The translations under genes were made by a program, and so were the position numbers. Below, one piece after another: positions 1 through 64,000 of a stretch of DNA of 64,000 nucleotides (position 1 is the first letter of the stretch; every line of letters starts with the position of its first letter). The DNA is from Patescibacteria group bacterium. Its GTDB lineage: Bacteria > Patescibacteriota > Gracilibacteria > UBA1369 > 2-02-FULL-48-14. The notes beneath the pieces are model-generated. The model was not told the DNA's origin. It saw nothing but the letters and a program-made list of their open reading frames with translations, and searched no databases. The DNA lies in contig JAHIVE010000005.1 of assembly GCA_018816805.1 (NCBI GenBank), forward strand, positions 39,102 through 103,101, in the 5' to 3' direction.

Positions 1-1235
1 ATTTCATCAACACTCTCGGCTTCAAAAGTATGGTCTTCCAAAAATATCTTAGCCTGTTCATACATATTTTCTTGAATTGTCTCAAGCAAATCTGGAATTT
101 CACTTCCAAGCGAAGCAACAGGAATTGCCATTTTTTCATTTGTATCACGTCTTGCAACAAAAACTTGAGCGTCTTTTAAGTCTCGAGGCCCCATTTCAAT
201 TCGAACAGGCACACCCTTAACCTCCCACTCATTAAATTTAAAGCCAGGACTTAAATTTTCTCTATCATCAAAATAAACTCTCACCCCTTGGTCTGTGAGT
301 TTATTATTAATGGAAGAAAGCTCAATAAAAACTTGCTGCTTTTCTTCATCCGTTTTCCAAATTGGGACCAAAACAACCTGATAAGGCGCAACACGAGGTG
401 GTAAACGAAGACCCTTTTCATCTCCATGACACACAATTATTGTTCCAATCAACCTTGTAGACACACCCCAAGAAGTCTGCCATCCATACTTAATTTCACC
501 ATCTTGATCTTGAAATTGAATTTCAAAAGCCTTAGCAAAAGTCTGTCCCAAAAGATGAGAAGTGCCAGCTTGAATTGCTTTACCGTCACGAGCAAGCGCT
601 TCTGTGCTTAAAGTGTAATCAGCTCCAGCAAAAGTTTCCTTCTCTGATTTTTTCCCCGTTAGAATTGGTAATGCCAAAAAATCTCTGTCAAAATCTTCAT
701 ACATTTTAAGTGCTCTGTGTGCCTCTGTTTCAGCTTCTTCTTTTGTAGCATGTACCGTGTGGCCCTCTTGCCATAAAAATTCTGTTGTTCGCAAAAAAGG
801 ACGCGTTCTCATTTCCCACCTAACAATATTGGCCCACTGATTAACAAGTAAAGGCAAATCTCTATAACTCTGAATCCAATCAGCAAAAGTGTCATACATA
901 ATTGTTTCAGAAGTTGGCCTAACAACCAAGGGCTCAGCAAGCTTCTTGCCACCGCCATGAGTCACAATTGCACATTCCGGTGCAAAACCTTCAACATGGT
1001 CTTTTTCTTTAGTCAAAAAACTTTCCGGTATAAACAAAGGGAAGTACACATTTTGAACACCGGCTTCTTTTATGCGTGAATCCAGGTCACGCTGAATTAA
1101 TTCCCATATCCTATAACCGTACGGCTTAATGACCATACAGCCTTTAACCTTACTGTAATCAGCAAGATCCGCTACCTGAACAACATCCAGATACCATTGA
1201 GAGAAATTTTGTGATTGAGGGGTAATTTTTGACAT
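1..1235 (-). CDS. proS: prolyl-tRNA synthetase (class II), C-terminal end cut by window edge
   Basis: Absent from the ORF track because it runs off the window. My minus-strand translation from ATG 1235-1233 reads MSKITPQSQNFSQWYLDVVQVADLADYSKVKG... and later ...NQWANIVRWEMRTRPFLRTTEFLWQEGH, a typical ProRS N-terminus and core. The frame stays open to nt 1. Confidence 0.85.
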   Translation of the reverse strand, partial: MSKITPQSQNFSQWYLDVVQVADLADYSKVKGCMVIKPYGYRIWELIQRDLDSRIKEAGVQNVYFPLFIPESFLTKEKDHVEGFAPECAIVTHGGGKKLAEPLVVRPTSETIMYDTFADWIQSYRDLPLLVNQWANIVRWEMRTRPFLRTTEFLWQEGHTVHATKEEAETEAHRALKMYEDFDRDFLALPILTGKKSEKETFAGADYTLSTEALARDGKAIQAGTSHLLGQTFAKAFEIQFQDQDGEIKYGWQTSWGVSTRLIGTIIVCHGDEKGLRLPPRVAPYQVVLVPIWKTDEEKQQVFIELSSINNKLTDQGVRVYFDDRENLSPGFKFNEWEVKGVPVRIEMGPRDLKDAQVFVARRDTNEKMAIPVASLGSEIPDLLETIQENMYEQAKIFLEDHTFEAESVDE

Positions 1236-1260
1236 CAATTGCTATAAAAGTACCGGAAGT

Positions 1261-3015
1261 TTACTGTAAGTCTGTTTCAAGTTCAACAACTGAACCTTTT
1301 GACAAAGATTTAATACGAATATTTTCCTGTAAAGTTGGAATTGTTGGAGACCAAACAGGCCATATCTTTATTTCAACTTTATTTACTTCAGGCAAACTCT
1401 GCACATAACTTTCTGCATCTTCAATAGATTTTCCTGCAATATGTTCTTTAATTTTTTTTGCTAATTTTGATCCGCCCTCAAGTTCAGGATCAATTTCATA
1501 CTCCTCAATACCTTGAAGTGTAGCTGTAAATTTATATGTCCGCGCACTATTGTCGGCCTGAAAAACATTAATGCTCACACTATCCTCATCAATTCTAACA
1601 AGTTGTTTGCCGGGAGTAATACTATTCACAAGCTCAGACCCCAAAATCTTCAAAAGCGCATCTTGATCATAGGCAATGCCGGTTATATTGATTTTTCCAC
1701 TCACTTCAAAACTATCTTCTGCTTTGCCAATCTCAGAGTAAGGAAGGTCAATTTTTGCGGTTCCATATTGAATCACGTCAGAATCTTCCAAAAGCGCTAA
1801 ATTAACATTTTCCTTATTCCCAACTGACAAAACCTCTTTTCTCAATGCGGAGAGTGCTTTCTCTTTCAATTCAGTTTCAAGTTTATCTCTTGCAGCCAAA
1901 AGATCTTCCTCCAAAACAATTGCTCTCACATCAGAAGTACCACCAGTAAAATTCTCATAACTTTCCGCATATAAAACTTCTCGGTTACTATCCCTGAGTC
2001 CGGGCAAGAAAAAGGTTGAAGGTCCAATATTTCCTCTAGCTCCAATTGCAACTCCATTTTCATCAACATTATCAGCAACAACATGTACTACCAAAGTACC
2101 CGGAGTGTCACCTGACGCACGCGGCACCGTTACTCCGCTTTGAATTCTAAAAACCAATCCATCATCAGTTTGAAAACGAGTTTTGGCAATCAAAGGCCAA
2201 TCTTGGTTGCTCTTATTAATAACAGTAATATCACCACCAGCTACAGTTCCTTCACTCAGTACACCACTCGCATTATGTGAAATAGTAAGTTCAACTGAAG
2301 CAGTAACCGGATATGACTTCAAAGTCTTTGGTTCACTCGGATTTGGGACAAGATCAATATTCACAGCCTTAGACACCACATTTGACGCTGGTTCAATACT
2401 TAAAGTGGCTCCGGGCAAAGCCACATAAGCAATAACTGCAAAAATAGCAATACTTACTACTAAAAGACCACCAATAAAACGCTTTGTTCCACCGGGTAAT
2501 GTAATTTGAAAAGGTTCGCTTGGTAACTTATTTTTTGAGCCCCCTTTCATGTAAGACTTCAAAGAAAACCCTTTCTCGGAAGTTCTATTTTTTCGAACAA
2601 TATCAAAAATTGATGCCTTCTTTTTTGGAAGCCTTGAAGGTAAATCATCAGCAATTTCATTAGAAGTTGCCGCAATAGGCTTAAGAAGGGCACTCTCAAC
2701 CTCTTTTTTTGCTTCTTCTGAAACCTCTTCACCCAAATTCCAGTGATCAAAAACCTTAACTTCGGCCTGATGAGCCAATTTCATACCGTTTGTATCATCC
2801 GTAATCAGCGCAAGTTCCTTCCCAACTTCATCCAGTTTCTGCTTCAAAATTTTCAAATTCACTACACTCTGAAGCAAAACCGCTCGCCTGGGTACAACCA
2901 GATAAATATCTTTATAGGGAAGCTTTTCAATCCTTTCAAAAAGCGAAGTGATCTCTTCATCCAATTGGACAAAAATAATTTTCTTTTTTGATACTTTTTT
3001 TGGATTATTATCCAT
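1261..3015 (-). CDS. hypothetical single-pass membrane protein (cytoplasmic N-domain, one TM, large ectodomain)
   Basis: 584-aa ORF with one hydrophobic span (FIGGLLVVSIAIFAVIAYVAL, about aa 190-210) and no motif I recognise. It sits 9 nt downstream of the ftsA-like gene and 25 nt upstream of proS on the same strand. Confidence 0.6.
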   Translation of the reverse strand: MDNNPKKVSKKKIIFVQLDEEITSLFERIEKLPYKDIYLVVPRRAVLLQSVVNLKILKQKLDEVGKELALITDDTNGMKLAHQAEVKVFDHWNLGEEVSEEAKKEVESALLKPIAATSNEIADDLPSRLPKKKASIFDIVRKNRTSEKGFSLKSYMKGGSKNKLPSEPFQITLPGGTKRFIGGLLVVSIAIFAVIAYVALPGATLSIEPASNVVSKAVNIDLVPNPSEPKTLKSYPVTASVELTISHNASGVLSEGTVAGGDITVINKSNQDWPLIAKTRFQTDDGLVFRIQSGVTVPRASGDTPGTLVVHVVADNVDENGVAIGARGNIGPSTFFLPGLRDSNREVLYAESYENFTGGTSDVRAIVLEEDLLAARDKLETELKEKALSALRKEVLSVGNKENVNLALLEDSDVIQYGTAKIDLPYSEIGKAEDSFEVSGKINITGIAYDQDALLKILGSELVNSITPGKQLVRIDEDSVSINVFQADNSARTYKFTATLQGIEEYEIDPELEGGSKLAKKIKEHIAGKSIEDAESYVQSLPEVNKVEIKIWPVWSPTIPTLQENIRIKSLSKGSVVELETDLQ

Positions 3016-3024
3016 GCGTGGAGT

Positions 3025-4278
3025 TTAAACTTGCATGAGTCGAACTACTTTTTGTAGCATTTTAGTTAAACTTTTCTCTTCCGCCAGAATTTCCATTCCA
3101 ACATTGGCAAGCGCCATAGGCGTGATGTCGGCGGGAGATTTCAAACGATTCGTATGATCCTTAATGTGTGAAATTTGCTTGGGCAGCAAATATTTTACTT
3201 GAGGTTTTCTAGGGAAGGGAAGTCTTTTAGCCCAATCACCCAGCTCAAGTCCCTCTTTTAACATTGGAAGCATTGAACCGCCTCCACAAAGATATAAGGT
3301 TGGCGGCAAGGAATCAATCTCAAAAAATTCCTGCAGCGTTAAATACACACCGGAAAGCCAAACTTTAGCGTCGCTCTCCAGTGCCTTACCAACAATTTTA
3401 AACGACTGATGCTCCAATTGCTTGTTAGAAAACGCAGTTTTAACTTCCTCCGCCTCATCTTGCGAAATATTTAATTCATGAGCAAGCCTCTTAGTAAAAG
3501 CGCGACCACCAATTGTAAACATTTTCGTTCCCACCGTGCTTCCATCCTGCACCACAATAATATCCGTCGTCCCGCCCCCAATATCCAAAAAAATCCCACT
3601 ATACCCTTGCAGCTCCGTTCCGCCCAAAAGTCGACCGACCGCATAGGGTTCAGCCATTATAGCCATAAGTTCACGGTCAAGTTCCGCAGAAATTGTCTGC
3701 AGCGCCCCGAAGTGCACCAAAGGCGAAAAAGCGTTAAAAACACTCATGGTTATCTCACGCCCCTGAAAACCAATCGGATTCGAAACCTTATACCCGTCAA
3801 TTTTAATGTCCACAATCGCCGCATGAATAAGCTTCACATCAATCTCATTAAAACCCGTTTCATAAGCCAAATCCCCCCGAACTTTCTCAAAAGCCTTCCA
3901 CTGCACCTTATGAATAATATTTTTAAGCTCCTCTTGATGCACCTTGCTCGAAGGATCTCGCCTTTTGTAACTGATCATCGAAGTCGCACCTTTAACAATT
4001 TCCCCGCTCACTCCCAAAACAATTTGATTCGGTCCTGTTCCAGCCATCCTTTCCGCCTCTTTCAAAGCCTGATCAGATTTTTCAATCACACCGGCAATAT
4101 CCGTAATAGTCCCACTTTCCATCTCCCCGCGATTCTGCCGAACACGAGCATATCCCAGAACTTTTAAATCCTGTCCTTCAACCTCACACGTCAGCGCCTT
4201 TACAAACTCCGTCCCAATATCCAGGACCGAAAATGCGCGATCGCGTTTTAAAACCGTCGATTTGTTTCTTCCGAACAT
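3025..4278 (-). CDS. ftsA: cell division protein FtsA-like actin-fold ATPase
   Basis: 417 aa with actin/HSP70-fold phosphate motifs (VLDIGTEFVK; FLDIGGGTTDIIVV). The C-terminal amphipathic helix LTKMLQKVVRLMQV resembles the FtsA membrane-targeting helix. A PilM-like identity is not fully excluded. Confidence 0.75.
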   Translation of the reverse strand: MFGRNKSTVLKRDRAFSVLDIGTEFVKALTCEVEGQDLKVLGYARVRQNRGEMESGTITDIAGVIEKSDQALKEAERMAGTGPNQIVLGVSGEIVKGATSMISYKRRDPSSKVHQEELKNIIHKVQWKAFEKVRGDLAYETGFNEIDVKLIHAAIVDIKIDGYKVSNPIGFQGREITMSVFNAFSPLVHFGALQTISAELDRELMAIMAEPYAVGRLLGGTELQGYSGIFLDIGGGTTDIIVVQDGSTVGTKMFTIGGRAFTKRLAHELNISQDEAEEVKTAFSNKQLEHQSFKIVGKALESDAKVWLSGVYLTLQEFFEIDSLPPTLYLCGGGSMLPMLKEGLELGDWAKRLPFPRKPQVKYLLPKQISHIKDHTNRLKSPADITPMALANVGMEILAEEKSLTKMLQKVVRLMQV

Positions 4279-4336
4279 GACCGCATTCTAGCTGATCTGT
4301 CCAGGGAGGGGAAGGGGATTTAAGCTAAATCGCAAC

Positions 4337-4365
4337 TTGAAAAAAAAGGAGCAAAAGAGGATAAT
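4337..4365 (+). promoter_or_regulatory. sigma70-like promoter candidate
   Basis: TTGAAA (4337-4342), 17 nt, GATAAT (4360-4365), 25 nt upstream of ATG 4391. Pattern match only. Confidence 0.4.
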
Positions 4366-4390
4366 AAATCCACATAACCGCAAACTTAAA

Positions 4391-5068
4391 ATGGACATTT
4401 TAGATACCATCGCACCGGCTCAAAGAAAAGCCACCAGCACTTTTTACAGCAAAGTGATCTCGCTTTTCGGGCTATCAATCCTTTCAACAGGACTTGGAGT
4501 TTATTTGGGCTTCCACTTCCTTCTTGTAGCTTTCATACAAAATCCAATATTAATGTACGCAATTTTTGGAGCGGAACTCATTTTAATTTTCACATCCGGT
4601 AAATGGAGCAAAACTGTTCCCTTGAATTACGGACTCTTTGTACTTTTCACAATGTTAAGTGGAATTACAATTGTCCCTCTTATAGCCAGCTTTGCTGCTG
4701 AATTTGGTGGATACGCAATAATTTACCGTGCACTTTTCTCAACCACCGTAGTTTTTGCGGGAATGGGAATTTTGGGTTGGACTACAAGAAAATCTCTAAT
4801 TGGTTTAAGCGGCTTTCTGATGGCAGGCCTTCTTACACTTCTAGTTGTCGGAATTTTGGGAATATTCATTCCATGGGGGAACCAAATGGAAATTATCTAT
4901 TCCGGCGCTGGCGTTTTGGTTTTCGCACTTTTTGCAATGGTAGACATGAATCGCCTTAAATATTACCACGAAGACCAGTACATAATGGCCGCAATCCAAC
5001 TATATTTGGACATTTTCAACCTGTTTGTTTTCATTTTACGACTAACCGGAGCACTTGGACGGGATTAA
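4391..5068 (+). CDS. Bax inhibitor-1/YccA family membrane protein
   Basis: Multi-TM ORF with the family-typical C-terminus (YIMAAIQLYLDIFNLFVFILRL). The ORF-track start at 4337 is a TTG that coincides with the candidate -35 box, so ATG 4391 (MDILDT...) is preferred. Confidence 0.8.
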   Translation: MDILDTIAPAQRKATSTFYSKVISLFGLSILSTGLGVYLGFHFLLVAFIQNPILMYAIFGAELILIFTSGKWSKTVPLNYGLFVLFTMLSGITIVPLIASFAAEFGGYAIIYRALFSTTVVFAGMGILGWTTRKSLIGLSGFLMAGLLTLLVVGILGIFIPWGNQMEIIYSGAGVLVFALFAMVDMNRLKYYHEDQYIMAAIQLYLDIFNLFVFILRLTGALGRD

Positions 5069-5483
5069 AGACATTCGCATACTTTTTAAAAGCCCAAACG
5101 CGACCGAAGAGTCTTTTGAACTGAAAAATGCCAGAGGTCGACTCATTAGAGTTGAAGAAGGTATTATAGCCATTTTTGACGAAATCACCACAACTCAGAC
5201 TGCCGACTGCGTTCGATGCGGCAAACCGCTAACTCGAAAAATTAAATTCAAACCCGGCGAATGGCTTTTTTATGACAAAAAACCACGCAATTATGACGAC
5301 GCCAATGAACTTCTCCGCATTGATATTAATCGCTTTCAAATTGACCTTGGAGAGCCAATCCGCCAAGAAATTGAAATGCATATAAATCCTTACCCGCACT
5401 GCAAAAAGGAATGTAAAAAATACCCACCCGCAGAAAAAGAAGGAGTTAAAGCGCTCTCAGGTCTAAAAGACTTATTAAAATGA
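5055..5483 (+). CDS. DUF177 (YceD-like) protein
   Basis: 142 aa with a CxRC motif (CVRCGKPL) and a C-terminal ...ALSGLKDLLK typical of DUF177. This family commonly precedes rpmF. The start is a TTG and is uncertain. Confidence 0.55.
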   Translation: MDGIKDIRILFKSPNATEESFELKNARGRLIRVEEGIIAIFDEITTTQTADCVRCGKPLTRKIKFKPGEWLFYDKKPRNYDDANELLRIDINRFQIDLGEPIRQEIEMHINPYPHCKKECKKYPPAEKEGVKALSGLKDLLK

Positions 5484-6175
5484 TCCAAGAACTCAAAAAA
5501 GACATAGAAAAACTAGCCGACCCGGTCCGTGCCGGTCACAGCGCCAGATTTTTCAAAACCGGACCCGGGCAGTACGGGGAAGGGGACAAATTCGTCGGAC
5601 TAAAAGTGCCTGAGCAACGCATCCTAGCAAAAAAATACCGCAATCTCCAGCTCCCCGACCTAAAAAAACTCATTAACTCGTCCGTTCATGAACAACGTTT
5701 AACAGCCGTCTTCATATTGGTAGACCGCTACAAAAAATCCAAAAATAAGCAACTTGAAGTGGAATTCTACCTTGAAAACCTCGCCGGAATCAACAATTGG
5801 GACTTAGTTGACTCTTCCGCCCACAAAATCCTCGGCGACTTTTTACTAGATAAGGACCGAGATATCCTCTACCGCCTCGCAAAATCAAATAATCTTTGGC
5901 AAAAAAGAATCGCAATGATCTCAACTTTTGCTTTCATCCCCAAAAAAGACTTCAAAGACGCGCTAAAAATAGCTGAAATACTCCTCCATGATGACCACGA
6001 CCTCATCCACAAAGCTGTAGGTTGGACACTTCGTGAAGTTGGCAACCGCGATAGGGCTGCAGAAGAAGAATTTCTAAAAAAACATTATAAAAGCATGCCA
6101 CGCACCGCTCTTCGCTACGCAATTGAAAAATTTCCGGAGGAACTTAGGCAAAAATATTTAAAAGGAGAGGCTTAA
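5480..6175 (+). CDS. DNA alkylation repair protein (AlkD-like HEAT-repeat family)
   Basis: 231 aa with RFFKTGPGQYGEGDKFVGLKVPEQR, NNWDLVDSSA, HKAVGWTLREVG and MPRTALRYAIEKF, all typical of this family. ATGA start/stop overlap with the upstream ORF. Confidence 0.85.
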   Translation: MIQELKKDIEKLADPVRAGHSARFFKTGPGQYGEGDKFVGLKVPEQRILAKKYRNLQLPDLKKLINSSVHEQRLTAVFILVDRYKKSKNKQLEVEFYLENLAGINNWDLVDSSAHKILGDFLLDKDRDILYRLAKSNNLWQKRIAMISTFAFIPKKDFKDALKIAEILLHDDHDLIHKAVGWTLREVGNRDRAAEEEFLKKHYKSMPRTALRYAIEKFPEELRQKYLKGEA

Positions 6176-6278
6176 ACGTAATAATTCTTCTTTAAACCCG
6201 TAAGCAGGACTGAAAAAAGATAGAAAAAGCAATAACCCTCTCTTTATAGCCAATGGGTTTAAAGAAGAAATATTACGT
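6176..6278. repeat. 103-bp element with 24-bp terminal inverted repeats (23/24 complementary) around a 55-nt core
   Basis: Arms are ACGTAATAATTCTTCTTTAAACCC (6176-6199) and GGGTTTAAAGAAGAAATATTACGT (6255-6278), followed by TTTTT. It starts immediately after the alkD-like stop codon. Confidence 0.8.
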
Positions 6279-6285
6279 TTTTCTC

Positions 6286-6313
6286 TTGCAATTCCACTGA
6301 AATCCAGTAAAAT
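6286..6313 (+). promoter_or_regulatory. sigma70-like promoter candidate for rpmF-nusB-rnc
   Basis: TTGCAA (6286-6291), 16 nt, TAAAAT (6308-6313), 34 nt upstream of the rpmF ATG. Confidence 0.5.
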
Positions 6314-6347
6314 TCGCAAGCAAACAAGCAAAAATTAAGCAAATAAA

Positions 6348-6590
6348 ATGGCTAAACATCCAGTACCAAAGAAGAAAACGTCCAAGGCTAGAGGCTCCAG
6401 ACGTTACAAATCTTTCCAGAATAAGGCCAGAGTAAGACTATCTGAAGCCGTACAACTGGGGACATGCTCAAAATGTGGGGCAGTAACTCTCATTCACCAC
6501 GTATGCCCGGATTGTGGATTTTACAGAGGTAAAGACGTTTTAGGTAAAGCCCAAAAAGCCGAAGAAAAGATAACTAAGATCCAAGCTTAA
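6348..6590 (+). CDS. rpmF: 50S ribosomal protein L32
   Basis: MAKHPVPKKKTSKARGSRR... N-terminus plus a CxxC...CxxC zinc knuckle (CSKCG...CPDCG). Confidence 0.9.
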   Translation: MAKHPVPKKKTSKARGSRRYKSFQNKARVRLSEAVQLGTCSKCGAVTLIHHVCPDCGFYRGKDVLGKAQKAEEKITKIQA

Positions 6591-6592
6591 TC

Positions 6593-7006
6593 ATGGCACA
6601 AGATCGCCATACTCTCCGCCAAATAGTAGTACAAACTATTTTTGCGTGGGAATTTCATGATGGTGACCCGGTGCAAATTCTTTCATACAATCTGGTAAAC
6701 GGCGCTCCGAGCGTTACAGACAACACTTTCGGATACCGCCTTTTGGACCTCGTTATGAAAAATCGAAAAAAAATCAAAGAAAAAATAGCCAAACACGCCC
6801 CCGAGTGGCCGTTTGAAAAAATTGCACCAATTGACCGCGCAATTTTAGAGCTTTCCGTAGCCGAACTTTTGTTCGACAAAGAAATCCCAGATCTGGTAGC
6901 AATCAATGAAGGCATAGAATTGGCAAAAGAATTTGGTACAGAATCCTCTCCCAAATTTGTAAATGGCGTGCTAAGCTCGATTTATGAAAAAGTTAAACCA
7001 GCTTGA
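6593..7006 (+). CDS. nusB: transcription antitermination factor NusB
   Basis: 137 aa with RAILELSVAELLF and INEGIELAKEFGTESSPKFVNGVL, both typical of NusB. Confidence 0.85.
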   Translation: MAQDRHTLRQIVVQTIFAWEFHDGDPVQILSYNLVNGAPSVTDNTFGYRLLDLVMKNRKKIKEKIAKHAPEWPFEKIAPIDRAILELSVAELLFDKEIPDLVAINEGIELAKEFGTESSPKFVNGVLSSIYEKVKPA

Positions 7007-7673
7007 AGAACAAATCGGCATAACTTTCACCGACAAATCTTTATTAGAACTGGCTTTTGTGCACAAATCATACGTGAACGAGGCGGAAGACCAAGAAAAA
7101 CACAATGAAAGAATGGAATTTTTAGGTGACGCAGTCCTTGAGCTTTGCGTCACAGATTACGTTTTCCGCACTTATCCAGATCAACCAGAGGGAGAACTGA
7201 CAAACTGGCGCTCTGCCCTTGTAAAAGGCAAAAACCTAGCAAAGGTTGCTCGTGAACTTCACCTGGGCGACTATCTCAAATTAAGCCGCGGTGAAGAACT
7301 GTCCGGTGGCCGAGACAAAACATACATCCTAGCAAACACAACTGAGGCACTAATTGGCGCAATTTACTTGGACAAAGGCTACGAAAAAGCAAATAAATTT
7401 GTCCTGAAATTCATAATCACCATGCTGGACGAAATCATCAAACAAAAACTCTACATAGACGCCAAATCCCGCATCCAAGAGCTGGCACAAGAAAAACTCT
7501 CCCTCACTCCCCGCTACGACCTCCTTAAAGAATCCGGCCCGGACCACGACAAAATCTTCACAATGGGCATCTACTTTGAAAAAGAATTAATAGCAAAAGG
7601 CACCGGCCCCTCCAAACAAGAAGCCGAACAAGCCGCAGCCCACAAAGCGTTGCAGGAAAAAGGCTGGCTTTGA
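6984..7673 (+). CDS. rnc: ribonuclease III
   Basis: RNase III signature NERMEFLGDAVLEL plus a C-terminal dsRBD (GPDHDKIFT...SKQEAEQAAA). Confidence 0.92.
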   Translation: MKKLNQLEEQIGITFTDKSLLELAFVHKSYVNEAEDQEKHNERMEFLGDAVLELCVTDYVFRTYPDQPEGELTNWRSALVKGKNLAKVARELHLGDYLKLSRGEELSGGRDKTYILANTTEALIGAIYLDKGYEKANKFVLKFIITMLDEIIKQKLYIDAKSRIQELAQEKLSLTPRYDLLKESGPDHDKIFTMGIYFEKELIAKGTGPSKQEAEQAAAHKALQEKGWL

Positions 7674-7799
7674 TATAATACCAGCAGTTCTCAAAGCCCC
7701 TGGTGCAACCTTGCTACCCCCAGTAGGCCAGACAAATAAATATTACAAAAACAATCTTAAATAATCCTGAAATATTTCTTAATTTTTCCTGAAATTATT

Positions 7800-9341
7800 T
7801 TAATTAGCACATCGTCTTTCCCCAGCAACTTCAATAATGTCATTCACACTGATATTATCATAAAGAGTTGCTGCTGAGGACGTCCACCCAACCACATCAG
7901 CCGATCCATCTGGATGCGTCTCAATATGTCCTCTATCATAAACAGGATACTCAGTGCCATATTCACTTTCCGGTAATAATCCCATCATATATAAAACAAA
8001 AGGATGATATTTTTTATGATACAAATTTGACACAGTAGTTGATTCCGAATAAGTCCCGTTTCCGTTTGGAATCCAATGACTTCCGAGCATGATTGATCCG
8101 TTCTCAAACCCTGTTTCCAAACCGCTATAAAAGTGGTAAGTATCAGGAGTTCCAAAAATTTCTAAAGGGGAATAACTATGACCAGCCGAAAAGCCTTGAT
8201 TAATATCAACAAAATAACAACACCAATAATGACCAAACTCATGCAATACAATGTCCGACAATGTCATAGGTTCCTCCATCATAAAATCAACGTAGGTGCC
8301 AAAAACCACACCTTTTAAACGTCCATCACTTCCATAATCCTCAGTATTATCCCAAACATATGGATCTATCTGTAGACCAAATGTATTGAATTGAGCAGCC
8401 ACAAAATTACCCAACCTAAATGGTGTATCAAAAGCCGTATAAACAACAACAAAATCGTAATCATCATCATGAGTTTCATAAAGTTTTCTAGTTACAACAT
8501 TCCTACCAACAAAATTCAAATTTTCATCAAACATTCCATCTTCAACTTGCATGACAACAATCTCATCATCCGCATCCATTGAAGCCAAATATTCAGTCGC
8601 GAATGGAAATTGTTCATTAACCTCATCTTTTACACTCCTAATCCAATTAATCCGCTGACTCGTAGCTTGGCTCATATTTTGAACCAATAACACATAAATG
8701 GAATTAAATTCCGTTTGCGTACAAGAATTAATTTCACCCTGAAAGACGCCAAACTTTCCAATGGGTTCCGGTTCTGGAGAAGGTACCGGCTTGCCATCCA
8801 AATACATCTCAACATTGTAAATAAGCTGTGCCATTTCACCTCTGGAAACATAATGCGAAACATTTTCATTCATCCCATTTAGTAAACCCTTGGGCTTTGC
8901 AAACCAGAAATAATTTTCATACCAAACGGAATAACTGTTGCCAACGTCAAAATTGTAGGCCTCCAAAACAATCTTCAGCGCCTCCGCTAAATTGATATTA
9001 TTATTAGGCCTAAAATAACCATCCGGATAGCCAGAAATAATCCCCAAAGTCCTAGCCGAACAGACATAAGGCGCATACCAATCATATAAAACATCCGGGA
9101 AACAACCACCACCAGCGGATCCACCTGGATAAACAGACTCCATCACAATCTTTGTAAACTCAGCTCTGTTTATAGAATTATAAGGTCTATAAGTCCCATC
9201 AGAATAACCCTGCACAACCCCTTTTGATTGCAAATAATTAATTGCATCTTCATTCACATTGTAAGAAGTATCAGAAAATGCCAAAGCAAGAGATAAAGGA
9301 ATCAAGCAAAAAAGGATTCCAAGGAAAATTAATTTTTTCAT
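7800..9341 (-). CDS. secreted protein with an N-terminal triple SLH-like module and a C-terminal domain carrying an HExxH motif
   Basis: Signal peptide, then SLH-like repeats (GYSDGTYRPYNSINRAEFTKIV; GYPDGYFRPNNNINLAEALKIV; VSRGEMAQLIY). HEFGH lies at aa 367-371 (nt 8229-8243). The N-terminal module is paralogous to that of the 43514-45073 protein. Confidence 0.7.
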   Translation of the reverse strand: MKKLIFLGILFCLIPLSLALAFSDTSYNVNEDAINYLQSKGVVQGYSDGTYRPYNSINRAEFTKIVMESVYPGGSAGGGCFPDVLYDWYAPYVCSARTLGIISGYPDGYFRPNNNINLAEALKIVLEAYNFDVGNSYSVWYENYFWFAKPKGLLNGMNENVSHYVSRGEMAQLIYNVEMYLDGKPVPSPEPEPIGKFGVFQGEINSCTQTEFNSIYVLLVQNMSQATSQRINWIRSVKDEVNEQFPFATEYLASMDADDEIVVMQVEDGMFDENLNFVGRNVVTRKLYETHDDDYDFVVVYTAFDTPFRLGNFVAAQFNTFGLQIDPYVWDNTEDYGSDGRLKGVVFGTYVDFMMEEPMTLSDIVLHEFGHYWCCYFVDINQGFSAGHSYSPLEIFGTPDTYHFYSGLETGFENGSIMLGSHWIPNGNGTYSESTTVSNLYHKKYHPFVLYMMGLLPESEYGTEYPVYDRGHIETHPDGSADVVGWTSSAATLYDNISVNDIIEVAGERRCAN

Positions 9342-9364
9342 AAAAAACGCATGAGTATAATTAA

Positions 9365-10699
9365 TTAATACTGCCTCGGCATCCCAATTTCAATCTTTGT
9401 TTCAGTCACCTTTGCACTTCCTAGCGGAAAACCCTCATACCGAACCAAATACGTCCCCACCTCCTCACTACCGCGCTCAATAGGTTGACGCTCAAAAAAC
9501 GCCTCAACTTGCTTTCGCGTTAGCTCCAAAACCTGCTTTTTCGCCCGCAAACCGGCCCAAAGCGCCCCCGCGTGCGTAAACCTAATTTCCCGGTCCACCT
9601 TAAACAAAGGAAACGTAAGCGAATACTTTGGCGGCAATTTAAATGAAGCCAGCTCTTTACTCAACAAAAAAACGTGCTCATCCCGCTCTACCATTTCAAC
9701 ATCCGGCAGGCTAACCCCAAATTCACCCAAAAAATTCTCATACCGTTTCTTATCCTTAACCGTCCGCAGTGAATGCTCCGCATCCATCGTCCTCTCAAGC
9801 CCCATCGACGACTTCTTTGTAATTGCAATGCAGAAAAACCCCTTAGTCCGCGTCTTCTGCGGCCAAAACCTATACCCCAAAAGCGAACCAATTTGCTCAG
9901 GCGCATCCGCAATTTTAACCAAATCCAAACTGGCCTCCGGAAAATCCTCCAGCAAACTCTTAACAACTGAGTCATCCTCAATGTCATTTAATGTACAGGT
10001 CGAATAAACAAGCCTTCCGCCAACTTTTAAAAGCCTAAACGCACTCTTAAGAAGCCCATATTGCTCTGATCTATACCTCTTCAAAGCCTTCAAACTCCAA
10101 AAATCCGGCTTTCCGCCCCGCGTAACCATCAGCCCCTCTCCACTGCACGAAGGATCCAGCAATATCCTATCAAACGCCTCCGGATAAAAAGAAACCAACT
10201 TATGCGGCATTGCCCTAAAGCATACCGCATTCCAAATCCCCAGCCTCTCCAGGTTTGAATGCAGCGCCCTCAGCCGCCGACTATCCATATCATTCGCCAC
10301 CAAAACCCCGGAATTTTGCATCTTTGCCGCAATATGAGTCGTCTTTCCGCCGGGCGCCGCCGTCAAATCCAGCACCGTCTCACCGGGCTGAGGGTCTAAA
10401 ACCTCCACCCCAAACATAGAAGACGAATCCTGCGGATAATCAAGACCGCTGTAGTAGGGGAGTTTTAAAGACAAAGGTTCTCCGCGCCCCAAAATATCCA
10501 AGCCATCCCCACAAAAAGGATTTTCACTCACCTGATACCCCTGAGACTCAAGCCATTCACGCAGCTCTTGCTTAGAAAATTTCAAACTATTCACTCGAAT
10601 CGACCGCCGCGTTTCCTTAACCTTCACAGCCTCAAAAAACTTCTCAGCCTCCGTTTCGCCAATCAAACCCCTAAAATATTCCTGAAATGATTCTTTCAT
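9365..10699 (-). CDS. RsmB/RsmF (NOL1/NOP2/Sun) family RNA cytosine-C5 methyltransferase
   Basis: SAM motif VLDLTAAPGGKTTHIA, catalytic region DRILLDPSCSGEG, and YSTCTLN. The track start at 10705 is TTG; ATG 10699 (MKESFQEYF) is preferred. Confidence 0.85.
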   Translation of the reverse strand: MKESFQEYFRGLIGETEAEKFFEAVKVKETRRSIRVNSLKFSKQELREWLESQGYQVSENPFCGDGLDILGRGEPLSLKLPYYSGLDYPQDSSSMFGVEVLDPQPGETVLDLTAAPGGKTTHIAAKMQNSGVLVANDMDSRRLRALHSNLERLGIWNAVCFRAMPHKLVSFYPEAFDRILLDPSCSGEGLMVTRGGKPDFWSLKALKRYRSEQYGLLKSAFRLLKVGGRLVYSTCTLNDIEDDSVVKSLLEDFPEASLDLVKIADAPEQIGSLLGYRFWPQKTRTKGFFCIAITKKSSMGLERTMDAEHSLRTVKDKKRYENFLGEFGVSLPDVEMVERDEHVFLLSKELASFKLPPKYSLTFPLFKVDREIRFTHAGALWAGLRAKKQVLELTRKQVEAFFERQPIERGSEEVGTYLVRYEGFPLGSAKVTETKIEIGMPRQY

Positions 10700-10718
10700 A
10701 AACAAAAGCTACCACAAC

Positions 10719-10746
10719 TGGACAAACAAACAAACCCGCGTATAAT
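10719..10746 (+). promoter_or_regulatory. sigma70-like promoter candidate
   Basis: TGGACA (10719-10724), 16 nt, TATAAT (10741-10746), 21 nt upstream of ATG 10768. Confidence 0.5.
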
Positions 10747-10767
10747 TCACCCCTAAACCAAACCAAA

Positions 10768-11217
10768 ATGAACAAAATTGAAAGACTCGAAGCACTCACA
10801 ACAAACCTGAAAAGGTTAAGACTTGAGCCGCCAACAGCCGTAAAGCCGCCATTAATTGAAATTGGATGGCATAATATAAAGACAAGTGAAATTAACGACC
10901 TACTCTCTGAAAATCCAAACGACCCGGAGGATCTAAAAGCAGCACAAGACCAAGTCAAAAATGAACTCGCCGCCGCAATCACACGTCTGGAGCAAAGCGA
11001 AAACCCAAGCCACAAAAAACTAATCCCACTCCTTCAAGAAAAAATCAACTTCCACGTTGCTGAAGTCGTAACAGAACCGGAACCCGCACCAACCCTCTGG
11101 CAATCTATCCGTAGTACTTGGAAACGTAAAAATGGAGCAGCTTCTCCACATCCGGTAGGAACTCAGGATTCCCAATTGCAACCTTCAGTTTCGCCTGAAG
11201 CGACTCCAAATCCTTAG
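10768..11217 (+). CDS. hypothetical protein
   Basis: 149-aa ORF with a good upstream promoter pattern and no recognisable motif. Its last 113 nt overlap the 3' end of the convergent nifU-like gene. Confidence 0.45.
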   Translation: MNKIERLEALTTNLKRLRLEPPTAVKPPLIEIGWHNIKTSEINDLLSENPNDPEDLKAAQDQVKNELAAAITRLEQSENPSHKKLIPLLQEKINFHVAEVVTEPEPAPTLWQSIRSTWKRKNGAASPHPVGTQDSQLQPSVSPEATPNP

Positions 11218-11755
11218 CACCTTCCAAAACCGCCTCTTGAATATCTTTGTCCGTGATGTTCGTATCCGGGTCAACCACTTTTGCCCTATCCACTCGCACC
11301 CGGTCAAACTGCTTTGACCGCCTATAAAAATCATTCACCGCCTTCTGAAGCGCCTTATCACCCAATACCGAGCAATGAATCTTACGATTCGGCAGCCCGC
11401 CAAGCCTGTCACAAATCATCTGCGGAGTAATTTCAAAGGCCTCATCGGTCGTCATCCCTTCGCCCTCCGTCACAATAACACTCATCATTGAAGTCGAAGC
11501 AATTGCGCTGGCACACCCAAAAGTCTGCCATTTCATCGAGAGAATCCTATCGCTTGACTCATCAACTAAAACCCAAACCTTCATCATATCCCCGCACGCC
11601 GGCGAACCAACCTGCCCAAAGCCATTAAATTCGCTCTCGTCCGGTTGACCTTCCAACAAATTCTGCGGATTGAAAAAATGTTCCTTAACGGTTTCGCTGT
11701 ACATCCAGCCTCCGCCCGGCGCCATCCCATCTTTATTTAAAATTGGAAGTGTCAT
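11105..11755 (-). CDS. nifU: NifU/IscU-type Fe-S cluster scaffold protein
   Basis: IscU-domain cysteines in context (SPACGDMMKV; QTFGCASAIAS; KIHCSVLGDKAL). Confidence 0.88.
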   Translation of the reverse strand: MTLPILNKDGMAPGGGWMYSETVKEHFFNPQNLLEGQPDESEFNGFGQVGSPACGDMMKVWVLVDESSDRILSMKWQTFGCASAIASTSMMSVIVTEGEGMTTDEAFEITPQMICDRLGGLPNRKIHCSVLGDKALQKAVNDFYRRSKQFDRVRVDRAKVVDPDTNITDKDIQEAVLEGAKDLESLQAKLKVAIGNPEFLPDVEKLLHFYVSKYYG

Positions 11756-11756
11756 A

Positions 11757-13004
11757 CTAAATATATTTTAAATCACCTTGTCCTTTTTCGCGAACTTTAT
11801 CCGCGTCCAAATTCAGCGGTGAAATTTTTCTTAAAATAGAAACCACCCTTGGCACCACTTCCAAAACATAGTCAATTTCCTCCTCTGTAGTCTTCCGTCC
11901 GAGTGAAAACCTAACCGACCCATGCGCACATTCGTAGGGGAGGCCGGTTGCCAAAATTACATGCGACGGATCCAAACTTGTGGAAGTACACGCCGACCCG
12001 GTCGACGCATAAATCCCCATCTCATTCAAAAACAGCGTAAATGCTTCCCCCTCAATATCCAAAATGCTCACATTCACGTTGTTCGGAAGCCTTAGTTCAG
12101 GATGCCCATTCAAAATGGTCTTTGGAATTTTCGTTAGACCATCAATTAACTTATCGCGAAGCTCTTTTAGCCGCGCATTCTCAGTTTCACTCTCCGCTTG
12201 CGCAATTGAAAGCGCCTTTGCCATTCCAACAATATTCGCGACATTCTCAGTTCCGCTCCGTTTTCCGCGCTCCTGCCCGCCACCAAAAACCAGTGGCTGA
12301 ATCTCCACGCCTTTCCGAATATACAAAACCCCAACACCCTTTGGCCCGTAAATTTTAGACCCATTCAAAGTCATCAAATCCACACCAAGCTTTTCAACAT
12401 TTAAATCTAAAGCTCCCGCCGCCTGACAAGCATCCGTATGAAAAAGCGCCTTATGATCCTTGAGCAAAGTCCCAATCTCGTAAATAGGCTGAATTGTCCC
12501 AATTTCATTGTTGGCATACATTATGGAAACCAAAACCGTGTCATCTCGGAGAGCCGCTTTCACGTCCTCCACCCGGATCCGTCCAAATTTATCCACCGGA
12601 ACTTTCGTAACCTCAAAACCTTCTTTTTCAAGCTGCTCCGCGGGCCTCTCCACCGCATGATGTTCAATTGCAGAAATAATCACATGCTTGCCCTCCTTAG
12701 CCCTTTTCCGCGCGACTCCAAGCACAGCCATATTATCCGACTCCGTTCCACTCCCCGTAAAAATAATCTCTTCCGCTCTGCACCCAAGCACCCCGGCCAC
12801 AGTCTCCCGAGCAGCCTGCATAGCATCCGCCGCGCGCTTTCCAAGCTCATAAAACCCACCCGGATTCCCAAACTCAACCTGAAAAAAGGGCTGCATCGCT
12901 TCATAAACTCGTGAGTCAACGTAAGTCGTAGCCGCATGATCCAAGTAAATGAACTTTTTTGGCCGGCCCTTGAGTAGTTCCTGAATTTCTTGTTGAACTG
13001 TCAT
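11757..13004 (-). CDS. nifS: cysteine desulfurase (NifS/IscS family, PLP-dependent)
   Basis: YLDHAATT N-terminus, the PLP lysine region (LNGSKIYGPKGVG) and the active-site loop (SGSACTS). The track start at 13025 is TTG. ATG 13004 is preferred because a promoter pattern lies at 13026-13053. Confidence 0.9.
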   Translation of the reverse strand: MTVQQEIQELLKGRPKKFIYLDHAATTYVDSRVYEAMQPFFQVEFGNPGGFYELGKRAADAMQAARETVAGVLGCRAEEIIFTGSGTESDNMAVLGVARKRAKEGKHVIISAIEHHAVERPAEQLEKEGFEVTKVPVDKFGRIRVEDVKAALRDDTVLVSIMYANNEIGTIQPIYEIGTLLKDHKALFHTDACQAAGALDLNVEKLGVDLMTLNGSKIYGPKGVGVLYIRKGVEIQPLVFGGGQERGKRSGTENVANIVGMAKALSIAQAESETENARLKELRDKLIDGLTKIPKTILNGHPELRLPNNVNVSILDIEGEAFTLFLNEMGIYASTGSACTSTSLDPSHVILATGLPYECAHGSVRFSLGRKTTEEEIDYVLEVVPRVVSILRKISPLNLDADKVREKGQGDLKYI

Positions 13005-13025
13005 ATTTTGGTACTTTGGAAACAA

Positions 13026-13053
13026 ATTTTAGCACATTTGCAAAAGTAATTAA
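13026..13053 (-). promoter_or_regulatory. extended -10 promoter candidate for nifS-nifU
   Basis: On the minus strand: TTAATT, 16 nt, then TAAAAT preceded by TGC (TGcTAAAAT). The -10 box is at plus coordinates 13026-13031. Confidence 0.4.
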
Positions 13054-13099
13054 ACCTCAAATCCTCAAAATGTAAAGTCTGTTGCGCGCAAAATCACCC

Positions 13100-13128
13100 T
13101 TGAAACCTTTCCCGAGTCATGATCTAAT
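13100..13128 (+). promoter_or_regulatory. weak sigma70-like promoter candidate
   Basis: TTGAAA (13100-13105), 17 nt, TCTAAT (13123-13128). Confidence 0.25.
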
Positions 13129-13150
13129 TTTCTCCTTTTATAAATTCATT

Positions 13151-13327
13151 ATGCCAAGATACTTCAAACCGCACATGCGAAAACCAGGCACACACGTTCG
13201 CTACGAAGGCATAGAGCAAGGAGCAGCACCAAAACAACCTGAAAGCATCTCAACACAACCGGAAGAAATCACGGACGTAAATAATTCAACGCAAAAAGCA
13301 GTCGAAAGCACTCAAAACGAGCTTTAA
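13151..13327 (+). CDS. small hypothetical protein (58 aa from ATG 13151)
   Basis: ORF only, with no motif. The track version starts at TTG 13082, upstream of the candidate promoter. Confidence 0.25.
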   Translation: MPRYFKPHMRKPGTHVRYEGIEQGAAPKQPESISTQPEEITDVNNSTQKAVESTQNEL

Positions 13328-13356
13328 TTGCATTCTCGAATAATTCACATTAAACT
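13328..13356 (+). promoter_or_regulatory. sigma70-like promoter candidate upstream of the tRNA cluster
   Basis: TTGCAT (13328-13333), 17 nt, TAAACT (13351-13356), 30 nt upstream of the tRNA 5' end. Confidence 0.4.
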
Positions 13357-13386
13357 AGCAGCCGCGAAGGTGTCCTTTCACATTTC

Positions 13387-13714
13387 GGGCCAGTAGCTCA
13401 GTGGTTAGAGCAGTCGGCTTAAGATAAACTTTCTAAGTTGAAACTCAATATGAAAATTTATAAAGGGCCTCATGTGAAGAAATTCACATGTGAATTCTGT
13501 CAAATTCGGGGAAATCTTCTGTTGTCACAAGTCTGACAACAATGACAATCCCGAGCCAAGCCCCGCAACGCGCGGGGAAGGTGTAGAGACTAGACGGCAG
13601 GCACCCCTCAGGGGTGAAGGGATAGTCCAGCTCACAAACCCGAAAGGGATTATGAAAATAATAGTGAGAAGCATAACCGATTGGTCGAAAGTTCAATTCT
13701 TTCCTGGCCCACCA
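13387..13714 (+). tRNA. tRNA with anticodon CAU (Ile2-like elongator; Met not excluded), interrupted in the anticodon loop by a group I intron; CCA encoded
   Basis: 5' half at 13387-13419: acceptor GGGCCAG, D-arm GCTC/GAGC, anticodon stem GTCGG, then CT. 3' half at 13672-13714: CATAA, CCGAT, TGGTC, T-arm GAAAG-TTCAATT-CTTTC, CTGGCCC, A, CCA. All stems pair. G1-C72 and the anticodon stem argue against an initiator. The D-arm and variable loop resemble E. coli tRNA-Ile2 as I remember it. Confidence 0.85.
13420..13671 (+). ncRNA. group I self-splicing intron (IC3-like, no ORF), 252 nt
   Basis: Core strings resemble those of the Azoarcus tRNA-Ile and cyanobacterial tRNA-Leu introns as I remember them: GTCAAATTCGGGGAAATC (13499-13516), CCGAGCCAAG (13551-13560) and GAAGGTGTAGAGACTAGACGGCA (13577-13599). 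There are GAAA-capped hairpins at 13471-13490 and 13639-13648. The last exon nt is U (13419) and the last intron nt is G (13671). Confidence 0.85.
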
Positions 13715-13728
13715 AACACATCCATTAC

Positions 13729-14352
13729 ATGAGTATGAAACAAAAAAATGCGGTAATTATTTATCAATCCAAAAAAGGTGATCTTCGCCTAAAAGGCGAC
13801 CAACAAAAAGAAACTATTTGGGCATCACAAGCACAAATAGTTGAGATTTTTGAAGTTGATCAATCTGTGGTTTCTCGCCATATTCACAATATTTTCAAAG
13901 ACAAAGAAGTAAACAAAAAAAGCAATATGCACTCTATGCATATTGCAAATTCTGACAAACCTGTAAATTTCTATTCTTTAGACGTAATTTTAGCGGTTGG
14001 CTATCGTACAAATTCGTCCAAAGCGATAGCATTCCGCGCCTGGGCTACAAAAACACTTCGTCAGCACATGACACAAGGCTACACACTAAACAAAAAAAGA
14101 GTTAGCCAGAATCTTAATCAATTTCTAAAAGCCGTCTCTGAAGTAAAAGCACTAATACCGGCAGAATCAGGAACTGATATGAGAGAAGTACTTAACTTAA
14201 TTTCTACCTTTGCAAACACCTGGTTCTCTCTTGAAGCATATGACTCGAACAAATTTCCGGAGAGAGGACTGACAAAGAAAGAAGTTCAATTTACAACTGA
14301 AGATCTAAAGGAGGCAATTAATACTCTTCGAAAACAACTTATCAATAAATAA
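13729..14352 (+). CDS. RhuM family (virulence-island associated, putative DNA-binding) protein, short form
   Basis: The family-typical core VIIYQSKKGDLRLKGD..ETIWASQAQIVEIF......SRHIHNIF...E.........YSLDVILAVGYRTNSSKAIAFRAWATKTLRQHMTQGYTLN is present. The track start at 13681 lies inside the tRNA, so ATG 13729 is preferred. The stop TAA at 14350-14352 abuts tRNA-Ala. Confidence 0.8.
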   Translation: MSMKQKNAVIIYQSKKGDLRLKGDQQKETIWASQAQIVEIFEVDQSVVSRHIHNIFKDKEVNKKSNMHSMHIANSDKPVNFYSLDVILAVGYRTNSSKAIAFRAWATKTLRQHMTQGYTLNKKRVSQNLNQFLKAVSEVKALIPAESGTDMREVLNLISTFANTWFSLEAYDSNKFPERGLTKKEVQFTTEDLKEAINTLRKQLINK

Positions 14353-14429
<77 letters not shown>

Positions 14430-14556
14430 AGCGGATTCGAACTGAGAAAGTCGTGATCTTTTCACGATCTTCTCTTGAGAAACATAAGAAATTATGGTGC
14501 ATACACTTGACGAAATAGTCTAGACGTGCTATTGCTCCATCTTATTTTTTATTTAT

Positions 14557-15192
14557 ATGGTTATGGAAGTTGATACTAAAAAGAAAAGTGGCGAAGTACG
14601 TTCGAGGATTGATTCAGCAAATAAAGAATTGAGTGGGAGAATTATTAAGGCGAATAGGGATTATGCTCATCAATTGCTTTCTGTGTTAAGCGATTTGGTG
14701 GATAATGCGCAAACTGAAGGGGACTTAGTGGGTATTAGGGAAGCAATACGCGGGGCTATTGATGTATGCGCTTCAGTGACGCAATCTAGTGGACTCACTT
14801 TAGAGCCCGAGGTGCCTCAGAGTGTTGAGCGTACACAGCATATTGAAGGGCGGCCGGAGCCTTTACCGATTTCTGAAGATGAGTTTTTGTCTTGTGTTGC
14901 CACCAGGACGGGTCATTTTTCCCGTGGCACTACTTCCAAAGAGATAATACGATGCTTTTATAGAAGAGAACAGGCATATAGACAAGGTACGGCGGAAAGC
15001 CAGATTTTGACTTTTTCCGATCTTAATATGAGACTTGACGCATTGATATCCGAGGATAATGCGTCTAAACCTAGCTCCAGAGGAACTCGAAGAAATATAG
15101 TCGATGAACTTGTGTCGGCGGGAGTTTTAACAAAAACTTCACGGGCGTGTTATAAGTTAAACCCTAATCCTTTCATTGATGGATTGGAGTAG
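14557..15192 (+). CDS. hypothetical protein inside the tRNA-Ala-flanked insert
   Basis: 211-aa ORF with no recognised motif. It is the only ORF between the two copies of the tRNA-Ala 3' end. Confidence 0.5.
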   Translation: MVMEVDTKKKSGEVRSRIDSANKELSGRIIKANRDYAHQLLSVLSDLVDNAQTEGDLVGIREAIRGAIDVCASVTQSSGLTLEPEVPQSVERTQHIEGRPEPLPISEDEFLSCVATRTGHFSRGTTSKEIIRCFYRREQAYRQGTAESQILTFSDLNMRLDALISEDNASKPSSRGTRRNIVDELVSAGVLTKTSRACYKLNPNPFIDGLE

Positions 15193-15240
15193 TTTAGAAA
15201 GTAGTGACACCTGCGAACACGCAAGGTCATCAGTTACAAA

Positions 15241-15274
15241 CCACGTTCGGATATCGTCCGCTAGGGTCCACCAA
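15241..15274 (+). repeat. decayed duplicate of the tRNA-Ala T-arm and acceptor 3' end (direct repeat copy 2)
   Basis: CCACGTTCGGATATCGTCCGCTAGGGTCCACCAA aligns to the tRNA segment CACGAGTTCGAATCTCGTAGGGTCCACCAA. The last 13 nt are identical. Confidence 0.7.
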
Positions 15275-15275
15275 C

Positions 15276-15304
15276 TTGACAAAAACCCCCCGATCGTGTA
15301 AAAA
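15276..15304 (+). promoter_or_regulatory. sigma70-like promoter candidate
   Basis: TTGACA (15276-15281), 17 nt, TAAAAA (15299-15304), 20 nt upstream of ATG 15325. Confidence 0.45.
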
Positions 15305-15324
15305 TACACTCTAATTATATAAAT

Positions 15325-15654
15325 ATGAGTGAAGCTTTTAAGGAATACGAAGCACCGGTCTCAATACTAGATCTTCAAAGAGAAACGAAGTCCATGTTGG
15401 TAGAATATAATGAAACTCTCCAGAGGATGAAAGACATCGCCCTTAGAGAAGACGAATCCCAAGCAGACACAGTTTTGCGCTCACTCTGGAGGCAAGCCAT
15501 CAATTTGGCAGATCAATATCGCCAAATGGCAGATTGGTACTCTGAATATCGATTCCAGGATCTAGTAGAACTCAAAAGACTTCTACTAGAATCACAAAAA
15601 TTCATTGAAGTCGCAGCAAAATTCCGAGCATTCATAACCCCAGTTGAAGAATAA
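15325..15654 (+). CDS. hypothetical protein (109 aa, predicted helical)
   Basis: ORF with a promoter pattern upstream. Its stop codon overlaps the next start codon (TAATG). Confidence 0.5.
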   Translation: MSEAFKEYEAPVSILDLQRETKSMLVEYNETLQRMKDIALREDESQADTVLRSLWRQAINLADQYRQMADWYSEYRFQDLVELKRLLLESQKFIEVAAKFRAFITPVEE

Positions 15655-16379
15655 TGAAAAAAGACTTCCTAACCAGATTGGCCGTTGCAGTTTTAGTAAT
15701 CATTGCCTTCATTGACGGTATGATGGTTGCTGAAAAAATCCAAGAAAAACCCGTAGACGCCAGAGAAATCATAAACTTTGAAGAAATTTTCAAATTCCTG
15801 CCCAAAGAAGAGGAAACCGAACCCCAAACCACACCACAAATCATAGAAGAAACCACAATCCAACCGGAATTCACCTCCCAAACTCCACTCGGCATCTGGA
15901 GAGAGCCCTGGGATGAGTATTCAGAAGAAGCCTGCGCTTATATGGCCGTAAAATGGGCTCTTGGTGAAGAAATGCCGGATCAGACGCAAGTTGCAAATGA
16001 TCTTTTAGCAATTGGAACCTGGGAAGGGAAGGTTTTTGGCACATCAAAGCAAACTTCAGCCGCTCAAACCATGGAAATCCTGACCGACTATTTTGGCTAC
16101 CACAAGGTAGAACTCCAAAAAGCAACCCCAGACTCACTCATAAACCTGCTAAACGAAGGAAAAATAGCAATCCTAACGGTAGATGGGCGCATTCTCCAAA
16201 ATCCCCACTATTCAAATCCGGCGCCTGCCCATCATACAATCCTACTAACAGGTTACGACCAAGAAACCAAAGAATTCATCACAAATGACCCGGGTACAAG
16301 ATACGGCATCTCCGTTCGTTATTCTCAACAAAAAATCCTGGATTCAATCCTGGATGACGCAATTATAATCTCCTCCTAA
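15654..16379 (+). CDS. membrane-anchored protein with a possible papain-like (C39-like) peptidase domain
   Basis: N-terminal TM segment. Candidate catalytic Cys (SEEACAYMAVKW), His (PAHHTILLTGYD) and NDPG occur in the order expected for C39-like peptidases. The assignment is tentative. Confidence 0.4.
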   Translation: MKKDFLTRLAVAVLVIIAFIDGMMVAEKIQEKPVDAREIINFEEIFKFLPKEEETEPQTTPQIIEETTIQPEFTSQTPLGIWREPWDEYSEEACAYMAVKWALGEEMPDQTQVANDLLAIGTWEGKVFGTSKQTSAAQTMEILTDYFGYHKVELQKATPDSLINLLNEGKIAILTVDGRILQNPHYSNPAPAHHTILLTGYDQETKEFITNDPGTRYGISVRYSQQKILDSILDDAIIISS

Positions 16380-16642
16380 GCGCTTAAACCTGCAATTTTC
16401 TTAGCTAACACAGATTTTCTCCTTGCACCGGTGTTTTTTTTCATAATATTCTTCTTAACTGCAGTATCTATCTTTTTGTAAGCTACGCTAAGCATCTTTT
16501 CAGCCTCACTTTTATTACCACTTTTAACTGCATCATTCACACCTCGAATCGCTTTTTTTAGAGCTGTTCGAACATTGTAATTGCGAGCCTGTTTGACCTT
16601 AGTCTGTTTAACTCTCTTTTTTGATTGTTTTAGAATTGGCAT
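16376..16642 (-). CDS. rpsT: 30S ribosomal protein S20
   Basis: MPILKQSKKRVKQTKVKQARNYNVRTALKKAIR... is a typical S20. ATG 16642 is preferred over the longer track ORF. Confidence 0.9.
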   Translation of the reverse strand: MPILKQSKKRVKQTKVKQARNYNVRTALKKAIRGVNDAVKSGNKSEAEKMLSVAYKKIDTAVKKNIMKKNTGARRKSVLAKKIAGLSA

Positions 16643-16713
16643 AGTTGAATTTGTTGTTCTGAAAAAATGCCCGTAAAATATACGAGTCATTCCCTATAAA
16701 GTCAATATAAAAG

Positions 16714-17304
16714 ATGAAAACAATAGTTTTAGCCTCCCTAAGTCCACGAAGAAAAGAATTACTCGAATCTATCGGTCTATCATTCAAAGTCGACCCTCCC
16801 GCAGAATACAAAGAATTAAAGTCAAAATCTATGTCCGCGCATGAGCTTGTAAAGCAAAATGCAATAGGGAAGGCGCAGTCGGTCGCACAAAACTATGAAA
16901 ACGCAATAATAATCGGCGCAGACACCGTGGGCGCCTTTAAGGACCACATACTTGAAAAACCCTCCTCTCATGAAGACGCAAAAAGAATGCTACATATTCT
17001 TTCAGGGAAAACTCATGAAGTTTTAACCGCTCTATGTTTGATTGATACAGAAACAGGTATAAAACAAGTCGCAGTTGAATCAACCCGCATTACATTCGTT
17101 GAAATGTCAGACCACGACATTGAAACTTACCTGCTTTATGGTGAATCCATGGACAAAGCAGCCGCATACGCAGCACAAGGAATAGGTTCAATATTTGTAA
17201 AATCTTTTGACGGCGACTATTTCAATGTGGTGGGACTACCAATGTACCGCCTAAATTTAATGCTAAAGGGATTTGACATTAGCCTGATAGATATCGTAAA
17301 TTAA
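16714..17304 (+). CDS. maf: Maf-like nucleoside triphosphate pyrophosphatase
   Basis: IVLASLSPRRKELL, IIGADTVG, LSGKTHEVLTAL, DKAAAYAAQG and GDYFNVVGLP. Confidence 0.88.
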   Translation: MKTIVLASLSPRRKELLESIGLSFKVDPPAEYKELKSKSMSAHELVKQNAIGKAQSVAQNYENAIIIGADTVGAFKDHILEKPSSHEDAKRMLHILSGKTHEVLTALCLIDTETGIKQVAVESTRITFVEMSDHDIETYLLYGESMDKAAAYAAQGIGSIFVKSFDGDYFNVVGLPMYRLNLMLKGFDISLIDIVN

Positions 17305-17327
17305 TATCAACATAACCACGCACTATC

Positions 17328-17813
17328 ATGGGAAGAAAAGCTGGCAAAATCGCCTTGGGCCTTGGCCTCGTAACCGGAGCAATCACCGGTCTCTTATTCG
17401 CACCTGAAGAAGGGAAAAAAGTACGACAAAAAATCGCAAAAGGAGACGCAAAAGGTCTACTTAAAGACGTTGCGCAAATGGGAGATGACATTGTTGATAT
17501 GGTAGTAGAAATTGCAAAAAACCCTTCTGTTGTTGAAGCAATGGACAGCGCAAAAGATCAAATTGCTGAAGTTGCAAACATGAAAAGGGAAGAACTTGAT
17601 TCAATGTTGCAAAAAGCCAACAAAAAAGCTGATGAATTCAAAAAAACCGTTTCAAAATATGTTAAAGAACAAAAGGAGTTAATTGATAAAAAAGTGGCTG
17701 CAAAAAAAGGCACAACAACAAAAAAGAAGACAACCACAAAAAAGCCTGCAACAAAGAAGACCACAACAAAAAAAGCACCTGCTAAAAAAACTACAACTCC
17801 AAAAAAGAAATAA
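17328..17813 (+). CDS. YtxH-domain protein with a Lys/Thr-rich C-terminal tail
   Basis: N-terminal GLLFAPEEGKKVRQKI is YtxH-like. The tail is KKGTTTKKKTTTKKPATKKTTTKKAPAKKTTTPKKK. Confidence 0.6.
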   Translation: MGRKAGKIALGLGLVTGAITGLLFAPEEGKKVRQKIAKGDAKGLLKDVAQMGDDIVDMVVEIAKNPSVVEAMDSAKDQIAEVANMKREELDSMLQKANKKADEFKKTVSKYVKEQKELIDKKVAAKKGTTTKKKTTTKKPATKKTTTKKAPAKKTTTPKKK

Positions 17814-17816
17814 GTT

Positions 17817-18098
17817 ATGCCTAAAAGCATCCCTTTAGTAGTAATTACGGCATTGATTACAGCTGCCGGAATATACGCAATTACGCGTATTAGTTTGGTA
17901 GGTACTGTTCACAATCAAATCGCACAGATTGAAAGCCTAACTACTCAAAACCAAGAACTCCAAACAGAAGTCACCAGGCTAACTGAAGAGATCACCAGGC
18001 GTGACGCCACTCCTTGTGTAAATCCAAACCCGCCGGATGTGGCAGATGCAACAGACGAAACTGAGTCTACAACGGATTCAACTACCCCCGTAGAGTAG
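17817..18098 (+). CDS. hypothetical small membrane-anchored coiled-coil protein
   Basis: 93-aa ORF with an N-terminal TM segment and a heptad-like stretch. Its 3' end overlaps the convergent purD by 17 nt. Confidence 0.4.
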   Translation: MPKSIPLVVITALITAAGIYAITRISLVGTVHNQIAQIESLTTQNQELQTEVTRLTEEITRRDATPCVNPNPPDVADATDETESTTDSTTPVE

Positions 18099-19395
18099 TC
18101 ATGTGATCAATTCGCTTTTGAATTAAAGCAGCCGTTCCAATATCTCTCCTGTAAAACACAGGTCCCTTCACACAATCCAAGGCACTTTGTGCCTTTCTTT
18201 CCGCTTCCTCCAAGGAATCCGCAATCCCAACAAACGCTATCGCCCTTGAACTTGATAAATAAAGTCCGTCTTCCTTCTTGTCAACAGAACCAAAATACAT
18301 TTTCACACCTTCCGGCACCATACCAATCTCAATTTTATCTCCTTTTTTTGGATTCACAGGATAGCCCTCCGGCACAACATACTTTAAAACAGTCGCCTTA
18401 TTCTCAAATTCCAGTTCCAGTTTCTCCAAAGTCCCCTCAATTATCGCTTCGCAAACCTGAGCAAAATCCGACTTCAAAAGCGGCAAAACATTCATTGCCT
18501 CCGGATCCCCAAACCTGGCATTATATTCAATCAACCTCACACCATCCTTTACGGCAATAAATCCTCCATACATCACGCCCGTAAAATATTTCCCGGTCTC
18601 CTCCTTTAGCGCAGCAGCCACGCGAACAGTAATTTCATGCGCCTCCTTCAAATCACTTTCTCGCAGGAACGGCAGCGAATGATTCACATCACTATATGTT
18701 CCCATCCCGCCTGTATTAGGCCCTGTGTCACCCTCATACGCTCTTTTATGATCCTGCACAGCCGGCATATCTCGCAGTGTTTTGCCATCCGTAAGACTCA
18801 TAAGCGAAAACTCTTCACCCACAAATTTTTCCTCAATCACCACACGACCAGCATCCAAAATACATTCCTCAGCATATTGAACGCCTTCTTCAATAGATTC
18901 CAAATGTACCCCGGAAACTTTCACCCCCTTACCACCAGTTAATCCATCCGCTTTCACCACATAATTCCCGCCAAGTTCTTCAATAAAATCTCTCATGCCA
19001 TCAATCTCTTCAAAGACCCTAAATTCCGGATTCCCAGGAATATTATATTTTTTCATTAAATCACGCGTAAAAGACTTGGAACTTTCCAGTTGCGCAAGCA
19101 TCATTGTAGGCGCAACGCTTTTCACACCAATCTCTAAGAGTTTATCAGCCGCTCCATCCGCAATTGGATTATCCGGCCCCACAAATGCAAAATCAGGTTT
19201 AACTTTCTCTGCAAACGAAATCATTGCATCAAAATCACTCAACGAACCAACTTCATATTCCTCAGAAAGCTCAATAATCCCCGGATTTTTGCTGCTGGCA
19301 TACGTATATAACAAAACTTCCTGTGGACTCCTTTTTAGTGTCTCGGCAATGACATGTTCTCTGGCGCCATTGCCCACAAGCAGAATACGTTTCAT
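18082..19395 (-). CDS. purD: phosphoribosylamine-glycine ligase
   Basis: MKRILLVGNGAREHVIAE N-terminus with an ATP-grasp core; full length at 437 aa. Confidence 0.92.
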   Translation of the reverse strand: MKRILLVGNGAREHVIAETLKRSPQEVLLYTYASSKNPGIIELSEEYEVGSLSDFDAMISFAEKVKPDFAFVGPDNPIADGAADKLLEIGVKSVAPTMMLAQLESSKSFTRDLMKKYNIPGNPEFRVFEEIDGMRDFIEELGGNYVVKADGLTGGKGVKVSGVHLESIEEGVQYAEECILDAGRVVIEEKFVGEEFSLMSLTDGKTLRDMPAVQDHKRAYEGDTGPNTGGMGTYSDVNHSLPFLRESDLKEAHEITVRVAAALKEETGKYFTGVMYGGFIAVKDGVRLIEYNARFGDPEAMNVLPLLKSDFAQVCEAIIEGTLEKLELEFENKATVLKYVVPEGYPVNPKKGDKIEIGMVPEGVKMYFGSVDKKEDGLYLSSSRAIAFVGIADSLEEAERKAQSALDCVKGPVFYRRDIGTAALIQKRIDHMTTLRG

Positions 19396-19402
19396 GATTT
19401 TT

Positions 19403-20893
19403 TTAAATTAATGGTATTTGATTTAAACTTTCACAACCAGACGGCGCAACCCCACTTCGACTATCCTCAGCAGCCCTCAAAACTTCTTCAGTTACGTCTC
19501 CGGTTGGATATTTTCCATCAAAACATGCCATACAGAATTTCTTAATTTTTGGATTTCCTTCCTGCACCGCAGAAACCAAATCATCCAATTCCTGATAAAA
19601 GAGAGCATCAGCCCCAATTTTCTTCGCAGTTTCCTCAATTGTAAGCTCATTTGCAACAAACTCCTTCCTTGATGGCATATCAATCCCATAAACACATGGG
19701 TGGTGTAGGGGAGGCGCACAAGACGCAAAATACACTTTCTTAGCCCCCATTGCCCTAACCATATCCACAATCTGCCTTGAAGTATTGCCGCGAACAATTG
19801 AATCATCCACCAAAAGCACATTTTTACCCTTAATCTCAAGCTGAATTGGATTCAATTTTTGGCGAATCGACTTATTGCGTTTCTCTTGTCCCGGCATTAT
19901 GAAAGTTCGCCCAACATATCTGTTTTTCACCAATCCTTCTCTATACTTAACACCCAATTTATATGCAAGCGGTACAGCAGCATGCTTTGAAGTTGTCGGT
20001 ACCGGAATAACCACATCAATCTTCAAGTTCGCGGCCTTGATCTGTTTAGCCAATTTTTCACCCATCCTGAGCCTGCTTTTATAAACGGAAATATCATCCA
20101 GCATGGAATCCGGCCGCGCAAAATACACATACTCAAAAATACAAGGTGTAAGCTCCGTTTTCCCCGCACAAATCTTCCTATGCACATTTCCATGCAAATC
20201 TACATAAACCGCCTCGCCGGGCGCCAAATCACCAATAACCTCAAACCCCAAAACATCCAACGCCACAGACTCAGACGCCAAAATGGTATCTGTATATAAA
20301 TCATCCTTCCTTTGCCCAAAAATCAGCGGCCGAATCGCATTCGGATCCCTAAAAGCTAAAAGCCCATGCCCTGCAATCAAAGCAATAACCGCATAAGCAC
20401 CCCGAACCCTCTTAAAAACACCCTCCATCGCATTAAAAATATGCTCAGGTTTCAAGCTAAGCCCATCTTGTTTATCAAGTTCATCCGCAAGAACATTCAA
20501 CAAAACTTCAGAATCGCTTCTGGTATTCAAATGACGCTTATTACTCTTAATAACTTGCTCTCGAAGCTCATCTGTATTAGTTAAAGTTCCATTGTGAATC
20601 AATGCAACACCATAAGGGGCATTCACATAAAATGGCTGTGCCTCAGCTGTATCATACGTACCGGCAGTAGGATACCTAACATGTCCAAGCCCCGTATTCC
20701 CGCAAAGCCGCTTACTTTCTGTTGGTCCAAAAACATCCGCTACAAGTCCGTCTCCCTTCACCAAATGAATCTGCTCACTATCATAAGTAACCATCCCGGC
20801 CGCATCCTGACCCCGATGCTGAAGCATCATCAGTCCGTCATAAAGTTGTAAGAAGACGGGGTCGTTTGAATGAATGCCAATTATTCCACACAT
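19403..20893 (-). CDS. purF: amidophosphoribosyltransferase
   Basis: MCGIIGI Ntn N-terminus, PRTase motif VLLVDDSIVRGNTS, and C-terminal cysteines. Confidence 0.93.
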   Translation of the reverse strand: MCGIIGIHSNDPVFLQLYDGLMMLQHRGQDAAGMVTYDSEQIHLVKGDGLVADVFGPTESKRLCGNTGLGHVRYPTAGTYDTAEAQPFYVNAPYGVALIHNGTLTNTDELREQVIKSNKRHLNTRSDSEVLLNVLADELDKQDGLSLKPEHIFNAMEGVFKRVRGAYAVIALIAGHGLLAFRDPNAIRPLIFGQRKDDLYTDTILASESVALDVLGFEVIGDLAPGEAVYVDLHGNVHRKICAGKTELTPCIFEYVYFARPDSMLDDISVYKSRLRMGEKLAKQIKAANLKIDVVIPVPTTSKHAAVPLAYKLGVKYREGLVKNRYVGRTFIMPGQEKRNKSIRQKLNPIQLEIKGKNVLLVDDSIVRGNTSRQIVDMVRAMGAKKVYFASCAPPLHHPCVYGIDMPSRKEFVANELTIEETAKKIGADALFYQELDDLVSAVQEGNPKIKKFCMACFDGKYPTGDVTEEVLRAAEDSRSGVAPSGCESLNQIPLI

Positions 20894-20951
20894 AGGGGGT
20901 CTTTTTTTGGAGACTAAATACTAACGCGAATACTACTTAACCTTCAAGTGA

Positions 20952-21809
20952 TTATTTTTTTGTTTGCTTCCTCGCCGCAACCGCCACGCTTTCCATTAAA
21001 CAAGCAACCGTCATAGGCCCAACGCCACCAGGCACCGGCGTAATAGCCGCAACTTTATCTTTTACTGTATCAAAATTCACATCTCCACAAAGTTTTCCGT
21101 TTTCAAGCCGATTCATCCCAACGTCAATAATAACAGAACCCTCTTTAACCATATCTTCATTAATCAAATTCGGCACCCCGGCCGCCACAACCAGCAAATC
21201 CGCCCATTTTGTATAAACAGTCAGATTTTTTGTTTTACTGTGACAAACCGCCACAGTCGCACCTCTGTTTAGAAGCATAGAGGCAATCGGTTTCCCAACA
21301 ATATTGCTGCGACCAACAACAACCGCATCCATCCCGCTTACATCCACATTGTAATAATCTAAAATTTTAATAATTCCCTTTGGCGTGCACGGTGCCATAT
21401 CTTCAAATTCCTGGCTAATAAACATTTTCCCCAAATTATAAGCCGTAAATCCGTCCACATCCTTCCGTGGATCAATCGCCTTATTGATAAGTGGCACGGA
21501 AATATGCTTTGGCAAAGGCAACTGAACAATAAAACCATGCACCGACTTGTCCTCATTCAACTCCTCCACAACTTTTATAAGATCTTCCTGACTAATACTT
21601 GCATCAAACGCCCTCTTTTCAAACAAAATGCCAACATTTTTACACGCTTTCTCTTTATGCCCCACATAAACCTGGCTCCCCGGATCTTCACCCACAACTA
21701 CCACAACCAATTTAGGCATAATACCTTCCACTTCAAGTTCAACAACATCCTTTTTTACTTGCTCCAAAACCGACTCTGAAACCTTGAGGCCGTCTAAGAT
21801 TTGAACCAT
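20952..21809 (-). CDS. folD: bifunctional methylenetetrahydrofolate dehydrogenase/methenyl-THF cyclohydrolase
   Basis: VGEDPGSQVYV, VVVGRSNIVGKP and ITPVPGGVGPMTVA. Confidence 0.92.
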   Translation of the reverse strand: MVQILDGLKVSESVLEQVKKDVVELEVEGIMPKLVVVVVGEDPGSQVYVGHKEKACKNVGILFEKRAFDASISQEDLIKVVEELNEDKSVHGFIVQLPLPKHISVPLINKAIDPRKDVDGFTAYNLGKMFISQEFEDMAPCTPKGIIKILDYYNVDVSGMDAVVVGRSNIVGKPIASMLLNRGATVAVCHSKTKNLTVYTKWADLLVVAAGVPNLINEDMVKEGSVIIDVGMNRLENGKLCGDVNFDTVKDKVAAITPVPGGVGPMTVACLMESVAVAARKQTKK

Positions 21810-21842
21810 TTTTCTAAAGTTAGAGCGTCAGAATTTTAGCAG

Positions 21843-22424
21843 CTATAGTCCAAGATGCAAAGCAACAACCTGCCAAATTAATTCGCTCGTCTCCGGCGCC
21901 GTTGGCTGCAGCGGAATTTTTGTCCAATCATATTTTTCCGCCAGCTCCAAATGCACCTGTCGCGATCTCTTCATAATTTCATGATTCGTCTCATGCAAAT
22001 GCCCTTCCTCCATTGACGACTCAATCCTCTCACCATCAATCAAAATTGCCAAATCCTCATCCACCAAATACTTGTTCATCTCCTCCAGCCAATGCGTAGA
22101 CGCCCCCTTCACCGTACCCCAAGCTATTCCCGTTCCAACATAATCTTCCGCCACCACAATTTTTCCTTCTGTTAGCCATCCTTTCAAAGTCGGCTCAAAC
22201 TGATACCTATTTAAAGTAAACCACATCTGCAACTCCTCCTCAGAAATTTTCTGCTCCGTCCCACTCCTCAAAAAATTATTTAAATATTGCCCCGTGGGCT
22301 CTTCATCATAAACCGGATATTTTACATAAACCGCACTGCGCCCAAGAGACCGAAGCCTCTCAACTAGCAGTTTAGCCTGCGTAGTCTTTCCAATATTATT
22401 AATCCCGTACAGCGTAATTAGCAT
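21843..22424 (-). CDS. thymidylate kinase-like P-loop nucleotide kinase
   Basis: The N-terminus ITLYGINNIGKTTQAKLL resembles the dTMP kinase P-loop. The remainder is divergent. Confidence 0.55.
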   Translation of the reverse strand: MLITLYGINNIGKTTQAKLLVERLRSLGRSAVYVKYPVYDEEPTGQYLNNFLRSGTEQKISEEELQMWFTLNRYQFEPTLKGWLTEGKIVVAEDYVGTGIAWGTVKGASTHWLEEMNKYLVDEDLAILIDGERIESSMEEGHLHETNHEIMKRSRQVHLELAEKYDWTKIPLQPTAPETSELIWQVVALHLGL

Positions 22425-22483
22425 TTGTGATCAAATTGAAAATTCATTACCATGTTGCCTTAGTATTCTTATAAGTTCAAGTT

Positions 22484-22792
22484 ATGCGTTCCTCTTCAGA
22501 TTTAAATAAGTGGCTTTGCGCCATGTATCTCAGCTTAGCCCAGCCAAATACTCCTGAAGTCCCAAAAATAGAACCCACGCCAGTCGCTTACCAAAGAATC
22601 CAATTTGAAGCCAACACACGCATTAAATCAGTAATTGAAATTCGCCCATCCTTCATTGACGAAGGCCGCCCTCCACAAACAGACGAAGAATGGGAAGAAT
22701 ATTTCAGATACCTAGACTTTTTTGAAGACACTAAAAGACGAAGAGAAATTCGCGAAGAAATTGAAAAGGAGTGGCAAAAATCTACCCAGTAG
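22484..22792 (+). CDS. hypothetical protein
   Basis: 102-aa ORF with no motif. Its 3' end overlaps the convergent dut by 11 nt. Confidence 0.35.
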   Translation: MRSSSDLNKWLCAMYLSLAQPNTPEVPKIEPTPVAYQRIQFEANTRIKSVIEIRPSFIDEGRPPQTDEEWEEYFRYLDFFEDTKRRREIREEIEKEWQKSTQ

Positions 22793-23210
22793 ACCCAAAC
22801 CCACCTCTACTCTCATTTCGAATCTCATCTACTTCCTCCCACTCAAATTTATCAATTCGCACAAAAACACCCTGTGCTATCTTTTCACCGCGTTTAATTT
22901 CAACTGACGAGCCGGAAAAATTATAAACCTGAATCTTTATCTCATCTTCCGGTCCGCAGTAATCATGGTCAATTATCCCAAATCCATGCGGTGTTGAAAG
23001 TCCCTTCTTCCGCGGGGTACTACTGCGTGAAGCCACAACAAGCATAAAATTTTCCGGAACCTCCACAACAACATTTGCCGGCACCAACTCAATCATCCCG
23101 TCTTCAATTATCATATCAACCCGCGCCAAAATATCAAACCCAACGCTCCCGCCAGTTTCATAAACGGGAAGGGGGAGGCTTTTGTCTATTCTTTTAATGC
23201 GAACTTTCAT
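22782..23210 (-). CDS. dut: dUTP diphosphatase
   Basis: GIIDHDYCGPEDEI and the C-terminal ESRGGFGSTG motif. Confidence 0.88.
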   Translation of the reverse strand: MKVRIKRIDKSLPLPVYETGGSVGFDILARVDMIIEDGMIELVPANVVVEVPENFMLVVASRSSTPRKKGLSTPHGFGIIDHDYCGPEDEIKIQVYNFSGSSVEIKRGEKIAQGVFVRIDKFEWEEVDEIRNESRGGFGSTG

Positions 23211-23275
23211 ACATCCACATACTACATTAAATTAGCAAAAAGCCCCACATTTCTGCAGAGCTTTTTGAGGGAAGA

Positions 23276-23974
23276 TTATTTTGCTGTCGCATCTGCGACG
23301 TCTACTTTAATACCAGGCCCCATTGTGGTTGCCAAGGTAATGCTCTTTACATAAGAACCTTTCATAGTACTGGGTTTTTTTTCCATCACCGCAAGCAAAT
23401 AAGCTTTTACATTTTCCAATAGCTTTTGCTCACCAAAAGAAACTTTCCCAACCACATTATGTAAGTTAGCAAGTTTGTCGTTTCTAAATTCAACTTGTCC
23501 TTTCATTACATCCGCAACAGCTGCTGCTGGATCTGGTGTTACGGTTCCTGCTTTAGGATTCGGCATTTTTCCAGCCTGACCAAGCGTTCTAGCAATTTTT
23601 CCGAGCTCTTTCATCATTTCCGGTGTAGCCACCGCAACATCAAAATCCATCCAACCTTTTTCAATTTTCGCAATCAACTCTGCACTTCCGGCCTCAATTG
23701 CACCTGCGTCTTTACATGTTTTAACCTTATCATCACTAACAAACGCAACCACACGAACAGTTTTACCGGTTCCATGCGGCAAAGAAACAGTTGTACGAAT
23801 CTGTTGCTCCGCTTGTTTTGGGTCAATTCCAAGATGCATATGAATTTCCACACTACTATCAAACTTAGTTGTAGAAGTTTCTAACGCCAATTTAATGGCT
23901 TCAGAAAGAGGATATAGCTTAAGAGCATCAAGCTTTTCGCTGGCTGCTCGGTATTTTTTACCGTGTTTTGACAT
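23276..23974 (-). CDS. rplA: 50S ribosomal protein L1
   Basis: MSKHGKKYRAASEKLD... and LPHGTGKTVRV. ATG 23974 is preferred over the longer track ORF. Confidence 0.92.
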   Translation of the reverse strand: MSKHGKKYRAASEKLDALKLYPLSEAIKLALETSTTKFDSSVEIHMHLGIDPKQAEQQIRTTVSLPHGTGKTVRVVAFVSDDKVKTCKDAGAIEAGSAELIAKIEKGWMDFDVAVATPEMMKELGKIARTLGQAGKMPNPKAGTVTPDPAAAVADVMKGQVEFRNDKLANLHNVVGKVSFGEQKLLENVKAYLLAVMEKKPSTMKGSYVKSITLATTMGPGIKVDVADATAK

Positions 23975-24032
23975 AATAAATTGGGTTATGTGGTGAAAAA
24001 CGAAACGCAACGCGATTCTCCCACTAAATAAA

Positions 24033-24458
24033 TTATTCCACCTGTACTCCCATACTCCTTGCTGTCCCAGCCATAATCTTCATGGCAGCATCAAGATCAT
24101 TCGCATTCAAATCTTCCATCTTAATTTTCGCAATCTCTTCAAGTTGAGCCTTGGAAATTTTACCAACCTTAGTTTTGTGCGACTCACTTGATCCCTTAGC
24201 CAAGTTTATGGCTTGTTTGATCAAAATTGCAGCAGGTGGTTGCTTTAAAATAAAATCTAAAGTCCTGTCTTCATAAATCGTAATAACACAAGGAATAATT
24301 GTATTTCCTTTATCACGAGTCATTTCGTTAAACTTTGTACAAAAATCTTGCATATTCACACCATGAGGCCCAAGAGCGGTACCAACCGGTGGTGCAGGAT
24401 TCGCCTTCCCGGCGGGAATTTGAAGTTTAACAATCGCTTTTACTGGTTTATCAGCCAT
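24033..24458 (-). CDS. rplK: 50S ribosomal protein L11
   Basis: [26 protein letters not shown]. Confidence 0.93.
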
Positions 24459-24482
24459 AATTCGTTTATTTAAAGCTCCGGT

Positions 24483-24511
24483 AATCTACAGAAGAAAACG
24501 CCTAAAGTCAA
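24483..24511 (-). promoter_or_regulatory. sigma70-like promoter candidate for rplK-rplA
   Basis: On the minus strand: TTGACT (24511-24506), 17 nt, TAGATT (24488-24483), 24 nt upstream of the rplK ATG. Confidence 0.45.
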
Positions 24512-24519
24512 AGCAATTT

Positions 24520-25182
24520 TTAGGGAAGAATTCCAAATAATTGCTTCATCTTCTCATGATAACCATAATCATACTCAAAAGCATATAGAGTGTCGCTCTC
24601 CTTTACCACAATATGAACAGTTTTAGTTTTAATTTTATGGTTAAAGTAGAATGAAGTATCTCCATAAGTATTTGTTTCATTAACTTCTCCATAATCCAAT
24701 AGTCCCATAGCTCTTTCACGAATCTTCAAATATCCCTGAAATGCACCAATTTCTGTAGGATATTTGATCTCAGAAACAGCCCCAACGTAAGTCTCATCCT
24801 CAAAAATATTAGATTGATAAACATACGCGTCAGTTTGATCTGAAAAATCAATTATTTGAAAAACCGACCCGTTAAACTGAGCCTCTTTCAAAATAGGATT
24901 TGAGAAACCCACCAACTGAAAATTCAACGCGGAAAGTTCCGGCTCAATCACAGAAATAGAACTTAAAGTTACTTCGTCTTCAGAATTCTGTTTTACAGGT
25001 TCAGTAGTTTCCTCGTCAATTTTTGGCTCTGCCAAAAGTGGCTCAGCAGTTGCAACATTAAGATCCTTAGCATTATCAATGCCACTAATATCAGCTTTTA
25101 AATAATTATGAGAAAGAATATCACCTATAAAGAAAAGTAAGGTGAGTGACAACAAGATCGAAAATATTGTGAATCTTTGCAT
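24520..25182 (-). CDS. hypothetical membrane-anchored or secreted protein
   Basis: 220-aa ORF with an N-terminal hydrophobic segment (FTIFSILLSLTLLFFIG) and no motif. Confidence 0.5.
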   Translation of the reverse strand: MQRFTIFSILLSLTLLFFIGDILSHNYLKADISGIDNAKDLNVATAEPLLAEPKIDEETTEPVKQNSEDEVTLSSISVIEPELSALNFQLVGFSNPILKEAQFNGSVFQIIDFSDQTDAYVYQSNIFEDETYVGAVSEIKYPTEIGAFQGYLKIRERAMGLLDYGEVNETNTYGDTSFYFNHKIKTKTVHIVVKESDTLYAFEYDYGYHEKMKQLFGILP

Positions 25183-25273
25183 ATCAATTGTAGCGCAATG
25201 AAAATCTTAACATCTTTTAATTCGAATTTCCAATTGCTGCAATATAAATTAGAAATCAATAAAAAGACATGTA

Positions 25274-25301
25274 TTGACAAAAAGGAAGAATTGGCTAATA
25301 G
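25274..25301 (+). promoter_or_regulatory. sigma70-like promoter candidate
   Basis: TTGACA (25274-25279), 16 nt, TAATAG (25296-25301). Confidence 0.35.
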
Positions 25302-25319
25302 TGCAGATAAAATTAATTT

Positions 25320-25850
25320 ATGGAAATAAATAATAATATTTCAACGGAAGAAGAAATAACAAATGTTGCAAAGTCATTTACCAATGGGCAATTCGAAACG
25401 CGCGATTATTATTTTGAAAACCCTGAAAAAATATTTGAATTACTTGCCAAGTGGATTGAAGATGGCGCACTGGATTGCCCGGAAAAATTAATTGAGGTCT
25501 TATCCAATTTCTTTTTTGGGCAGATTTTAAACGGAATCGACACTAGTGAAATGCGATGGTTGAACAATATATTTTCTCGCTTTTCAATAGAAATTTTAGA
25601 AAAATTACATCAAATTGCACAAGAAAATAGGTCAAAAGAAGTGGAAAGAGACAGCCAACGTCCTGAGAGAAGGTTTCTGGACAATAAAGCACAGATCGCT
25701 GTTAAGCTTGAAGAAATTCTTGAAGACTGCTTATCTATAAAACAAGGAAATCCCACAGAAAGAGTGCAAAGGCTTTGGAGAAGGCGAAAAGAAGAGGAAG
25801 AGTATTATGAACAGTGCATTGCAGGAACTTCGAAAGATTGGTATTTCTAA
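25320..25850 (+). CDS. hypothetical protein
   Basis: 176-aa ORF with no motif. It lies on the strand opposite to the flanking nusG and rplK. Confidence 0.45.
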   Translation: MEINNNISTEEEITNVAKSFTNGQFETRDYYFENPEKIFELLAKWIEDGALDCPEKLIEVLSNFFFGQILNGIDTSEMRWLNNIFSRFSIEILEKLHQIAQENRSKEVERDSQRPERRFLDNKAQIAVKLEEILEDCLSIKQGNPTERVQRLWRRRKEEEEYYEQCIAGTSKDWYF

Positions 25851-25877
25851 AAAAAACAACTTATACCTTCGTAAATC

Positions 25878-26426
25878 TTACTTCTTCTTAACCTGATCAA
25901 AATCAAGTTCCACAGCAGTCTCACGACCAAACATTGTGATATTTACTTTAACTTTACCTTTTTCTTGGTCAATTACCTTAATAACGCCTTCATATCCTGC
26001 AAAAGGACCATCCAAAACCATAACCAAATCTCCAACATCCAGTGAAATCTTGAATTTTGGCTGGTTATCTTCACCCATATGTCGCTCAATAATACCATAT
26101 TCCTCAGCGCTAACAGGTACAGGAATAGTCCCGGACCCAACAAATCCCGTAACATTTGGTGTATTACGAACAACATACCAAGATTCATCATCCACAATCA
26201 TGTCAACAAGCACATAACCTGGAAATAATCTCTTTTTCTCAGTTTTGGGTTTACCTTTTTTAACAACAATTTGAGTCTCTTTTGGCACACAAACATCAAA
26301 AATTTTATCCTGCATGCTCATTGACTCAATACGCTGTAGCAATGCAGACTTCACAGCATCTTCATATCCACTGTATGTGTGTACAACATACCAGTGTCTC
26401 CCTGTACCTTTTGCCTGTTTTGCCAT
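25878..26426 (-). CDS. nusG: transcription termination/antitermination factor NusG
   Basis: HWYVVHTYSGYEDAV NGN domain and a C-terminal KOW domain (GDLVMVLDGPFAGYEGVI). Confidence 0.92.
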   Translation of the reverse strand: MAKQAKGTGRHWYVVHTYSGYEDAVKSALLQRIESMSMQDKIFDVCVPKETQIVVKKGKPKTEKKRLFPGYVLVDMIVDDESWYVVRNTPNVTGFVGSGTIPVPVSAEEYGIIERHMGEDNQPKFKISLDVGDLVMVLDGPFAGYEGVIKVIDQEKGKVKVNITMFGRETAVELDFDQVKKK

Positions 26427-26429
26427 TGT

Positions 26430-26633
26430 TTAAAAAGTAATTAACGAATAAAGCTCGCTAAGCCCCAAATCAAGAGCCGCAATAAAAGCCGCCATAATTA
26501 TAGAAACAGCTACAACTACACCTGTTAACATCACAGCTTGTTCTTTAGTTGGCCATGTAATCTTCCCAAACTCCTCAAAAGCTCCAACAAAAAAAGCAAC
26601 AATAGGGTTACTTTTGGCTTCCTTTTTACTCAT
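26430..26633 (-). CDS. secE: preprotein translocase subunit SecE
   Basis: 67 aa with KITWPTKEQAV followed by a single TM segment, immediately upstream of nusG. Confidence 0.85.
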   Translation of the reverse strand: MSKKEAKSNPIVAFFVGAFEEFGKITWPTKEQAVMLTGVVVAVSIIMAAFIAALDLGLSELYSLITF

Positions 26634-26815
26634 TTTATTAGGGATTAGTAGTCAATTTTAAAAGGCCTCTTGGGCCATTTGTTCTTACGACATAAATATT
26701 ACGCCCAAAATTTAAAAAAAACAAGTGATTTTTCTCTCAAAATCTGCTATACTTATTAGATAAAAAACAAAAATAAATGAGATTTAAATTCCTAGAAAAC
26801 AAATATAGGACCAAC

Positions 26816-27703
26816 ATGATACTCCTTGCAGTGTGCGCTGCAGCGTTTTTTGCTTCAATTCCACACCTGGCACATGCCGCTTTCCTACCTCTTCCTTCAA
26901 CTGAAGAGCTGGACGTCCCAACTCCCACAGGAGAAACAGCAGCTGAACGTTTTGAAAGCATATTGGGGCCACTTGCAAGGTCAATTAGAATCGTTGTTGG
27001 TGCAATTGCCGGTCTATTAATAGTTGTATCAGGTATAACAATGGTTCTTGGCGGAGAAAGCGAAGAAACAGTAACAAACCAGAAAAAATCAATAATGTAC
27101 GGAGTAATTGGTCTAATTATGATAAGTGTTGCAGGTCCAATTGCAGAAGTTTTTGACTTTAGAGCTGGAAACATAGTTGCAGATGACAAACTAATGCTAG
27201 AGAGAGCTGCACTTTTTAACAGCGCAACACGGCTAATTATTACTTTTTTGAAATATATGCTGGGTTCGTTGGCTGCACTTATGTTTATCCGTGCTGGTGC
27301 AACAATGGTTATGTCAGGCCAAAGCGAAGAGGACATTACTCGAGAAAAAAAGAATCTCATTTATTCGGGTGGAGGATTAATGATGGTCATTTTTTCAGAC
27401 CTTGTTGTCCGCAAAGTACTATTTGCTACAAGCTACAACGAAGACACACAACAAACTGTTGCTGCAGTTAATCAAAACGAATTTGTAACCCAATTGGTTG
27501 CAATTACAAACATTGTGGTCAGCTTTGTAGGACCGGTGATGATGCTTGGATTGGTTATTGGAGCAGTAATGTTTGTAACCGCTCATGGCAACGAAGAACA
27601 GACGGAAAAAGCAAAAAAGATTATAATCAATTCAGTGATTGGTATTGTAATAATATATGGGGCATTCGCTCTTGTTTCAACAGTAATTAACGGAGTCTTC
27701 TAA
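26816..27703 (+). CDS. membrane protein made of three tandem VirB2/TrbC-like (CPR T4SS-pilin-like) hairpin units
   Basis: Signal peptide MILLAVCAAAFFASIPHLAHA, then three units of TM, charged loop, TM. The loops are GITMVLGGESEETVTNQKKSIMYGVIG, GATMVMSGQSEEDITREKKNLIYSGGG and AVMFVTAHGNEEQTEKAKKIIINSVIG. The track ORF starts at 26777; ATG 26816 is preferred. Confidence 0.7.
   Translation: MILLAVCAAAFFASIPHLAHAAFLPLPSTEELDVPTPTGETAAERFESILGPLARSIRIVVGAIAGLLIVVSGITMVLGGESEETVTNQKKSIMYGVIGLIMISVAGPIAEVFDFRAGNIVADDKLMLERAALFNSATRLIITFLKYMLGSLAALMFIRAGATMVMSGQSEEDITREKKNLIYSGGGLMMVIFSDLVVRKVLFATSYNEDTQQTVAAVNQNEFVTQLVAITNIVVSFVGPVMMLGLVIGAVMFVTAHGNEEQTEKAKKIIINSVIGIVIIYGAFALVSTVINGVF
26939..27700 (+). 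repeat. intragenic triplication of the pilin-like hairpin (units about 26939-27157, 27197-27424, 27476-27700)
   Basis: Read from the protein sequence. Repeat similarity is at the protein level, not the nucleotide level. Confidence 0.7.
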
Positions 27704-28668
27704 TGAAAAAATTCTCAATAATTATATGCGCGCTACTGATGCAACTCACTCTAATTTCAACTGTGAGTGCGGCAACAAGTTTTGATTATAAAGATACGCT
27801 CAAGCAATTTTCTGAAGATATTGAAACAATTAGTGAAGATCTATCCGACCAAACAGAAACAGATACGGATGGTGTAATTTCATTGCCCACTTTCCAAGCT
27901 GACGATGAGCAGGAGGGTGCAAGCACAATTGCACTGGCAATTCAAAGATTCATGAATTTTTTCAAATTGCTGGTTGCACCTCTAGCAATTTTGGCAATAG
28001 TGATCGCCGGAGTTAAATTGGTTACAGCCGGACGTGACAGCGAAGAAGCCGCAACAAAAGCAAAAAACTTCATTCGTTATGCCGCAGAAGGCCTGATAAT
28101 CATTATTATTGCTGACCAGATCATTAACGTAATTTTTGGGCCTACCGGAGAAATTTTCAGAGGAGGCCAGGCGGGCGCAGAAGAATATGGAAGAAAAACT
28201 GCACAACTTATGGAAGGAATCTACAGCTTAATTCAAGTAATTATTGGTTCAGTCGCAATTTTCATGATTGTAATAGCTGGTATGCGTTATGTGGCCGGAT
28301 CCGCTTCAGACGAACAAATTGCAACTGCAAAAAAACAAATCACTTGGGCCTTGATTGGACTTTTTGTTGTGGGAGTATCTGAATTTGTTGCAAAAGACAT
28401 TTTATTCCAGCAACAAGGAACAAAAATTGGTTTTGATCAAGCAAAACAACTTTTCGCACAGGTTACAAACTTTGCTGCAGGCACAATCGGCACACTTTCA
28501 TTCGCTTTTATGCTTTATGCAGGTTACCTATACGTGACCGCCCAAGGCGACGAAGACCAAGTTGCCAAAGCAAAAAAGATAATTTTTGGTGCCATAATTG
28601 GCATTTTGTTGGCTGGATCAGCGTACGCAATTACTTCAACCATTGTTCAACTTGATGCTTCAAGGTAA
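27703..28668 (+). CDS. second membrane protein made of three tandem VirB2/TrbC-like pilin hairpin units
   Basis: Signal peptide ...ISTVSA, an acidic linker, then three units with loops GVKLVTAGRDSEEAATKAKNFIRYAAEG, GMRYVAGSASDEQIATAKKQITWALIG and GYLYVTAQGDEDQVAKAKKIIFGAIIG. The start codon overlaps the upstream stop (TAATG). Confidence 0.7.
   Translation: MKKFSIIICALLMQLTLISTVSAATSFDYKDTLKQFSEDIETISEDLSDQTETDTDGVISLPTFQADDEQEGASTIALAIQRFMNFFKLLVAPLAILAIVIAGVKLVTAGRDSEEAATKAKNFIRYAAEGLIIIIIADQIINVIFGPTGEIFRGGQAGAEEYGRKTAQLMEGIYSLIQVIIGSVAIFMIVIAGMRYVAGSASDEQIATAKKQITWALIGLFVVGVSEFVAKDILFQQQGTKIGFDQAKQLFAQVTNFAAGTIGTLSFAFMLYAGYLYVTAQGDEDQVAKAKKIIFGAIIGILLAGSAYAITSTIVQLDASR
27922..28653 (+). 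repeat. intragenic triplication of the pilin-like hairpin (units about 27922-28140, 28192-28407, 28438-28653)
   Basis: Read from the protein sequence. Confidence 0.7.
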
Positions 28669-28702
28669 TTAACTCTATAATGCAGTGGAAAAATCACACG
28701 CC

Positions 28703-31700
28703 ATGAGAATTCGAAAACTTTTTACGGGATTAGCTCTAACGCTTATCGCAACTTCCATGTTTGCGATAGCACCGCTAGCTTCCGCAATTTCTTTTGATGT
28801 TGCGGTAGGTGATCCGGACGCTTCTCAAGGTGACATTACAGCTGCAGAATGTGCTGGCCTTGAAGACAGCTTGGCAGCTTCAATGGGTTGTAATTCGGAA
28901 GATGAAATTATTGACTTCACCACATATAGAGGAGAGCTAGATGCTCCTGACGAAAGCGGGTATGACACAGCACTAACAAAAACAAAGAGCGCCAGAGAAA
29001 TGGTCCAGTTGATTGTGAATTTTGCACTTTCATTCTTAGGATTAGTTTCCACAGTAATAATAATTTATGGAGGTGTAATGTACGTGCTGAGCCGTGGGGA
29101 TGAAGAAATGGCAACAAAGGGAAAGAAAGCAATCTCATACGCGGTTGTTGGTATTGTGATCATTTTGGCTTCTTTTGCAATTGTTAACACTCTTATTGGT
29201 GCAGCCGGGGGAGGAAACGCCGGATCAGGGGACGGCATTACCGGCGACACAATTTCCCAGGCAGGCGCTGGCTTTGACGTTGAACAAGTTCTGGATGAAC
29301 TAACCTCAATTTCTGAAGACTATGTTTACGCCTACGACACACTCATTTTTGTAAATCAAGAAGTCGAATACCTAAAATCGATTGAAATGCCACTGATTGT
29401 GGATGTAGTTGAGACGGATGTGAGCATTGGAGGAATATCAGAGTGGATCACACATCTTGGCACTGACCAAGATTTATCTGACCAATACCAACTCATTGAT
29501 GAAAACGACGTGGATGAATATATAAGTGATCTAAGGCAAGGTCTCCAAAAAATTCAAAGAGAAGTAGATTCACTAAGTGATACCTACGAGAAAGTCCAAG
29601 AACTCTACAACTATCTTAGGAGCGGCGGCTCACAAGCAAACACAACGCTAAATGAGATAGCTGAGCTACTAATACCAATGGCAAATGCATATGAAGGTAC
29701 GGATGGCTGCAGTTCAAGATCCTATTCCCACAATCCGGTATCTTTAAGTGAAGGATTCGGTATCAACTCTACTCAAACCAAAGTCAGCGAAATTGACGAC
29801 AACATCTGTCCCGCACTGGATGACATTCAAGCCGCCGCAGAATCAGACTATGTAGAGGCAGTAGATGAACTTATTAAACGAACAGACGACTTAGCAGCTC
29901 TTTTTGACACCGGTGGCCAGGAAGGCTCAACACTAAATTTGATACGCAAACGTTTCGAGCTTATCGACACGCAACTTGAAACAGCAAAGGATCGCATTAC
30001 AAACCAAACAAAAAGAGATGTAATTGGTGCAATAAATGACGCTTACGTCTTGGTTCAAAACGTAAAATTTGTTAACGCAATAATCAATACAAGTGGCACC
30101 CGCGGGAACGCACCATATATTGTTCGATTCGACGCACTTGGCTCAACTGACCCAAGCGGAAGAACAATTGATGACACAAAAATTCAATGGGATCTAACAG
30201 GAAATGGGCAATTCAATGACGCAACAGGCGCGTCCGTAAGCTGGGAATATTCTAAAGCCGGTACTTACCAGGTCGCCGTTCGCATATTTAGCACACAGGA
30301 TGACATAGCCGCAGGTATTGGAAGAATTACAATAATTGTTGAACCACGCTCATCAGCTATAGTTGTTTCAGCAGAAGCAGGGGGTGAAACAACCCAAATA
30401 GCAGATTTCAGAGAATTTCCATACATTGATAAAGACTCGTACAAGGTTACCTTAAACGAAGCACAATCCGGAATAACATTTGACGCCTCAGCATCTGAAG
30501 GGGCTAACAAAGAAAACATTGAGCAATGGGAATGGAATTTTGGTGACGGAGCAACAATTTCAGGCGGATCTGAAGTCTCATCCGTTACACACGCATACGG
30601 TGAAGCTGGCCAATATAAAGTTGAACTAACCGTCACTGACGCAGTTAGAATCCAGGACAGGCACGTTTTTGTAGTCTATGTAGATTCACCAGCCGCAAGA
30701 ATTGAAGCAACTCCGTCAACAGGCAAAATTGGAACAAAATTCAAACTTAGCGCAGGAGGCTCCACAACGGATGCGGGCACAATAGTTAGTTATCAATGGT
30801 CTGTGACCCCGGTTGGAAGTGATTCTTTTTCATCACAAACCGGCAGTAATGTTGAAGTCGAATTTGACTCGCCGGGAGTCTACACAGTTACTTTGTTGGT
30901 AGCTGATTCAAGTGGAAAAACAGACGACGCATCCCTTGACATATTAGTTGAATCTCAAACACCGGATGCAAAATTCACATATTCGGTCCCAAACGCAACT
31001 GAACCGGGCACATACCATTTTGACGCTTCTGACAGCTACGACCCTGATCCAAATGATGAGATCATATACAACTGGGATTTTGGCGGAGATGAAGGCGCAG
31101 ACTTTGAAATCTTGGACGACAACAATTTTGGTGAAGATATGACTGTTCGTTTCTTAAGAACAGGAAAATATGAAGTATCTTTAACAGTTTGTGACCAACA
31201 TCAAGAAGAATTACAAAAATGTGAAGATGCAGTTGCAGAAATCAATGTGTCCTCTGTATTAGATGTTGAACTCACAATTCAAGCAGGTGTAACAAGACGT
31301 TTGGATGAAAGCGGCGAAGAAAGCGTTAATTTTGAAGCATACAGTAGATCCGCAAACGCATTTGAAATTGACTACGGAGATGGCGAATCTGAATACACAG
31401 ACTTAATCACAAGCGGATTCGCAAATTTCACTCACGCATATACAAGAGCAGGAGTGTTTAATGTTACATTGACAGTTTATGACGAAGGGGAGGGACGCAA
31501 CTCAATAACAAGAAGAGTTTATATTGCATCCGGCGAAAACCCAATTGCAGTAATAAGTGTAGCGGCAGATGGTGAAGATATTGGCTTTGGTGACGAACTT
31601 TCAGGGAACGTACAAACACGTTTCACTTTTGACGCATCAGACTCAATAAATACTGACGGAACCACCAACAACCTCTCGTATACCTGGAATTTTGGAGATG

Positions 31701-33499
31701 GCACAACAGCCTCTCAGAAGAGCACCACAAAAACATTCGAAGAATTAACAAATTATACAGTAACCCTAACCGTTAAGGACAAAGATGACCCAAGTCTTTC
31801 AGACCAAAGCACAGTCTATATTCGCATTCAAGGAATTGACCCTGAAATAAAGGGGATCACAATAACACCTGCCTCAGCCACACTTGAAACGCCACTCAAA
31901 GTAAACGTTAGCGTTAATGCTTCAGACAAAGATGGCCGAATAAATTTTGTAAAAGGTTGGTATTATGACGTGAACGACTCTGCAACCGCCCTTGGAACTG
32001 TAATTTCAGAATCCACAAATTTCTCCCTCACAATCAACACAAAAGGTGAGCAAGACGAACAAGTCACTTACGGTTTTGCCGCTGAAGTCACAGACAATGA
32101 CAACAGAACCGTAAATTCATTCGAAGAACTCCAAGAGTCGGAAATCCCAAAACTCACAGTCACAAACGGACCAAATGACACGCCGGTCGCAAACTTTTCA
32201 GTGGATAGAACTTCATTTTTGGTAGGGGAAGAAGTTGTGTTTTCATCAACCTCATACGACCCGGATGGCGAAATTGTTGAATATGTGTGGGACGTTGAAG
32301 GTGACGGTTTCTTTAATAACGAACCTCAAGAAACACCCTCTTTTACTTATATATATCATGACGTTCACACGAGCGGCGTAAAAGTTAAATTAAAGGTAAC
32401 AGACAATGCCGGCGCAACAGCAACTTCAAAAGAACTCACTTTATATGTGGATACTTTGGCGTCACCTCCGGATGCAGCGTTCCTAGCTGACGTAAATGGC
32501 CTAAATGTAACTTTCCACGACAACTCTACATTCGACACAGCAAACCAAGCTGACTTCAAAGGAATATCTTGGGATTTTGACACAAGCGTGGACAGCAACG
32601 GAAATGGAGTAACAGATGATGATAAAGATTCTCTAGATAGAAATCCCAGCCACACTTATGACGAACTGGGCACGTACCGTGTAAGCATGACAGTAACAGA
32701 TACCTTCGGTAAGAGTGACTCAGTCACAAGAGAAGTATTGGTTGCTAACGCAGCTGACCCGGTTGCAGCTTTCACATTTAGCCAAACAGACGACTTCTCA
32801 ATTGCTTTCCAAAACAATTCCACAACTGACGAAGATGCAGGCGCGCTTGTAAGAAGCTTTGAATGGGATTTTGACACAAATTACGACTCAGATGGTGACG
32901 GAAACAACGCTAATGACGTGGATAGCATAATCAAAAATCCTGACTTCAATTATGACGACTTTGGAACATATTCGGTTAAATTAACCGTAACAGACGACTT
33001 TGGCAAAAAGGATTCTGTTACAAATAATGTAGAGGTGTCTTCTCCAATCCAACCCGTAACAGCACTACTTGCAACTGTCCCACAAACAAATGCAAACAAA
33101 CAGATAATTATGAGCGGAACCTCAGGTGACATTACAATATTCTACAATGCGGAAGGAGGTAGTGGAAATTTCACATATAGAATTGATAAAAATATCTTTT
33201 TTGACACGTCAGGGGACGGCATAAAAGATAATGACATTGATTACTCATCACGAACATCAGGCAGTTGGAGAACAAATTTTGATAAATCTTGGGGACAAAT
33301 TGTAATTAAACTCACAGTTATTGATAACACGACCGGTGACAGCTCGTTCTCAACAGCGCAAGTAATTTTTCAAGGCAGTCTAGCGGGAGCAAATCTCTTT
33401 AACGCTACACCTTCGGAAATGCTATTTTTAATAATCAGTGCACTCTTAGTAGCAATTGTAGGAGTGTCATTAGTATTTAGTTTTAAACCCGTAAAATAA
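28703..33499 (+). CDS. giant surface protein: signal peptide, one pilin-like hairpin, ~300-aa helical region, about ten PKD/Ig-like domains, C-terminal TM anchor
   Basis: The hairpin is VSTVIIIYGGVMYVLSRGDEEMATKGKKAISYAVVGIVIILASFAIV (nt about 28991-29200). PKD signatures recur (WNFGDG, WDFGGDEG, YGDGESEY, WDVEGDG, WDFDT..D..G.G). The C-terminus is LFLIISALLVAIVGVSLVF. The track start at 28685 is GTG; ATG 28703 is preferred. Confidence 0.8.
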   Translation: MRIRKLFTGLALTLIATSMFAIAPLASAISFDVAVGDPDASQGDITAAECAGLEDSLAASMGCNSEDEIIDFTTYRGELDAPDESGYDTALTKTKSAREMVQLIVNFALSFLGLVSTVIIIYGGVMYVLSRGDEEMATKGKKAISYAVVGIVIILASFAIVNTLIGAAGGGNAGSGDGITGDTISQAGAGFDVEQVLDELTSISEDYVYAYDTLIFVNQEVEYLKSIEMPLIVDVVETDVSIGGISEWITHLGTDQDLSDQYQLIDENDVDEYISDLRQGLQKIQREVDSLSDTYEKVQELYNYLRSGGSQANTTLNEIAELLIPMANAYEGTDGCSSRSYSHNPVSLSEGFGINSTQTKVSEIDDNICPALDDIQAAAESDYVEAVDELIKRTDDLAALFDTGGQEGSTLNLIRKRFELIDTQLETAKDRITNQTKRDVIGAINDAYVLVQNVKFVNAIINTSGTRGNAPYIVRFDALGSTDPSGRTIDDTKIQWDLTGNGQFNDATGASVSWEYSKAGTYQVAVRIFSTQDDIAAGIGRITIIVEPRSSAIVVSAEAGGETTQIADFREFPYIDKDSYKVTLNEAQSGITFDASASEGANKENIEQWEWNFGDGATISGGSEVSSVTHAYGEAGQYKVELTVTDAVRIQDRHVFVVYVDSPAARIEATPSTGKIGTKFKLSAGGSTTDAGTIVSYQWSVTPVGSDSFSSQTGSNVEVEFDSPGVYTVTLLVADSSGKTDDASLDILVESQTPDAKFTYSVPNATEPGTYHFDASDSYDPDPNDEIIYNWDFGGDEGADFEILDDNNFGEDMTVRFLRTGKYEVSLTVCDQHQEELQKCEDAVAEINVSSVLDVELTIQAGVTRRLDESGEESVNFEAYSRSANAFEIDYGDGESEYTDLITSGFANFTHAYTRAGVFNVTLTVYDEGEGRNSITRRVYIASGENPIAVISVAADGEDIGFGDELSGNVQTRFTFDASDSINTDGTTNNLSYTWNFGDGTTASQKSTTKTFEELTNYTVTLTVKDKDDPSLSDQSTVYIRIQGIDPEIKGITITPASATLETPLKVNVSVNASDKDGRINFVKGWYYDVNDSATALGTVISESTNFSLTINTKGEQDEQVTYGFAAEVTDNDNRTVNSFEELQESEIPKLTVTNGPNDTPVANFSVDRTSFLVGEEVVFSSTSYDPDGEIVEYVWDVEGDGFFNNEPQETPSFTYIYHDVHTSGVKVKLKVTDNAGATATSKELTLYVDTLASPPDAAFLADVNGLNVTFHDNSTFDTANQADFKGISWDFDTSVDSNGNGVTDDDKDSLDRNPSHTYDELGTYRVSMTVTDTFGKSDSVTREVLVANAADPVAAFTFSQTDDFSIAFQNNSTTDEDAGALVRSFEWDFDTNYDSDGDGNNANDVDSIIKNPDFNYDDFGTYSVKLTVTDDFGKKDSVTNNVEVSSPIQPVTALLATVPQTNANKQIIMSGTSGDITIFYNAEGGSGNFTYRIDKNIFFDTSGDGIKDNDIDYSSRTSGSWRTNFDKSWGQIVIKLTVIDNTTGDSSFSTAQVIFQGSLAGANLFNATPSEMLFLIISALLVAIVGVSLVFSFKPVK
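30077..33050 (+). repeat. tandem PKD-like domain array (approximate bounds)
   Basis: W-x-F/W-G-D-G type motifs recur roughly every 85-100 aa, each followed by a ...Y.V.LTVTD... strand. Confidence 0.7.
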
Positions 33500-33501
33500 T
33501 T

Positions 33502-35658
33502 ATGGAAGACACCACACCCCAGCCGCAAAATCCAAATTCGGAAGCACATAATCCGGAACAACAAGCAACGCCAAGCCAACCGCAAACCGAGCAAACTCCG
33601 CCACCTGTGCCAACACCCGGCACGGTCACTGAGCAAACTCCGCAGGTGCCACAACAAGATAAAAACGCAAAAAAACCAGTAAAAAAAGGCTCTGCTTTCA
33701 AGAGATTATTACTCATGCTTGGACTGGTATTCCTTCTTTTATTTGTTTTTGAATTCGTTTGGGCCTCAACCTTAGCAAAAGGCAGCGCATTAGATAAACT
33801 AATACTAACGGTTACAAATATTCAATGCGGCATTTTAGTTGGAGCTTCACTTCTGTACGCGCTCTTTGGTTTATTAAAATCATTGCTTGCAAAAAAAGAT
33901 CCATTAAAAAAGAAAAAAGCTACAAAAACAGCACTCGTAGGCGGAGTTTTCTTCCTATTATCAGCACTTCTTTGGCTTTTTGCAGTCATTTATCTTCCAC
34001 CACGCCTCACGCCGGAACAACAATATGTTTCATACATATTAACTGATCCAGCAGTGACTCTTGGCTTAACAGCACCAATTGAAGTTGAATTTGATGCAAG
34101 CCAAATACCGGTTGATACAAACGCATTTAGAGTTCTCTCATACACCTGGAATTTTGGAGACGGAGGTACTGCAAACGGCCCAACCGTTTCACATAGATTC
34201 ATCCAAAAACCACCAAATGGAACCTACAACGTAGTTCTAAAAGTATCCTTTATGGATCTGAAAACAGGGGAACAATTATCTGAAGAGTTTACTACAGTAG
34301 TAGGTATTGAAAATGAAGAAGTCGCTGCAATTTTCACCGCAACCCCTTCCAGCGGGAACGTGCCCTTGGATGTTGAATTCAACGCATCCTCATCATACGA
34401 CCCGGACGGAGAAATAGTTGCATATGACTGGGATTTTGATGGCGATGGCAGCTATGACGACGCTTCCGGAGTAATTGTTTCATACACATTCGAACAAGAA
34501 GGCGAATTTACAGTGGGCTTAAGAGTTACGGACAATAACGGACAATATGCAACCACAGCATACAAAATTGAAGCAGGTAGCGTTGGAGGACTAAGAGCAG
34601 TAATTAGCGCACCACTACAAACGGACGAAACATATAAAACAGGAGAAAAATACAAATTCTCAGGCGAACTTTCTCAAATAAGAGAAGGGGAGGTTGTTAA
34701 ATATGTTTGGGACTTTGGTGACAAATCTGACACAATTCAATCAAGAACAGCCACTCATGAATTCACAAAATCTGGCGACTACGAAGTTTCTTTAACAGTT
34801 TTTGACGTTGATGGAAATTCCCACACAGCAACACTGGAAATCAAGGTTGTTGAACAAGGAACACCACCTTCGGCAAAAATAAAAACATCTCCGGCTGCAC
34901 AAAATAATGTAACCTCAGGAGCGGTGCCATTTGAAGTTTCTTTCGACGCCTCAAGTTCAACTGACCCAGAAGATGACATTGTTGAATATGAATGGGATTT
35001 TAACAATGACGGAGTTATTGATGATTCGGGTGACAAAGTAACTTACACATATGAAGAAGTAGGTGTATATGAAGCAAAACTAATTGTCACTGACGCTGCA
35101 GGAAACTCAAACACAATCACAATTGGCATTTCTGTTGAAGAACAAGGAATCGTAGCCAGGTTGAGCGCAAACGTAACCAATGGCGAGGCACCTCTAACAG
35201 TTACATTTGATGCATCATCATCTTCGTATAAAGAAGGAAACATTGTTTCATATGAATACGACTTTGGTGATGGATCTGACGTACACGTTGGCGGCGCAAA
35301 AATTTCATACAAATATATTAATGTAGGTAATTTCACCGTAAAACTCACTGCTATAGGTGAAGATGGAACCAAGGACACAACAACTATGCAAATTGTAGTC
35401 AGACCGGTTGAGATAACTGCTTGTTTCACGGTAAATACAGACAGTGGTAGTGCACCTCTTTTTGTTGCGGTTGATCCAATATGTTCAAAAGGGACAATCA
35501 GATCATATGTATGGGATTTTGATGATGGTGAAATCAGTTTTGACAGAAAACCTGACATCCATACTTATTCCGAACCAGGGACATACACCATCTCATTAGA
35601 AGTTACCTCTGAGGACAGAACAGTAGATGTATTTGAAAAAACCATCACAGTAAGATAA
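33502..35658 (+). CDS. membrane protein: Pro/Gln/Thr-rich N-terminal tail, TM segments with a Lys-rich loop, six PKD-like domains
   Basis: N-terminus PQPQNPNSEAHNPEQQATPSQPQTEQTPPPVPTPG. TM hairpin LVGASLLYALFGLLKSLLAKKDPLKKKKATKTALVGGVFFLLSALLWLF. PKD motifs are YTWNFGDGG, YDWDFDGDG, YVWDFGDKS, YEWDFNNDG, YEYDFGDGS and YVWDFDDGE. It starts 2 nt after the upstream stop codon. Confidence 0.8.
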   Translation: MEDTTPQPQNPNSEAHNPEQQATPSQPQTEQTPPPVPTPGTVTEQTPQVPQQDKNAKKPVKKGSAFKRLLLMLGLVFLLLFVFEFVWASTLAKGSALDKLILTVTNIQCGILVGASLLYALFGLLKSLLAKKDPLKKKKATKTALVGGVFFLLSALLWLFAVIYLPPRLTPEQQYVSYILTDPAVTLGLTAPIEVEFDASQIPVDTNAFRVLSYTWNFGDGGTANGPTVSHRFIQKPPNGTYNVVLKVSFMDLKTGEQLSEEFTTVVGIENEEVAAIFTATPSSGNVPLDVEFNASSSYDPDGEIVAYDWDFDGDGSYDDASGVIVSYTFEQEGEFTVGLRVTDNNGQYATTAYKIEAGSVGGLRAVISAPLQTDETYKTGEKYKFSGELSQIREGEVVKYVWDFGDKSDTIQSRTATHEFTKSGDYEVSLTVFDVDGNSHTATLEIKVVEQGTPPSAKIKTSPAAQNNVTSGAVPFEVSFDASSSTDPEDDIVEYEWDFNNDGVIDDSGDKVTYTYEEVGVYEAKLIVTDAAGNSNTITIGISVEEQGIVARLSANVTNGEAPLTVTFDASSSSYKEGNIVSYEYDFGDGSDVHVGGAKISYKYINVGNFTVKLTAIGEDGTKDTTTMQIVVRPVEITACFTVNTDSGSAPLFVAVDPICSKGTIRSYVWDFDDGEISFDRKPDIHTYSEPGTYTISLEVTSEDRTVDVFEKTITVR
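34054..35655 (+). repeat. tandem PKD-like domain array (six units, approximate bounds)
   Basis: Six W/Y-D/N-F-G/D-D-G motifs at regular spacing. Confidence 0.7.
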
Positions 35659-35661
35659 CTC

Positions 35662-37032
35662 TTATCTTCTGTTAGGTTGAGTCATCTCATCAGCTTGTAA
35701 ATGCTTTTTGTGTTCTTCTGGAACCAAGCTCTCAAGTGGTACATTTATTTCAAGCGACTCATTCACTAAGTCAGCAACTTCTTTATAACCCATATAAGGT
35801 GCCAAAGCAGTCGCAAGCGCAGTTGATTTATCAAGTTCACCCTGCAAAACATCATTATTTGCAGTGATATCTTTTACGCAATGTTCGGTCAGCATATACA
35901 TTCCCGTTTTCATTATTTCAATCTCATGCAACAGATCAGACATAATAAGTGGTGTATGCCAATTCAGCTCAAATTGACCCTGCTGAGCCGCCAAATTAAC
36001 TGAATGATTCATTCCTGAAATCTGCACACAAATCATGCTCATACACTCCAAAATTGAAGGATTAACTTTGCCCGGCATAATTGAAGAACCGGGCTCAATT
36101 TCTTTCAAATTTATCTCATTTAAACCCGCTTTTGGGCCACTGGCCATCAATCTCAAATCATTTGTTATTCGTAAAATTTCAATAGCCAGAAGAGAAACCG
36201 CAGAAGAAACAGAAGCAAATACACCCATACTATGAGTAGTCTCAAACAAATTTGGGGCAGAACTAAACTTTTCTCCTGTTAATATTGAAATTTCAGTACA
36301 CATCATTTTTGCAAACTCGGGATGAGTATTAATCCCAGTGCCAACTGCAGTTCCACCAATACCAAGTCTGGTCAGTTCTTGTGAGGTTTCCTTAAGTCTA
36401 ACCAAAGCATTTGAGATTGCTGAGGCATAAGCCCTAAATTCTTGTCCCAGAGTAATTGGAACGGCATCCTGTAAATGCGTGCGACCGACTTTTAATAAAT
36501 TCTGAAATTCTTGAGCCTTTTCATTCAAAGATTTAACCAAATTTTCACCCTCAATTTGTAATTGTATAAGTTCAATATACGCCGCAATGCGAATAGCCGT
36601 AGGAATCACATCATTTGAAGACTGAGCCATATTTACATGATCATTTGGATGTACATGCGAATATTCACCAACTTTCCCTCCCAACATCTCATTCGCTCTA
36701 TTCGCCAAAATCTCATTAAGGTTCATATTAAAAGGTGTCCCCGCTCCGGCCTGATAAATATCCAAATCAAAAAAATCATCAAATTTCCCTTCAATAAATT
36801 CGTCTGCAGCCTTTTGAATCGCTTTCGAATATTCCATATCCAAATGCCCCAATTCAGCATTAACCTTAGCCGCGGCCTTTTTCACATTTGCAAGAGCAAC
36901 TCTAAAGTTTGGCGGAGCAGTCACACCTGAGATGCGAAAATACGATTTAGCACGAGTGTAAAAACTACCTCCGTAGCTTTCCGCGGGAACACTAACGGGT
37001 CCCAAAGAGTCCTCTTCTTTTCGAGTATTCAT
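35662..37032 (-). CDS. class II fumarate hydratase / aspartate ammonia-lyase family enzyme (FumC-like)
   Basis: Family signature GSSIMPGKVNPS and QSSNDVIPTA. The Gly in GSSIMPG and the SSND motif lean toward fumarase over aspartase. Confidence 0.8.
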   Translation of the reverse strand: MNTRKEEDSLGPVSVPAESYGGSFYTRAKSYFRISGVTAPPNFRVALANVKKAAAKVNAELGHLDMEYSKAIQKAADEFIEGKFDDFFDLDIYQAGAGTPFNMNLNEILANRANEMLGGKVGEYSHVHPNDHVNMAQSSNDVIPTAIRIAAYIELIQLQIEGENLVKSLNEKAQEFQNLLKVGRTHLQDAVPITLGQEFRAYASAISNALVRLKETSQELTRLGIGGTAVGTGINTHPEFAKMMCTEISILTGEKFSSAPNLFETTHSMGVFASVSSAVSLLAIEILRITNDLRLMASGPKAGLNEINLKEIEPGSSIMPGKVNPSILECMSMICVQISGMNHSVNLAAQQGQFELNWHTPLIMSDLLHEIEIMKTGMYMLTEHCVKDITANNDVLQGELDKSTALATALAPYMGYKEVADLVNESLEINVPLESLVPEEHKKHLQADEMTQPNRR

Positions 37033-37646
37033 GCGCGTATTTTACCAGGTTTAAATGACTTGGCAACTATATATGTCTCAAAACTGCACTGCCGACAAGC
37101 TTTAGGTTTAAAACAGACAATACTTTTGAAAAATGGCTTCATTTTGCCCATAAGTATATCCAAATCTTCTCCTTGAAACACCTTGCCGACAAAATGACCA
37201 CCCTCTTTTAAAATTTTCGTGGAAATCAAAAATGCTTGTTCCGTTAATTCCACACTTCTGCCTTGATCCAAATCTTTTATTCCACTTGTTTTGGGAGCTA
37301 AATCACTGGTAACAACATCAACATTACCAAATCCGTTTTTTTGGAAAAAATCTACCAAAGCATTTGTTTGAAAAATATCCCCTTGAATTAAAATTACATT
37401 TGCCATGTCCAGTGGTTCCATTTCCTGTAAATCTATTCCAATTGCACGACCTTTTGGCCCAACAATTTCAGAAATCACCTGTAAAAAACTGCCCGGAGCA
37501 CTGCCCAAATCCACAATAGTCTGGCCCTCTTTTATAAGTTTAAATTTATTTTGAATTTCAAGTAATTTAAACGCGCTTCGCGCTCTATAACCTTTTTTCT
37601 TTGCTTCCAGGAAATACGGGTCTTTAACTTTGAATTTTTTTGTCAT
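37029..37646 (-). CDS. rlmE: 23S rRNA 2'-O-ribose methyltransferase RlmE (FtsJ)
   Basis: RARSAFKLLEI, VDLGSAPGSFLQV and VVTSDLAPKTSG. Confidence 0.88.
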   Translation of the reverse strand: MTKKFKVKDPYFLEAKKKGYRARSAFKLLEIQNKFKLIKEGQTIVDLGSAPGSFLQVISEIVGPKGRAIGIDLQEMEPLDMANVILIQGDIFQTNALVDFFQKNGFGNVDVVTSDLAPKTSGIKDLDQGRSVELTEQAFLISTKILKEGGHFVGKVFQGEDLDILMGKMKPFFKSIVCFKPKACRQCSFETYIVAKSFKPGKIRA

Positions 37647-37651
37647 AAAAC

Positions 37652-38359
37652 TTATAAAATTGGTTTATCTTTTGGCACACCAACCCTTCTGGGATATTTA
37701 TCATTTAAAGCACGAACTTTTTTAAATTCCAGAATGGTTCTTTTTTCTCCTCCATCTAATTCATAGTCAAATTGATCAACAAATGCCATTCCAAGTTCCT
37801 TTTGAGCTGGTTTGGACATCTCCAATTCATCTTTGAAATCAGAAGACTTCCAAGCATAAAATTTTCCACCAACTTTCAAAAAACCGCTTGCATATTCAAT
37901 TAAGGTGGGTAGGGGAGCAAGAGCTCTTGCCAAAGCAATATCAAATTTTTCTCTGTCAGAGCCATGAGCCAATTCTTCAATTCTACCCCAAATAGTTTTT
38001 ACATTTTCAAGATTCAATTCCTCTATCGCTTCATCCAATAAATCCAATTTTTTCTTGGTTGAATCTAAAAGCCAAAAATCAAGCTCCGGACAAACAGCTG
38101 CTAAAACCAAACCGGGTACGCCTCCTCCGGTTCCCATATCTATAACTTTTGCATTATCAAAAATTTCCCAAAAATCTAATACATTCAAAGCATCCGGGAA
38201 ATGTTTATCAAAAAGTTTCTCTCTGTCCTGCGCGGAAAAAAGATTAACTTGCGTGCTCTTCTCCTTGAGTTTGTGGGAGAGTTTCTGCAGAGTCGGAAAC
38301 TTCGGGTTGGTTTTGAGTATTTTCATTTGTAGTTTCAGGAATTTCACATTTAGGCACAC
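37652..38359 (-). CDS. rsmG: 16S rRNA (guanine527-N7)-methyltransferase RsmG (GidB)
   Basis: SAM motif VIDMGTGGGVPGLVLA and family-typical length. The start is ATG 38359 or ATG 38326; either overlaps the upstream ORF. Confidence 0.8.
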   Translation of the reverse strand: MCLNVKFLKLQMKILKTNPKFPTLQKLSHKLKEKSTQVNLFSAQDREKLFDKHFPDALNVLDFWEIFDNAKVIDMGTGGGVPGLVLAAVCPELDFWLLDSTKKKLDLLDEAIEELNLENVKTIWGRIEELAHGSDREKFDIALARALAPLPTLIEYASGFLKVGGKFYAWKSSDFKDELEMSKPAQKELGMAFVDQFDYELDGGEKRTILEFKKVRALNDKYPRRVGVPKDKPIL

Positions 38360-38864
38360 AAACCTCTATACATATTTCAGCGTCATCTTTGCAAGGGCTG
38401 GCACAATCATTCCACACTCCTCCAATCTCACTACACGCAGCCTTTTCAACACTATAATCTGGTTCTTCAGGCACCGAAGTTTCTTCAGCTTCAATTTTTT
38501 CTCGAACATATAAATCAATAGTCTCACTTGCAGTTGCAGTTGTAGTTCTATCAAAAGCGGTAACGGTTACACTGCATTCTTCACCATTAGGTTGATCAGA
38601 AAGCATACTCAAAGACAAATTATGTACTCTATCATTTTCCATATCTTCCGAAACAACAGGTAAGAGTTCCACTCGATTACTATTTGAACATTTAAAGTCT
38701 GAAATATATGCAAGTGCAGGATTATTTAATACCAAATCCAGTGTGTCACTATCCGGATCTACAATAGCCTCATTATCAAGAGTAAAAGTGATTGTATATG
38801 GAGAAATCAAAACACAAGCTGCAAAAAAGAAAGGGATTGCTGCTAAAATAAGAATTTTTTTCAT
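38244..38864 (-). CDS. hypothetical lipoprotein with a Cys-rich C-terminal region
   Basis: Lipobox-like N-terminus MKKILILAAIPFFFAACV. Cys cluster CSEIGGVWNDCASPCKDDAEICIEVCVPKCE. A low-complexity tail runs into rsmG. Confidence 0.55.
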   Translation of the reverse strand: MKKILILAAIPFFFAACVLISPYTITFTLDNEAIVDPDSDTLDLVLNNPALAYISDFKCSNSNRVELLPVVSEDMENDRVHNLSLSMLSDQPNGEECSVTVTAFDRTTTATASETIDLYVREKIEAEETSVPEEPDYSVEKAACSEIGGVWNDCASPCKDDAEICIEVCVPKCEIPETTNENTQNQPEVSDSAETLPQTQGEEHAS

Positions 38865-38897
38865 GGCGTAGAGTAAAGTATTTAAATTTTAACAAAT

Positions 38898-39602
38898 TTA
38901 AGTAAATTGAACCACAGAAAGTACAGCAATTGCCGCAGTTTCCATTCTTAAAATTGTATTACCAAGAAGGAAAATCCTTCCACCAACCTCATCCATCATT
39001 TTTAGTTCGGGATCAGTAAAGCCACCTTCAGGACCTATAACTACATTTACATCCTCATTCTCTGGAACCAAAATATCTCTGTATCTCTCTTTATATTTCC
39101 ATGGCTCACCAACCAATATAATCCCTGTAGGAGGTTTTTGCACAATTTTCCCAATAGCCTGTACCTCATGCAAAACCGGCAAAAAACATCTTCCACATTG
39201 TTCAGTGGCCTCTTTTATTATTGCTTTTAACCTCTCTGGTTTACGAATATGGTCAACCTGTGATCTCTCAGTTGTTAATGGAATAATGTCTGTTACGTTT
39301 AACTCGGTAGCTTTTTGAACAATTAGCTCAAAAGTAGAGAGTTTATTTGCGAGAGCACAGTACAACCTAATAGCACGAGCAGGAGGAGTGCACATTTCAT
39401 GCTCACTCAATTTAATTGATGCACCCTTTCTATGTAATTCAAGTACTTCACCCTTTGCTTTTACGCCCTTGCCATCCAGAACCATGCATTTGTCTCCAAC
39501 TTCGAATCTCAAAACATTCCGCATTTGGTGAAGTAAATCAGCATCATCAACCCTTACCAATTCCCCCGAAATGTCTTTTTCAATAATAAAGTTCTGCATC
39601 AC
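38898..39602 (-). CDS. rsmE: 16S rRNA (uracil1498-N3)-methyltransferase RsmE
   Basis: HQMRNVLRFEVGD, EATEQCGRCFLP, IGPEGGFTDPE and ILRMETAAI. Confidence 0.85.
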   Translation of the reverse strand: MMQNFIIEKDISGELVRVDDADLLHQMRNVLRFEVGDKCMVLDGKGVKAKGEVLELHRKGASIKLSEHEMCTPPARAIRLYCALANKLSTFELIVQKATELNVTDIIPLTTERSQVDHIRKPERLKAIIKEATEQCGRCFLPVLHEVQAIGKIVQKPPTGIILVGEPWKYKERYRDILVPENEDVNVVIGPEGGFTDPELKMMDEVGGRIFLLGNTILRMETAAIAVLSVVQFT

Positions 39603-41299
39603 TATAAGTATTCCATCAATTTAGAATAAGACAAGCAATTTAGTGTATCTCCTTTTTCTATCCAGCCTCGTCGGGCCATAAATAGCCCAAATTTCATATT
39701 GCTCAATTGTTCGGTTGTATGTGAATCAGTATTTATCACAACTTTAACTGAAAAATCCTTACACATTTTTGCATGAGTTCCGTTCAAATCCATCCTTTGA
39801 GGTTGAGAATTAATTTCCAAAGCAATTCTTTTTTCCTTAGCCGCTCGCAAAATCTTCTCAAAATCCATTTCAATATTATCTCGTTTCCCAAGCATTCTAC
39901 AAAAAGGGTGACCAAAAATTTTCACATTTGGATGAGCAAAAGCTCTCAAAATGCGGTCAGTCTGTTCTTTTTTGGAAAGATTAAATGAAGTATGAATAGA
40001 AATGACTGGTACATCCAATTTTTCAATAATTTCATCAGGCAGATTCAGCTCACCAGTTTTCAAAATATCAATCTCAGCACCCTTAAGTATTTTTATTTTT
40101 ATACCTTCTTCATTTAATTGTTTTTGAATTTTTTCAATTTCTTTCCACTGTTTTTTTATTTCCTTAGGGTCTCTCATATGATCAGAAACTGCAATATATT
40201 CTCTTCCAAGTCTTGCAGCTTCAAAAGCCATTTCATAAATAGTAAACGCCCCATCACTCCACTTACTATGAGTATGTAAATCACCTTTTATGTCATTTTC
40301 TTCAATTAATTTTGGCAATTTACCATTTCGCGCCGCTTCAATTTCTCCCTGATCCTCTCGAATTTCAGGTGGAATATATTCCATCCCAAGCGAATTAAAT
40401 ATTTCCTCCTCAGTAGCACCGGCAATCATCTTTTCTCTTTTAAAAACACCATACTCATTGTTTTTTAAGCCTCTTTTTTGTGCAAGAGTTCTAAATTGAA
40501 TATTATGATATTTCGAACCCGTAAAATAGTAAAAAGCAGCGCCAAAACTTTCATTTTTTACCACACGCAAATCAACTTGAATATTATCTTTTAAAACCAC
40601 ACTGGATTTTGTATCACCAGCAGCTAAAACCTGTTTGACATGAGGGTAGGCAAGGAAATGCTTACTCATCATCTCAGAATCCGAACCTGTTGCAAGAATA
40701 TCAATATCACCAATTGTTTCTTGGCGTCTTCTCAAACTTCCGGCATATTCAACGCGTTCAACAGCCTTACACTTCTTCATATATTCAACATACTGCTCAG
40801 CTTCCGGCAAAGCCTGATAAAGCGGAATTCTTGTCTGCAAAAAAGTCGACTGATCCAGAGCCTTCAAAATTGCATCCTGACTTTTTTCGCCCATCCCGGG
40901 CAAAGTCGCTAACGCGCCGCTTTCAGCGGCGCTCCGTAATTTCTTTAAATCATTAATCCCCAATTTTTCCATAAACAATTTCGCCTTTTTAGGCCCAATT
41001 GATCTAACCCTCAAAATATCCAAAACACCCGGTGACAATTTCCTTACCAAGTTCTCATGCATCTTACATTTCCCGGTCTCAATAATTTCAACAATTTTTG
41101 AATGCAAATCTTTCCCAATACCCGGAATATTTTCAATGGCCTTGTCATCTTTTGAGTGCAATTCCGCTAAATCTTGGGGAAAACTCTCCACAACATCAGA
41201 AGCACGTCTATAAGCGCGAATTCGAAACACGCTTTCACCCAATATCTCAAGCATATCGGCAATTTCATCAAACTGCTCTGCGATCAACTGATTGATCAT
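39602..41299 (-). CDS. polX: family X DNA polymerase with a C-terminal PHP domain (PolX)
   Basis: N-terminal HhH region (FRIRAYRRAS; IPGIGKDL), the pol-beta core (GSLRRRQETIGDIDIL) and PHP histidines (GDLHTHSKWSDG). Confidence 0.88.
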   Translation of the reverse strand: MINQLIAEQFDEIADMLEILGESVFRIRAYRRASDVVESFPQDLAELHSKDDKAIENIPGIGKDLHSKIVEIIETGKCKMHENLVRKLSPGVLDILRVRSIGPKKAKLFMEKLGINDLKKLRSAAESGALATLPGMGEKSQDAILKALDQSTFLQTRIPLYQALPEAEQYVEYMKKCKAVERVEYAGSLRRRQETIGDIDILATGSDSEMMSKHFLAYPHVKQVLAAGDTKSSVVLKDNIQVDLRVVKNESFGAAFYYFTGSKYHNIQFRTLAQKRGLKNNEYGVFKREKMIAGATEEEIFNSLGMEYIPPEIREDQGEIEAARNGKLPKLIEENDIKGDLHTHSKWSDGAFTIYEMAFEAARLGREYIAVSDHMRDPKEIKKQWKEIEKIQKQLNEEGIKIKILKGAEIDILKTGELNLPDEIIEKLDVPVISIHTSFNLSKKEQTDRILRAFAHPNVKIFGHPFCRMLGKRDNIEMDFEKILRAAKEKRIALEINSQPQRMDLNGTHAKMCKDFSVKVVINTDSHTTEQLSNMKFGLFMARRGWIEKGDTLNCLSYSKLMEYL

Positions 41300-41301
41300 A
41301 T

Positions 41302-41709
41302 CTACAATATTTCTAGAAGTTCAATCTCAAAAATCAAAATTGCATTACCAGGGATTCCAGCCTGGGGATTTCCAGCTTCTCCATAACCTAAATCACCTGG
41401 AATAGTTAATTTTCGAATTCCGCCCTCCTGCATACCGGGAATACCTTCTTCCCATCCTTGAATTAAGAAATCAATTCCAATGGGGAAAATTGCAGCTTCA
41501 CCTCTGTCATAAGAACTATCAAAAACCGTACCGTCTTCCAAATATCCCTTATAATCAGCCTTTATTGTATCTCCAGATTTAGCAACTTCTCCAGTACCAA
41601 CTTTAATATCTTCAATAATTAATCCATTATCCATTTTAGTAACATTTGAGTCACAAGACGCAAAAGCTAAAAGAGAGACCACACTGATGGCAATAAGAAT
41701 TTTTTTCAT
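41302..41709 (-). CDS. FKBP-type peptidyl-prolyl cis-trans isomerase, lipoprotein
   Basis: Lipobox LLAFASC; FKBP core YKGYLEDGTVFDSS...FLIQGWEEGIPGMQEGGIRKLTIP..LGYG. Confidence 0.88.
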   Translation of the reverse strand: MKKILIAISVVSLLAFASCDSNVTKMDNGLIIEDIKVGTGEVAKSGDTIKADYKGYLEDGTVFDSSYDRGEAAIFPIGIDFLIQGWEEGIPGMQEGGIRKLTIPGDLGYGEAGNPQAGIPGNAILIFEIELLEIL

Positions 41710-41788
41710 GGCGCTATAATTAAATCAATCACATCTTAGCAAAACAATTAATAATTGAAATTAAAAAAAATATGTTAAGATAGAAAAC

Positions 41789-42364
41789 GTGAAATATTTC
41801 CAAAAAATCATCTTCATCACCATCCTGACAATTCTCTTGTTTGGGTGCACAAAACCTCAAGAAGAATCGAAGGAAACTCAAACATATCCTAAGCCATCCG
41901 GCAATCTGATTTTAGGGACAATGGCTGATTCTTGCGGTCAAATTTTAAGCGAACCATATCAACTGGATGCATATTTTGAAAATCATCCATACAATCAAGA
42001 AAATTATACTTATTACGTTTACCGTGATGATGATTACCTCAATTCCAATTACTGGTTTGGGTATCAGGCAAACGTGGTTCTTTCATACAAAATTTCTGAA
42101 GAAATGGATCAAGGAGATTTATTCAGGGTAGACTGGGTTTTAGAAACCATTGATGATGAAACACAGGAAGAATCAGACAAGGTTATCAAAAAACATACAA
42201 TAACTGGTCTGCTGCCATGTGAAAACGGAGACTTATATCTAGGCTCAAACCTGAATCTTTCTGAAACGGAAATCACAGACCTAATTTCAAACCTGCGAGT
42301 TGATATTTACTACAATGACAGGCTTGTCGATTCAAAGATGTTCAATATTGACGGAGTGTCATAA
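41789..42364 (+). CDS. hypothetical lipoprotein
   Basis: GTG/ATG-start ORF with the lipobox ILLFGCTKP and no other motif. Confidence 0.5.
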   Translation: MKYFQKIIFITILTILLFGCTKPQEESKETQTYPKPSGNLILGTMADSCGQILSEPYQLDAYFENHPYNQENYTYYVYRDDDYLNSNYWFGYQANVVLSYKISEEMDQGDLFRVDWVLETIDDETQEESDKVIKKHTITGLLPCENGDLYLGSNLNLSETEITDLISNLRVDIYYNDRLVDSKMFNIDGVS

Positions 42365-42365
42365 T

Positions 42366-43517
42366 ATGAAAAAATTACTCTCTTTTATACTAGTCGCAAG
42401 CATGACAATTTCCGCATGTAATAGCCAACCAACGCAATTAAATGCCAAAATTCTCAATGAATCTCTCGCCTTGGGAACCGAATACTTATTGAATAGTCAA
42501 AAAGAAGAAGGCAATTTCATTTACGAATATAATTTTAAAACAAAAGAAATCAGCAAAGATGACAATCAAGTGCGCCAAGCTGGTGCTTTATGGGGTATTG
42601 CTCTGATTCACCATTATCAACCAAGTGAAAAAACACTTTCAGCCATTGAAAAAAGCTTAAATTATTTTGAATCAATTAGTAAAACAACTGAAAACGGAGG
42701 AAGATATGTTGTGTACAATGATGGGACTTCAGGGAAAAGCGGAACAATTGCCCTGATCACTCTGGCTCTAGTTGATCTTCTTGAATCAAATTTCAAAATT
42801 AACAACCGTGAAAAATATGAATCTCAGCTGAACGAATATTTAAATTTCCTAATTTCTTTAAGAAAAGATGATGGATTATTTTACTCAAAATTCCGTTACG
42901 AGGACGGGGAAGGGTATTCCACTCCATCACCTTACGTTGACGGCGAAGCACTTCTAGCAATGATAAGAGCGGCAAATTATCTAAAAAGGGAAGACCTTTT
43001 CATCCAAATAGACGAATCAGCAGAGCAAATGTACAAAACAAACGTGCAGGAAGCATTAGAAGAAAATCCGGATAGTGACACAACAAAAGGCTTCTTTCAG
43101 TGGGGAATAATGTCTTTTTATGAGCTCTACAATAAAGATCCTCACAAATATAAAGAATACGCTCAGTACTCAATTGAACTTGCAAATTGGATGATAGACG
43201 TACACAGAACTCTGGAACGCACAAAAAACACTTCCTACGCTTATGAAGGAATTGTATTGGCATATGAATTAGCAAATCGCATGCATGAAAAATCAACGGA
43301 AGAAAAATTTAAATCAGTCATTGACCAGGGGCTTTACAAATTAACTTCATGGCAAGTTGGTTCTCAAATCCAAATAGATTATATTGAAAATCTTAAAGTG
43401 GACGACGTTCTTGCAAAAGGCGGCGTCATGAACGCTGCAGACGAACCACTGCTGCGCATTGACGTCACACAACATCAAATGCACGCAGTGATTCTTGCTT
43501 TAGAATTTGTATACTAA
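42366..43517 (+). CDS. hypothetical lipoprotein (helix-rich; fold unknown)
   Basis: MKKLLSFILVASMTISACN signal/lipobox. ATG 42366 is preferred over the track start at 42300, which overlaps the previous gene. Confidence 0.55.
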   Translation: MKKLLSFILVASMTISACNSQPTQLNAKILNESLALGTEYLLNSQKEEGNFIYEYNFKTKEISKDDNQVRQAGALWGIALIHHYQPSEKTLSAIEKSLNYFESISKTTENGGRYVVYNDGTSGKSGTIALITLALVDLLESNFKINNREKYESQLNEYLNFLISLRKDDGLFYSKFRYEDGEGYSTPSPYVDGEALLAMIRAANYLKREDLFIQIDESAEQMYKTNVQEALEENPDSDTTKGFFQWGIMSFYELYNKDPHKYKEYAQYSIELANWMIDVHRTLERTKNTSYAYEGIVLAYELANRMHEKSTEEKFKSVIDQGLYKLTSWQVGSQIQIDYIENLKVDDVLAKGGVMNAADEPLLRIDVTQHQMHAVILALEFVY

Positions 43518-45073
43518 TCTTCCAAATAGACCTCCACTTCGTTCGAATAAGTCCCGCAGCCACCATTGCCATTATATTCGCAAACTCGGACCCAATAGGT
43601 ATCAGCTCCATTGAAAGCGCTTATTGAACCAGTAGTTTCACTATCATCAGGAAAATAATTTGATCTGTCTCCAGAACTTCGACCTGGGAAAGTAGCCCCA
43701 CTTGATTGAGACCAAACCAGTTTAAAACCAAATTGTGCATCACCGGTCCATGACCAGCTCATTTCACCATCTCCTAAATGCGTTAAAGTTATCTCACTAA
43801 CTGAAGATTCAAACTCATCTGAGTCTAAAGTCACGGTGATTTCATTGGAATAAACACCACATTCTCCTCCTAAATATTCACAAACCCTAACATAATATGT
43901 CCCAGCTCCATCTTCTGCAGTCACAGTAGCACTAGAAGTACTTGGATCACTGTAATACAGATAATGATCTGTCGCGCCTAATGGGTATGTTGGTTCGCTA
44001 TCTTTAGACCAAACAACCTTAAATCCTAATTCACAATTGCCATCAATTGTCCATGTAACCTCGCCATTATCACCTGCGGATAATGCAATTGAACTTACAG
44101 CATCATCACTTGAATCATCACTTAAGTCATCATCGTCATTATCATCATCAGATTCATCTAAAAATACTGTAATTTCATTTGAATAAACATCACAAGAACC
44201 ACCAGTATATTCACAAACCCTGACATAATATGTCCCAAACCCATCAAAAGCATTCAATGTTGCTGATGAGGCGGTAGAACTACTGAAATAAAGATACTGA
44301 TCACCAACCTCCGTTGGATATGTTGGCTCCGTGTTTTTTGACCACACCACTTTGAATCCTTTGCTTGAAACACCATCTGTCGTCCAAGAAACTTTCCCAT
44401 CTCCATCATTTCTCAACGTAATTGACCGAACTTGATTGGAATCAAGATCTTTAATTTGTTCATAAGAATATGAAGCTTGCTCTCTATTCTCAGTTCGAAT
44501 TCGCCAAACCATTTCCGCCATTTCACCACGTGTCACCGGCTTACTAAACGCATCAATTGATGTTGGGATTGCATTCAAAAGTTCCAAGGCAACCACATAA
44601 TTTTGATACCAATTCTCCTGAGGCGAATTAGCTACCTGCAAAAGAAAAGCTTCAGAAATTATTTTACTGGCTTCAGCAAAGTTTATTGTCTGAGCAGGCT
44701 TAAAAGTGCCATCTGAATAGCCACTTACAATGCCCAAATCCGTGGCAGTACAAACATAAGGTGAAAACCATTCTTCTTTAACATCCAGATAACAATCTGA
44801 AGCATCACTAATCTCATACCCTTCAGACTCAACAACAATTTTCAAAAATTCAGCCCTATTAATTTCCTGTTCGGGCTTATAAGTCCCATCACCATACCCT
44901 TGAACCACTTCCTCTACCTGCAAATAATTAATTGCCTGGTAATTTTCATGCGTATCTGAGACATCAGAAAAGTGATGACCTTCGCCATCTCCGGTAGCAA
45001 AAGCTAACCCTGGAATAATTAAAAACGCTGCAGCTCCAAAAAATAAAGCTGTGATTTTCTGAAAAAATTTCAT
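43514..45073 (-). CDS. secreted protein with an N-terminal triple SLH-like module and three ~95-aa Cys-containing repeats
   Basis: Signal peptide, then SLH-like repeats (GYGDGTYKPEQEINRAEFLKIV; GYSDGTFKPAQTINFAEASKII; VTRGEMAEMVW). Three repeats follow, each ending in TY(Y/W)VRVCEY.GG.C..YSNE. A poly-Asp linker (ESDDDNDDDDLSDDSSDD) separates two of them. Confidence 0.7.
   Translation of the reverse strand: MKFFQKITALFFGAAAFLIIPGLAFATGDGEGHHFSDVSDTHENYQAINYLQVEEVVQGYGDGTYKPEQEINRAEFLKIVVESEGYEISDASDCYLDVKEEWFSPYVCTATDLGIVSGYSDGTFKPAQTINFAEASKIISEAFLLQVANSPQENWYQNYVVALELLNAIPTSIDAFSKPVTRGEMAEMVWRIRTENREQASYSYEQIKDLDSNQVRSITLRNDGDGKVSWTTDGVSSKGFKVVWSKNTEPTYPTEVGDQYLYFSSSTASSATLNAFDGFGTYYVRVCEYTGGSCDVYSNEITVFLDESDDDNDDDDLSDDSSDDAVSSIALSAGDNGEVTWTIDGNCELGFKVVWSKDSEPTYPLGATDHYLYYSDPSTSSATVTAEDGAGTYYVRVCEYLGGECGVYSNEITVTLDSDEFESSVSEITLTHLGDGEMSWSWTGDAQFGFKLVWSQSSGATFPGRSSGDRSNYFPDDSETTGSISAFNGADTYWVRVCEYNGNGGCGTYSNEVEVYLED
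43523..44431 (-). repeat. three tandem ~95-aa protein repeats (aa about 215-305, 326-416, 424-517)
   Basis: Shared pattern: G(D/E)(V/M)(S/T)W...G....GFK(V/L)VWS....PT(Y/F)P......Y........S......G..TY.VRVCEY....C..YSNE..V.L. Confidence 0.7.
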
Positions 45074-45141
45074 ACTAAAGCAATTATGGATAACAAAAAA
45101 AATATATCAAAAAAAATATACTTTGGCTAATAACCGGTTTC

Positions 45142-45453
45142 TTACTGTCCGGAAATATATCGTGGAATCTTACTCCAGTCTGTTAAAGCCTCACCGGCTC
45201 TACGAACTGTATCTATTTCATGACGGATACTATTATAGGTGTTTTTAACCTTTTCCCAACCCGGAAAACTTTTAGCCTCAGCCATTTTTACTCGCTCAGA
45301 GGGAACAATTGGTTTCTCATAATTCTGTTGAAATTCTTTAAGTGTAACCATTGTTGAAGCTACTTTCTCTGAATTATCTTTAACTTCTACAATACTACTT
45401 CGAATCTCAATATTACGTGGTCCTTCCGCCTGTGGTTTTGGTCCTTCTTGCAT
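45142..45453 (-). CDS. hypothetical protein (103 aa)
   Basis: ORF only, 1 nt downstream of the preceding small ORF. Confidence 0.4.
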   Translation of the reverse strand: MQEGPKPQAEGPRNIEIRSSIVEVKDNSEKVASTMVTLKEFQQNYEKPIVPSERVKMAEAKSFPGWEKVKNTYNSIRHEIDTVRRAGEALTDWSKIPRYISGQ

Positions 45454-45454
45454 G

Positions 45455-45763
45455 TTATTTAAGTTTAGAAAGTAATTCTTCTGCTTTTTTTATCTCATCT
45501 TCACGTTCTTTAACTTCTTGCTCAGCAGACTCTTTTCTCTTTCCATCCTTACTTTGTTCTGCAATTGCCTGCCAAAGTTCTAAATCAGCTTGTGTAGCTT
45601 CAACAGTTTGCTGAGAAAGTTGAATAATCAATTTTTTCATATTTTGAAGCTGTTCTTCTGTCATTCTTGGAGCAAACTCAACTATTTCTTTTATTTGATC
45701 GTCCGTCATAATTCCTTGGGCGGATTTTGCTAATTCAATTACTTCATCTTGCAGTGTAGACAT
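45455..45763 (-). CDS. hypothetical acidic coiled-coil protein (102 aa)
   Basis: ORF only, with a heptad-rich, Glu/Lys/Gln-rich sequence. Confidence 0.4.
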   Translation of the reverse strand: MSTLQDEVIELAKSAQGIMTDDQIKEIVEFAPRMTEEQLQNMKKLIIQLSQQTVEATQADLELWQAIAEQSKDGKRKESAEQEVKEREDEIKKAEELLSKLK

Positions 45764-45863
45764 AATTTGATTGATTAAATCATATTATTATAGCACACAT
45801 TGAGCTGCAATGCAACTAACGGCTGTACTTGCGAATCAAATGAAAATCAGTCATTTTCAATCT

Positions 45864-46994
45864 ATGAGGTCTTTAAAACAAATAATAATTGGCACTACAT
45901 ACAGGAAGGTCTTAAAACCTGTTCTTTTTGCTCAAGACCCTGAAAAAATTCATAATCGATTCATTTTTATTGGTCATATTATGGGCAAGTTTAGAATTAC
46001 TCGTTTCATAAACCGCCTTTTATTCAAATACAAAAACACAATGCTTGAACAAACTGTATTTGATATAAAATTTGAGAACCCGGTTGGTCTTTCAGCAGGT
46101 TTCGACAAAGATGCACAAATAATAAGGATTCTCCCAGAGGTTGGATTTGGATTTATGCAAGTTGGGTCAATAACATTTAAACCTTACCAAGGCAACCAGC
46201 GACCGAGACTATATAGACTCAAAAAATCTCAAGGAATAATCGTAAATTATGGTCTTAAAAACAACGGTGCAAAAAAAATTGTAAAAAATCTCCCCAGAAA
46301 ACCAAAACATTTTCTTGTGAGCGCATCAGTAGCAAAAACAAACAGTAGAGATACAATCACCACAAAAGACGGCATTGAAGACTACGCTGAATGTCTAAAA
46401 ATCCTACAAAAATCAAAATATTTTGATTTTTTCACCATTAATATTTCTTGCCCAAATGCCTTTGGAGGTGAACCTTTTGCTGAACCCAAAAAATTGGACA
46501 GACTCCTAAAAAAAATACACACATTAGGCATAGACAAACCAATCTTTCTAAAAATGCCAATTAACGAAAAATGGTCAAATTCCAAGCTTTTAATAGAAGT
46601 CGCAATAAAAAACAAAATTGACGGTTTGATAATTGGAAACTTGGACAAAAATCGCTCAAACCCACAAATAAAAGATCAAATACCAAAACACATTAAAGGT
46701 GGAATTAGCGGAAAGCCAACTTGGTCTATAACAAATGAATTGATTTCCAAAACCTACAAGAATTATGGGGATAAAATAAAAATAATTGGGGTAGGGGGAA
46801 TTTTCTCTGCCCAAGACGCGTATGAAAAAATAAAAAGAGGCGCAACTCTTGTTCAGTTAATAACAGGAATGATTTTTGAAGGCCCCCAACTTATAGGGGA
46901 AATAAACAGAGGTCTTGTAGAACTGTTAAAAAAAGACGGCTACACAAACATCAGCGACGCAATTGGAGCTAATCATTCAAAGCATCTTGGTTGA
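45864..46994 (+). CDS. pyrD: dihydroorotate dehydrogenase (quinone), class 2
   Basis: FENPVGLSAGFDKD, GFGFMQVGSIT, RPRLYRL and INISCPN. ATG 45864 gives the class-2 N-terminal helix (YRKVLKPVLFAQDPEKIHN). The track start is 45810. Confidence 0.88.
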   Translation: MRSLKQIIIGTTYRKVLKPVLFAQDPEKIHNRFIFIGHIMGKFRITRFINRLLFKYKNTMLEQTVFDIKFENPVGLSAGFDKDAQIIRILPEVGFGFMQVGSITFKPYQGNQRPRLYRLKKSQGIIVNYGLKNNGAKKIVKNLPRKPKHFLVSASVAKTNSRDTITTKDGIEDYAECLKILQKSKYFDFFTINISCPNAFGGEPFAEPKKLDRLLKKIHTLGIDKPIFLKMPINEKWSNSKLLIEVAIKNKIDGLIIGNLDKNRSNPQIKDQIPKHIKGGISGKPTWSITNELISKTYKNYGDKIKIIGVGGIFSAQDAYEKIKRGATLVQLITGMIFEGPQLIGEINRGLVELLKKDGYTNISDAIGANHSKHLG

Positions 46995-47556
46995 CCGCGT
47001 CCATAGTTGCCACCAAATCTTTAAAGGAATTTATTATCCATGTTTGCTCTCTTGACGAACATTTTGAAGAATCCCCAACATTTCTCATTCCATTCACTCT
47101 GTATTCCAAAATTAAATTTGTTCCTCCACCACCATAAAAAGCTAAATTTGCATTCGCATCTAACTGAACCTCTTTATTCTCAGGATCCATATATAAAACA
47201 ATCATCCTTGTGTCACCATATTGATTTCTATTCACAAGAGTCCAAAGTGGAGCCCGTTGACTTTCAGGGTCAAGAAAAAAATTACCAATAAGTGCACTAT
47301 TTTTTAGGTCAGTTGTGACAAAAATATCTCCAACTTTTACTCCAACTTTTTCTTTGGCTGCATCCGCAAAGATTTTTGATATTGCCGCAATAGCCTTTGC
47401 ACTTTCACACTCATCATCTCCCTTCAACACCAATTCAGCTTCTTCTAAACTGCGAGGTATTAAATTTTCTGGCTTATAACTCGACTCAGCATGATGAACA
47501 CAACCTTGAAGTCCTAATCCAACAAGCATAGCCGTCGACTGTTTAGAAATTGACAT
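46969..47556 (-). CDS. hypothetical lipoprotein
   Basis: Lipobox-like LVGLGLQGC and no other motif. Its 3' end overlaps the convergent pyrD by 26 nt. Confidence 0.45.
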   Translation of the reverse strand: MSISKQSTAMLVGLGLQGCVHHAESSYKPENLIPRSLEEAELVLKGDDECESAKAIAAISKIFADAAKEKVGVKVGDIFVTTDLKNSALIGNFFLDPESQRAPLWTLVNRNQYGDTRMIVLYMDPENKEVQLDANANLAFYGGGGTNLILEYRVNGMRNVGDSSKCSSREQTWIINSFKDLVATMDAVNQDALND

Positions 47557-47612
47557 ACAATACAGTTAAAGTACCTGATTTTAGATGCAAACTGACTATA
47601 TGTCAAAATTCC

Positions 47613-48248
47613 CTATTTCTCCCACTTATAAATCAAAAACGAATACAAAATCGGTAAAAGTGCAATAACTGCAATAGTACTAAAAAACATCCAAGCCATT
47701 AAGTGCGGTAAAAAAGCAGCTTGCAGAATAATTAGCAGTCCTCCAACAACAAAAGTCCAACCAGCAACTCTATGTGTTTTATTCCAATTATCTTCACTAT
47801 TTAGTGTCCAAGGAGTTTTAATGCCAACAAAATAATTTTGCCTGATTTTGCCCAGAAAATTTCCCAAAAGAATAAACAGCGCACCTATACCTCCCAAAAC
47901 ATAAGCACCAACATTTACACCCGGACTCAAAGCGGCATAAATAGATACAAAATAAATGTACGCCATGTACGCAATTAAAGTGGTTTGCAAAAGTCCCCAA
48001 GCACTTTTAAAAAGCTCATAATTCTTTCTTTTTGGGTCAATTTTACTCAGTATTTTAAATAGAATAGTCATGCCAAGAGTAATTGCCGGAATAATCACAA
48101 TCATGCTTTTTTTTGTCATATATCCGTCAACTTCTCCCGCAAAATTCCAATGACTCGGCATTGGATCCGGCAATAAATCATAAAAATAAAATCCAACAGC
48201 GCACATAAGTGCAACAATAAATAACTGCAGATATAGATATTTTTTCAT
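47613..48248 (-). CDS. SdpI/YhfL-family membrane protein with an N-terminal DUF1648 region
   Basis: LPDPMPSHWNFAGEVDGY is DUF1648-like. NYFVGIKTPWTLNSEDNWNKTHRVAG is SdpI-family-like. Multi-TM. Confidence 0.75.
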   Translation of the reverse strand: MKKYLYLQLFIVALMCAVGFYFYDLLPDPMPSHWNFAGEVDGYMTKKSMIVIIPAITLGMTILFKILSKIDPKRKNYELFKSAWGLLQTTLIAYMAYIYFVSIYAALSPGVNVGAYVLGGIGALFILLGNFLGKIRQNYFVGIKTPWTLNSEDNWNKTHRVAGWTFVVGGLLIILQAAFLPHLMAWMFFSTIAVIALLPILYSFLIYKWEK

Positions 48249-48252
48249 AGTT

Positions 48253-48507
48253 TTACTTAAAAAAAGATAAAAATATTTTCATTACCTCCTCAAATACCGA
48301 AATATTTAAAGAGTAAAATATATATTGACCTTGTCTTTCAGCAATTACCAAATTCGCTTTTTTTAAAATATCCAAATGATGCGAAAGTGATGCCATTGTA
48401 ATAGGGAAGTGTTTGTTGATTTCCGTAACTGACATGTCCTTCTTTTTAAGAAGATTCAATATCTCTCTACGAGTACCATCCGACAATGCTTTAAATACTG
48501 AATCCAT
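48253..48507 (-). CDS. ArsR/SmtB-family (SdpR-like) transcriptional repressor
   Basis: wHTH region ALSDGTRREILNLL...MSVTEINKHFPITMASLSHHLDILKKANLV. It sits 4 nt upstream of the SdpI-like gene. Confidence 0.8.
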   Translation of the reverse strand: MDSVFKALSDGTRREILNLLKKKDMSVTEINKHFPITMASLSHHLDILKKANLVIAERQGQYIFYSLNISVFEEVMKIFLSFFK

Positions 48508-48511
48508 TTAG

Positions 48512-48535
48512 ATATTTAGAAAAACATCTAAATAT
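48512..48535. promoter_or_regulatory. candidate operator: 9-6-9 perfect inverted repeat just upstream of the SdpR-like start
   Basis: ATATTTAGA (48512-48520), AAAACA, TCTAAATAT (48527-48535). The start codon is at 48507-48505. Confidence 0.35.
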
Positions 48536-48567
48536 TATCACTCATAAAATAAACCGTCAATATAAAA

Positions 48568-48975
48568 TTAATTATTTATACAATTTTCTATTTTAACAGA
48601 AAAGGTAATCTCATCAGCATTCTCCTCAAGACCGGAAGGGTTGGCATTCTCAAAAATCATCACACTGTCACCTTCAAACGTAACATTCTCAAACTCACCT
48701 TCAAAAGGTACAAACTCTTCAGTCATCCAATCCTCTTGAGCTTCAGCAATTGTTTGAGCAATTAATTTGCCGGACTTATCCTCAAGCTTTACAGGAAAAG
48801 AAGCCTCAAAATACCATGGTCCGCGAGCCTCTCCCTCAAAAGTAATCGGACATTCTACGGTGTCATTTACTTCAGGAAAACTTACTGTGATATCTTCATT
48901 TTCACTATCCTTCTCACCACCATTACAGGAAGTAATTAAGAGAGTCGAAACTAAAACTACAAATATTTTTTTCAT
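48568..48975 (-). CDS. Gmad2 immunoglobulin-like domain lipoprotein
   Basis: Lipobox LLITSC. CPITFEGEARGPWYFEASFPVKLEDKSGKLIAQ...DWMTEEFVPFEGEF is typical of Gmad2. ATG 48975 is preferred. Confidence 0.7.
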   Translation of the reverse strand: MKKIFVVLVSTLLITSCNGGEKDSENEDITVSFPEVNDTVECPITFEGEARGPWYFEASFPVKLEDKSGKLIAQTIAEAQEDWMTEEFVPFEGEFENVTFEGDSVMIFENANPSGLEENADEITFSVKIENCINN

Positions 48976-49006
48976 ATAGTAAATTATCCACGCGAACACT
49001 ACACCA

Positions 49007-49555
49007 TTATAAAAACAAATGCGAAACCAAAATTTTAAGTCCTAAAATAACTAAAATCGTTCCCCCAATTTTCTCCGCATAATCAGAGAAGTTTTTATGC
49101 AAAAAATATCCAATAATTATCCCAATTAAAGAAGTGGCTAAGGTAACTATCCCAATCACTAAAACACTTGAAAATACATTCCATCCAAATGCATGAAACC
49201 CAATCCCAATAACAAAAGCATCAATACTGGTCGCAACTGAGAGAGCTAAAATCAATTTTAAACTCAGCGCTCCTTTTTTTTCTTCAAGTTCATGCTCCTT
49301 TTTCAAATTAAAAATCATATTCGCACCAAGTCCGGTCAGAATAATGAAAGCAACCCAATGATCCACTCTGGAAATCCAAGCTGAAAATGGAATTCCAAGC
49401 AAATACCCAAAAACAGGCATCACAGCCTGAAACAAAGCAAAGGCAACCGCTGCAATTACCAGTTTCCCAAGCGTTCGATGGTTCGAACTCAAAGAGATAA
49501 TCGCTGCGCAAGCATCCATGCTCAAGGCCAATGCTGTGATAAATAAATTAACCAT
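49007..49555 (-). CDS. mntP: manganese efflux pump MntP
   Basis: Duplicated DUF204 halves with ALSMDACAA and SIDAFVIG; six TM segments. Confidence 0.82.
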   Translation of the reverse strand: MVNLFITALALSMDACAAIISLSSNHRTLGKLVIAAVAFALFQAVMPVFGYLLGIPFSAWISRVDHWVAFIILTGLGANMIFNLKKEHELEEKKGALSLKLILALSVATSIDAFVIGIGFHAFGWNVFSSVLVIGIVTLATSLIGIIIGYFLHKNFSDYAEKIGGTILVILGLKILVSHLFL

Positions 49556-49570
49556 CAGAACAAGGATACA

Positions 49571-49816
49571 TTATTTCTTTTTTACAAGCAGACCTAAAAC
49601 CGCCCCAAAAGCCGTCAAAGTCGCAATAAAAAACATCACGGAAAGTAATGATTCAGATACCGCCCATGAATAGTGCCTGGCCAAGTCATAATAAACATAA
49701 ATCCCAAACGTCACCACAAACCCCAGCATGCAAGGCCTACCTTTTAAAGCAACTGCAAGGGCCAAAAGCGCAATCAAAGCCTCTAAAACAATAGAAATTA
49801 CAGGTAAAATATCCAT
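49571..49816 (-). CDS. hypothetical small membrane protein (81 aa, about 3 TM)
   Basis: Hydrophobic ORF 15 nt upstream of mntP. Confidence 0.45.
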   Translation of the reverse strand: MDILPVISIVLEALIALLALAVALKGRPCMLGFVVTFGIYVYYDLARHYSWAVSESLLSVMFFIATLTAFGAVLGLLVKKK

Positions 49817-49887
49817 AAATTGGCGTGAAAAAATAACAAAAAAATCATAGCAAAAAACTAATCAGCCGCAAACCTTCACTCATCCCC

Positions 49888-49916
49888 TTGCGCAAACCTA
49901 TAAATCAGGCTAGAAT
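49888..49916 (+). promoter_or_regulatory. sigma70-like promoter candidate for typA
   Basis: TTGCGC (49888-49893), 17 nt, TAGAAT (49911-49916), 35 nt upstream of ATG 49952. Confidence 0.45.
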
Positions 49917-49951
49917 CGCGCGGCTTTGACAAACCTTGAACACAACAAAAA

Positions 49952-51745
49952 ATGCAAACCTACAATGTCGCTATCGTTGCTCACGTGGACCACGGGAAAA
50001 CAACCCTGGTTGATGCATTGCTGAAAGCCAGCGACACTTTTGACGCGCATAAAGGGCTTGCAGAGCGCGCAATGGACAGTAATGACCAGGAAAAAGAGCG
50101 CGGAATCACAATTTACGCAAAAAACGCAGCAATCACTTATCAAGGCAAAAAAATCAACATTGTGGATACGCCGGGTCACGCAGATTTTGGATCTGAGGTT
50201 GAACGTGTTCTCCGCACGGTGGACGCGGTAATTCTGGTTGTGGATGCCTTTGAAGGCCCAATGCCGCAAACCAAATTCGTGCTTAAAAAATCTCTTGAGC
50301 TCGGTCACAAAGTCCTTGTGGTTATTAACAAAATTGACAAACCAATGGCCCGACCGGATGAAGTCGTCGATCTCACGTTCGACCTTTTTGCAACCTTGGG
50401 CGCAACGGATCTTCAACTGGATTTTCCTTACATTTATGCAAACGCAAAAGCCGGCTACGCCATTAAAAACCTCACAGATGAGCCAAAAGACATCACGCCG
50501 CTTATTGACTTTATTTTTGACAACGTCGAGCCCGCCAAAAGCAATACGGATGCTCCTTTCCGAATGCAACCCGCAACCCTCAAATATGACAATTTTCTTG
50601 GGCGAATTGCAATCGGTCGCGTTTACGAAGGCGTTTTAAAACCAAATCAACAGGTAACGGTCATTAAATCTGACGGGGAGCGCTACCAAGGCCGAGTAAC
50701 AAAAATTTTCGCTTTTGAAGGAATGGAAAAATATGAGGAAGAAGAAGCCCTAGCCGGAGACATGGTTGCCGTAGCTGGCTTGCCGGAAATTTACGTGGGG
50801 GAAACCATCACCAGCGCACCGGACGCCGAGCCGCTTCCGGCAATCAAAGTGGATCCGCCGGCTTTAGCCATAACTTTTATGGTTAACGACTCGCCGTTTG
50901 CGGGGAGGGAAGGGGAATTTGTAACCAGTCGCCACATTAAAGCCCGACTTGAAAAAGAGCTGGAAACCAACGTGGGACTCAAAATTGAAGCTGTTGAAAA
51001 TTCGGACGCACTCAAAGTTTACGGTCGTGGAGAAATGCACATAGCGGTTCTGATTGAAATGATGCGCCGTGAAGGCTACGAACTCCAAATTTCCCAACCG
51101 GAGGTAATCATGCGTGAAATTGACGGCATAAAACAAGAACCCGTTGAATACGCGGTTATTAACGTCCCGGATGAAATGGCCGGCAGCGTTATTGAAGCCC
51201 TCGGCAAGCGCAAAGGCATAATGCAAAACATGAAGTCGGAAAACGGCAACACAACCCTGGAATTTGAAGTCCCAACTCGCGGTTTACTCGGATTCCGCGG
51301 TGTATTCCTGCTTTTAACCCGCGGAGAAGGCACACTTTACCACTCTTTTGAAAGATTCGCCCCTTTCATGGGCCCAATTGAAAAACGCTCGGTCGGCTCA
51401 ATGATCTCCGGTGAAACCGGCGCAACAATGGCTTATTCGCTCTGGAAACTCCAGGAACGTGGACCGCTTTTTGTTGGCCCCGCCACGGAAATTTATGAAG
51501 GAATGATAATTGGCGAACACAACCAAGGCACAGACATAACAGTCAACCCAACCAAGAACAAAAAACTCACCAACGTTCGCGCATCCGGCGCAGACGAAGC
51601 CCTAAATCTCACACCAATCACCCCAATGACCCTGGAAAACGCCATTGAGTACATAAAAGAAGACGAACTTGCGGAAATCACCCCGTTAAATGTACGTCTC
51701 CGGAAAAAACACCTCAAAGAAACAGACAGAAAGCGCGCCAGGTAA
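49952..51745 (+). CDS. typA: translational GTPase TypA/BipA
   Basis: [29 protein letters not shown] and NKIDK; length and C-terminal domain typical of BipA. Confidence 0.93.
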
Positions 51746-53395
51746 TCAAACCGCCTCCACCTTCACTCTCTTGCTCTGATACTTTCCATTCCCCATAGAG
51801 CGAATGATTTTGTCGTGATACCGGCTGTCCGCCTCAAAAACCGTAAAATCCGCATCAACCTGAATACCGCCAATTTCAATTCCTCTAAGGTTTTGATTCC
51901 CATTCACAAGCCCAAACAGCCCCTTTGGCCCAAACCCATCTTTCTTCCCAACATTCAATTTATAACGCTTCAATTTTATATTTTTCTTTTCACGACTAAA
52001 GTCACGCCCACGCCCCCGCTCACGTCCTCGTTCGCGGCCTCCGCGCTCATCACCATAAGACCTCTGAGTTGAAATGTCAGAAACCCGTGAATAATGACTC
52101 AAAAACCTGTTAAATTCCACAGAAACAAAGTGCTGAACCAGCTCTTCAACTGAAAGTCCGGAAAGCTCTTCATAAATTGCTGGCAAATACGGGGCCAATT
52201 TTTCCAAATCAACCTCGGTCGTTTTCACAGTATGAACAAGGTTCATAAGCTGCGCCTCGCAAATTTCTTTCCCCGTTGGCACATGAATTTCTTCAAATTT
52301 CTGCCGCATCAAACTCTCAATTCGTCTAAGTTTACCTCTTTCCTTCATATTGATAACGGTAAGCGAAACCCCGGTTTTCCCGGCTCGCCCCGTTCGTCCA
52401 CTTCTGTGAACATAAAGCTCCGGACTATCCGGCAAATCAAAATTTATTACATGGGTAAGGTCATTCACATCAATCCCACGCGCCGCCACATCCGTAGCCA
52501 CCAAAATTTGAATATGCTTATCACGAAACCTGGCCATGGCCTCACTTCGCTCATCTTGAGAAATATCCCCGTGAATAGCCTGCGCCGAATAATTATCCGC
52601 AATCAATTTGGCCGCAATATCTTTGGTTTCTCGCCTCGTTCTACAAAAAACAATCCCGTAAACATCCGGATTCACATCCAAAAGGCGCCTAAGCGCCGCA
52701 TATCTATCCCGAGCATGAACTGTCACAAATTTATGTTCAACCGTGTCCGCACCCTGGTTCTGGGCCGCAACTCTAATCTCACGCGGATTTTTCATCTGTT
52801 TTTGTGCAACTTTAGAAATCCACGGTGACATTGTCGCGGAAAAAAGCAGAGTCTGCTTTTCTTCCGGCGTTGTTTCCAAAATCTCATCCAAATCCTCCTT
52901 AAAACCCTTATCCAGCATATCATCCGCCTCATCCAAAATCAGCCATTTAATTTCATTAATCTTAAGTTTCCCTCGACTGATCAAATCTTTAACTCGGCCC
53001 GGCGTCCCAACCACAATTTGCGCCCCCTCCTGAAGTTTTCTAACCTGCAAATACATACTGCTTCCACCATAAATAGCCGCAGCTTTAATGTGGGGAAGGT
53101 ACTTACTAAATGCCCCAATATCTTTTGTAATTTGCATACAAAGCTCTCGCGTTGGGCAAAGCACAATTGCCTGCACATTTTTTTGCGAAGGATCAATTTT
53201 AGACAAAATTGGCAACCCAAAAGCTGCCGTTTTCCCCGTTCCGGTCTGCGCCAAGCCAATTAAATCATTCTCACCCGACAAAATAAAAGGAATAGCCTGA
53301 CTTTGAATTGGAGTCGGGCTCTCAAAACCAAGGTCATTAAGACCGTGCAAAATTTCAGGGCTAAGCCCCATTGAATCGAATTGTGTGTTTGACAT
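51746..53395 (-). CDS. DEAD-box ATP-dependent RNA helicase with a DbpA-type C-terminal RNA-binding domain
   Basis: AQTGTGKTAAF, LILDEADDML, SAT, HRSGRTGRAG; C-terminal YKLNVGKKDGFGPKGLFG. ATG 53395 (MSNTQFDSMGL) is preferred over 53428. Confidence 0.9.
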   Translation of the reverse strand: MSNTQFDSMGLSPEILHGLNDLGFESPTPIQSQAIPFILSGENDLIGLAQTGTGKTAAFGLPILSKIDPSQKNVQAIVLCPTRELCMQITKDIGAFSKYLPHIKAAAIYGGSSMYLQVRKLQEGAQIVVGTPGRVKDLISRGKLKINEIKWLILDEADDMLDKGFKEDLDEILETTPEEKQTLLFSATMSPWISKVAQKQMKNPREIRVAAQNQGADTVEHKFVTVHARDRYAALRRLLDVNPDVYGIVFCRTRRETKDIAAKLIADNYSAQAIHGDISQDERSEAMARFRDKHIQILVATDVAARGIDVNDLTHVINFDLPDSPELYVHRSGRTGRAGKTGVSLTVINMKERGKLRRIESLMRQKFEEIHVPTGKEICEAQLMNLVHTVKTTEVDLEKLAPYLPAIYEELSGLSVEELVQHFVSVEFNRFLSHYSRVSDISTQRSYGDERGGRERGRERGRGRDFSREKKNIKLKRYKLNVGKKDGFGPKGLFGLVNGNQNLRGIEIGGIQVDADFTVFEADSRYHDKIIRSMGNGKYQSKRVKVEAV

Positions 53396-53618
53396 CTGAA
53401 AAAAAATTAGTGAGTCGCTACAGAGCACCGACCTCCTAATTTTCCCGTGGAAGCACTTATGACCTGATACGTTAACTTAAACATATAACAAAAAATACCA
53501 TTAGTCAAGCATCTATTTGGATTCAAATATGGCTGTCCTTCTATGAAGAAGTTGAATACGTATTTTTATCGTTCTTTTATACTTTATAAACAGCTATTAA
53601 ATCTGTTAAACTAAACCT

Positions 53619-54659
53619 ATGAAAAAAAATATTCTTCAAAGTTACAGGTTAAAGAAAGGAGACATAATTGCAGTAGTGGCGCCATCTTCAGGGAAAGCAT
53701 ACGAATTCCCACGCCTATTCAAAGAAGGCCTTGAAAACATTGAAAAGATTTTTGGGCTCAAAGTCAAAGAGTACCCAACTACAAAAATGTGCAGTGAAGA
53801 ACTCTCCAAACGACCCGATTTAAGAGCAAAGGACATTAATGATGCATTTGCTGACTCAAGCGTTAAAGGTGTGTTCACAACAATTGGCGGAGACGATTCA
53901 ATAAGGATACTTCCATTTTTAGATAAGCAGATTATCAAGAAAAATCCAAAGCTTTTTATGGGTTATTCAGACGCCACTGTACTCTTGGTTAACCTAAATC
54001 AAATGGGACTCATTACTTTTCATGGCCCATCAATAATGGCAGGATTTGCACAGGCAAAATATTTGCCAGATACATTTAAAGACCATATTGAAACAATTTT
54101 ATTTAATGAAATTGACAGCTATAACTATAAACCGTACGAACACTTCTGTGATGGTTACAAGGATTGGTCTGGCAAAGGTGCAAAAGGGGAAATAAATGAT
54201 CTTAAAAAGAATAAAGGATGGAATTGGATAAATGGTTCAGGTCAAACATCAGGCAAATTATTTGGTGGCTGCATCGAGGCACTTGAGTTTCTAAAAGGCA
54301 CTAAGTATTGGCCTACTGAAAAATTCTGGGACAACAAAGTATTATTCTTGGAAACTTCGGAGGAAAAACCAAGCATATCTCAAGTTAAATATATGTTAAG
54401 GAACTATGGCATGCAGGGAGTATTCAAAAAAATCTCCGCATTATTCTTTGGAAGAGCCAACTTTTATACTGATAGAGAAAAATCGGAGCTAGAAAAAATG
54501 ATAATCGAAATTGTTATTGGAGAGTTTGGAGCTAAGTCTATGCCAATTATAACAAATATGGATTTTGGCCATACAGATCCACAGCTAATTCTCCCTTTGG
54601 GACTAGAAGTCTTGATAAATACAGACAAAAAGACAATAAAACTAAATGCTATGGGGTAG
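53619..54659 (+). CDS. S66-family LD-carboxypeptidase (LdcA/MccF-like)
   Basis: GDIIAVVAPSS, GGDDSIR, the GYSDAT nucleophile motif, and the FGHT histidine near the C-terminus. Confidence 0.82.
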   Translation: MKKNILQSYRLKKGDIIAVVAPSSGKAYEFPRLFKEGLENIEKIFGLKVKEYPTTKMCSEELSKRPDLRAKDINDAFADSSVKGVFTTIGGDDSIRILPFLDKQIIKKNPKLFMGYSDATVLLVNLNQMGLITFHGPSIMAGFAQAKYLPDTFKDHIETILFNEIDSYNYKPYEHFCDGYKDWSGKGAKGEINDLKKNKGWNWINGSGQTSGKLFGGCIEALEFLKGTKYWPTEKFWDNKVLFLETSEEKPSISQVKYMLRNYGMQGVFKKISALFFGRANFYTDREKSELEKMIIEIVIGEFGAKSMPIITNMDFGHTDPQLILPLGLEVLINTDKKTIKLNAMG

Positions 54660-54809
54660 GAGCCCTTCTCCCAAATAAAACCTTGCGTGCTAACTGGCTG
54701 GCCAGTCGGGTCTAGTACCCTTTGGCTTGCATATTCTAGCGATCTCCGGAATGAGACACAGTTTTTGGGGTTCAGTCTTTTGCAAAATCATTGAGATATT
54801 CCAATGTTC

Positions 54810-54838
54810 TGAGTATGGAGACCTTGTCTCCATACTCA
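54810..54838. terminator. perfect 13-bp hairpin between convergent genes (no U-tract)
   Basis: TGAGTATGGAGAC, CTT, GTCTCCATACTCA. It abuts the stop codon of the minus-strand gene at 54839-54841. Confidence 0.35.
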
Positions 54839-55540
54839 TCAATAAAAAAGATCCTCCCTACAATAAACGGCATTAGGGTCACTACCGGCCCAATCATCTA
54901 CCGCACACCCATAATCACAATCTTTAATTAATTTGCTTTCACCAAATAGATCTAAGGCATAAACCTTTGTATAAGCTCCACACCCATCGCCTCCGCCACA
55001 TGTATAAATCACATTTCTATCAACATAACCCAAAATAGAACAAGCATAAATATCTCCCAAAGGCTTGAAGCTCTGGAAATCTGTAATTAATTGCTCTTCT
55101 GGCTCTTCATCCCATGCTTTAGAAACATTTAAAAAGACCCCAATTACATTATTCCCCTCCTCAAAATTACCTAAAAACGAAAAGACCAGCATCTGATTAT
55201 AGTTGCACAAATTTAAAACAGAACTTTTTCTCACAAAATCTAAAAACTCCGGTATTTCAAACAGATCATTTATCATTTTTACCTCCAAAACATTTGTATC
55301 AGGGAACGTGGCCAAAACATTCTCAAGAGTAAACTTCTCAGAACTATAAGAGCTAAGACAATATGGAGGTTCCATTCTCAATAATTCGGCCCCTGACACT
55401 TCTGTCTCTTCAACAACTTCCTCAACCAGCTCATCTGAAACAAGCACCTCATTACTAGCCTCTGGCACAGGTGCGAATAGAAAATAAGCAAGCAAAATCC
55501 CAGCCCCAAACCCAAACATTAAAGTAAAAAAATACTTCAT
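54839..55540 (-). CDS. hypothetical membrane-anchored protein
   Basis: N-terminal TM segment (MKYFFTLMFGFGAGILLAYFLF) and a Cys-containing C-terminal region, with no motif. ATG 55540 is preferred over 55573. Confidence 0.5.
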   Translation of the reverse strand: MKYFFTLMFGFGAGILLAYFLFAPVPEASNEVLVSDELVEEVVEETEVSGAELLRMEPPYCLSSYSSEKFTLENVLATFPDTNVLEVKMINDLFEIPEFLDFVRKSSVLNLCNYNQMLVFSFLGNFEEGNNVIGVFLNVSKAWDEEPEEQLITDFQSFKPLGDIYACSILGYVDRNVIYTCGGGDGCGAYTKVYALDLFGESKLIKDCDYGCAVDDWAGSDPNAVYCREDLFY

Positions 55541-55614
55541 TTCATCAAAGTTAACAAAATCATTAAAACACAAAACACGGATTTAACAAACATGAATGCC
55601 AACGCTAATACTGT

Positions 55615-55629
55615 CTGGGGCGCAGGGAT
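55615..55629 (-). repeat. 15-nt duplicate of the tRNA-Gln 3' end (att-like direct repeat)
   Basis: CTGGGGCGCAGGGAT at 55615-55629 is identical to 55904-55918 inside tRNA-Gln, in the same orientation. Confidence 0.7.
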
Positions 55630-55656
55630 GACGCTCACTTCGTTCGCTAAACGCTC

Positions 55657-55686
55657 GGTCTAGTTGTGCGTGCGCACAACTAGATC
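55657..55686. other. GC-rich palindromic hairpin (about 13 bp stem)
   Basis: GGTCTAGTTGTGCG / TGCGCACAACTAGATC. The central CTAGTTGTGCG and CGCACAACTAG are perfectly complementary. Confidence 0.6.
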
Positions 55687-55864
55687 TCGCTTACGAACTC
55701 CTGGGGTTCTCATCCCAATCCGCTTCGCATAATTTAAATAAGGTGAGTGAAAAATTATTGAGCGCGCGAAGCCTTTTTTCAGCGGGTCTCGTGGGGCCCG
55801 ATGACAAAAAAAGGCGAGCTAAGCGAAAGCATTTTTCACGAACAACCTCATCCTAAAGAGAGCC

Positions 55865-55895
55865 CACGAGAGGAAACCGGAGGTGTCCTTTCGTG
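55865..55895 (+). other. 10-bp hairpin adjacent to the tRNA-Gln 3' end
   Basis: CACGAGAGGA, 11-nt loop, TCCTTTCGTG. It has one G-U pair when read on the plus strand and an A-C mismatch on the minus strand. Confidence 0.45.
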
Positions 55896-55900
55896 CTATT

Positions 55901-55974
55901 TGGCTGGGGCGCAGGGATTCGAACCCCGGATGCCGGGACCAAAACCCGGTGCCTTACCACTTGGCTACGCCCCA
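55901..55974 (-). tRNA. tRNA-Gln (UUG), CCA encoded
   Basis: The minus strand reads TGGGGCGTAGCCAAGTGGTAAGGCACCGGGTTTTGGTCCCGGCATCCGGGGTTCGAATCCCTGCGCCCCAGCCA. It has a U1-A72 pair, anticodon loop TTTTGGT and discriminator G, and closely resembles E. coli tRNA-Gln. Confidence 0.9.
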
Positions 55975-56079
55975 AAACTATACTCACGCTAATTAAGCGC
56001 TCTGCAAATCTAATAAAACCATTCGCTAAAGTCAATTCGACTGCTATAATTATCCTGCAGTTTTTTTTGAAATCTCGCC

Positions 56080-56490
56080 ATGCCAATAATAAAAAGCACA
56101 AAAAAAACCAAAGAATTTGAAATCCTGCTTGGAGAATTTTTGGTGGCAATAATTTTTGGTGCAATCGGAACGGCATTAGGTTTCATACTAATAAAAGCCT
56201 TTCATCTGACAAACACTTTTATGGGGCTGGATTTACTAAAAATTGAAGATCTCCACATGCCGGGTACAATTTTTGCATTAATAGGGGAGTCTTTGGGGGC
56301 AATTATTGGAGTATTTTTTGTCAGCAAACTAATTGAATCAAAAGGCCATTTCATGAAAGGACTGATAATCGCAGTTGTAATGGGAATAGGCTCTATTTAT
56401 CTAATTAGAGTTTTCGGTTCAAATTTATTTCTGCTGCCGTTTATTTTAACCGCATTTGGAGCGACTTTCGGCTACAATCACGGAGACTGA
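56080..56490 (+). CDS. hypothetical membrane protein (4 TM)
   Basis: Hydrophobic 136-aa ORF with no motif. Confidence 0.45.
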   Translation: MPIIKSTKKTKEFEILLGEFLVAIIFGAIGTALGFILIKAFHLTNTFMGLDLLKIEDLHMPGTIFALIGESLGAIIGVFFVSKLIESKGHFMKGLIIAVVMGIGSIYLIRVFGSNLFLLPFILTAFGATFGYNHGD

Positions 56491-57995
56491 AGCAAAGCAT
56501 TCTGCAAGTCTTTAATTGTAGATTCCATGTCCTCTTGTATCATTTTGACATACTGTTCCGGCAAAGAATTCACTGGCACCTCTTCCAAAGGCAAGTAGAG
56601 TAGAGGGTCAACCAAAACACCACTTTGCCAAACCTCAAAATGAACATGAGGTCCCGTTGTTCTATACCCGGAACCAACCGTATTTGGTGTACCTCCGGAA
56701 AGTGCAATAATTTGCCCCTGTTTTACATATTCACCGGGCTCAACTAAAGGTTCGGAAACATGTCCAACAACCGTCATTACACCCTTTCTGTGCGCAATCA
56801 TCACATAAGCGTAATTAGTTGAATTTTCCTTAAACACAACCTTATAAACAACCCCATCCGCAGGCGCAAAAATTGTACTGCCCTGATTAGCGCGAATATC
56901 AACCGCATGGTGCTGCACACCAAAGACTCTTACATAATTACTGTCACTAAAAAATGCTGTTAGCCCTTTCCCGGGTGAAACCGGCCACTGCAAATCAATT
57001 GAACTGGCAGCGTCAGAAACTGCAAAATTTTCCAAAGCATCTGTTTCAATCTGATCAATTATTGCTTGTTGATCTTCGGTTAACACACTCCTAATATCCA
57101 TCATTTTCCCTTCCATGATCTTCACATTTTCCTCATATATTTCAATTTCCCGTTGTATATCTTCAGCTTTTTCATCTGCTGTTACCAACATGGACTCGTA
57201 AATCAATTTTTCTTCTTTTGTTTCATTCAAAACATTTTGTTTTGCATTCCGTTCTTCAACTTGAGCCTGCAATTCTTCCTTAAGCTCAGAATCCATTCTA
57301 TCCAGCTCAGTTCGCTTTTCTCTCAAATCATTTCGTTTGCCTTTCAACTGAAAATCCAAATCTGCCAATTTTTTAATTTGAGATTGGTTTTCATTCTCAA
57401 TCAAATTCAAATAAGTGACTTTTTGGAGTGTCTCAGAAATCGAATCGGGACTGACAAGTACCTTAACCGGATTTACACCTTCATCGTCATAAAACACATC
57501 TCTTTTCACATACAAAAGTCGCATCAAATCTTGAACAACTTCCTTCTGATCCTCAAATTGTAGTTCAAGAACCAGTACTTCTTCTTCAATATCTGAAATC
57601 TCCATTTCCCCTCGTTCAACCTGGGTTTTCACACTACGAATTTTATTCATAGTGTCATCAATAGTGTCATTCAAATTCACAATTTCCTCCTCAAGAACAG
57701 CAACCGTGTCCTCAAGTTGAACAAGCCCCTCTTTGGCGACTTCCATATTATTCTGCAATACAAAATATCTATATCTTGATTGCGCCAAATGTTTTTTGAG
57801 CTGTACAAGTAATGTGCTTTCCTTAACAGCCTGATTAATAACTTCAGAATCCACAACCTCAGTGTCGTTGACTTTCACAGGCTCACTTTCCAAAACCTTG
57901 TCTGCGCTGTCAGAAGTGCTGCCGGTATCATCCGCAAGCGCAAACGGTGCGAATACAAGCAGCGAAATTAATATCAGAGAAACAAATTTTTTCAT
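56478..57995 (-). CDS. M23-family metallopeptidase with an N-terminal coiled coil (EnvC/LytM-like murein hydrolase or activator)
   Basis: Signal peptide, a long coiled coil, then a C-terminal LytM domain with HHAVDI and GPHVHFEV. Confidence 0.85.
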
Positions 57996-58061
57996 ACGTG
58001 GTTTAATCTGTTAATTATAGCATATTTCACCTGTTTATTCAAGTATCCTGGTGAAAAAACC

Positions 58062-58090
58062 TTGCAATTATCTTTAAATACCCTTAAAAT
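58062..58090 (+). promoter_or_regulatory. sigma70-like promoter candidate for rpmA
   Basis: TTGCAA (58062-58067), 17 nt, TAAAAT (58085-58090), 28 nt upstream of ATG 58119. Confidence 0.5.
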
Positions 58091-58118
58091 CCGCATGCTT
58101 TTTTACTTTTACCTTAAA

Positions 58119-58391
58119 ATGGCACATAAGAAGGCCGCAGGGTCATCCAAGAACGGTCGCGATTCGGTCTCCAAGCGCTTAGGTGTTAAACGCTTTGGAG
58201 GTCAAAAAGTATCAGCAGGTTCTATTCTCGTTCGTCAGAAGGGGACAAAGTGGCATGCAGGTGAAAATGTAAGAATGGGGCGCGACTTTACACTCTTTGC
58301 AGTTATAGATGGAGAAGTGAAATTTACTGAAAAAAGACAGAAAAAATTCAACGGCCAAATGCACAAGGACACATTGGTCCATGTAATGTAA
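58119..58391 (+). CDS. rpmA: 50S ribosomal protein L27
   Basis: [50 protein letters not shown] 58119 is preferred; the track start at 58062 coincides with the -35 box. Confidence 0.92.
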
Positions 58392-58468
58392 TTTTGCTGT
58401 CATAAAATTTGCTATCAACAGGAAAAAAAGCTATCCTTACAGGGTAGTTTATTTTTAACCAAAAGATT

Positions 58469-58726
58469 ATGAAACTCCACGCATTCGCCCTATCTTTGAC
58501 TCTTGGTCTTTGCTGGGCACTAACAATTTTTATAAGCACATTATTGGCCGTTAAGACCGGTTATTTAGAGGATCCTCTATTTTTAGTGACAAAAATATAT
58601 CCAGGTTATGATTTGTCATATCAAGGAGCTTTTGTAGGAATGGTATGGGCTTTTGCTGATGCATTTATTGGCACATATATTTGCGTATCAGTGTATAACT
58701 TCTTTGTTAAAAAACTAAAAAAATAA
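58469..58726 (+). CDS. hypothetical small membrane protein (85 aa)
   Basis: Two to three hydrophobic segments and no recognised motif. Confidence 0.45.
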   Translation: MKLHAFALSLTLGLCWALTIFISTLLAVKTGYLEDPLFLVTKIYPGYDLSYQGAFVGMVWAFADAFIGTYICVSVYNFFVKKLKK

Positions 58727-58729
58727 TTA

Positions 58730-59395
58730 ATGACAATAGAATCCTTTTTTGGTCTTGAAGAAGGTGAATCGCAAGGCTCAGCCGAAGCAGCTGAAAAGTT
58801 TCGCGAACAATTGAAAAAAAATGCGACAGCAATCAAGGCCATGACTGGTCACCAAAAGAAGCAGAAAAAAAAGGAAGAAGAATTGGCAAAAATTCTTACC
58901 GCTTACATTAAAGATCAAAGTAAATCTGATATGGTTTTCTTAATCATTAGATTACTTCAAGAAAATATTCCCGGTGCATTCATTTTGGCAGTGCTTTTGA
59001 TATCGGATTCCCGTCTGGAGCATGAACTGAAAGTTGATTTAAAATCAAAAAATGCATCAGACACAACACTTACAAGCTTTGCAGGCGTTGCCTCATTACC
59101 TGAAAATGTAAAAGCAGAGCTCAACGCTTGGGGGGATGAAATTTTAAAAGCCGGCCTTTTACGCCCCACAAAAACATTAGAAAGTGTTTTGACGCCGGAG
59201 CACAAACTTAAATCAATTGTTTTAGACTTAATCGACTACGCGCTGGAAGAATATTTTGAAAGAATCTCAATGAAATTCTCAGAAGACAAAATTCGCCAAT
59301 TTGCACTGTTAAGCATACAATCTGTCTTAATAAAACTAAAAGAAGAAGCCAAAAAACAAACCGACATAGAAATTATTGAAACGCCAATAGAATAA
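58730..59395 (+). CDS. hypothetical protein (221 aa)
   Basis: ORF 3 nt downstream of the preceding gene, with no motif. Confidence 0.45.
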   Translation: MTIESFFGLEEGESQGSAEAAEKFREQLKKNATAIKAMTGHQKKQKKKEEELAKILTAYIKDQSKSDMVFLIIRLLQENIPGAFILAVLLISDSRLEHELKVDLKSKNASDTTLTSFAGVASLPENVKAELNAWGDEILKAGLLRPTKTLESVLTPEHKLKSIVLDLIDYALEEYFERISMKFSEDKIRQFALLSIQSVLIKLKEEAKKQTDIEIIETPIE

Positions 59396-59404
59396 CTTCT
59401 CGCC

Positions 59405-60796
59405 ATGAAATCATCGCTCGGACTCATCGGTCTTGGGACTATGGGCAGTGCTCTTGCAAGAAACATAGCATCCCATGGATTCAAACTCAGTGTGTGGAAC
59501 AGAACTGAAGAAAAAATAAATAAATTCATCAATGAATTTGGCAAAGATAATTTCTATCCGTCTTTAAGCCTTGAAGATTTTGTAGAAAGTTTGGAAAAAC
59601 CAAGAAAAATAATAATCATGGTGCCAGCAGGTCCTCCAACCTTGGAAGTTATTAAAGACCTTTTACCGTTACTCGCTAAAGGAGACTCAATAATGGATGG
59701 CGGAAACGCATTTTTCAAAGACACAGAAGAAATTCAAATAGAGCTCCAAAAAATTGGCATTCAATACCTTGGAACCGGTATCTCAGGAGGTGAGGAAGGA
59801 GCACTGAAAGGGCCCAGCATAATGCCCGGCGGCACAAAAAAAGCATACTCTGCCTTTGAAACAGTGCTGCAAAAAATTGCCGCAGCAGATTTTTCCGGCA
59901 AATCTTGCGTTTCATACATGGGAAACGGAGGAGCGGGGCATTTTGTAAAAATGGTACATAACGGGATAGAATATGCAGAAATACAAATGCTGATTGAAGC
60001 TTACGACCTCCTAAAAAAACTCTACAAACTCCCAAATGAAGAAATTGCGAATATTTTTAAGAAAATGAATGAAGGCATTTTAGGGTCATTTTTGCTGGAA
60101 ATTTCTATTGAAGTATTGCAAAAAAAAGAAGATGGCCAAGATCTACTAGATTTAATTTTAGACACGGCGGGTCAAAAAGGCACAGGCACTTGGACGGCTG
60201 AAGAAGCCCTCAAACTTGAAGTTCCTATACCAACAATCTTATCGGCCGTATTCGTACGCCAAATCTCAAATGAAACTCAAAAGAGGAAACAACTTGAATC
60301 TCTGTATCCAATTCAAGAAAGAACGCCAAATTTAACAATTTCCGAATTTTCAGAGCACTTGGAAAACGCATTAATTACAACAAGACTTTTAAATTACGAA
60401 CAGGGTTTTGAACTTCTTAAAAAAGCGGACAAAACTTACAAATTTAATCTAAATTTTGCAGAAATCGCGCGGGTTTGGCAGGGGGGCTGCATTATTAGAT
60501 CAAAAATATTAAAAGACATTCACACCGCGCAAAAGAAACATTTAAACAGCTTATTACAGTCAGATTTTGCCCATAATTCAATAGTAAAAAATATTAAGAG
60601 TCTTCGCCTTATCACTCAAACCGCAATAGATTTTAACGTCACCGTGCCAGCTTTCTCTTCCGCAATTTATTACTTTGATGCAATAAGAAGATCCCGTCTC
60701 TCGGTAAACTTGCTTCAAGGTTTACGAGATAGATTTGGAGCACACGGCTATGCTCGAACAGACAAAGAAGGATTTTTTCACACAAAATGGCCATGA
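59405..60796 (+). CDS. gnd: 6-phosphogluconate dehydrogenase (decarboxylating)
   Basis: LGLIGLGTMGSALARNI Rossmann N-terminus, GGAGHFVKMVHNGIEYAEIQ, and RDRFGAHGY near the C-terminus. Confidence 0.92.
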   Translation: MKSSLGLIGLGTMGSALARNIASHGFKLSVWNRTEEKINKFINEFGKDNFYPSLSLEDFVESLEKPRKIIIMVPAGPPTLEVIKDLLPLLAKGDSIMDGGNAFFKDTEEIQIELQKIGIQYLGTGISGGEEGALKGPSIMPGGTKKAYSAFETVLQKIAAADFSGKSCVSYMGNGGAGHFVKMVHNGIEYAEIQMLIEAYDLLKKLYKLPNEEIANIFKKMNEGILGSFLLEISIEVLQKKEDGQDLLDLILDTAGQKGTGTWTAEEALKLEVPIPTILSAVFVRQISNETQKRKQLESLYPIQERTPNLTISEFSEHLENALITTRLLNYEQGFELLKKADKTYKFNLNFAEIARVWQGGCIIRSKILKDIHTAQKKHLNSLLQSDFAHNSIVKNIKSLRLITQTAIDFNVTVPAFSSAIYYFDAIRRSRLSVNLLQGLRDRFGAHGYARTDKEGFFHTKWP

Positions 60797-62262
60797 ATGA
60801 AATAATTTTTAAAAAAGCAAATTCACCTTTCACCCTAATAATATTTGGGGCATCTGGCTCACTGGCAAGACTAAAACTTTTCCCGGCCATTTATGAATTG
60901 GCAAAAGAGAATAGAATGCCAGCAGAATACAAAATTGTAGGTTATGCACGCACCCCAATGACAAATGAAGAATTCAGAAGCAACTTTGAAAAATCAATCA
61001 AGAAAAAGGAAAAACATGTAGATCAAAAAGTGCTTAACCAACTTTTAGAAAATCTTTTCTATGTAGCTGGCCAGTATGATCAAGAAGACGACTACATTAA
61101 CTTCCGCAAAGAGCTCAAAAAAATTGAGAAAACCCGCAACAGAGTTAGAATTGCATACTTCTCCGTGCCTCCTATGGCTTTCAAAAGCATATTCAAGAAT
61201 CTGGGAATAGTTAATTTCAATACAAAAAAAACCCCTTTAAGACTAGTAATTGAAAAACCATTTGGTTACGACCTTAGGTCAGCAAAAAAATTGCAAAAAA
61301 TCTTAAAAAAATACTTTGAAAGCGAACAAATCTACCTGCTTGATCATTATTTAGGAAAAGAAGCGGTGAGCAACCTTCTTTCGCTGCGCTACGCCAACCC
61401 AATTCTGACTACCTTGATGGATAAAAAATACGTCTCAAACATTCAAATTTTCGGACTTGAAAAATCAGGTATTGAAGGTAGATCCAACTATTTTGACCAC
61501 GTGGGAATAATTAGAGATATGGTTCAGTCTCATCTTCTGCAAATTTTGACATATCTGACAATGTACTTGCCTGAACAGGAAACAGACGAAGCAATCCACC
61601 ATGAAAAAGCACGCGTACTAGACTCAATCAGAATAAAAAACATAAAAACAGACGTTGTAAGAGGGCAATACAAAAAATATTTAGATGAACCAGGAATCCC
61701 AAAAGATTCGCAAACTGAAACATTCGCAGCACTTAAATTGGAAATGAAACACCCTCTTTGGCGCGGTGTTCCAATTTACATGATGGCGGGGAAGGCATTA
61801 AAACAAAAATGGACCGCTGTTGTCATTGAATTTAAACCAAGAAAACCCCAAAAAAACCGTAAAAATCTTCCGCCAAACAGAATTTTAATCCAACTCCAAC
61901 CATACGAAAAAATTGAATTATCACTACTTACAAAACTTGGCGGAAAAACCTTCGACTTTCACGAACTCACAACCGGCCGCCCAATTTATTGCAGCGGTGA
62001 CTGCCTAACCGAACATGGCCGACTACTCTTAGACATTATTGCTGGCGACCGCGGCCTTTTCCTCAATTTTGAAGAAATTTTTGCAGCATGGGTCGTAACA
62101 GATCCAATCCAAAAAATGTGCTCAAAAAAACAAAAACGCTGCAAAGACCTACTTATTTATGATGAAGATAGCCTTGGCCCCAAAGCCGCAGACGACCTAA
62201 TAGAAAATGACGGCTTTTCATGGTTTTATTCTCTACCCAAAAATGACAAATCTAATCTTTGA
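60787..62262 (+). CDS. zwf: glucose-6-phosphate 1-dehydrogenase
   Basis: IFGASGSLARLKLFPAIYEL and the active-site region LLDHYLGKEAVSNL. It overlaps the gnd stop by 10 nt. Confidence 0.92.
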   Translation: MAMNEIIFKKANSPFTLIIFGASGSLARLKLFPAIYELAKENRMPAEYKIVGYARTPMTNEEFRSNFEKSIKKKEKHVDQKVLNQLLENLFYVAGQYDQEDDYINFRKELKKIEKTRNRVRIAYFSVPPMAFKSIFKNLGIVNFNTKKTPLRLVIEKPFGYDLRSAKKLQKILKKYFESEQIYLLDHYLGKEAVSNLLSLRYANPILTTLMDKKYVSNIQIFGLEKSGIEGRSNYFDHVGIIRDMVQSHLLQILTYLTMYLPEQETDEAIHHEKARVLDSIRIKNIKTDVVRGQYKKYLDEPGIPKDSQTETFAALKLEMKHPLWRGVPIYMMAGKALKQKWTAVVIEFKPRKPQKNRKNLPPNRILIQLQPYEKIELSLLTKLGGKTFDFHELTTGRPIYCSGDCLTEHGRLLLDIIAGDRGLFLNFEEIFAAWVVTDPIQKMCSKKQKRCKDLLIYDEDSLGPKAADDLIENDGFSWFYSLPKNDKSNL

Positions 62263-62938
62263 ACCTGCAAATTCAGATACAGAGTTTTTTGAAAAAGCTT
62301 TAGACGACCTTGTTTTTTCAATTAAAGAAATCCTCAGCGAATACGATGAATGCCGCATAGGCTTAGCTGGTGGAAAAACTCCAAAAAAACTCTACACCCT
62401 CCTTGCAAAAGAAAAACTGCCATGGGAAAAAATACGAATTATTCAAATAGATGAACGCTACGTTCTAAGCGACGACCCATCAAGCAATCTAAAAATGCTC
62501 AGGGACACTCTTTTAAAGCAAGTGCCAATCCCACCTGAAAACATTATTACATTCGACACTTCACTCCCAATGCAGTCCGCCGCAAAAGAGATGTCTCGTA
62601 AAATGATTGCACTCTCACACCACAGATTCCCAATAATTGACATAATTGTATTAGGAGCGGGCGCAGACGGCCACATAGCATCGCTTTTTGAAGACACAGA
62701 CTCACTGTCATGCCCCTATTACGCCTGTGCAGAGGTCATAGAAGGGGTCGAAATCCCCGAACGACTAACCCTATCATTAATTACACTCAAAAGTTCAAAA
62801 CGAGCATTACTTCTATTAAAAGGTGCAGAAAAAAAGCCGGTCCTTAGTGCCTTAAAAGGAGAGATTAAAGAACCAAAAATCACAGCCTTAAAAGAGCTCG
62901 CAGAGAAAATGCCAATAAAAGTTCACTACTTCTTCTAG
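62243..62938 (+). CDS. pgl: 6-phosphogluconolactonase
   Basis: GLAGGKTPKKLY, DERYV and LGAGADGHIASLF. ATG 62243 is preferred and overlaps the zwf end by 20 nt. Confidence 0.88.
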   Translation: MTNLIFEPANSDTEFFEKALDDLVFSIKEILSEYDECRIGLAGGKTPKKLYTLLAKEKLPWEKIRIIQIDERYVLSDDPSSNLKMLRDTLLKQVPIPPENIITFDTSLPMQSAAKEMSRKMIALSHHRFPIIDIIVLGAGADGHIASLFEDTDSLSCPYYACAEVIEGVEIPERLTLSLITLKSSKRALLLLKGAEKKPVLSALKGEIKEPKITALKELAEKMPIKVHYFF

Positions 62939-64000
62939 CTTCCGGCCTTTACAGCAGCCAGAATATCCTTTCCAGCAAGTCCGGCTCTTTCATATAATTC
63001 ATCCGAAGTACCTGAAAGCGCATATTTGGAAACACCCAATTCTTTTATAGAGGCTTGAACTTGTGCCTCAGCCAACGCAGCCTTCACAAAAGAACCCAAA
63101 CCGGTTTTAAGCGCATGATCATGAACCGTAACAACATGTCCGGTCTTCTTAACACTTTCAACAATAGTTTCATTATCAAAAGGTGCAAAACTTGAAACAC
63201 AAATCACTTCAATGTCAGAAAGCTCATCCGCAACCTTCAAAGCCCTCTCCACCATTGGTCCTGCAGCAATAATTGTAGCCTTTGTCCCACTTCTCAAAAT
63301 ATCGGCTTTCCCAAGCTTAAACTCATAATCCCCCGCAAAAAACGGAGTTCCATCCTCCTTGCAAATCACAGACACCTTAGACCGTCCCATTCGAACATAA
63401 AAATTATTGTAGTGACTTGCCACAAACCTAATAATTCTATCGCACTGATTTGGGTCAGCAGGCTCTAAAATATGAGTATGCATAAATCCTTCAAACGAAT
63501 TAATATCATCAATAGCTTGGTGTGTCGGCCCATCCTCACCAACTGAAAGCCCACAGTGCGTGGCAACCATTTTCACATTTGTCTCATTAATATCATTCAC
63601 TCTTGCTTGATCCTTTGCGCGACTGGACATAAATGCCCCAAAAGTGCTCGCAAACGGAATAAATCCGCGTAAAGAAAACCCTCCGGCAGCCGAAACCATA
63701 TGTTGCTCGGCAATCCCACATTCAATATGCCTTTCTGGGAAATTTTCTTTCACCCCATCCGTCTTAACGCTCCCAGCCAAATCCGCAGTCATTGCCAAAA
63801 TATTTTCATTTCTCTGAGCCAAATCCAAAAGCGCTTTACCGTACGCACTTCTGCAATCCGTTTTATCTTCAGCCGAATACGTTATTGGCTCACCTTGGTC
63901 AATTGGACACTCGGCATCAAGTTCTGGCTCTCCAAGCGTCTCTATTTCATTTGGCAATGCTGCCAAACCGTTTTTTAGAATTTCCTCTTCTTCAGGGTTC
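62935..64000 (-). CDS. tkt: transketolase (pyrimidine-binding and C-terminal domains), N-terminal part beyond the window edge
   Basis: RSAYGKALLDLA...LAMTADLAGSVKT and ERHIECGIAEQHMVSAAGG. The track start at 63966 is a TTG. The same frame stays open from 63967 to 64000 (...NPEEEEILKNG), so the gene probably continues upstream as a fused transketolase. Confidence 0.8.
   Translation of the reverse strand, partial: NPEEEEILKNGLAALPNEIETLGEPELDAECPIDQGEPITYSAEDKTDCRSAYGKALLDLAQRNENILAMTADLAGSVKTDGVKENFPERHIECGIAEQHMVSAAGGFSLRGFIPFASTFGAFMSSRAKDQARVNDINETNVKMVATHCGLSVGEDGPTHQAIDDINSFEGFMHTHILEPADPNQCDRIIRFVASHYNNFYVRMGRSKVSVICKEDGTPFFAGDYEFKLGKADILRSGTKATIIAAGPMVERALKVADELSDIEVICVSSFAPFDNETIVESVKKTGHVVTVHDHALKTGLGSFVKAALAEAQVQASIKELGVSKYALSGTSDELYERAGLAGKDILAAVKAGS

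Follow-up and report, generated by a model that had tools for sequence, protein, structure and literature searches.

A CAU-anticodon tRNA gene, very probably for tRNA-Ile2, with a compact group I intron between positions 33 and 34 in a Patescibacteria genome

A tRNA gene with the anticodon CAU, interrupted by a group I intron, lies on the forward strand of contig JAHIVE010000005.1 of a Patescibacteria group bacterium (Gracilibacteria, assembly GCA_018816805.1), within a 64,000-nt stretch of DNA that we analysed as a whole and call here the window. Its elements are listed in Table 1. In-silico joining of the two exons produces a cloverleaf of 76 nt whose anticodon loop has 7 nt (CU-CAU-AA) and whose variable loop has 5 nt (UGGUC); the spliced product is identified by ARAGORN as tRNA(cat), and the exon-exon junction reads GTCGGCT followed by CATAACCG. 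The two halves, their complete cloverleaf and the 252 nt between them had been noticed in an initial annotation and are borne out here. Re-checking also confirmed the core strings named there, GAAGGTGTAGAGACTAGACGGCA (13577-13599) and GTCAAATTCGG (13499-13509), as well as the GGCC at 13466-13469 and the GAAA-capped hairpins, whose loops are those of P2, P9a (13642-13645) and P9b (13654-13657). By BLAST, the window matches an ENA contig of a separate assembly record at 100% identity over 6,755 nt, split gene included.

The splice junction was slid from -4 to +4, and U as the last exon nucleotide (U-1) and G as the last intron nucleotide (omegaG) are found together only at 13419/13420 and 13671/13672, the one junction for which the initial annotation had combined these two features with a 7-nt loop. 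The covariance model Intron_gpI of Rfam (RF00028), which had been proposed as a check, matches 13448-13652 with 68.1 bits against a gathering threshold of 50 (E 3.8e-15). This match spans the whole model (positions 1-253 of 253), and it falls short of both intron ends because the P1/P2 segment of the model was misaligned onto the P1 loop. The presence of a tRNA(CAU) gene split at 33/34 by a group I intron is confirmed. ARAGORN, the second check proposed, gave a mixed outcome: it recognized the joined halves, but its intron-permitting mode returned a false call, which is considered below with the alternative readings, and its default run on the unspliced window reported only tRNA-Ala and tRNA-Gln and missed the split gene. 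A scan for promoters and terminators around the split gene gave no signal above shuffle expectation.

Table 1. Elements of the split tRNA gene and of its intron (positions in the window)
Element	Position	Strand	Composition	Evidence
5' exon of tRNA(CAU)	13387-13419	+	Acceptor 5' strand, D arm, anticodon stem 5' strand, C32, U33	ARAGORN cloverleaf after in-silico splicing; sequence
Group I intron	13420-13671	+	252 nt, no ORF; omegaG = 13671	Rfam RF00028; U-1/omegaG rule
3' exon	13672-13714	+	Anticodon CAU 13672-13674, A37, A38, anticodon stem 3' strand, variable loop, T arm, acceptor 3' strand, A73, encoded CCA 13712-13714	Sequence; ARAGORN cloverleaf
P1	13416-13469	+	Exon GGCU and intron U13420 (13416-13420) / guide GGGCC (13465-13469)	Guide covariation; MFE fold
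P1 extension	13424-13461	+	P1a 13424-13428/13457-13461; P1b 13430-13433/13452-13455	Conservation; covariation; MFE fold
11-nt-receptor-like motif	within P1 extension	+	UCUAAG (13432-13437) / UAUGA (13449-13453); distal mini-hairpin 13438-13448	
P2	13471-13490	+	8 bp; GAAA tetraloop 13479-13482	Helix 4: 8/8 pairs compensatory, 94.3% paired
P3 5' strand	13496-13501	+	UCUGUC; partner GGCAGG 13596-13601	Helix 5: 100% paired, one compensatory pair
J3/4, P4, J4/5	13502-13557	+	J3/4 13502-13505; P4 13506-13511/13549-13554; J4/5 13512-13514	Helices 6-9
P5, P5a, P6 5' strand	within 13502-13557	+	P5 13515-13516/13544-13545; P5a hairpin 13520-13527/13534-13541; P6 5' strand 13555-13557	
P6a, P6 3' strand	13561-13582	+	P6a hairpin 13561-13566/13572-13577; P6 3' strand 13580-13582	Helices 9-10
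J6/7, P7 5' strand, J7/3, P3 3' strand	13583-13601	+	J6/7 GUA; P7 5' strand GAGACUA 13586-13592 (A13587 bulged); J7/3 GAC; P3 3' strand 13596-13601	
P8	13602-13616	+	Hairpin CACCCC-UCA-GGGGUG	Helix 12: 5/6 pairs compensatory, 91.2% paired
J8/7, P7 3' strand	13617-13628	+	J8/7 AAGGGA; P7 3' strand UAGUCC 13623-13628	Helix 11: 100% paired, invariant
P9 three-way junction	13631-13668	+	P9 13631-13635/13664-13668	Covariation; MFE fold
P9a, P9b	within P9 junction	+	P9a 13639-13641/13646-13648; P9b 13649-13653/13658-13662; both GAAA-looped	

A manual model of P1 to P9, guided by the Azoarcus register and by the seed alignment of Williams, was projected onto a MAFFT alignment of 25 introns of the same setting. 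All helices form, as the manual folding called for in the initial annotation was meant to establish: the 15-helix model, including the P3/P7 pseudoknot, leaves 92.5% of the cells paired across the 25 homologues, a share that drops to 35-46% in controls with the 3' partners slid by 1-3 columns; as the structure was read off the window itself, the 92.5% is somewhat inflated. Changes on both sides of a pair, which are compensatory, occur in 47 of the 78 pairs; the covariation score is 0.368, compared with at most 0.106 for the slid controls, and none of 500 shuffles reached the observed values by any measure. P3, P4, P6 and P7 are 100% paired and almost invariant, and covariation is found in P2, P5a, P6a, P8, P9, P9a and P9b. 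Every invariant column of the 25-sequence alignment is retained by the window intron. Moreover, the 328-nt precursor has a minimum free energy (MFE) of -112.7 kcal/mol (z = -6.0; none of 100 shuffles folds as well), and this fold recovers independently the tRNA arms, P1 with its extension, P2, P5a, P6a, P8 and the P9 junction.

P1 is 95.9% paired among the homologues (helix 1), with U13419-G13466 as the splice-site wobble; G13465 has an alternative partner in C13672, as a P10 of a single base pair. The role of internal guide ascribed earlier to the GGCC at 13466-13469 is upheld by the covariation of guide and exon. In fact, at the 46 loci that share this insertion site, the segment just upstream of P2 varies with the host exon (GGCU/GGCY, GACU/GGUU), and the switch is a compensatory change from G-C to A-U; P10 has at most 1-3 bp at these loci. 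Where the exons are kept together by the tRNA body, a P10 this short is the usual case. The P1 loop, 44 nt long, forms the P1a/P1b extension, in which seven of the eight pairs of helix 3 show compensatory change and CUAAGU...AUAUG is kept in most of the 25 homologues.

The motif NCUAAG...UAUGN' of the P1 extension, present in the window and in most relatives, coincides with what we take to be the consensus of the 11-nt GAAA receptor; its flanking pair covaries (UA 8, GC 5, CG 4). From this resemblance we infer a receptor function for the motif.

Within the core, P4 (UCGGGG/UCCCGA) is completely paired and almost invariant in the 25 homologues, and all eight pairs of P5a covary. The P5 region of the window intron reads UCUUCUG...CAAUGA where most relatives have the canonical receptor CCUAAG...UAUGG, and a comparison of these sequences suggests that one tertiary contact might be weaker here. 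The segment from J6/7 to the 3' strand of P3 is identical in 25 of 25 sequences and lies inside the 23-nt string that is common to the Azoarcus-type seed Aol6.Ile2.5Ug; P7 is presumed, by analogy with the Azoarcus and Tetrahymena introns, to be the guanosine-binding helix. The helices of the P9 junction (13-15) are 95-97% paired, with compensatory changes in 10 of 13 pairs.

Over alignable positions the window intron is 72-82% identical to all representative published seeds of tRNA introns. The nearest seeds are those with a branched P9 (Arg.3Ug 82%, Met.2Ug 81%, Leu.3Ug 80%), and the lowest value is that of Ile2.2Ug (72%). An assignment to type IC3 is supported by this similarity, which holds for seeds of the settings Leu.3Ug, Arg.5Ug, fMet.2Ug and Ile2.5Ug, classed as IC3 in GISSD (cited in Williams), and traits consistent with this type were recognized by eye: no P2.1, no P5abc, J3/4 AAAU, J6/7 of 3 nt and J8/7 of 6 nt. 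Together with the shared 23-nt core, the identity to the seeds agrees with the compact IC3-type intron, resembling those of Azoarcus and cyanobacterial tRNAs, that had been recognized at first reading.

The exact 23-nt core GAAGGTGTAGAGACTAGACGGCA is present in at least 120 species genomes, and the junction of each of these loci was re-derived under the U-1/omegaG rule. Among the matches listed, the Azoarcus arrangement, in which the intron follows CAU (36/37), accounts for about 32 loci, all Betaproteobacterial, and a CAU tRNA split at 33/34 is found at 45 loci besides the window; in all 46 of the latter the intron ends in G. A further 17 loci have the same 3' exon junction, and the 5' exon was recovered for ten of them. 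A CAU tRNA gene split at 33/34 is present in at least 62 species genomes, Peri-, Peregrini- and Gracilibacteria among them, and the class extends, among the matches listed, over CPR, Chloroflexota, Omnitrophota, Planctomycetota and Acidobacteriota. The tRNA bodies of these matches comprise about 40 of the window type (GGGCC...) and, as a separate group, 22 initiators. Bodies nearest to that of the window come, among the matches listed, from MAGs of Peregrinibacteria, Peribacteria and Gracilibacteria (loci L022, L026, L048, L057, L063, L068, L072, L093, L114 and L119); other bodies of the window type belong to Chloroflexota, Acidobacteriota, Planctomycetota, Parcubacteria and MAGs labelled Bdellovibrionales. 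Genes that lack the intron and whose anticodon arm is exactly that of the window tRNA occur in at least 120 metagenome contigs, the best being identical to the spliced product at 69 of 73 positions, and since such genes are common, the distribution of the intron is sporadic. The NifU, NifS, RsmB and RhuM proteins of the window were searched for by tblastn at 240 loci and none matched at E <= 1e-10; these loci thus revealed neither a gene neighbourhood in common with the window nor an orthologous empty site.

Ten relatives have longer introns, of 606-651 nt, the extra length being a conserved ORF of 121-127 aa encoded on the opposite strand in the P1 loop. One copy reaches the Pfam HNH family (22.2 bits against a gathering threshold of 21.4) and two others stay below it; all three scored copies have an N-terminal treble-clef motif in common. 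In locus L011 the ORF is frameshifted. No remnants of the HNH ORF were found by tblastn in the window intron, and no description of an antisense HNH gene in a tRNA intron was found in the literature searched. A pairing of GGUUAUG, near the 5' end of the long introns, with CAUAACC of the 3' exon was considered and rejected, because this heptamer complements the His-Asn-Pro codons of the HNH gene and varies at synonymous sites.

The identity of the host tRNA was addressed through published discriminators. The combination of G3 or A3 with C70 or U70 never occurs in elongator-Met or initiator genes and indicates tRNA-Ile(CAT), in which C4-G69 and C5-G68, the TilS determinants of Escherichia coli, are frequent; A11-U24 marks the initiators, and the discriminators are, according to their own authors, less than absolute across distant phyla (Silva 2006, PMC1635315). 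The window tRNA has G3-C70, C4-G69 and C5-G68, and it has C11-G24, so A11-U24 is absent. It also differs from an initiator in having G1-C72, C11-G24 and C29-G41 in place of a 1:72 mismatch, A11-U24 and G29G30G31/C39C40C41.

Full-coverage BLAST against E. coli was ambiguous, with rare tRNA-Asn in the top rows (77.6%), and for this reason the discriminators and direct alignments were used. In this one reference species the best BLAST E-value (1e-8) belongs to the tRNA-Ile gene between mug and nfeF, which is presumably ileX; the alignment with this type of tRNA is gap-free, with 60 of 76 positions identical, and the D arm, D loop and variable loop are the same. By direct alignment metT reaches 59 of 76 with six gaps, and the initiator metZ 50 of 76. 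Moreover, G3-C70 is present in 39 of the 41 window-type tRNA bodies, the remaining two matching the acceptor stem of E. coli ileX (only rows in correct register were compared). On the discriminators and the gap-free ileX alignment, the host is very probably the lysidine-dependent tRNA-Ile2, as its D arm and variable loop had suggested in the initial annotation.

The only serious alternative is that the intron is as described and its host is an elongator tRNA-Met, the setting called Met.2Ug, which we regard as improbable. In its favour are the somewhat closer similarity of the window intron to the Met.2Ug seed Sba135 than to the Ile2.2Ug seed, and a forced metT alignment almost equal to that of ileX; it has also been pointed out that Met and Ile(CAT) genes are separated by proximity to profiles rather than by single determinants (Silva 2006, PMC1635315). 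However, G3-C70 is reportedly found in no Met or fMet gene and C4-G69 with C5-G68 agrees with the TilS determinants of E. coli (PMC1635315), and the elongator reading has against it the six gaps of the metT alignment and the acceptor stems of the window-type bodies. In 20 credible ORFs of the window AUA makes up 114 of 10,093 codons (11.3 per 1000), that is 17% of the Ile codons, and since AUA codons are in use a decoder for them is needed. It is plausible that splicing is essential. No PP-loop (TilS) motif was found within the 64-kb window.

A second alternative, that the intron is a decayed relic which no longer splices and that the locus is a tRNA pseudogene, is very unlikely. The endonuclease gene of the relatives is absent from the window copy and the P5 receptor region is non-canonical, which speaks for a relic, but all helices are intact with standard pairs, all invariant core columns are kept, the two exons are undamaged, with the canonical features of a tRNA in place and the CCA encoded, and the AUA codons in use require a decoder. 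ORF-less mini-introns of this size are, besides, the norm for tRNA introns (the Azoarcus-type seed has 208 nt). The window intron is probably an intact, functional member of the tRNA-intron family, judging from these sequence features.

Bacterial tRNA-Leu carries a long variable arm, and tRNA-Leu(UAA), the host of the cyanobacterial and plastid intron, is spliced after U34. A tRNA-Leu(UAA) with its intron at the canonical 37/38, the output of ARAGORN -i ('tRNA-Leu (taa) i(37,252)'), which arises because this program assumes that position and the intron by chance begins with UAA, is rejected with near certainty: the junction shifted by +3 would leave A last in the exon and U last in the intron, which breaks the group I rule, the variable loop of 5 nt is no long arm, the guide pairs with GGCU so that the wobble falls at U13419, and relatives whose introns begin with CAA, CGU or UGA all restore CAU.

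The reading that we favour, with high confidence, is that positions 13387-13714 are a single gene for the AUA-decoding tRNA-Ile2, into which a group I ribozyme of the bacterial tRNA-intron (IC3) family, 252 nt long and devoid of an ORF, is inserted between U33 and C34. By homology with the Azoarcus and cyanobacterial tRNA introns, the guide GGGCC of the precursor would pair with exon GGCU and the first intron U to form P1, at the cost of the lower part of the anticodon stem. An exogenous guanosine held in P7 would attack after U13419, the U of the U-G wobble; G13671 would then take the site of the guanosine and the 3'-OH of U33 would attack the 13671/13672 bond, joining CU to CAUAA and releasing the intron. 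The GAAA-capped L2, L9a and L9b, along with the receptor-like motifs, probably serve as clamps that hold this fold. C34 is presumably converted to lysidine by TilS, and with the intron immediately upstream of C34, splicing would have to come before this modification. The window copy has no endonuclease gene, and it would therefore not be independently mobile. To our knowledge U33 is universal in tRNAs, so that the U-1 required for splicing is always on offer at position 2 of the anticodon loop; this may explain why that position has been invaded in initiator, Ile2 and other tRNAs.

A broader scenario can be put forward as a tentative one, which we hold to be rather doubtful: the window intron may belong, as a form without the endonuclease, to a lineage spread between distant phyla (CPR, Chloroflexota, Bdellovibrionota-labelled MAGs) by a small antisense HNH homing endonuclease of the P1 loop, and an 11-nt GAAA-tetraloop receptor in the P1 extension may dock the substrate helix on one of the two L9 GAAA loops. 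No description of a contact between a P1 receptor and L9 in bacterial tRNA introns was found in the literature searched.

The main value of the locus is the correction of annotation. As ARAGORN misses the gene by default and gives a false tRNA-Leu(UAA) when introns are permitted, an automatically annotated Patescibacteria genome would seem to be without its AUA decoder. CPR genomes are small and usually have single-copy tRNAs; if the gene is single-copy here, about 1% of all codons would depend for their translation on a ribozyme. Structural comparisons gain from the locus a further compact IC3 ribozyme of 252 nt, whose P9 is branched and whose P1 extension bears a receptor-like motif. The known range of such introns is unchanged by it.

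Split tRNA genes of this kind have been surveyed on a large scale. In about 80,000 bacterial genomes 5,292 intron-split tRNA genes have been mapped, with four classical settings (Leu.3Ug, Arg.5Ug, fMet.2Ug and Ile2.5Ug, all IC3 in GISSD) and 17 new ones; Met.2Ug and Ile2.2Ug are present in the seed alignment, and metagenomic assemblies from unnamed phyla have 0.49 split tRNAs per genome (Williams, bioRxiv 2020, doi 10.1101/2020.01.27.920355). Group I introns have also been noted in some tRNAs of circularised, mostly CPR, genomes (Lui et al. 2021, PMC8172020). The initial annotation named cyanobacteria and a few proteobacteria as the known hosts of such introns, a view superseded by that catalogue and by the at least 62 species genomes found here. 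Nor are the kind of host and the position new, as had been supposed, since Ile2.2Ug and Met.2Ug were already catalogued and CPR tRNA introns had been remarked on (PMC8172020). The locus belongs to a catalogued class, of which it is an ordinary and well-preserved representative; no report of tRNA-Ile introns specifically in Patescibacteria was found in the literature searched.

The Ile2.2Ug and Met.2Ug settings of Williams share with the window the insertion between U33 and C34, the U-1/omegaG rule and a CAU host tRNA. The Met.2Ug seed Sba135 shares the general layout, with the P9 branched as in the window, and has 81% identity over the aligned positions; the Ile2.2Ug seed Gba28, the single one published, represents a more divergent lineage (72%) with different P4-P6 and P7 flanks and an unbranched P9. 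The 44-nt P1 loop extension of the window intron, with its receptor-like motif, is absent from both Sba135 and Gba28.

The cyanobacterial fMet.2Ug intron (seed Tpc1) resembles that of the window in its position at 33/34, before CAU, its IC3-type core, its branched P9/P9a/P9b with a GAAA loop and its large P1-loop insertion. Its host, however, is an initiator with a C1xA72 mismatch, A11-U24 and a GGG/CCC anticodon stem, whereas the window tRNA has G1-C72, C11-G24 and C29-G41. The two also differ in coding content: the window intron has no ORF and its relatives have the antisense HNH gene and not a PD-(D/E)XK gene in the sense direction; the fMet intron copy of Synechocystis encodes I-Ssp6803I.

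The Azoarcus Ile2.5Ug intron, which serves as the structural model of IC3 ribozymes, differs from the window intron in lying after the anticodon (36/37), in an exon ending in CAU and a guide GUG, in a length of about 205 nt, in an unbranched P9 and in having no P1 extension. It is nevertheless similar to it in its tRNA-Ile2 host, in a P2 with a GAAA loop and in 78% identity over the aligned positions, and the 23-nt string from J6/7 through P7 and J7/3 to P3', as well as GUCAAAUUCGG, are identical in the two introns.

The split tRNA-Ile2 gene at 13387-13714 was missed by ARAGORN at default settings and named tRNA-Leu(taa) when introns were allowed. At the homologous loci of other genomes, the program's 'Leu(taa)', 'Leu(caa)', 'Thr(cgt)', 'Ser(cga)' and 'Val(cac)' were likewise false; the U-1/omegaG rule (U as last exon base, G as last intron base) gives CAU at every one of these loci. 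Split tRNA(CAU) genes of this type are an annotation pitfall. The scan of contigs for the exact 23-nt intron core (loci L002-L121) also gave calls for other host tRNAs, several of which fit two junctions: candidate Arg(UCU/CCU/ACG) introns in Vibrio, Enterovibrio, Colwellia and Alphaproteobacteria, a candidate Leu(UAA) intron at L007, from a Bacteroidia MAG, and possible introns of Lys, Asn, Ser and Tyr tRNAs in other MAGs.

Introns related to that of the window carry in the P1 loop a conserved ORF of 121-127 aa, antisense to both tRNA and ribozyme; the ORF-bearing introns (L026, L048, L072, L093, L003, L011, L015, L016, L032 and L041) are 606-651 nt long. Its product, probably a homing endonuclease, begins with a CxxC treble-clef and is HNH-like at its C-terminal end. 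One copy scored 22.2 bits against Pfam HNH (cut-off 21.4) and the others scored below the cut-off; the L011 copy is frameshifted. No description of this antisense arrangement was found in the literature searched. In the window, two mechanical ORFs (70 and 80 aa) lie inside structured RNA; they show no similarity to the relatives' HNH ORF, are absent from the gene calls of the identical ENA contig, and are almost certainly spurious.

Downstream of the tRNA, at 13733-14429, lie a RhuM-family gene and tRNA-Ala(GGC), with two ORFs that lack annotation (211 and 109 aa) coming next; the arrangement may represent a small island lodged between tRNA genes. Elsewhere, the cluster at 26777-35658, which has no relation to the split gene, resembles a module for the cell surface or pili of CPR bacteria.

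Features of the window discussed in the text
Feature	Position	Strand	Remarks
Receptor-like motif	13432-13453		P1 extension; UCUAAG 13432-13437, hairpin 13438-13448, UAUGA 13449-13453
Mechanical ORF, 70 aa	13484-13696	-	overlaps intron and 3' exon
Mechanical ORF, 80 aa	13490-13732	+	overlaps intron and 3' exon
RhuM-family gene	ORF end 14352		starts 19 nt past tRNA-Ile2 CCA; Pfam PF13310 on identical ENA contig
tRNA-Ala(GGC)	14353-14429		directly adjoins RhuM-family ORF end
Two TrbC/VirB2-like multi-pass membrane proteins, 308 and 321 aa	within 26777-35658
Proteins of 1,604 and 718 aa	within 26777-35658		follow TrbC/VirB2-like pair; PKD-repeat surface-protein look, from translations alone

The window intron has three GAAA loops (L2, L9a and L9b, capping P2, P9a and P9b), and its P5 receptor, at the usual site, is non-canonical (UCUUCUG...CAAUGA). 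The putative receptor in the P1 extension, a match to the 11-nt GAAA-tetraloop receptor (CCUAAG...UAUGG), is kept by the majority of the 25 homologues in the alignment, and the pair flanking it covaries.

Follow-up and report, generated by a model that had tools for sequence, protein, structure and literature searches.

A cassette of four tightly packed open reading frames on the plus strand, here designated g1 to g4, is flanked by secE and by a convergent fumC-like gene in the 64,000-nucleotide stretch of DNA under analysis (hereafter the window). The explanation favored here, which is given an even chance of being correct, is that these genes encode a hetero-oligomeric membrane base of fixed stoichiometry, in which VirB2-like hairpins serve as the building blocks and on which PKD arrays are displayed at the cell surface. 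The locus is arranged as follows.

26430-26633, minus strand: secE, divergent from g1 and 143 nt upstream of it
26745..26753, plus strand: promoter-like element of the extended -10 type, TGCTATACT, with the start codon of g1 following ~24 nt downstream
26777-27703, plus strand: g1 (component A), 308 aa
27703-28668, plus strand: g2 (component B), 321 aa
28685-33499, plus strand: g3 (component D), 1604 aa
33502-35658, plus strand: g4 (component E), 718 aa

When read directly, the g1/g2 junction displays a TAATG overlap (27701-27705) and the g3/g4 junction a 2-nt gap (33500-33501). The stop codon of g4 is separated by 3 nt (CTC) from that of the convergent Lyase_1 (fumC-like) gene. These three details stand as given in the initial annotation, whereas the starts of g1 and g3 do not. 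The g1 start, formerly placed at 26816, was corrected to the ATG at 26777, giving 308 aa; the public gene call and the lengths of the orthologues (302-322 aa for most, from ORF calls that can include upstream extensions) agree with it. For g3 the start is most likely the GTG at 28685, leaving a 16-nt gap after g2, since the N-terminus M.KSHAM.LKR is kept in orthologues. When the secE-g1 intergenic regions of eight orthologous loci are aligned, a conserved TGCTATAAT block emerges; a generic promoter scan on its own did not place the -10 element upstream of g1 above chance. The cassette appears to possess its own conserved extended -10 element, promoter-like in character. Its base composition is the same as that of its flanks. 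Housekeeping genes surround it.

Both g1 and g2 are matched by the Pfam family PF18895 (T4SS_pilin, VirB2/TrbC-like) in three stretches, with E-values of 1.4e-24 (86 bits) and 1.9e-28 (99 bits), respectively, and g3 is matched once (E 2.6e-8, 34 bits against a cut-off of 26.6). TrbC (PF04956) is reached by g1 only, and then marginally (28.8 versus 27.9 bits), and NCBIfam NF045849 (Mbov_0395 pilin-like) yields 43.8 bits for g1 and 50.8 bits for g2 with a cut-off of 40. The proposal that the hairpins significantly match T4SS pilin families is thus borne out over curated cut-offs for g1, g2, and g3; the claim that all four products carry the same module is established for these three but not for g4, whose homology to pilins is not significant. 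The g3 hairpin profile aligns with the three g2 hairpins at hhalign probabilities of 99.4, 97.7, and 96.9. No further hairpin module was found in the 64-kb window. The limits of the domains, with those of the g1 hairpins drawn from a custom HMM, are as follows.

26951-27163, 27215-27427, 27482-27691, plus strand: g1 hairpins, aa 59-129, 147-217, 236-305 (custom HMM, PF18895)
27937-28143, 28204-28410, 28441-28650, plus strand: g2 hairpins, aa 79-147, 168-236, 247-316 (PF18895)
28994-29203, plus strand: g3 canonical hairpin, aa 104-173 (PF18895)
aa ~180-465 of g3: helical region, fold not recognized
30083-33055, plus strand: g3 PKD array of about 10 domains, aa 467-1457
33386-33496, plus strand: g3 conserved end GANLFNATPSEM, TM helix and basic tail, aa 1568-1604
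aa ~63-94 of g4: TM1
33793-34008, plus strand: g4 TM-(KKDPLKKKK)-TM hairpin, aa ~98-169
34042-35655, plus strand: g4 PKD array of six domains, aa 181-718 (PKD_4 in six stretches, E 5e-86)

In g1 a signal-like helix ending in AHA precedes the three VirB2-like hairpins, and the orthologues of this protein display 49-66% identity. Its paralogue g2 (~30% identity) begins with a signal peptide (…VSA|A), and its hairpins are linked by short connectors with invariant glycines. AlphaFold2 models g2 confidently (pLDDT 83.5, pTM 0.61) as six long helices, defined by residues 72-108, 114-145, 155-198, 203-234, 244-279, and 284-314, with structured connectors (pLDDT 75-87). Invariant or near-invariant residues include Lys 121, Lys 210, Lys 289, and Lys 291 in the loops, Gly 103, Gly 193, and Gly 274 in the first helices, and Gly 146, Gly 149, Arg 153, Gly 155, Gly 239, and Gly 243 in the connectors. 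The hairpin helices, at 31-44 residues, are longer than a bilayer requires. Such lengths count against the membrane-base reading; the helices of extractable VirB2 pilins are likewise long.

The g3 protein is composed of a signal peptide, a Cys-containing ectodomain of ~70 aa, the hairpin, the helical region, the PKD domains, and a C-terminal anchor. Two of its cysteines are invariant, and the C-terminal motif is kept in about 20 orthologues. Nine PKD_4/PKD stretches are recognized by Pfam and 10 units by a custom HMM; the counts proposed earlier, about 10 in g3 and 6 in g4, are correct. A Pro/Gln-rich N-terminus, cytoplasmic in the predicted topology, leads in g4 to TM1, the Lys-loop hairpin, and the PKD domains. 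This three-TM anchor, kept in 21 orthologues including distant ones, is the only one in g4, which lacks a C-terminal TM helix of the kind seen in g3. The g4 hairpin has no Pfam match and reaches NF045849 at E=0.008; in hhalign comparisons its E-value is 0.002 (probability 14%) with the g3 hairpin and 0.04-0.07 with the hairpins of g1/g2. Its architecture is that of the other hairpins; homology to pilins is not established. All of the PKD arrays are predicted to lie outside the cell. At 43-57% identity and constant length, the PKD proteins show about the same conservation as the other cassette members. A role as a host adhesin is plausible, but such conservation suits a structural appendage no less than an adhesin that evolves fast and is host-specific.

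Loci were compared across 22 GTDB species representatives, including two for which the chromosome is complete. The order and sizes of g1-g2-g3-g4 are the same in every sufficiently long Peribacteria/Peregrinibacteria locus, and a relative at only 36% identity carries the same four-gene block. The synteny that the initial annotation put up for checking is strict in all such loci. Looser variants occur in metagenomic lineages in at least three other genomic contexts. Loci L006, L007, L031, and L033 contain 4+4 hairpins, and L032 has eight in one protein. In these five, the genes after the multi-hairpin part encode two proteins with one hairpin each and a PKD protein of ~730 aa that resembles g4, and the L006 and L007 cassettes end with full-length g4 orthologues (29-32% identity). 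One single-hairpin protein of L032 carries a PKD domain, and is thus a "mini-g3". Multi-hairpin proteins with 3, 4, 6, and 8 units were found, and P0212 reads as an A+B fusion. The total number of hairpins differs by lineage (7-8 versus 10-11), and there is therefore no single ring size. This variation counts against the membrane-base reading, as do the A+B pairs of L008 and L034, which have no PKD genes within 10 kb. No relatives of the cassette were found on plasmids or viral contigs; together with the base composition and the -10 element, this points to a native, non-mobile cassette, which appears to be chromosomally fixed and vertically inherited.

Components A and B invariably match each other in hairpin number, and hairpin positions are orthologous between genomes. 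In the 4+4 group, same-position identity is 56-71% versus 15-38% between other A/B positions, with the A4-B4 pair having the highest off-diagonal identity. Within A and B, it is the final hairpin of each that comes closest to the single-hairpin proteins and the hairpin of g3, and conservation is highest in the components with a single hairpin. Positional orthology and equal numbers argue for a defined hetero-oligomer rather than for interchangeable or antigenically varying subunits.

In the proposed mechanism, g1 and g2 would be exported by Sec and signal peptidase with the N-terminus outside, and each would lodge three helical hairpins of the VirB2/TrbC superfamily in the cytoplasmic membrane, with the Lys-rich loops on the cytoplasmic side and the connectors, which are short, rigid, and rich in Gly, on the outer side. 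The two proteins would then form a pseudo-symmetric hetero-complex of 3+3 non-equivalent hairpins. The single, canonical, most conserved hairpin of g3, which resembles the last hairpins of g1 and g2, would pack on this base, as would the three-TM anchor of g4. Two Ig-like (PKD) stalks of ~10 and 6 domains would thereby be mounted on the cell surface.

VirB4, VirD4, and VirB6 are absent from the ~36 kb upstream and 28 kb downstream of the cassette in this genome, and from within 10 kb of any variant cassette in at least six other contexts. The 64-kb window itself gave no ATPase of the T4SS type. When its six-frame ORFs with a length of 250 aa or more were scanned, the Walker-A pattern occurred only in BipA, a DEAD-box helicase, and 6-phosphogluconate dehydrogenase (an unrelated site). 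The earlier statement that a T4SS ATPase, VirB6, and a secretin are lacking nearby is supported. The initial annotation had named three findings that would speak against its proposal; what emerged is a significant pilin match, a conserved gene order, and no T4SS locus nearby. Its description of the apparatus as self-contained is unproven, because VirB4 is widespread in Patescibacteria (2,417/3,035 assemblies, ~80%; PMC12102498) and VirB2-like genes lie away from virB4 in ~40% of assemblies having both (PMC12102498). T4SS genes lie scattered in the class Gracilibacteria (PMC12102498), and VirB4 may well be encoded elsewhere in this genome.

The g1, g2, and g3 hairpins could instead be fused but ordinary T4SS pilus subunits, extracted with lipid by a distant VirB4-type ATPase and polymerized into a conjugative-type tube with g3 and g4 as tip or side adhesins. 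Membership in the VirB2/TrbC superfamily, the genomic scatter just described (PMC12102498), the pilin-like long amphipathic helices of the g2 model, and the strong conservation of the single-hairpin components all fit this alternative. It is nevertheless judged rather unlikely: no T4SS gene lies nearby in any of these contexts, a homopolymer with helical symmetry would be hard to build from position-specific, non-equivalent hairpins on connectors that are short and rigid, no solved pilin was detectable by sequence or fold search, and g3 is apparently anchored at both ends.

It is improbable that g1 and g2 are polyprotein precursors, cut at the external connectors by signal peptidase or another protease into six separate pilins in exact 1:1 ratio, a product equivalent to the six-gene arrays of Saccharibacteria. 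Each second helix would run from inside to outside, the geometry that signal peptidase needs, the six hairpins equal in total the six-pilin array of Southlakia (PMC12857230), and proteins with 3, 4, 6, and 8 units are known. The connectors, however, are short, highly conserved with invariant Gly/Arg, and predicted to be structured, they lack obvious A-x-A sites directly after the helices, and the 4+4 lineages spoil the correspondence to six.

Equally improbable is that the hairpins are generic anchors only, with g1/g2 forming a polytopic membrane protein of an unrelated kind, for instance a channel or an envelope-biogenesis factor, that is co-transcribed with PKD proteins by chance. The housekeeping surroundings, a g4 anchor that is not demonstrably pilin-like, and the A+B pairs lacking PKD genes within 10 kb (L008 and L034, whose function is therefore not strictly dependent on PKD proteins) speak for this reading. 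Against it, the profile matches are sequence-specific and go beyond mere hydrophobicity, with conserved loop and Gly motifs and three independent models matching; homology between the g3 hairpin and the g1/g2 hairpins is clear, and closest for the last repeat; and PKD and single-hairpin proteins accompany the multi-hairpin proteins repeatedly, in several genomic contexts unrelated to one another.

Several known systems invite comparison. Canonical VirB2/TrbC/TraA pilins of Gram-negative T4SSs resemble the cassette proteins in having a cleavable leader and two hydrophobic helices with a short charged loop between them, in their predicted topology in the membrane, and in the marginal PF04956 match; they are single hairpins of about 70-120 aa, encoded in T4SS operons with VirB4, VirB6, and other components, and they form lipid-bound homopolymeric tubes, whereas the cassette proteins have 308-1604 aa, 1-3 hairpins, and no T4SS neighbors. 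The pilin-like conjugal transfer proteins of Mycoplasma ICEs (Mbov_0395/MMCAP2_0565), whose NF045849 cut-off g1 and g2 exceed, are monoderm hairpin proteins with no known pilus, but are small, single-hairpin, and on mobile elements, unlike the multi-hairpin, non-mobile cassette. The Pam pilus (bioRxiv 10.64898/2026.03.03.709456) is likewise a CPR-specific surface appendage with Ig-like domains, assembled by donor-strand exchange. Membership of the cassette was rejected, given that PamR scores weakly via the PKD domains (42.7 and 25.6 bits, cut-off 300) and Pam pilins are without VirB2-like hairpins.

VirB2-like pilin gene arrays are a described feature of Patescibacteria (PMC12102498, PMC10633639, PMC12857230); in one cultivated Saccharibacterium an array of six divergent pilins is essential, and a pilus has not yet been seen (PMC10633639, PMC12857230). 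These arrays (Quinonero-Coronel et al. 2025, PMC12102498; Wang et al. 2023, PMC10633639) belong to the same family (PF18895/PF04956), place several sequence-divergent hairpins side by side, and, like the cassette, are chromosomal in CPR bacteria with no relaxase context. The initial claim of a novel apparatus must be narrowed accordingly. What is new is the fusion of hairpins within genes (3+3 here, 4+4 or 8 in other lineages), the pairing of two proteins that agree in hairpin number and are orthologous position by position, and an obligate link to PKD proteins, the cassette in Peribacteria always continuing with hairpin- or TM-anchored PKD-array proteins and lying neither in nor near a T4SS gene cluster. 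Among the papers found on Patescibacteria VirB2-like pilin arrays, none mentions fused, paired, PKD-linked hairpin arrays. On the membrane-base explanation, the cassette would be the Peribacteria form of these "pilin arrays", its members fused into polypeptides, and its stalks would be long enough to span the wall and S-layer and touch a partner cell or substrate.

Listed below are the four genes of the cassette, referred to as g1 through g4, all of which are read on the forward strand.

26777-27703, + strand: g1, 308 aa
27703-28668, + strand: g2, 321 aa (NCBI MBU0981174.1, annotated 'pilin [Patescibacteria group bacterium]')
28685-33499, + strand: g3, 1604 aa, with a GTG start and an N-terminus that is kept from this GTG in orthologues
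33502-35658, + strand: g4, 718 aa

A TAATG overlap joins g1 and g2, a gap of 16 nt with the GTG start (34 nt with the ATG at 28703) separates g2 from g3, and 2 nt lie between g3 and g4. The stop codon of g4 is positioned 3 nt from that of a convergent Lyase_1 (fumC-like) gene, and the genes secE-nusG-rplK-rplA are the divergent neighbors upstream of g1. Direct reading of the sequence bore out the junctions among the four genes that were described in the initial annotation; the g1 start given there was 39 nt too far downstream, the gene beginning at 26777. Upstream of g1 lies an extended -10 element (26745-26753, +), the window copy of which is TGCTATACT and the consensus TGCTATAAT. It is kept in most of eight aligned orthologous loci, and its core positions are invariant. 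On the + strand, neither the junctions of the four genes nor the sequence after g4 contains a terminator-like site, and the sole match within the block, at 26826-26843, falls inside the first 70 nt of g1. A search of Rfam with the operon and its upstream region returned zero family matches. Just past secE there is a conserved GC hairpin (26664-26676) that resembles a terminator. A conserved gene without a Pfam family, encoding 207-241 aa with an N-terminal transmembrane helix, is located between nusG and rplK (24520-25182, -; 7517-8140 in locus L003 and 4502-5227 in locus L004), and breaks the near-universal secE-nusG-rplK-rplA cluster in these Peribacteria.

The cassette is core, vertically inherited genome content of the Peribacteria. 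The close cluster representatives of g2, approximately 100 in number, display 50-68% identity, measure ∼315 aa and carry Peregrinibacteria or Peribacteria labels. Among the GTDB species representatives, the scan yielded 22 loci, all from Peribacteria, Peregrinibacteria or 'Gracilibacteria' MAGs. The four-gene synteny proposed initially holds in these relatives: in every locus of sufficient length, g1-g2-g3-g4 occur in identical order and with tight spacing, nearly always with secE-nusG on one side and fumC on the other. The orthologues measure ∼302-329 (g1), 309-336 (g2), 1582-1707 (g3) and 686-738 aa (g4), ranges that a few ORF calls exceed through upstream extensions. The complete chromosomes CP064962.1 (1.34 Mb) and OZ246396.1 (1.31 Mb) both keep the cassette, and a relative at only 36% identity keeps the four-gene block. 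Identities to the window proteins are 49-66% for g1, 50-61% for g2, 43-53% for g3 and 45-57% for g4, with values of 58-63% for fumC and 82-88% for NusG in the same comparison. Since the identities of g3 and g4 lie near those of the rest of the cassette and fumC, these giants, built from Ig-like PKD surface domains, are not hypervariable. The number of PKD domains is also stable across orthologues. The base composition of the cassette agrees with that of its flanks. A mobile-element origin was rejected, given that no relatives were found among the plasmid and viral contigs searched.

In the two chromosome records, the cassette is located ∼20-40 kb from the record start or end (OZ246396.1, 17-38 kb; CP064962.1, 1,297-1,318 kb of 1,339 kb). 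Provided that both records begin at the replication origin, gene dosage would be high there, as it reportedly is for T4SS genes in some Patescibacteria. The window itself displays no signature of a replication origin; DnaA boxes are no more numerous than expected by chance, and the GC skew tracks gene strand. Elsewhere in the window, and in the compared locus L035, a protein of 417 aa with an FtsA/PilM-like ATPase fold precedes a co-oriented one of 584 aa, which has a single transmembrane helix and lacks both a Pfam family and a Walker A motif (1261-4278, -); the two may constitute an uncharacterised division or pilus-assembly pair. Genes for purine (purD, purF, folD), pyrimidine (DHODH, tmk, dut) and oxidative pentose-phosphate metabolism are found at 18082-22424, 45810-46994 and 59405-63966. 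This biosynthetic set is richer than that of most CPR bacteria and agrees with published Peribacteria genomes (PMC4736985).

The cassette proteins contain eight modules with a common pattern, namely a helix with a conserved glycine, a loop that is acidic and then reads K.KK, and a second helix. Seven of these are clear VirB2/TrbC-like hairpins, distributed across three consecutive genes and sharing pairwise identities of 13-36%. Pfam PF18895 (T4SS_pilin) matches three stretches in g1 (E 1.4e-24, 86.4 bits), three in g2 (E 1.9e-28, 98.8 bits) and one in g3 (E 2.6e-8, 34.3 bits), against a curated gathering cut-off of 26.6, in keeping with the hairpins recognized in these proteins in the initial annotation. 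With PF04956 (TrbC/VirB2), g1 alone is over the cut-off, and marginally (28.8 versus 27.9 bits); g1 and g2 both exceed that of the NCBIfam Mycoplasma-ICE 'pilin-like conjugal transfer protein' model. When the g3 hairpin profile was aligned with the g2 hairpins by hhalign, the probabilities were 99.4, 97.7 and 96.9, the third g2 hairpin being the best. The signal-like N-termini of the proteins end in AHA, VSA and ASA. On the basis of these profile matches, the cassette is assigned to the VirB2/T4SS_pilin superfamily, a match that g1, g2 and g3 share and g4 does not. The hairpin initially ascribed to g4 (TM-KKDPLKKKK-TM) is indeed similar in architecture, but its homology to pilins is not significant (hhalign, E 0.002 at a probability of 14%; NF045849, E 0.008), and neither PF18895 nor PF04956 matches the protein.

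Canonical T4SS pilins are small, single-hairpin proteins encoded with VirB4 and its partners, whereas here g1 and g2 contain three hairpins each, g3 combines one hairpin with approximately ten PKD domains in 1604 aa, and no such partner genes lie near the cassette. No VirB4, VirD4 or VirB6 is encoded among the window's ORFs of 340 aa or more, and a Walker-A pattern applied to six-frame ORFs of 250 aa or longer retrieved only BipA, a DEAD-box helicase and 6-phosphogluconate dehydrogenase (an unrelated site), both of which uphold the absence reported at the outset. No T4SS gene is present in the 10 kb beyond the left window edge, VirB4 and other T4SS components are missing from a stretch that reaches ∼36 kb to the upstream side of the cassette and 28 kb to its downstream side, and no T4SS families occur within 10 kb of the cassettes in ∼30 related loci. 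Across the Patescibacteria, VirB4 is present in 2,417 of 3,035 assemblies, and VirB2-like genes (PF18895/PF04956) are found in 1,948, in only 1,135 of which they lie near virB4; in the class Gracilibacteria, T4SS genes are scattered and VirB6 is not detectable (PMC12102498). A genuine pilus, driven by VirB4 and made of fused subunits, is a rival reading that we regard as rather unlikely. No paper linking Peregrinibacteria with VirB4 was found in the literature. Membership in the Pam pilus was rejected, the scores with the NF058578 PamR model being 42.7 and 25.6 bits versus a cut-off of 300 (bioRxiv 10.64898/2026.03.03.709456).

VirB2-like arrays in CPR bacteria are, as a general phenomenon, already known. 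Those of the Patescibacteria comprise 2-11 pilin genes (PMC12102498), and in Southlakia epibionticum six divergent VirB2-like pilins make up an essential array within the T4SS locus, with a pilus yet to be observed (PMC10633639, PMC12857230). The cassette is likewise tandem and divergent in its PF18895/PF04956 units; however, the known arrays devote a separate gene to each unit, whereas here the units are fused as 3+3, and elsewhere as 4+4 or 8. The literature search returned no description of fused multi-hairpin pilins or of a pilin-PKD link.

The AlphaFold2 model of g2, calculated from a 60-sequence alignment, has a pLDDT of 83.5 and a pTM of 0.61. It consists of a signal helix and six helices of 31-44 residues, which form three hairpins joined by structured connectors. 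Both the model and the hydropathy of the sequence display a leader followed by pairs of hydrophobic helices with a short charged loop. The loop lysines (K121, K210, K289 and K291), the helix-1 glycines and the connector residues G146, G149, R153, G155, G239 and G243 are invariant or nearly so. Were g1 and g2 polyprotein precursors cut to six pilins, they would yield the separate units of the known arrays; with connectors that are structured and conserved, such processing seems improbable. A Foldseek search of the PDB with the g2 model gave nothing usable (best E 0.4, to designed helical bundles), and profile searches of PDB sequences with the g2 family and the g3 N-terminus gave noise or coiled coils only. 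That g1 and g2 are an unrelated polytopic membrane protein, merely co-transcribed with the rest, is in view of the PF18895 scores a reading in which we place very little confidence.

Matches to PKD_4 were obtained for both g3 (E 2.7e-77) and g4 (E 5e-86), and tandem PKD/PKD_4 domains with a predicted extracellular location are what the two have in common with PKD-domain surface proteins. The domain search delineated approximately ten units in g3 (aa 467-1457) and six in g4 (aa 181-718), the same counts as in the initial annotation. The g3 C-terminus (33386-33496; aa 1568-1604) is tripartite, with the motif G(G/S)ANLFNATP(S/K)(E/Q)M, which includes an N-x-T sequon, followed by a transmembrane helix and a basic tail (for example, YKPLPRR). 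It is kept in ∼20 orthologues, and this C-terminal anchor is absent in g4. The segment resembles a dedicated sorting or anchoring signal; the NCBIfam and Pfam sorting-signal models do not match it, and no sortase was found next to g3. If the signal peptide is cleaved, the N-terminus and connectors would lie outside and the lysine loops inside, and hence all of the PKD arrays would be extracellular, a topology derived from the layout of the transmembrane helices. AlphaFold2 modeling of g3 aa 1-520 reached a pLDDT of 34.6 with only five homologues; the homologue searches returned five proteins for the g3 N-terminus and one for its helical region. Two SLH proteins of ∼515 aa, one of which also has an FlgD-Ig-like stretch, are encoded at 7800-9341 (-) and 43514-45073 (-), and these imply a wall-anchored S-layer that any surface appendage would have to cross.

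Distant multi-hairpin proteins occur in other housekeeping contexts with the logic of the cassette repeated. Provided below are the variant arrangements, in which A and B denote the multi-hairpin partners equivalent to g1 and g2.

L006, L007, L031 and L033: A with 4 hairpins and B with 4 hairpins, then 0-2 unknown genes, two single-hairpin proteins and a g4-like PKD protein of ∼730 aa
L032: a single protein of 820 aa containing 8 hairpins, then a 155-aa pilin, a 383-aa protein with a hairpin and one PKD domain ('mini-g3') and a 718-aa PKD protein
L008 and L034: an A+B pair (3+3) with no downstream cassette genes within 10 kb

The hairpin numbers of A and B are always equal, and hairpins at corresponding positions are orthologous from one genome to the next. 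Within the 4+4 group, identities along the diagonal are 56-71%, versus 15-38% between other A/B positions, the pair of fourth hairpins being the highest off the diagonal. In both A and B, it is the last hairpin that lies nearest to the single-hairpin proteins and the hairpin of g3, and the single hairpins are the most conserved units. A profile search of 1.84 billion representatives identified 48,721 PF18895-like proteins, 361 of them at E<=1e-30; among the best 150 matches were 111 three-hairpin, 14 four-hairpin, six six-hairpin and one eight-hairpin proteins. One six-hairpin protein, P0212, reads as an A+B fusion. The L032 protein and most six-hairpin proteins gave no clean decomposition of this kind. 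In L007, two genes without Pfam families (409 and 264 aa; 11823-13850) lie between B and the single-hairpin pilins, and may encode lineage-specific accessory components.

The best-supported reading of the sequences, to which we would assign about an even chance, is that g1 and g2 assemble in the cytoplasmic membrane as a pseudo-symmetric hetero-complex of fixed stoichiometry, whose six VirB2-like hairpins are non-equivalent. This complex would be the docking site of the canonical g3 hairpin and of the g4 anchor, and the docking would lead to the display of two PKD stalks past the wall and the S-layer. Indirectly, this reading is suggested by the positional orthology of the hairpins, the equal partner numbers, the rigid and conserved connectors, the existence of fused relatives and the repeated occurrence of PKD and single-hairpin genes alongside. 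The initial interpretation is upheld in part, in its domain calls and its synteny; that the platform is self-contained is a conjecture, as is the pilin homology of the g4 hairpin. A more tentative proposal, which we consider possible and on the doubtful side, is that of an autonomous organelle independent of VirB4, in which the fused, position-specialised hairpins would serve as a pseudo-oligomeric membrane ring or stub. Such a ring would either template a short hairpin stalk or replace the missing VirB6 platform of the class Gracilibacteria, and would carry the PKD stalks for cell-cell contact.

The cassette defines a core-genome marker for the Peribacteria/Peregrinibacteria. VirB2-like pilin arrays belong to a small number of gene sets with a demonstrated essential role in the epibiotic life of a cultivated Patescibacterium, in which no pilus has been seen, and the fused forms provide natural 'Rosetta-stone' constraints on them: the fixed order of the hairpins, their non-equivalent orthologous positions, the equal partner numbers and the tethering of a canonical hairpin to a giant Ig-like array. 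Taken together, these constraints speak for a defined hetero-oligomer as the product of the arrays and for the hairpin as a docking module for surface proteins. Should the proposal of an autonomous organelle prove true, the essential arrays elsewhere in the Patescibacteria would be hetero-oligomers with a fixed composition rather than pools of alternative pilins.

Follow-up and report, generated by a model that had tools for sequence, protein, structure and literature searches.

Adjacent paralogous genes for triple VirB2-like pilin hairpins in a conserved cassette with PKD proteins from a Patescibacteria group bacterium

The window analyzed here is a stretch of 64,000 nucleotides from contig JAHIVE010000005.1 (positions 39,102 to 103,101) of a Patescibacteria group bacterium, a CPR genome of the Peregrinibacteria. 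Four closely spaced genes, here called A to D, lie on its plus strand, and all coordinates below are those of the window on that strand. Gene A (26777..27703) encodes 308 aa, with a putative signal peptide at aa 1-34 (AHA-A, the hyphen marking the cleavage point), three VirB2-like hairpins, and six transmembrane (TM) helices. Gene B (27703..28668) encodes 321 aa, with a putative signal peptide (VSA-A), three hairpins and, ahead of these, an N-terminal ectodomain segment that is acidic and variable. The start of B overlaps the stop of A in an ATGA. The NCBI product name for both is "pilin," with PF18895, and NCBI starts B at Met13, giving 309 aa. The first-pass annotation had placed the start of A at 26816, but 26777 is better supported since NCBI also calls a protein of 308 aa and the basic n-region is kept in orthologues.

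Gene C (28685..33499) begins 16 nt after B and encodes 1604 aa, with a putative signal peptide, one pilin hairpin, eight PKD stretches (PKD_4, 2.7e-77), and a C-terminal TM anchor. The T4SS_pilin profile matches C once, and its hairpin (aa 96-172; 28970..29200) was detected by our unit HMM with an i-Evalue of 3.4e-19. The anchor (about aa 1580-1598; 33422..33478) has a hydropathy of 2.97 and is followed by a short basic tail; the C-terminal region of C was conserved in 53 of 79 loci. Gene D (33502..35658), separated from C by 2 nt, encodes 718 aa. Its N-terminus is cytoplasmic and rich in Pro and Gln, and it also has a signal-anchor TM, a second membrane element of the form TM-KKDPLKKKK-TM (a hairpin), and six PKD domains (PKD_4, 5e-86 in six stretches). 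The N-terminal membrane region of D (aa ~67-175; 33700..34026) may contain a degenerate pilin-like hairpin, as it is in register with the unit profile at an hhalign probability of 31% (E = 5e-4); the hmmsearch match was not significant. A promoter and terminator scan of the operon gave no excess over chance (17 vs 21 expected and 6 vs 8.4 expected).

The unit HMM was built from orthologues and detected the A and B units with i-Evalues of 1e-26 to 1e-30. In A, unit 1 (aa 52-131; 26930..27169; 2.7e-28) and unit 2 (aa 138-220; 27188..27436; 6.8e-28) are internal-type hairpins, and unit 3 (aa 225-307; 27449..27697; 3.8e-27) is a terminal-type hairpin. Unit 1 of B (aa 67-149; 27901..28149; 1.2e-26) and unit 2 (aa 155-239; 28165..28419; 9.3e-30) are likewise followed by a terminal-type unit 3 (aa 238-319; 28414..28659; 1.3e-26). 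The unit boundaries first read from the sequence were thereby essentially reproduced.

These units belong to a known pilin family. With a cut-off of 26.6 bits, PF18895 (T4SS_pilin) scored 86.4 bits on A (1.4e-24), 98.8 bits on B (1.9e-28), and 37.7 bits on C, with three stretches in A, three in B, and one in C (aa 105-170, 2.2e-09). This bears out the initial description of the units as pilin-like two-helix hairpins. NCBIfam NF045849, an equivalog model for proteins of ~80 aa, reached 43.8 bits on A and 50.8 bits on B, in each protein only as the sum of three stretches, vs a cut-off of 40; its score on C, 28.7 bits, was under that cut-off. PF04956 (TrbC/VirB2) was marginal for A (28.8 bits vs a cut-off of 27.9), was under the cut-off for C (20.4), and gave no match to B.

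By BLASTP, A and B aligned collinearly with 30% identity over 243 aa (E = 3e-31), and two further alignments were offset by one unit (3e-15 and 3e-12). The pairwise unit alignment that the first-pass annotation had proposed gave z = 4.2-23 against composition-preserving shuffles in all 21 unit pairs, and all 15 profile-profile unit pairs had hhalign probabilities of 86-98.6%. The best cross-protein profile partners were A1-B1, A2-B2, and A3-B3, with an hhalign score of 80.8 for A3-B3. Unit 1 of A had A2 and B1 as its best partners, and unit 3 of A was nearest to B3, the hairpin of C, and stand-alone pilins (Smith-Waterman scores of 126 vs B3 and 137 vs C1). Taken with the three PF18895 stretches in each protein, the unit HMM and the collinear BLASTP alignment, these comparisons show that A and B are paralogues, each an internal triplication of a T4SS_pilin/VirB2-like two-helix hairpin, as had been claimed. 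Since the paralogues are collinear, the triplication is older than their duplication.

Another explanation for the repeats could be a chance likeness of hydrophobic helices or an artefact, whether of annotation or of assembly, such as three separate pilin genes joined in gene calling. TM-rich sequence does inflate similarity scores, and one related locus (L041) has A split into 1+2 units. However, the polar loop motif SEE...KAKK is conserved and lies outside the hydrophobic helices, the shuffle z values reach 23, and each unit has its own strong i-Evalue. The ORFs are unbroken in the window, in independent assemblies where the A and B proteins recur, and at about 78 species-level loci. At the DNA level, repeats among the units are mere remnants of 23-35 nt with 74% identity, which, together with the recurrence in independent assemblies, excludes an assembly artefact. 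The chance or artefact explanation is already refuted by the intact ORFs, the independent assemblies, the species-level loci, and the per-unit i-Evalues. The earlier suggestion of an ancient triplication is upheld by the A1-B1, A2-B2, and A3-B3 pairing and by the triple architecture, which is kept down to 30% identity.

A relative of A is encoded in at least 111 GTDB species representatives, and there were more than 100 full-length orthologue clusters at 90% identity for A and more than 100 for B. All 80 related loci with enough sequence, taken from species-level genomes, had three hairpins, three hairpins, and then one hairpin joined to a PKD protein of ~1500-1700 aa. C came after B in every related locus long enough. 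Of 79 loci, 58 had D and 73 had secE, with the cassette usually divergent from secE-nusG. The synteny of all four genes was found in L003, L004, and L005, with A identity down to 32%. The first-pass annotation had called this architecture unusual, which does not fit the number of species and clusters or the deposition of both proteins as "pilin." The arrangement is not rare and is already named, which goes part of the way toward the refutation that the annotation itself had foreseen. No paper discussing the fused triple-hairpin form was found in the literature searched. The pair is a real, little-described variant of a known pilin family, with a function that is predicted only.

Related cassettes partition the hairpins in other ways. 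L006 has a 135-aa pilin, a 130-aa pilin, a pilin-PKD protein, and a PKD protein (1+1+1 hairpins), and L088 has 8+1+1 hairpins, with a pilin-PKD and a PKD protein again present. The number of hairpins per cassette is 3, 7, or 10 depending on lineage and, therefore, no single universal ring size is implied. Since the pilin/PKD module recurs with these other partitions, the association of hairpins with PKD proteins is the conserved feature. The 8-unit protein (P0121) was considered as a Rosetta-stone fusion of A and B and was rejected, as it has seven near-identical internal-type units and one terminal-type unit, a lineage-specific amplification.

Fusions of 3 to about 17 hairpins were found in at least 150 protein clusters. 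The best-scoring 150 representatives of the unit profile were all fusions, with 3-11 units each by the local unit HMM, and the longest had 17 stretches by HMMER and 11 units by the local unit HMM. A search of a word-indexed protein database with the unit alignment gave short single pilins only, a contrast to the fusions rather than a survey of architectures. Stand-alone relatives are 62-151 aa long, and the earlier statement that stand-alone members of the family are typically 100-150 aa is supported. A and B, at 308 and 321 aa with three hairpins each, depart from this typical PF18895 form of about 100-150 aa and one hairpin. Since such fusions exist, CPR surveys that count "pilin genes" arrive at too few hairpins.

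Hydropathy segments and AF2 helices gave two hydrophobic helices per hairpin, with a short loop between them, after a putative signal peptide. The cleavage-type motifs (AHA-A, VSA-A, and ASA-I) were read from the sequence. The density of K+R was 0.21-0.22 per residue in the loops vs 0.06-0.07 in the linkers, about a threefold difference, in agreement with the earlier placement of the loops in the cytoplasm and the linkers outside by the positive-inside rule. The count of six loops per protein has to be corrected, since there are three hairpin loops per protein and six in the pair. That the loops lie inside follows more firmly, however, from the signal peptides at the N-termini and from the PKD domains, of an extracellular type, located after the hairpin in C than from the positive-inside rule. 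Conservation of the extracellular linkers and pre-helices equalled that of the loops and TM helices (majority frequency of 0.57-0.84), and near-invariant linker residues include F126, D127, G131, R143, and F147. The AF2 model of A had a pLDDT of 79.9, with helices at 55-91/96-125, 137-179/184-215, and 233-268/273-307, and a pTM of 0.57, so that the packing between hairpins is of moderate confidence. A single-unit model (A unit 3) had a pLDDT of 85.5.

The VirB4/VirD4/VirB6/VirB3/VirB8 families were not found within 10 kb of the cassette in L001, L003-L006, and L088, or among 24 scanned proteins of the 64-kb window, which included every ORF of at least 560 aa. Pontibacillus has a related gene of 151 aa at a distance of 4 kb upstream from a VirB4-like ATPase, and this member is the closest plasmid match to the hairpin of C (29.5% identity). 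CPR pilin genes are near virB4 in 1,135 of 1,948 assemblies, and the class Gracilibacteria often has its T4SS components scattered (PMC12102498). Given these ties of the hairpin family to genuine T4SS clusters, A and B could still be substrates of a T4SS whose genes are at another place in the genome.

The main alternative, though doubtful in our judgment, is that A and B are pre-linked VirB2-like trimers extracted by such a T4SS and polymerized into a conjugative-type pilus or a short conduit, with C as a pilin-fused adhesin at the base or tip. The membership of A, B, and C in PF18895, the marginal PF04956 score of A, the VirB4-containing cluster of the closest plasmid relative, and the scattering of T4SS components are all in favor of this explanation. 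CPR genomes also carry arrays of 2-11 separate VirB2-like pilin genes (Quinonero-Coronel et al. 2025, PMC12102498; Wang et al. 2023 as cited there), and a six-gene array in Southlakia is essential and suspected to encode a pilus. In a Foldseek search, the single-unit model ranked an archaeal conjugation pilin second (8dfu, Aeropyrum, E = 1.9, TM-score of 0.55). Both termini of VirB2-type pilins face the outside of the pilus, and cyclic pilins even have them joined, which makes a short linker between successive protomers geometrically plausible. On the other hand, none of the neighborhoods examined has a T4SS gene within 10 kb, C and D have extra TM anchors, and the exposed segments show conservation in place of diversity. 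Nor is the fold match to pilins significant. The single-unit search had no match at E ≤ 0.001 and returned generic helical hairpins, which neither proves nor disproves a VirB2 fold, and profile searches with the unit alignment or the full A alignment found no pilins among PDB sequences.

The comparison with known pilins is similarly divided. Like other CPR VirB2-like pilins in PF18895, A and B come from a CPR host and have a signal peptide, a pre-helix, TM1, an acidic/basic loop, and TM2, and, as in the CPR arrays, divergent copies with about 25-30% identity stand side by side. They differ in that the copies are fused, three per polypeptide in two paralogues, with a copy number that is invariant across the lineage, and in being coupled to pilin-PKD fusion proteins rather than placed near virB4. 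The papers examined on CPR pilins, PMC12102498 among them, count separate genes and make no mention of intragenic pilin fusions. A and B also reach the cut-off for the Mbov_0395 / MMCAP2_0565 family (NF045849) of monoderm ICEs and plasmids, though only by the sum of three stretches each, and its members are single hairpins of ~80-150 aa in VirB4-containing transfer clusters, a context that A and B lack. VirB2/TrbC/TraA pilins (PF04956) and the archaeal Ced/Ted pilins share the helical hairpin, which comes behind a signal peptide that is cleaved and has its loop on the inside and both ends on the outside. A and B have no significant sequence or fold match to solved pilins. Classical conjugative pilins are monomeric or cyclised single hairpins that depend on an adjacent T4SS.

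A second alternative is that A and B are polytopic channel or translocon subunits, either VirB6-like stand-ins or an unrelated transporter, whose pilin ancestry is historical only and whose clients or partners are the PKD proteins. The six highly conserved TM helices and the conserved charged loop motif would suit such a role, and there is weak, sub-threshold likeness to TctB and Cyt_bd_oxida_II. For the class Gracilibacteria, VirB6 homologues are reported to be either missing or too divergent to detect, as absent or undetectable (PMC12102498). We consider the channel explanation improbable, since all transporter-like matches were under curated cut-offs, the operon has no ATPase or substrate-binding partner, and the conserved partners are hairpin-bearing adhesin-like proteins. 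Foldseek with the whole-chain model of A found nothing significant in the PDB (best E = 0.19, TM-score of 0.15-0.25), a search that is uninformative on the packing of the hairpins. A six-TM transporter fold is also hard to reconcile with homologous cassettes that have single hairpins in that position.

The explanation we prefer, tentatively and at a little under an even chance, is that VirB2-like hairpins form a hetero-oligomer of fixed composition that resides in the membrane and anchors PKD surface fibres. A and B are each six-TM proteins, two internal-type units and then one terminal-type unit, co-transcribed with the PKD proteins C and D. After Sec export and signal-peptide cleavage, each hairpin would insert so that the acidic-then-basic loop faces the cytoplasm while the long pre-helix and the linkers lie outside. 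Those of A, B, C, and perhaps D could then associate laterally, in the manner of VirB2 protomers, to form one hetero-oligomer that stays in the membrane; we infer this co-assembly from the operon only. Covalent fusion would set the order of neighbors and the stoichiometry. At the surface, the hetero-oligomer would root the PKD fibres of C and D, probably so that the bacterium can attach to a substrate or another cell as partner. The second anchor of C, its C-terminal TM, and the extra N-terminal TM of D argue against extraction into a fibre, and the conserved linkers and pre-helices fit fixed contacts better than variable exposed pilin surfaces. The idea of a fixed-stoichiometry ring or fibre segment, raised in the first-pass annotation, agrees with the strict 3+3+1 conservation.

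A more specific and rather unlikely version is that the 3+3+1(+1) set is a closed hetero-oligomeric membrane ring or stub with a set order of subunits that self-assembles independently of a T4SS, in which VirB2-like hairpins have been co-opted to carry giant PKD fibres. The rotor-ring proteolipids of A/V-type ATPases include the duplicated V-type c, the triplicated Methanocaldococcus jannaschii K, and a 13-hairpin Methanopyrus kandleri subunit. The likeness is in principle only: an oligomerising two-helix hairpin is fused in tandem, which fixes the stoichiometry and leaves the copies free to specialize. The loop motif differs, A and B are near PKD adhesin-like proteins and secE-nusG rather than ATPase genes, and a Pfam search gave no ATP-synt_C match to A or B at E ≤ 1. 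If the ring or stub is real, it would be a previously undescribed kind of CPR surface-attachment structure, in Peregrinibacteria and with related cassettes elsewhere, and the second example, after the rotor-ring proteolipids, of stoichiometry set by hairpin fusion.

Few CPR surface components have been shown to be essential, and VirB2-like pilins, as in Southlakia, belong to these. The cassette is a natural experiment on what such pilins build in a monoderm envelope, as its hairpins are covalently ordered and invariant in number across more than 100 species, one of them is fused to a giant adhesin-like protein, and no T4SS ATPase gene is nearby. If the hairpins form a pilus, the fused trimers would constrain its symmetry and provide a handle for structural work. 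If they instead assemble without a T4SS, many CPR "T4SS pilin" annotations would need to be re-read as a general membrane-scaffold module.

Four closely packed plus-strand genes occupy 26777-35658 among the window ORFs: A (26777-27703, 308 aa), B (27703-28668, 321 aa), whose start overlaps the stop of A, C (28685-33499, 1604 aa) and D (33502-35658, 718 aa). The first-pass annotation had described A and B as adjacent paralogues, each an internal triplication of a pilin-like hairpin, and this was confirmed by Pfam, a unit HMM, BLASTP, shuffles and hhalign; its start for A (26816) is replaced by the better-supported 26777. Pfam assigned three T4SS_pilin (PF18895) stretches each to A (1.4e-24) and B (1.9e-28), one to C together with eight PKD stretches, and six PKD stretches to D. 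NCBIfam NF045849 (Mbov_0395 pilin-like conjugal transfer protein) matched three times each in A and B. The unit HMM, built from orthologues, delimited units at aa 52-131, 138-220 and 225-307 of A and aa 67-149, 155-239 and 238-319 of B (each i-Evalue 1e-26 to 1e-30), as well as the C hairpin at aa 96-172, and had no match in the window beyond these. BLASTP gave a collinear alignment of A and B (243 aa, 30% identity, E = 3e-31) and two further alignments, each shifted by exactly one unit. All unit pairs scored above composition-preserving shuffles (z = 4.2-23), and 15/15 were related by hhalign (probability 86-98.6%) when the profiles were built from 109 orthologues of A and 91 of B. Chance similarity or artefact as the origin of the repeats was excluded.

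With these profiles, the best partners across the two proteins were A1-B1, A2-B2 and A3-B3 (units numbered along each protein), so the gene was already triplicated before the A/B duplication. A3 and B3 group with the C hairpin and stand-alone pilins as a "terminal type", and units 1 and 2 of both proteins form a second, "internal" type. Since only 23-35-nt remnants of the repeats are left in the DNA, and the proteins are identical in independent assemblies, the triplication is old and real, as had been proposed.

Signal-peptidase-type motifs can be read right after the N-terminal hydrophobic segment of A, B and C, and the PKD domains of C come after its hairpin. These features place the loops in the cytoplasm and the pre-helices and linkers outside. 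K+R density per residue (0.21-0.22 in loops vs 0.06-0.07 outside) agrees with this topology, and the number of loops per protein is three, not six as first stated. The AF2 model of A (50 homologues; pLDDT 79.9, pTM 0.57) shows three long helical hairpins preceded by a helix for the signal peptide; a single unit modelled alone gave two helices of ~42 and ~35 residues (pLDDT 85.5). As judged from sequence, A and B are exported by Sec and have six TMs each, built as three VirB2-like hairpins. When solved structures were searched by fold and by sequence, no match was significant, the only suggestive item being the Aeropyrum conjugation pilin 8dfu at a non-significant rank 2. A role of A and B as a channel or translocon, for which there were sub-threshold matches only, is improbable. 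After the signal peptide, A has a conserved FLPLP motif (aa 35-54; 26879-26938, plus strand; L39 and P40 near-invariant), and B has a similar (I/F)(S/T)(L/F)P(T/N)F motif at aa 59-64, before its first unit; these might be processing or docking sites.

A and B are already deposited at NCBI as "pilin [Patescibacteria group bacterium]". Their fused form is thus in databases under a bare name, and, as far as we found, it has no description in the literature, where our searches met no mention of intragenic pilin fusions. The earlier interpretation held in part: the pilin-like, fused triple hairpins stood, but their rarity did not, given >100 full-length orthologue clusters each for A and B (labelled Peregrinibacteria, Peribacteria or Gracilibacteria) and an A relative in 111 genomes when each GTDB species was represented by a single genome. 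An ORF and HMM scan of 80 of these loci found three units (~310 aa), three units (~320 aa) and one unit plus ~1500-1700 aa in every locus with enough sequence; A was frameshifted in one. SecE lies upstream in 73/79 loci and D downstream in 58/79, the others being cut by contig ends. The 3+3+1 composition is invariant within this lineage.

More widely, the unit profile, searched against 1.84 billion representatives, recovered 65,627 family members, 291 of them at E <= 1e-30, estimated to be beyond the reach of one unit alone. Fusions thus make up only a minor part of the family (about 0.4% of clusters or more), yet they are widespread. The best 150 matches were all fusions, with 3 (100 proteins), 4 (25), 5 (7), 6 (8), 7 (5), 8 (2), 9 (2) or 11 (1) units by the unit HMM; of those with three units, roughly a third are neither A-type nor B-type, and some of these form a class extended by 120-320 aa at the N-terminus. 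The 11-unit protein, P0148 (L090:10001-15328, 1775 aa), has 17 T4SS_pilin stretches by HMMER. Its neighbourhood looks archaeal (ribosomal protein L39e directly upstream, Cas4/Csa1, a NosD beta-helix protein) and has no T4SS gene nearby, so multi-hairpin VirB2-like polyproteins may exist beyond CPR.

Hairpin proteins, a hairpin-PKD fusion and a PKD protein form a conserved module across cassettes. The leading two genes encode monomeric pilins (135 and 130 aa) in L006, another Peregrinibacteria genome, and an 8-unit protein (820 aa) plus a 155-aa pilin in L088. The 8-unit protein has seven near-identical internal-type units and one terminal-type unit; an A-B fusion was rejected, since this makeup indicates local amplification. 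In L006, the 130-aa pilin (10413-10805) and the N-terminal hairpin of the neighbouring pilin-PKD protein (10793-14206) are almost identical over ~65 aa (VLxITNYFLGFVGLIAVVALVFFGFLWITAGGNDDQIDRGKKGIIWVALGIILILLSWAIVSFLV), which points to recent duplication or gene conversion between the two adjacent genes. The cassette lies ~10-40 kb from a record end in three closed or near-closed genomes, L003 (CP064962.1, 1296629-1317561 of 1338973), L004 (7553-28482 of 1316577) and L010 (OZ246396.1, 18155-39051 of 1306353), and at mid-record in three other chromosomes. Should dnaA mark the start of the former records, the operon would be origin-proximal there; origin-proximal T4SS genes are reported for some CPR (PMC12102498).

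Divergent from A-D, the minus strand carries secE (26430-26633), nusG, a 220-aa gene, rplK and rplA. The 220-aa protein (24520-25182) has a hydrophobic segment at its N-terminus and matched no Pfam family; homologues in 66/79 related loci indicate a lineage-wide insertion into an otherwise near-universal cluster. Between it and nusG, a 176-aa plus-strand ORF (25320-25850) had no Pfam match and, by phmmer, no homologue in the loci of any other species, which makes it seem strain-specific, if it is a gene at all. Elsewhere in the window, an FtsA/PilM-like gene (3025-4278) is immediately followed downstream by a 584-aa minus-strand ORF (1261-3015) that matched no Pfam family at E <= 1e-5; its product may act with a pilus or division system as a partner not yet described.

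The hairpin family is genuinely tied to monoderm conjugation clusters elsewhere: the closest plasmid relative, a 151-aa Pontibacillus protein, is encoded 4 kb upstream of genes for a VirB4-like ATPase and a peptidoglycan hydrolase. In CPR, pilin genes lie near virB4 in 1,135/1,948 assemblies, and arrays comprise 2-11 separate genes (PMC12102498); that of Southlakia is essential, with pilus formation suspected but not demonstrated (PMC12857230). In contrast to these VirB2-like arrays of separate genes, the copies in A and B are fused, fixed in number and unlinked to VirB4. VirB4, VirD4 and VirB6 families were not found within 10 kb of cassettes in the loci annotated, including L006 and L088, or among 24 window proteins scanned, including every ORF >= 560 aa.

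Extrusion of A and B by a T4SS as pre-linked trimers of a pilus is rather unlikely, but viable since T4SS genes may sit elsewhere in the genome and pilin termini are located on the pilus exterior. However, C and D carry extra TM anchors, the external linkers of A and B are as conserved as their helices, and T4SS genes are missing near the cassettes. For these reasons we tentatively favor a membrane-resident assembly. C, one of the two PKD surface proteins in the operon, has an A/B-type hairpin, and the hairpins of A, B and C, perhaps D's too, could pack laterally into a single hetero-oligomer of fixed order that would remain in the membrane and root PKD fibres for attachment. Hairpin fusion would set neighbour order and stoichiometry, by analogy with A/V-ATPases, in which fused proteolipid hairpins exist. 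The first ~65 aa of D (33502-33700, plus strand), ahead of its first TM, are Pro/Gln-rich, of low complexity and predicted to be cytoplasmic; orthologues keep this segment, though in variable form. Two ~515-aa proteins with S-layer homology (SLH) domains (7800-9341, 9.2e-23; 43514-45073, 3.7e-25; both minus strand) are encoded in the window, so the organism probably has a wall-anchored S-layer, through which a pilus or other surface fibre would have to pass.

In sum, A and B represent the CPR VirB2-like pilin in a fused form with a fixed number of hairpins, encoded in a conserved pilin-PKD cassette that has no linkage to VirB4. The significance of this form would rise only if the assembly of A, B and C proves to be T4SS-independent.
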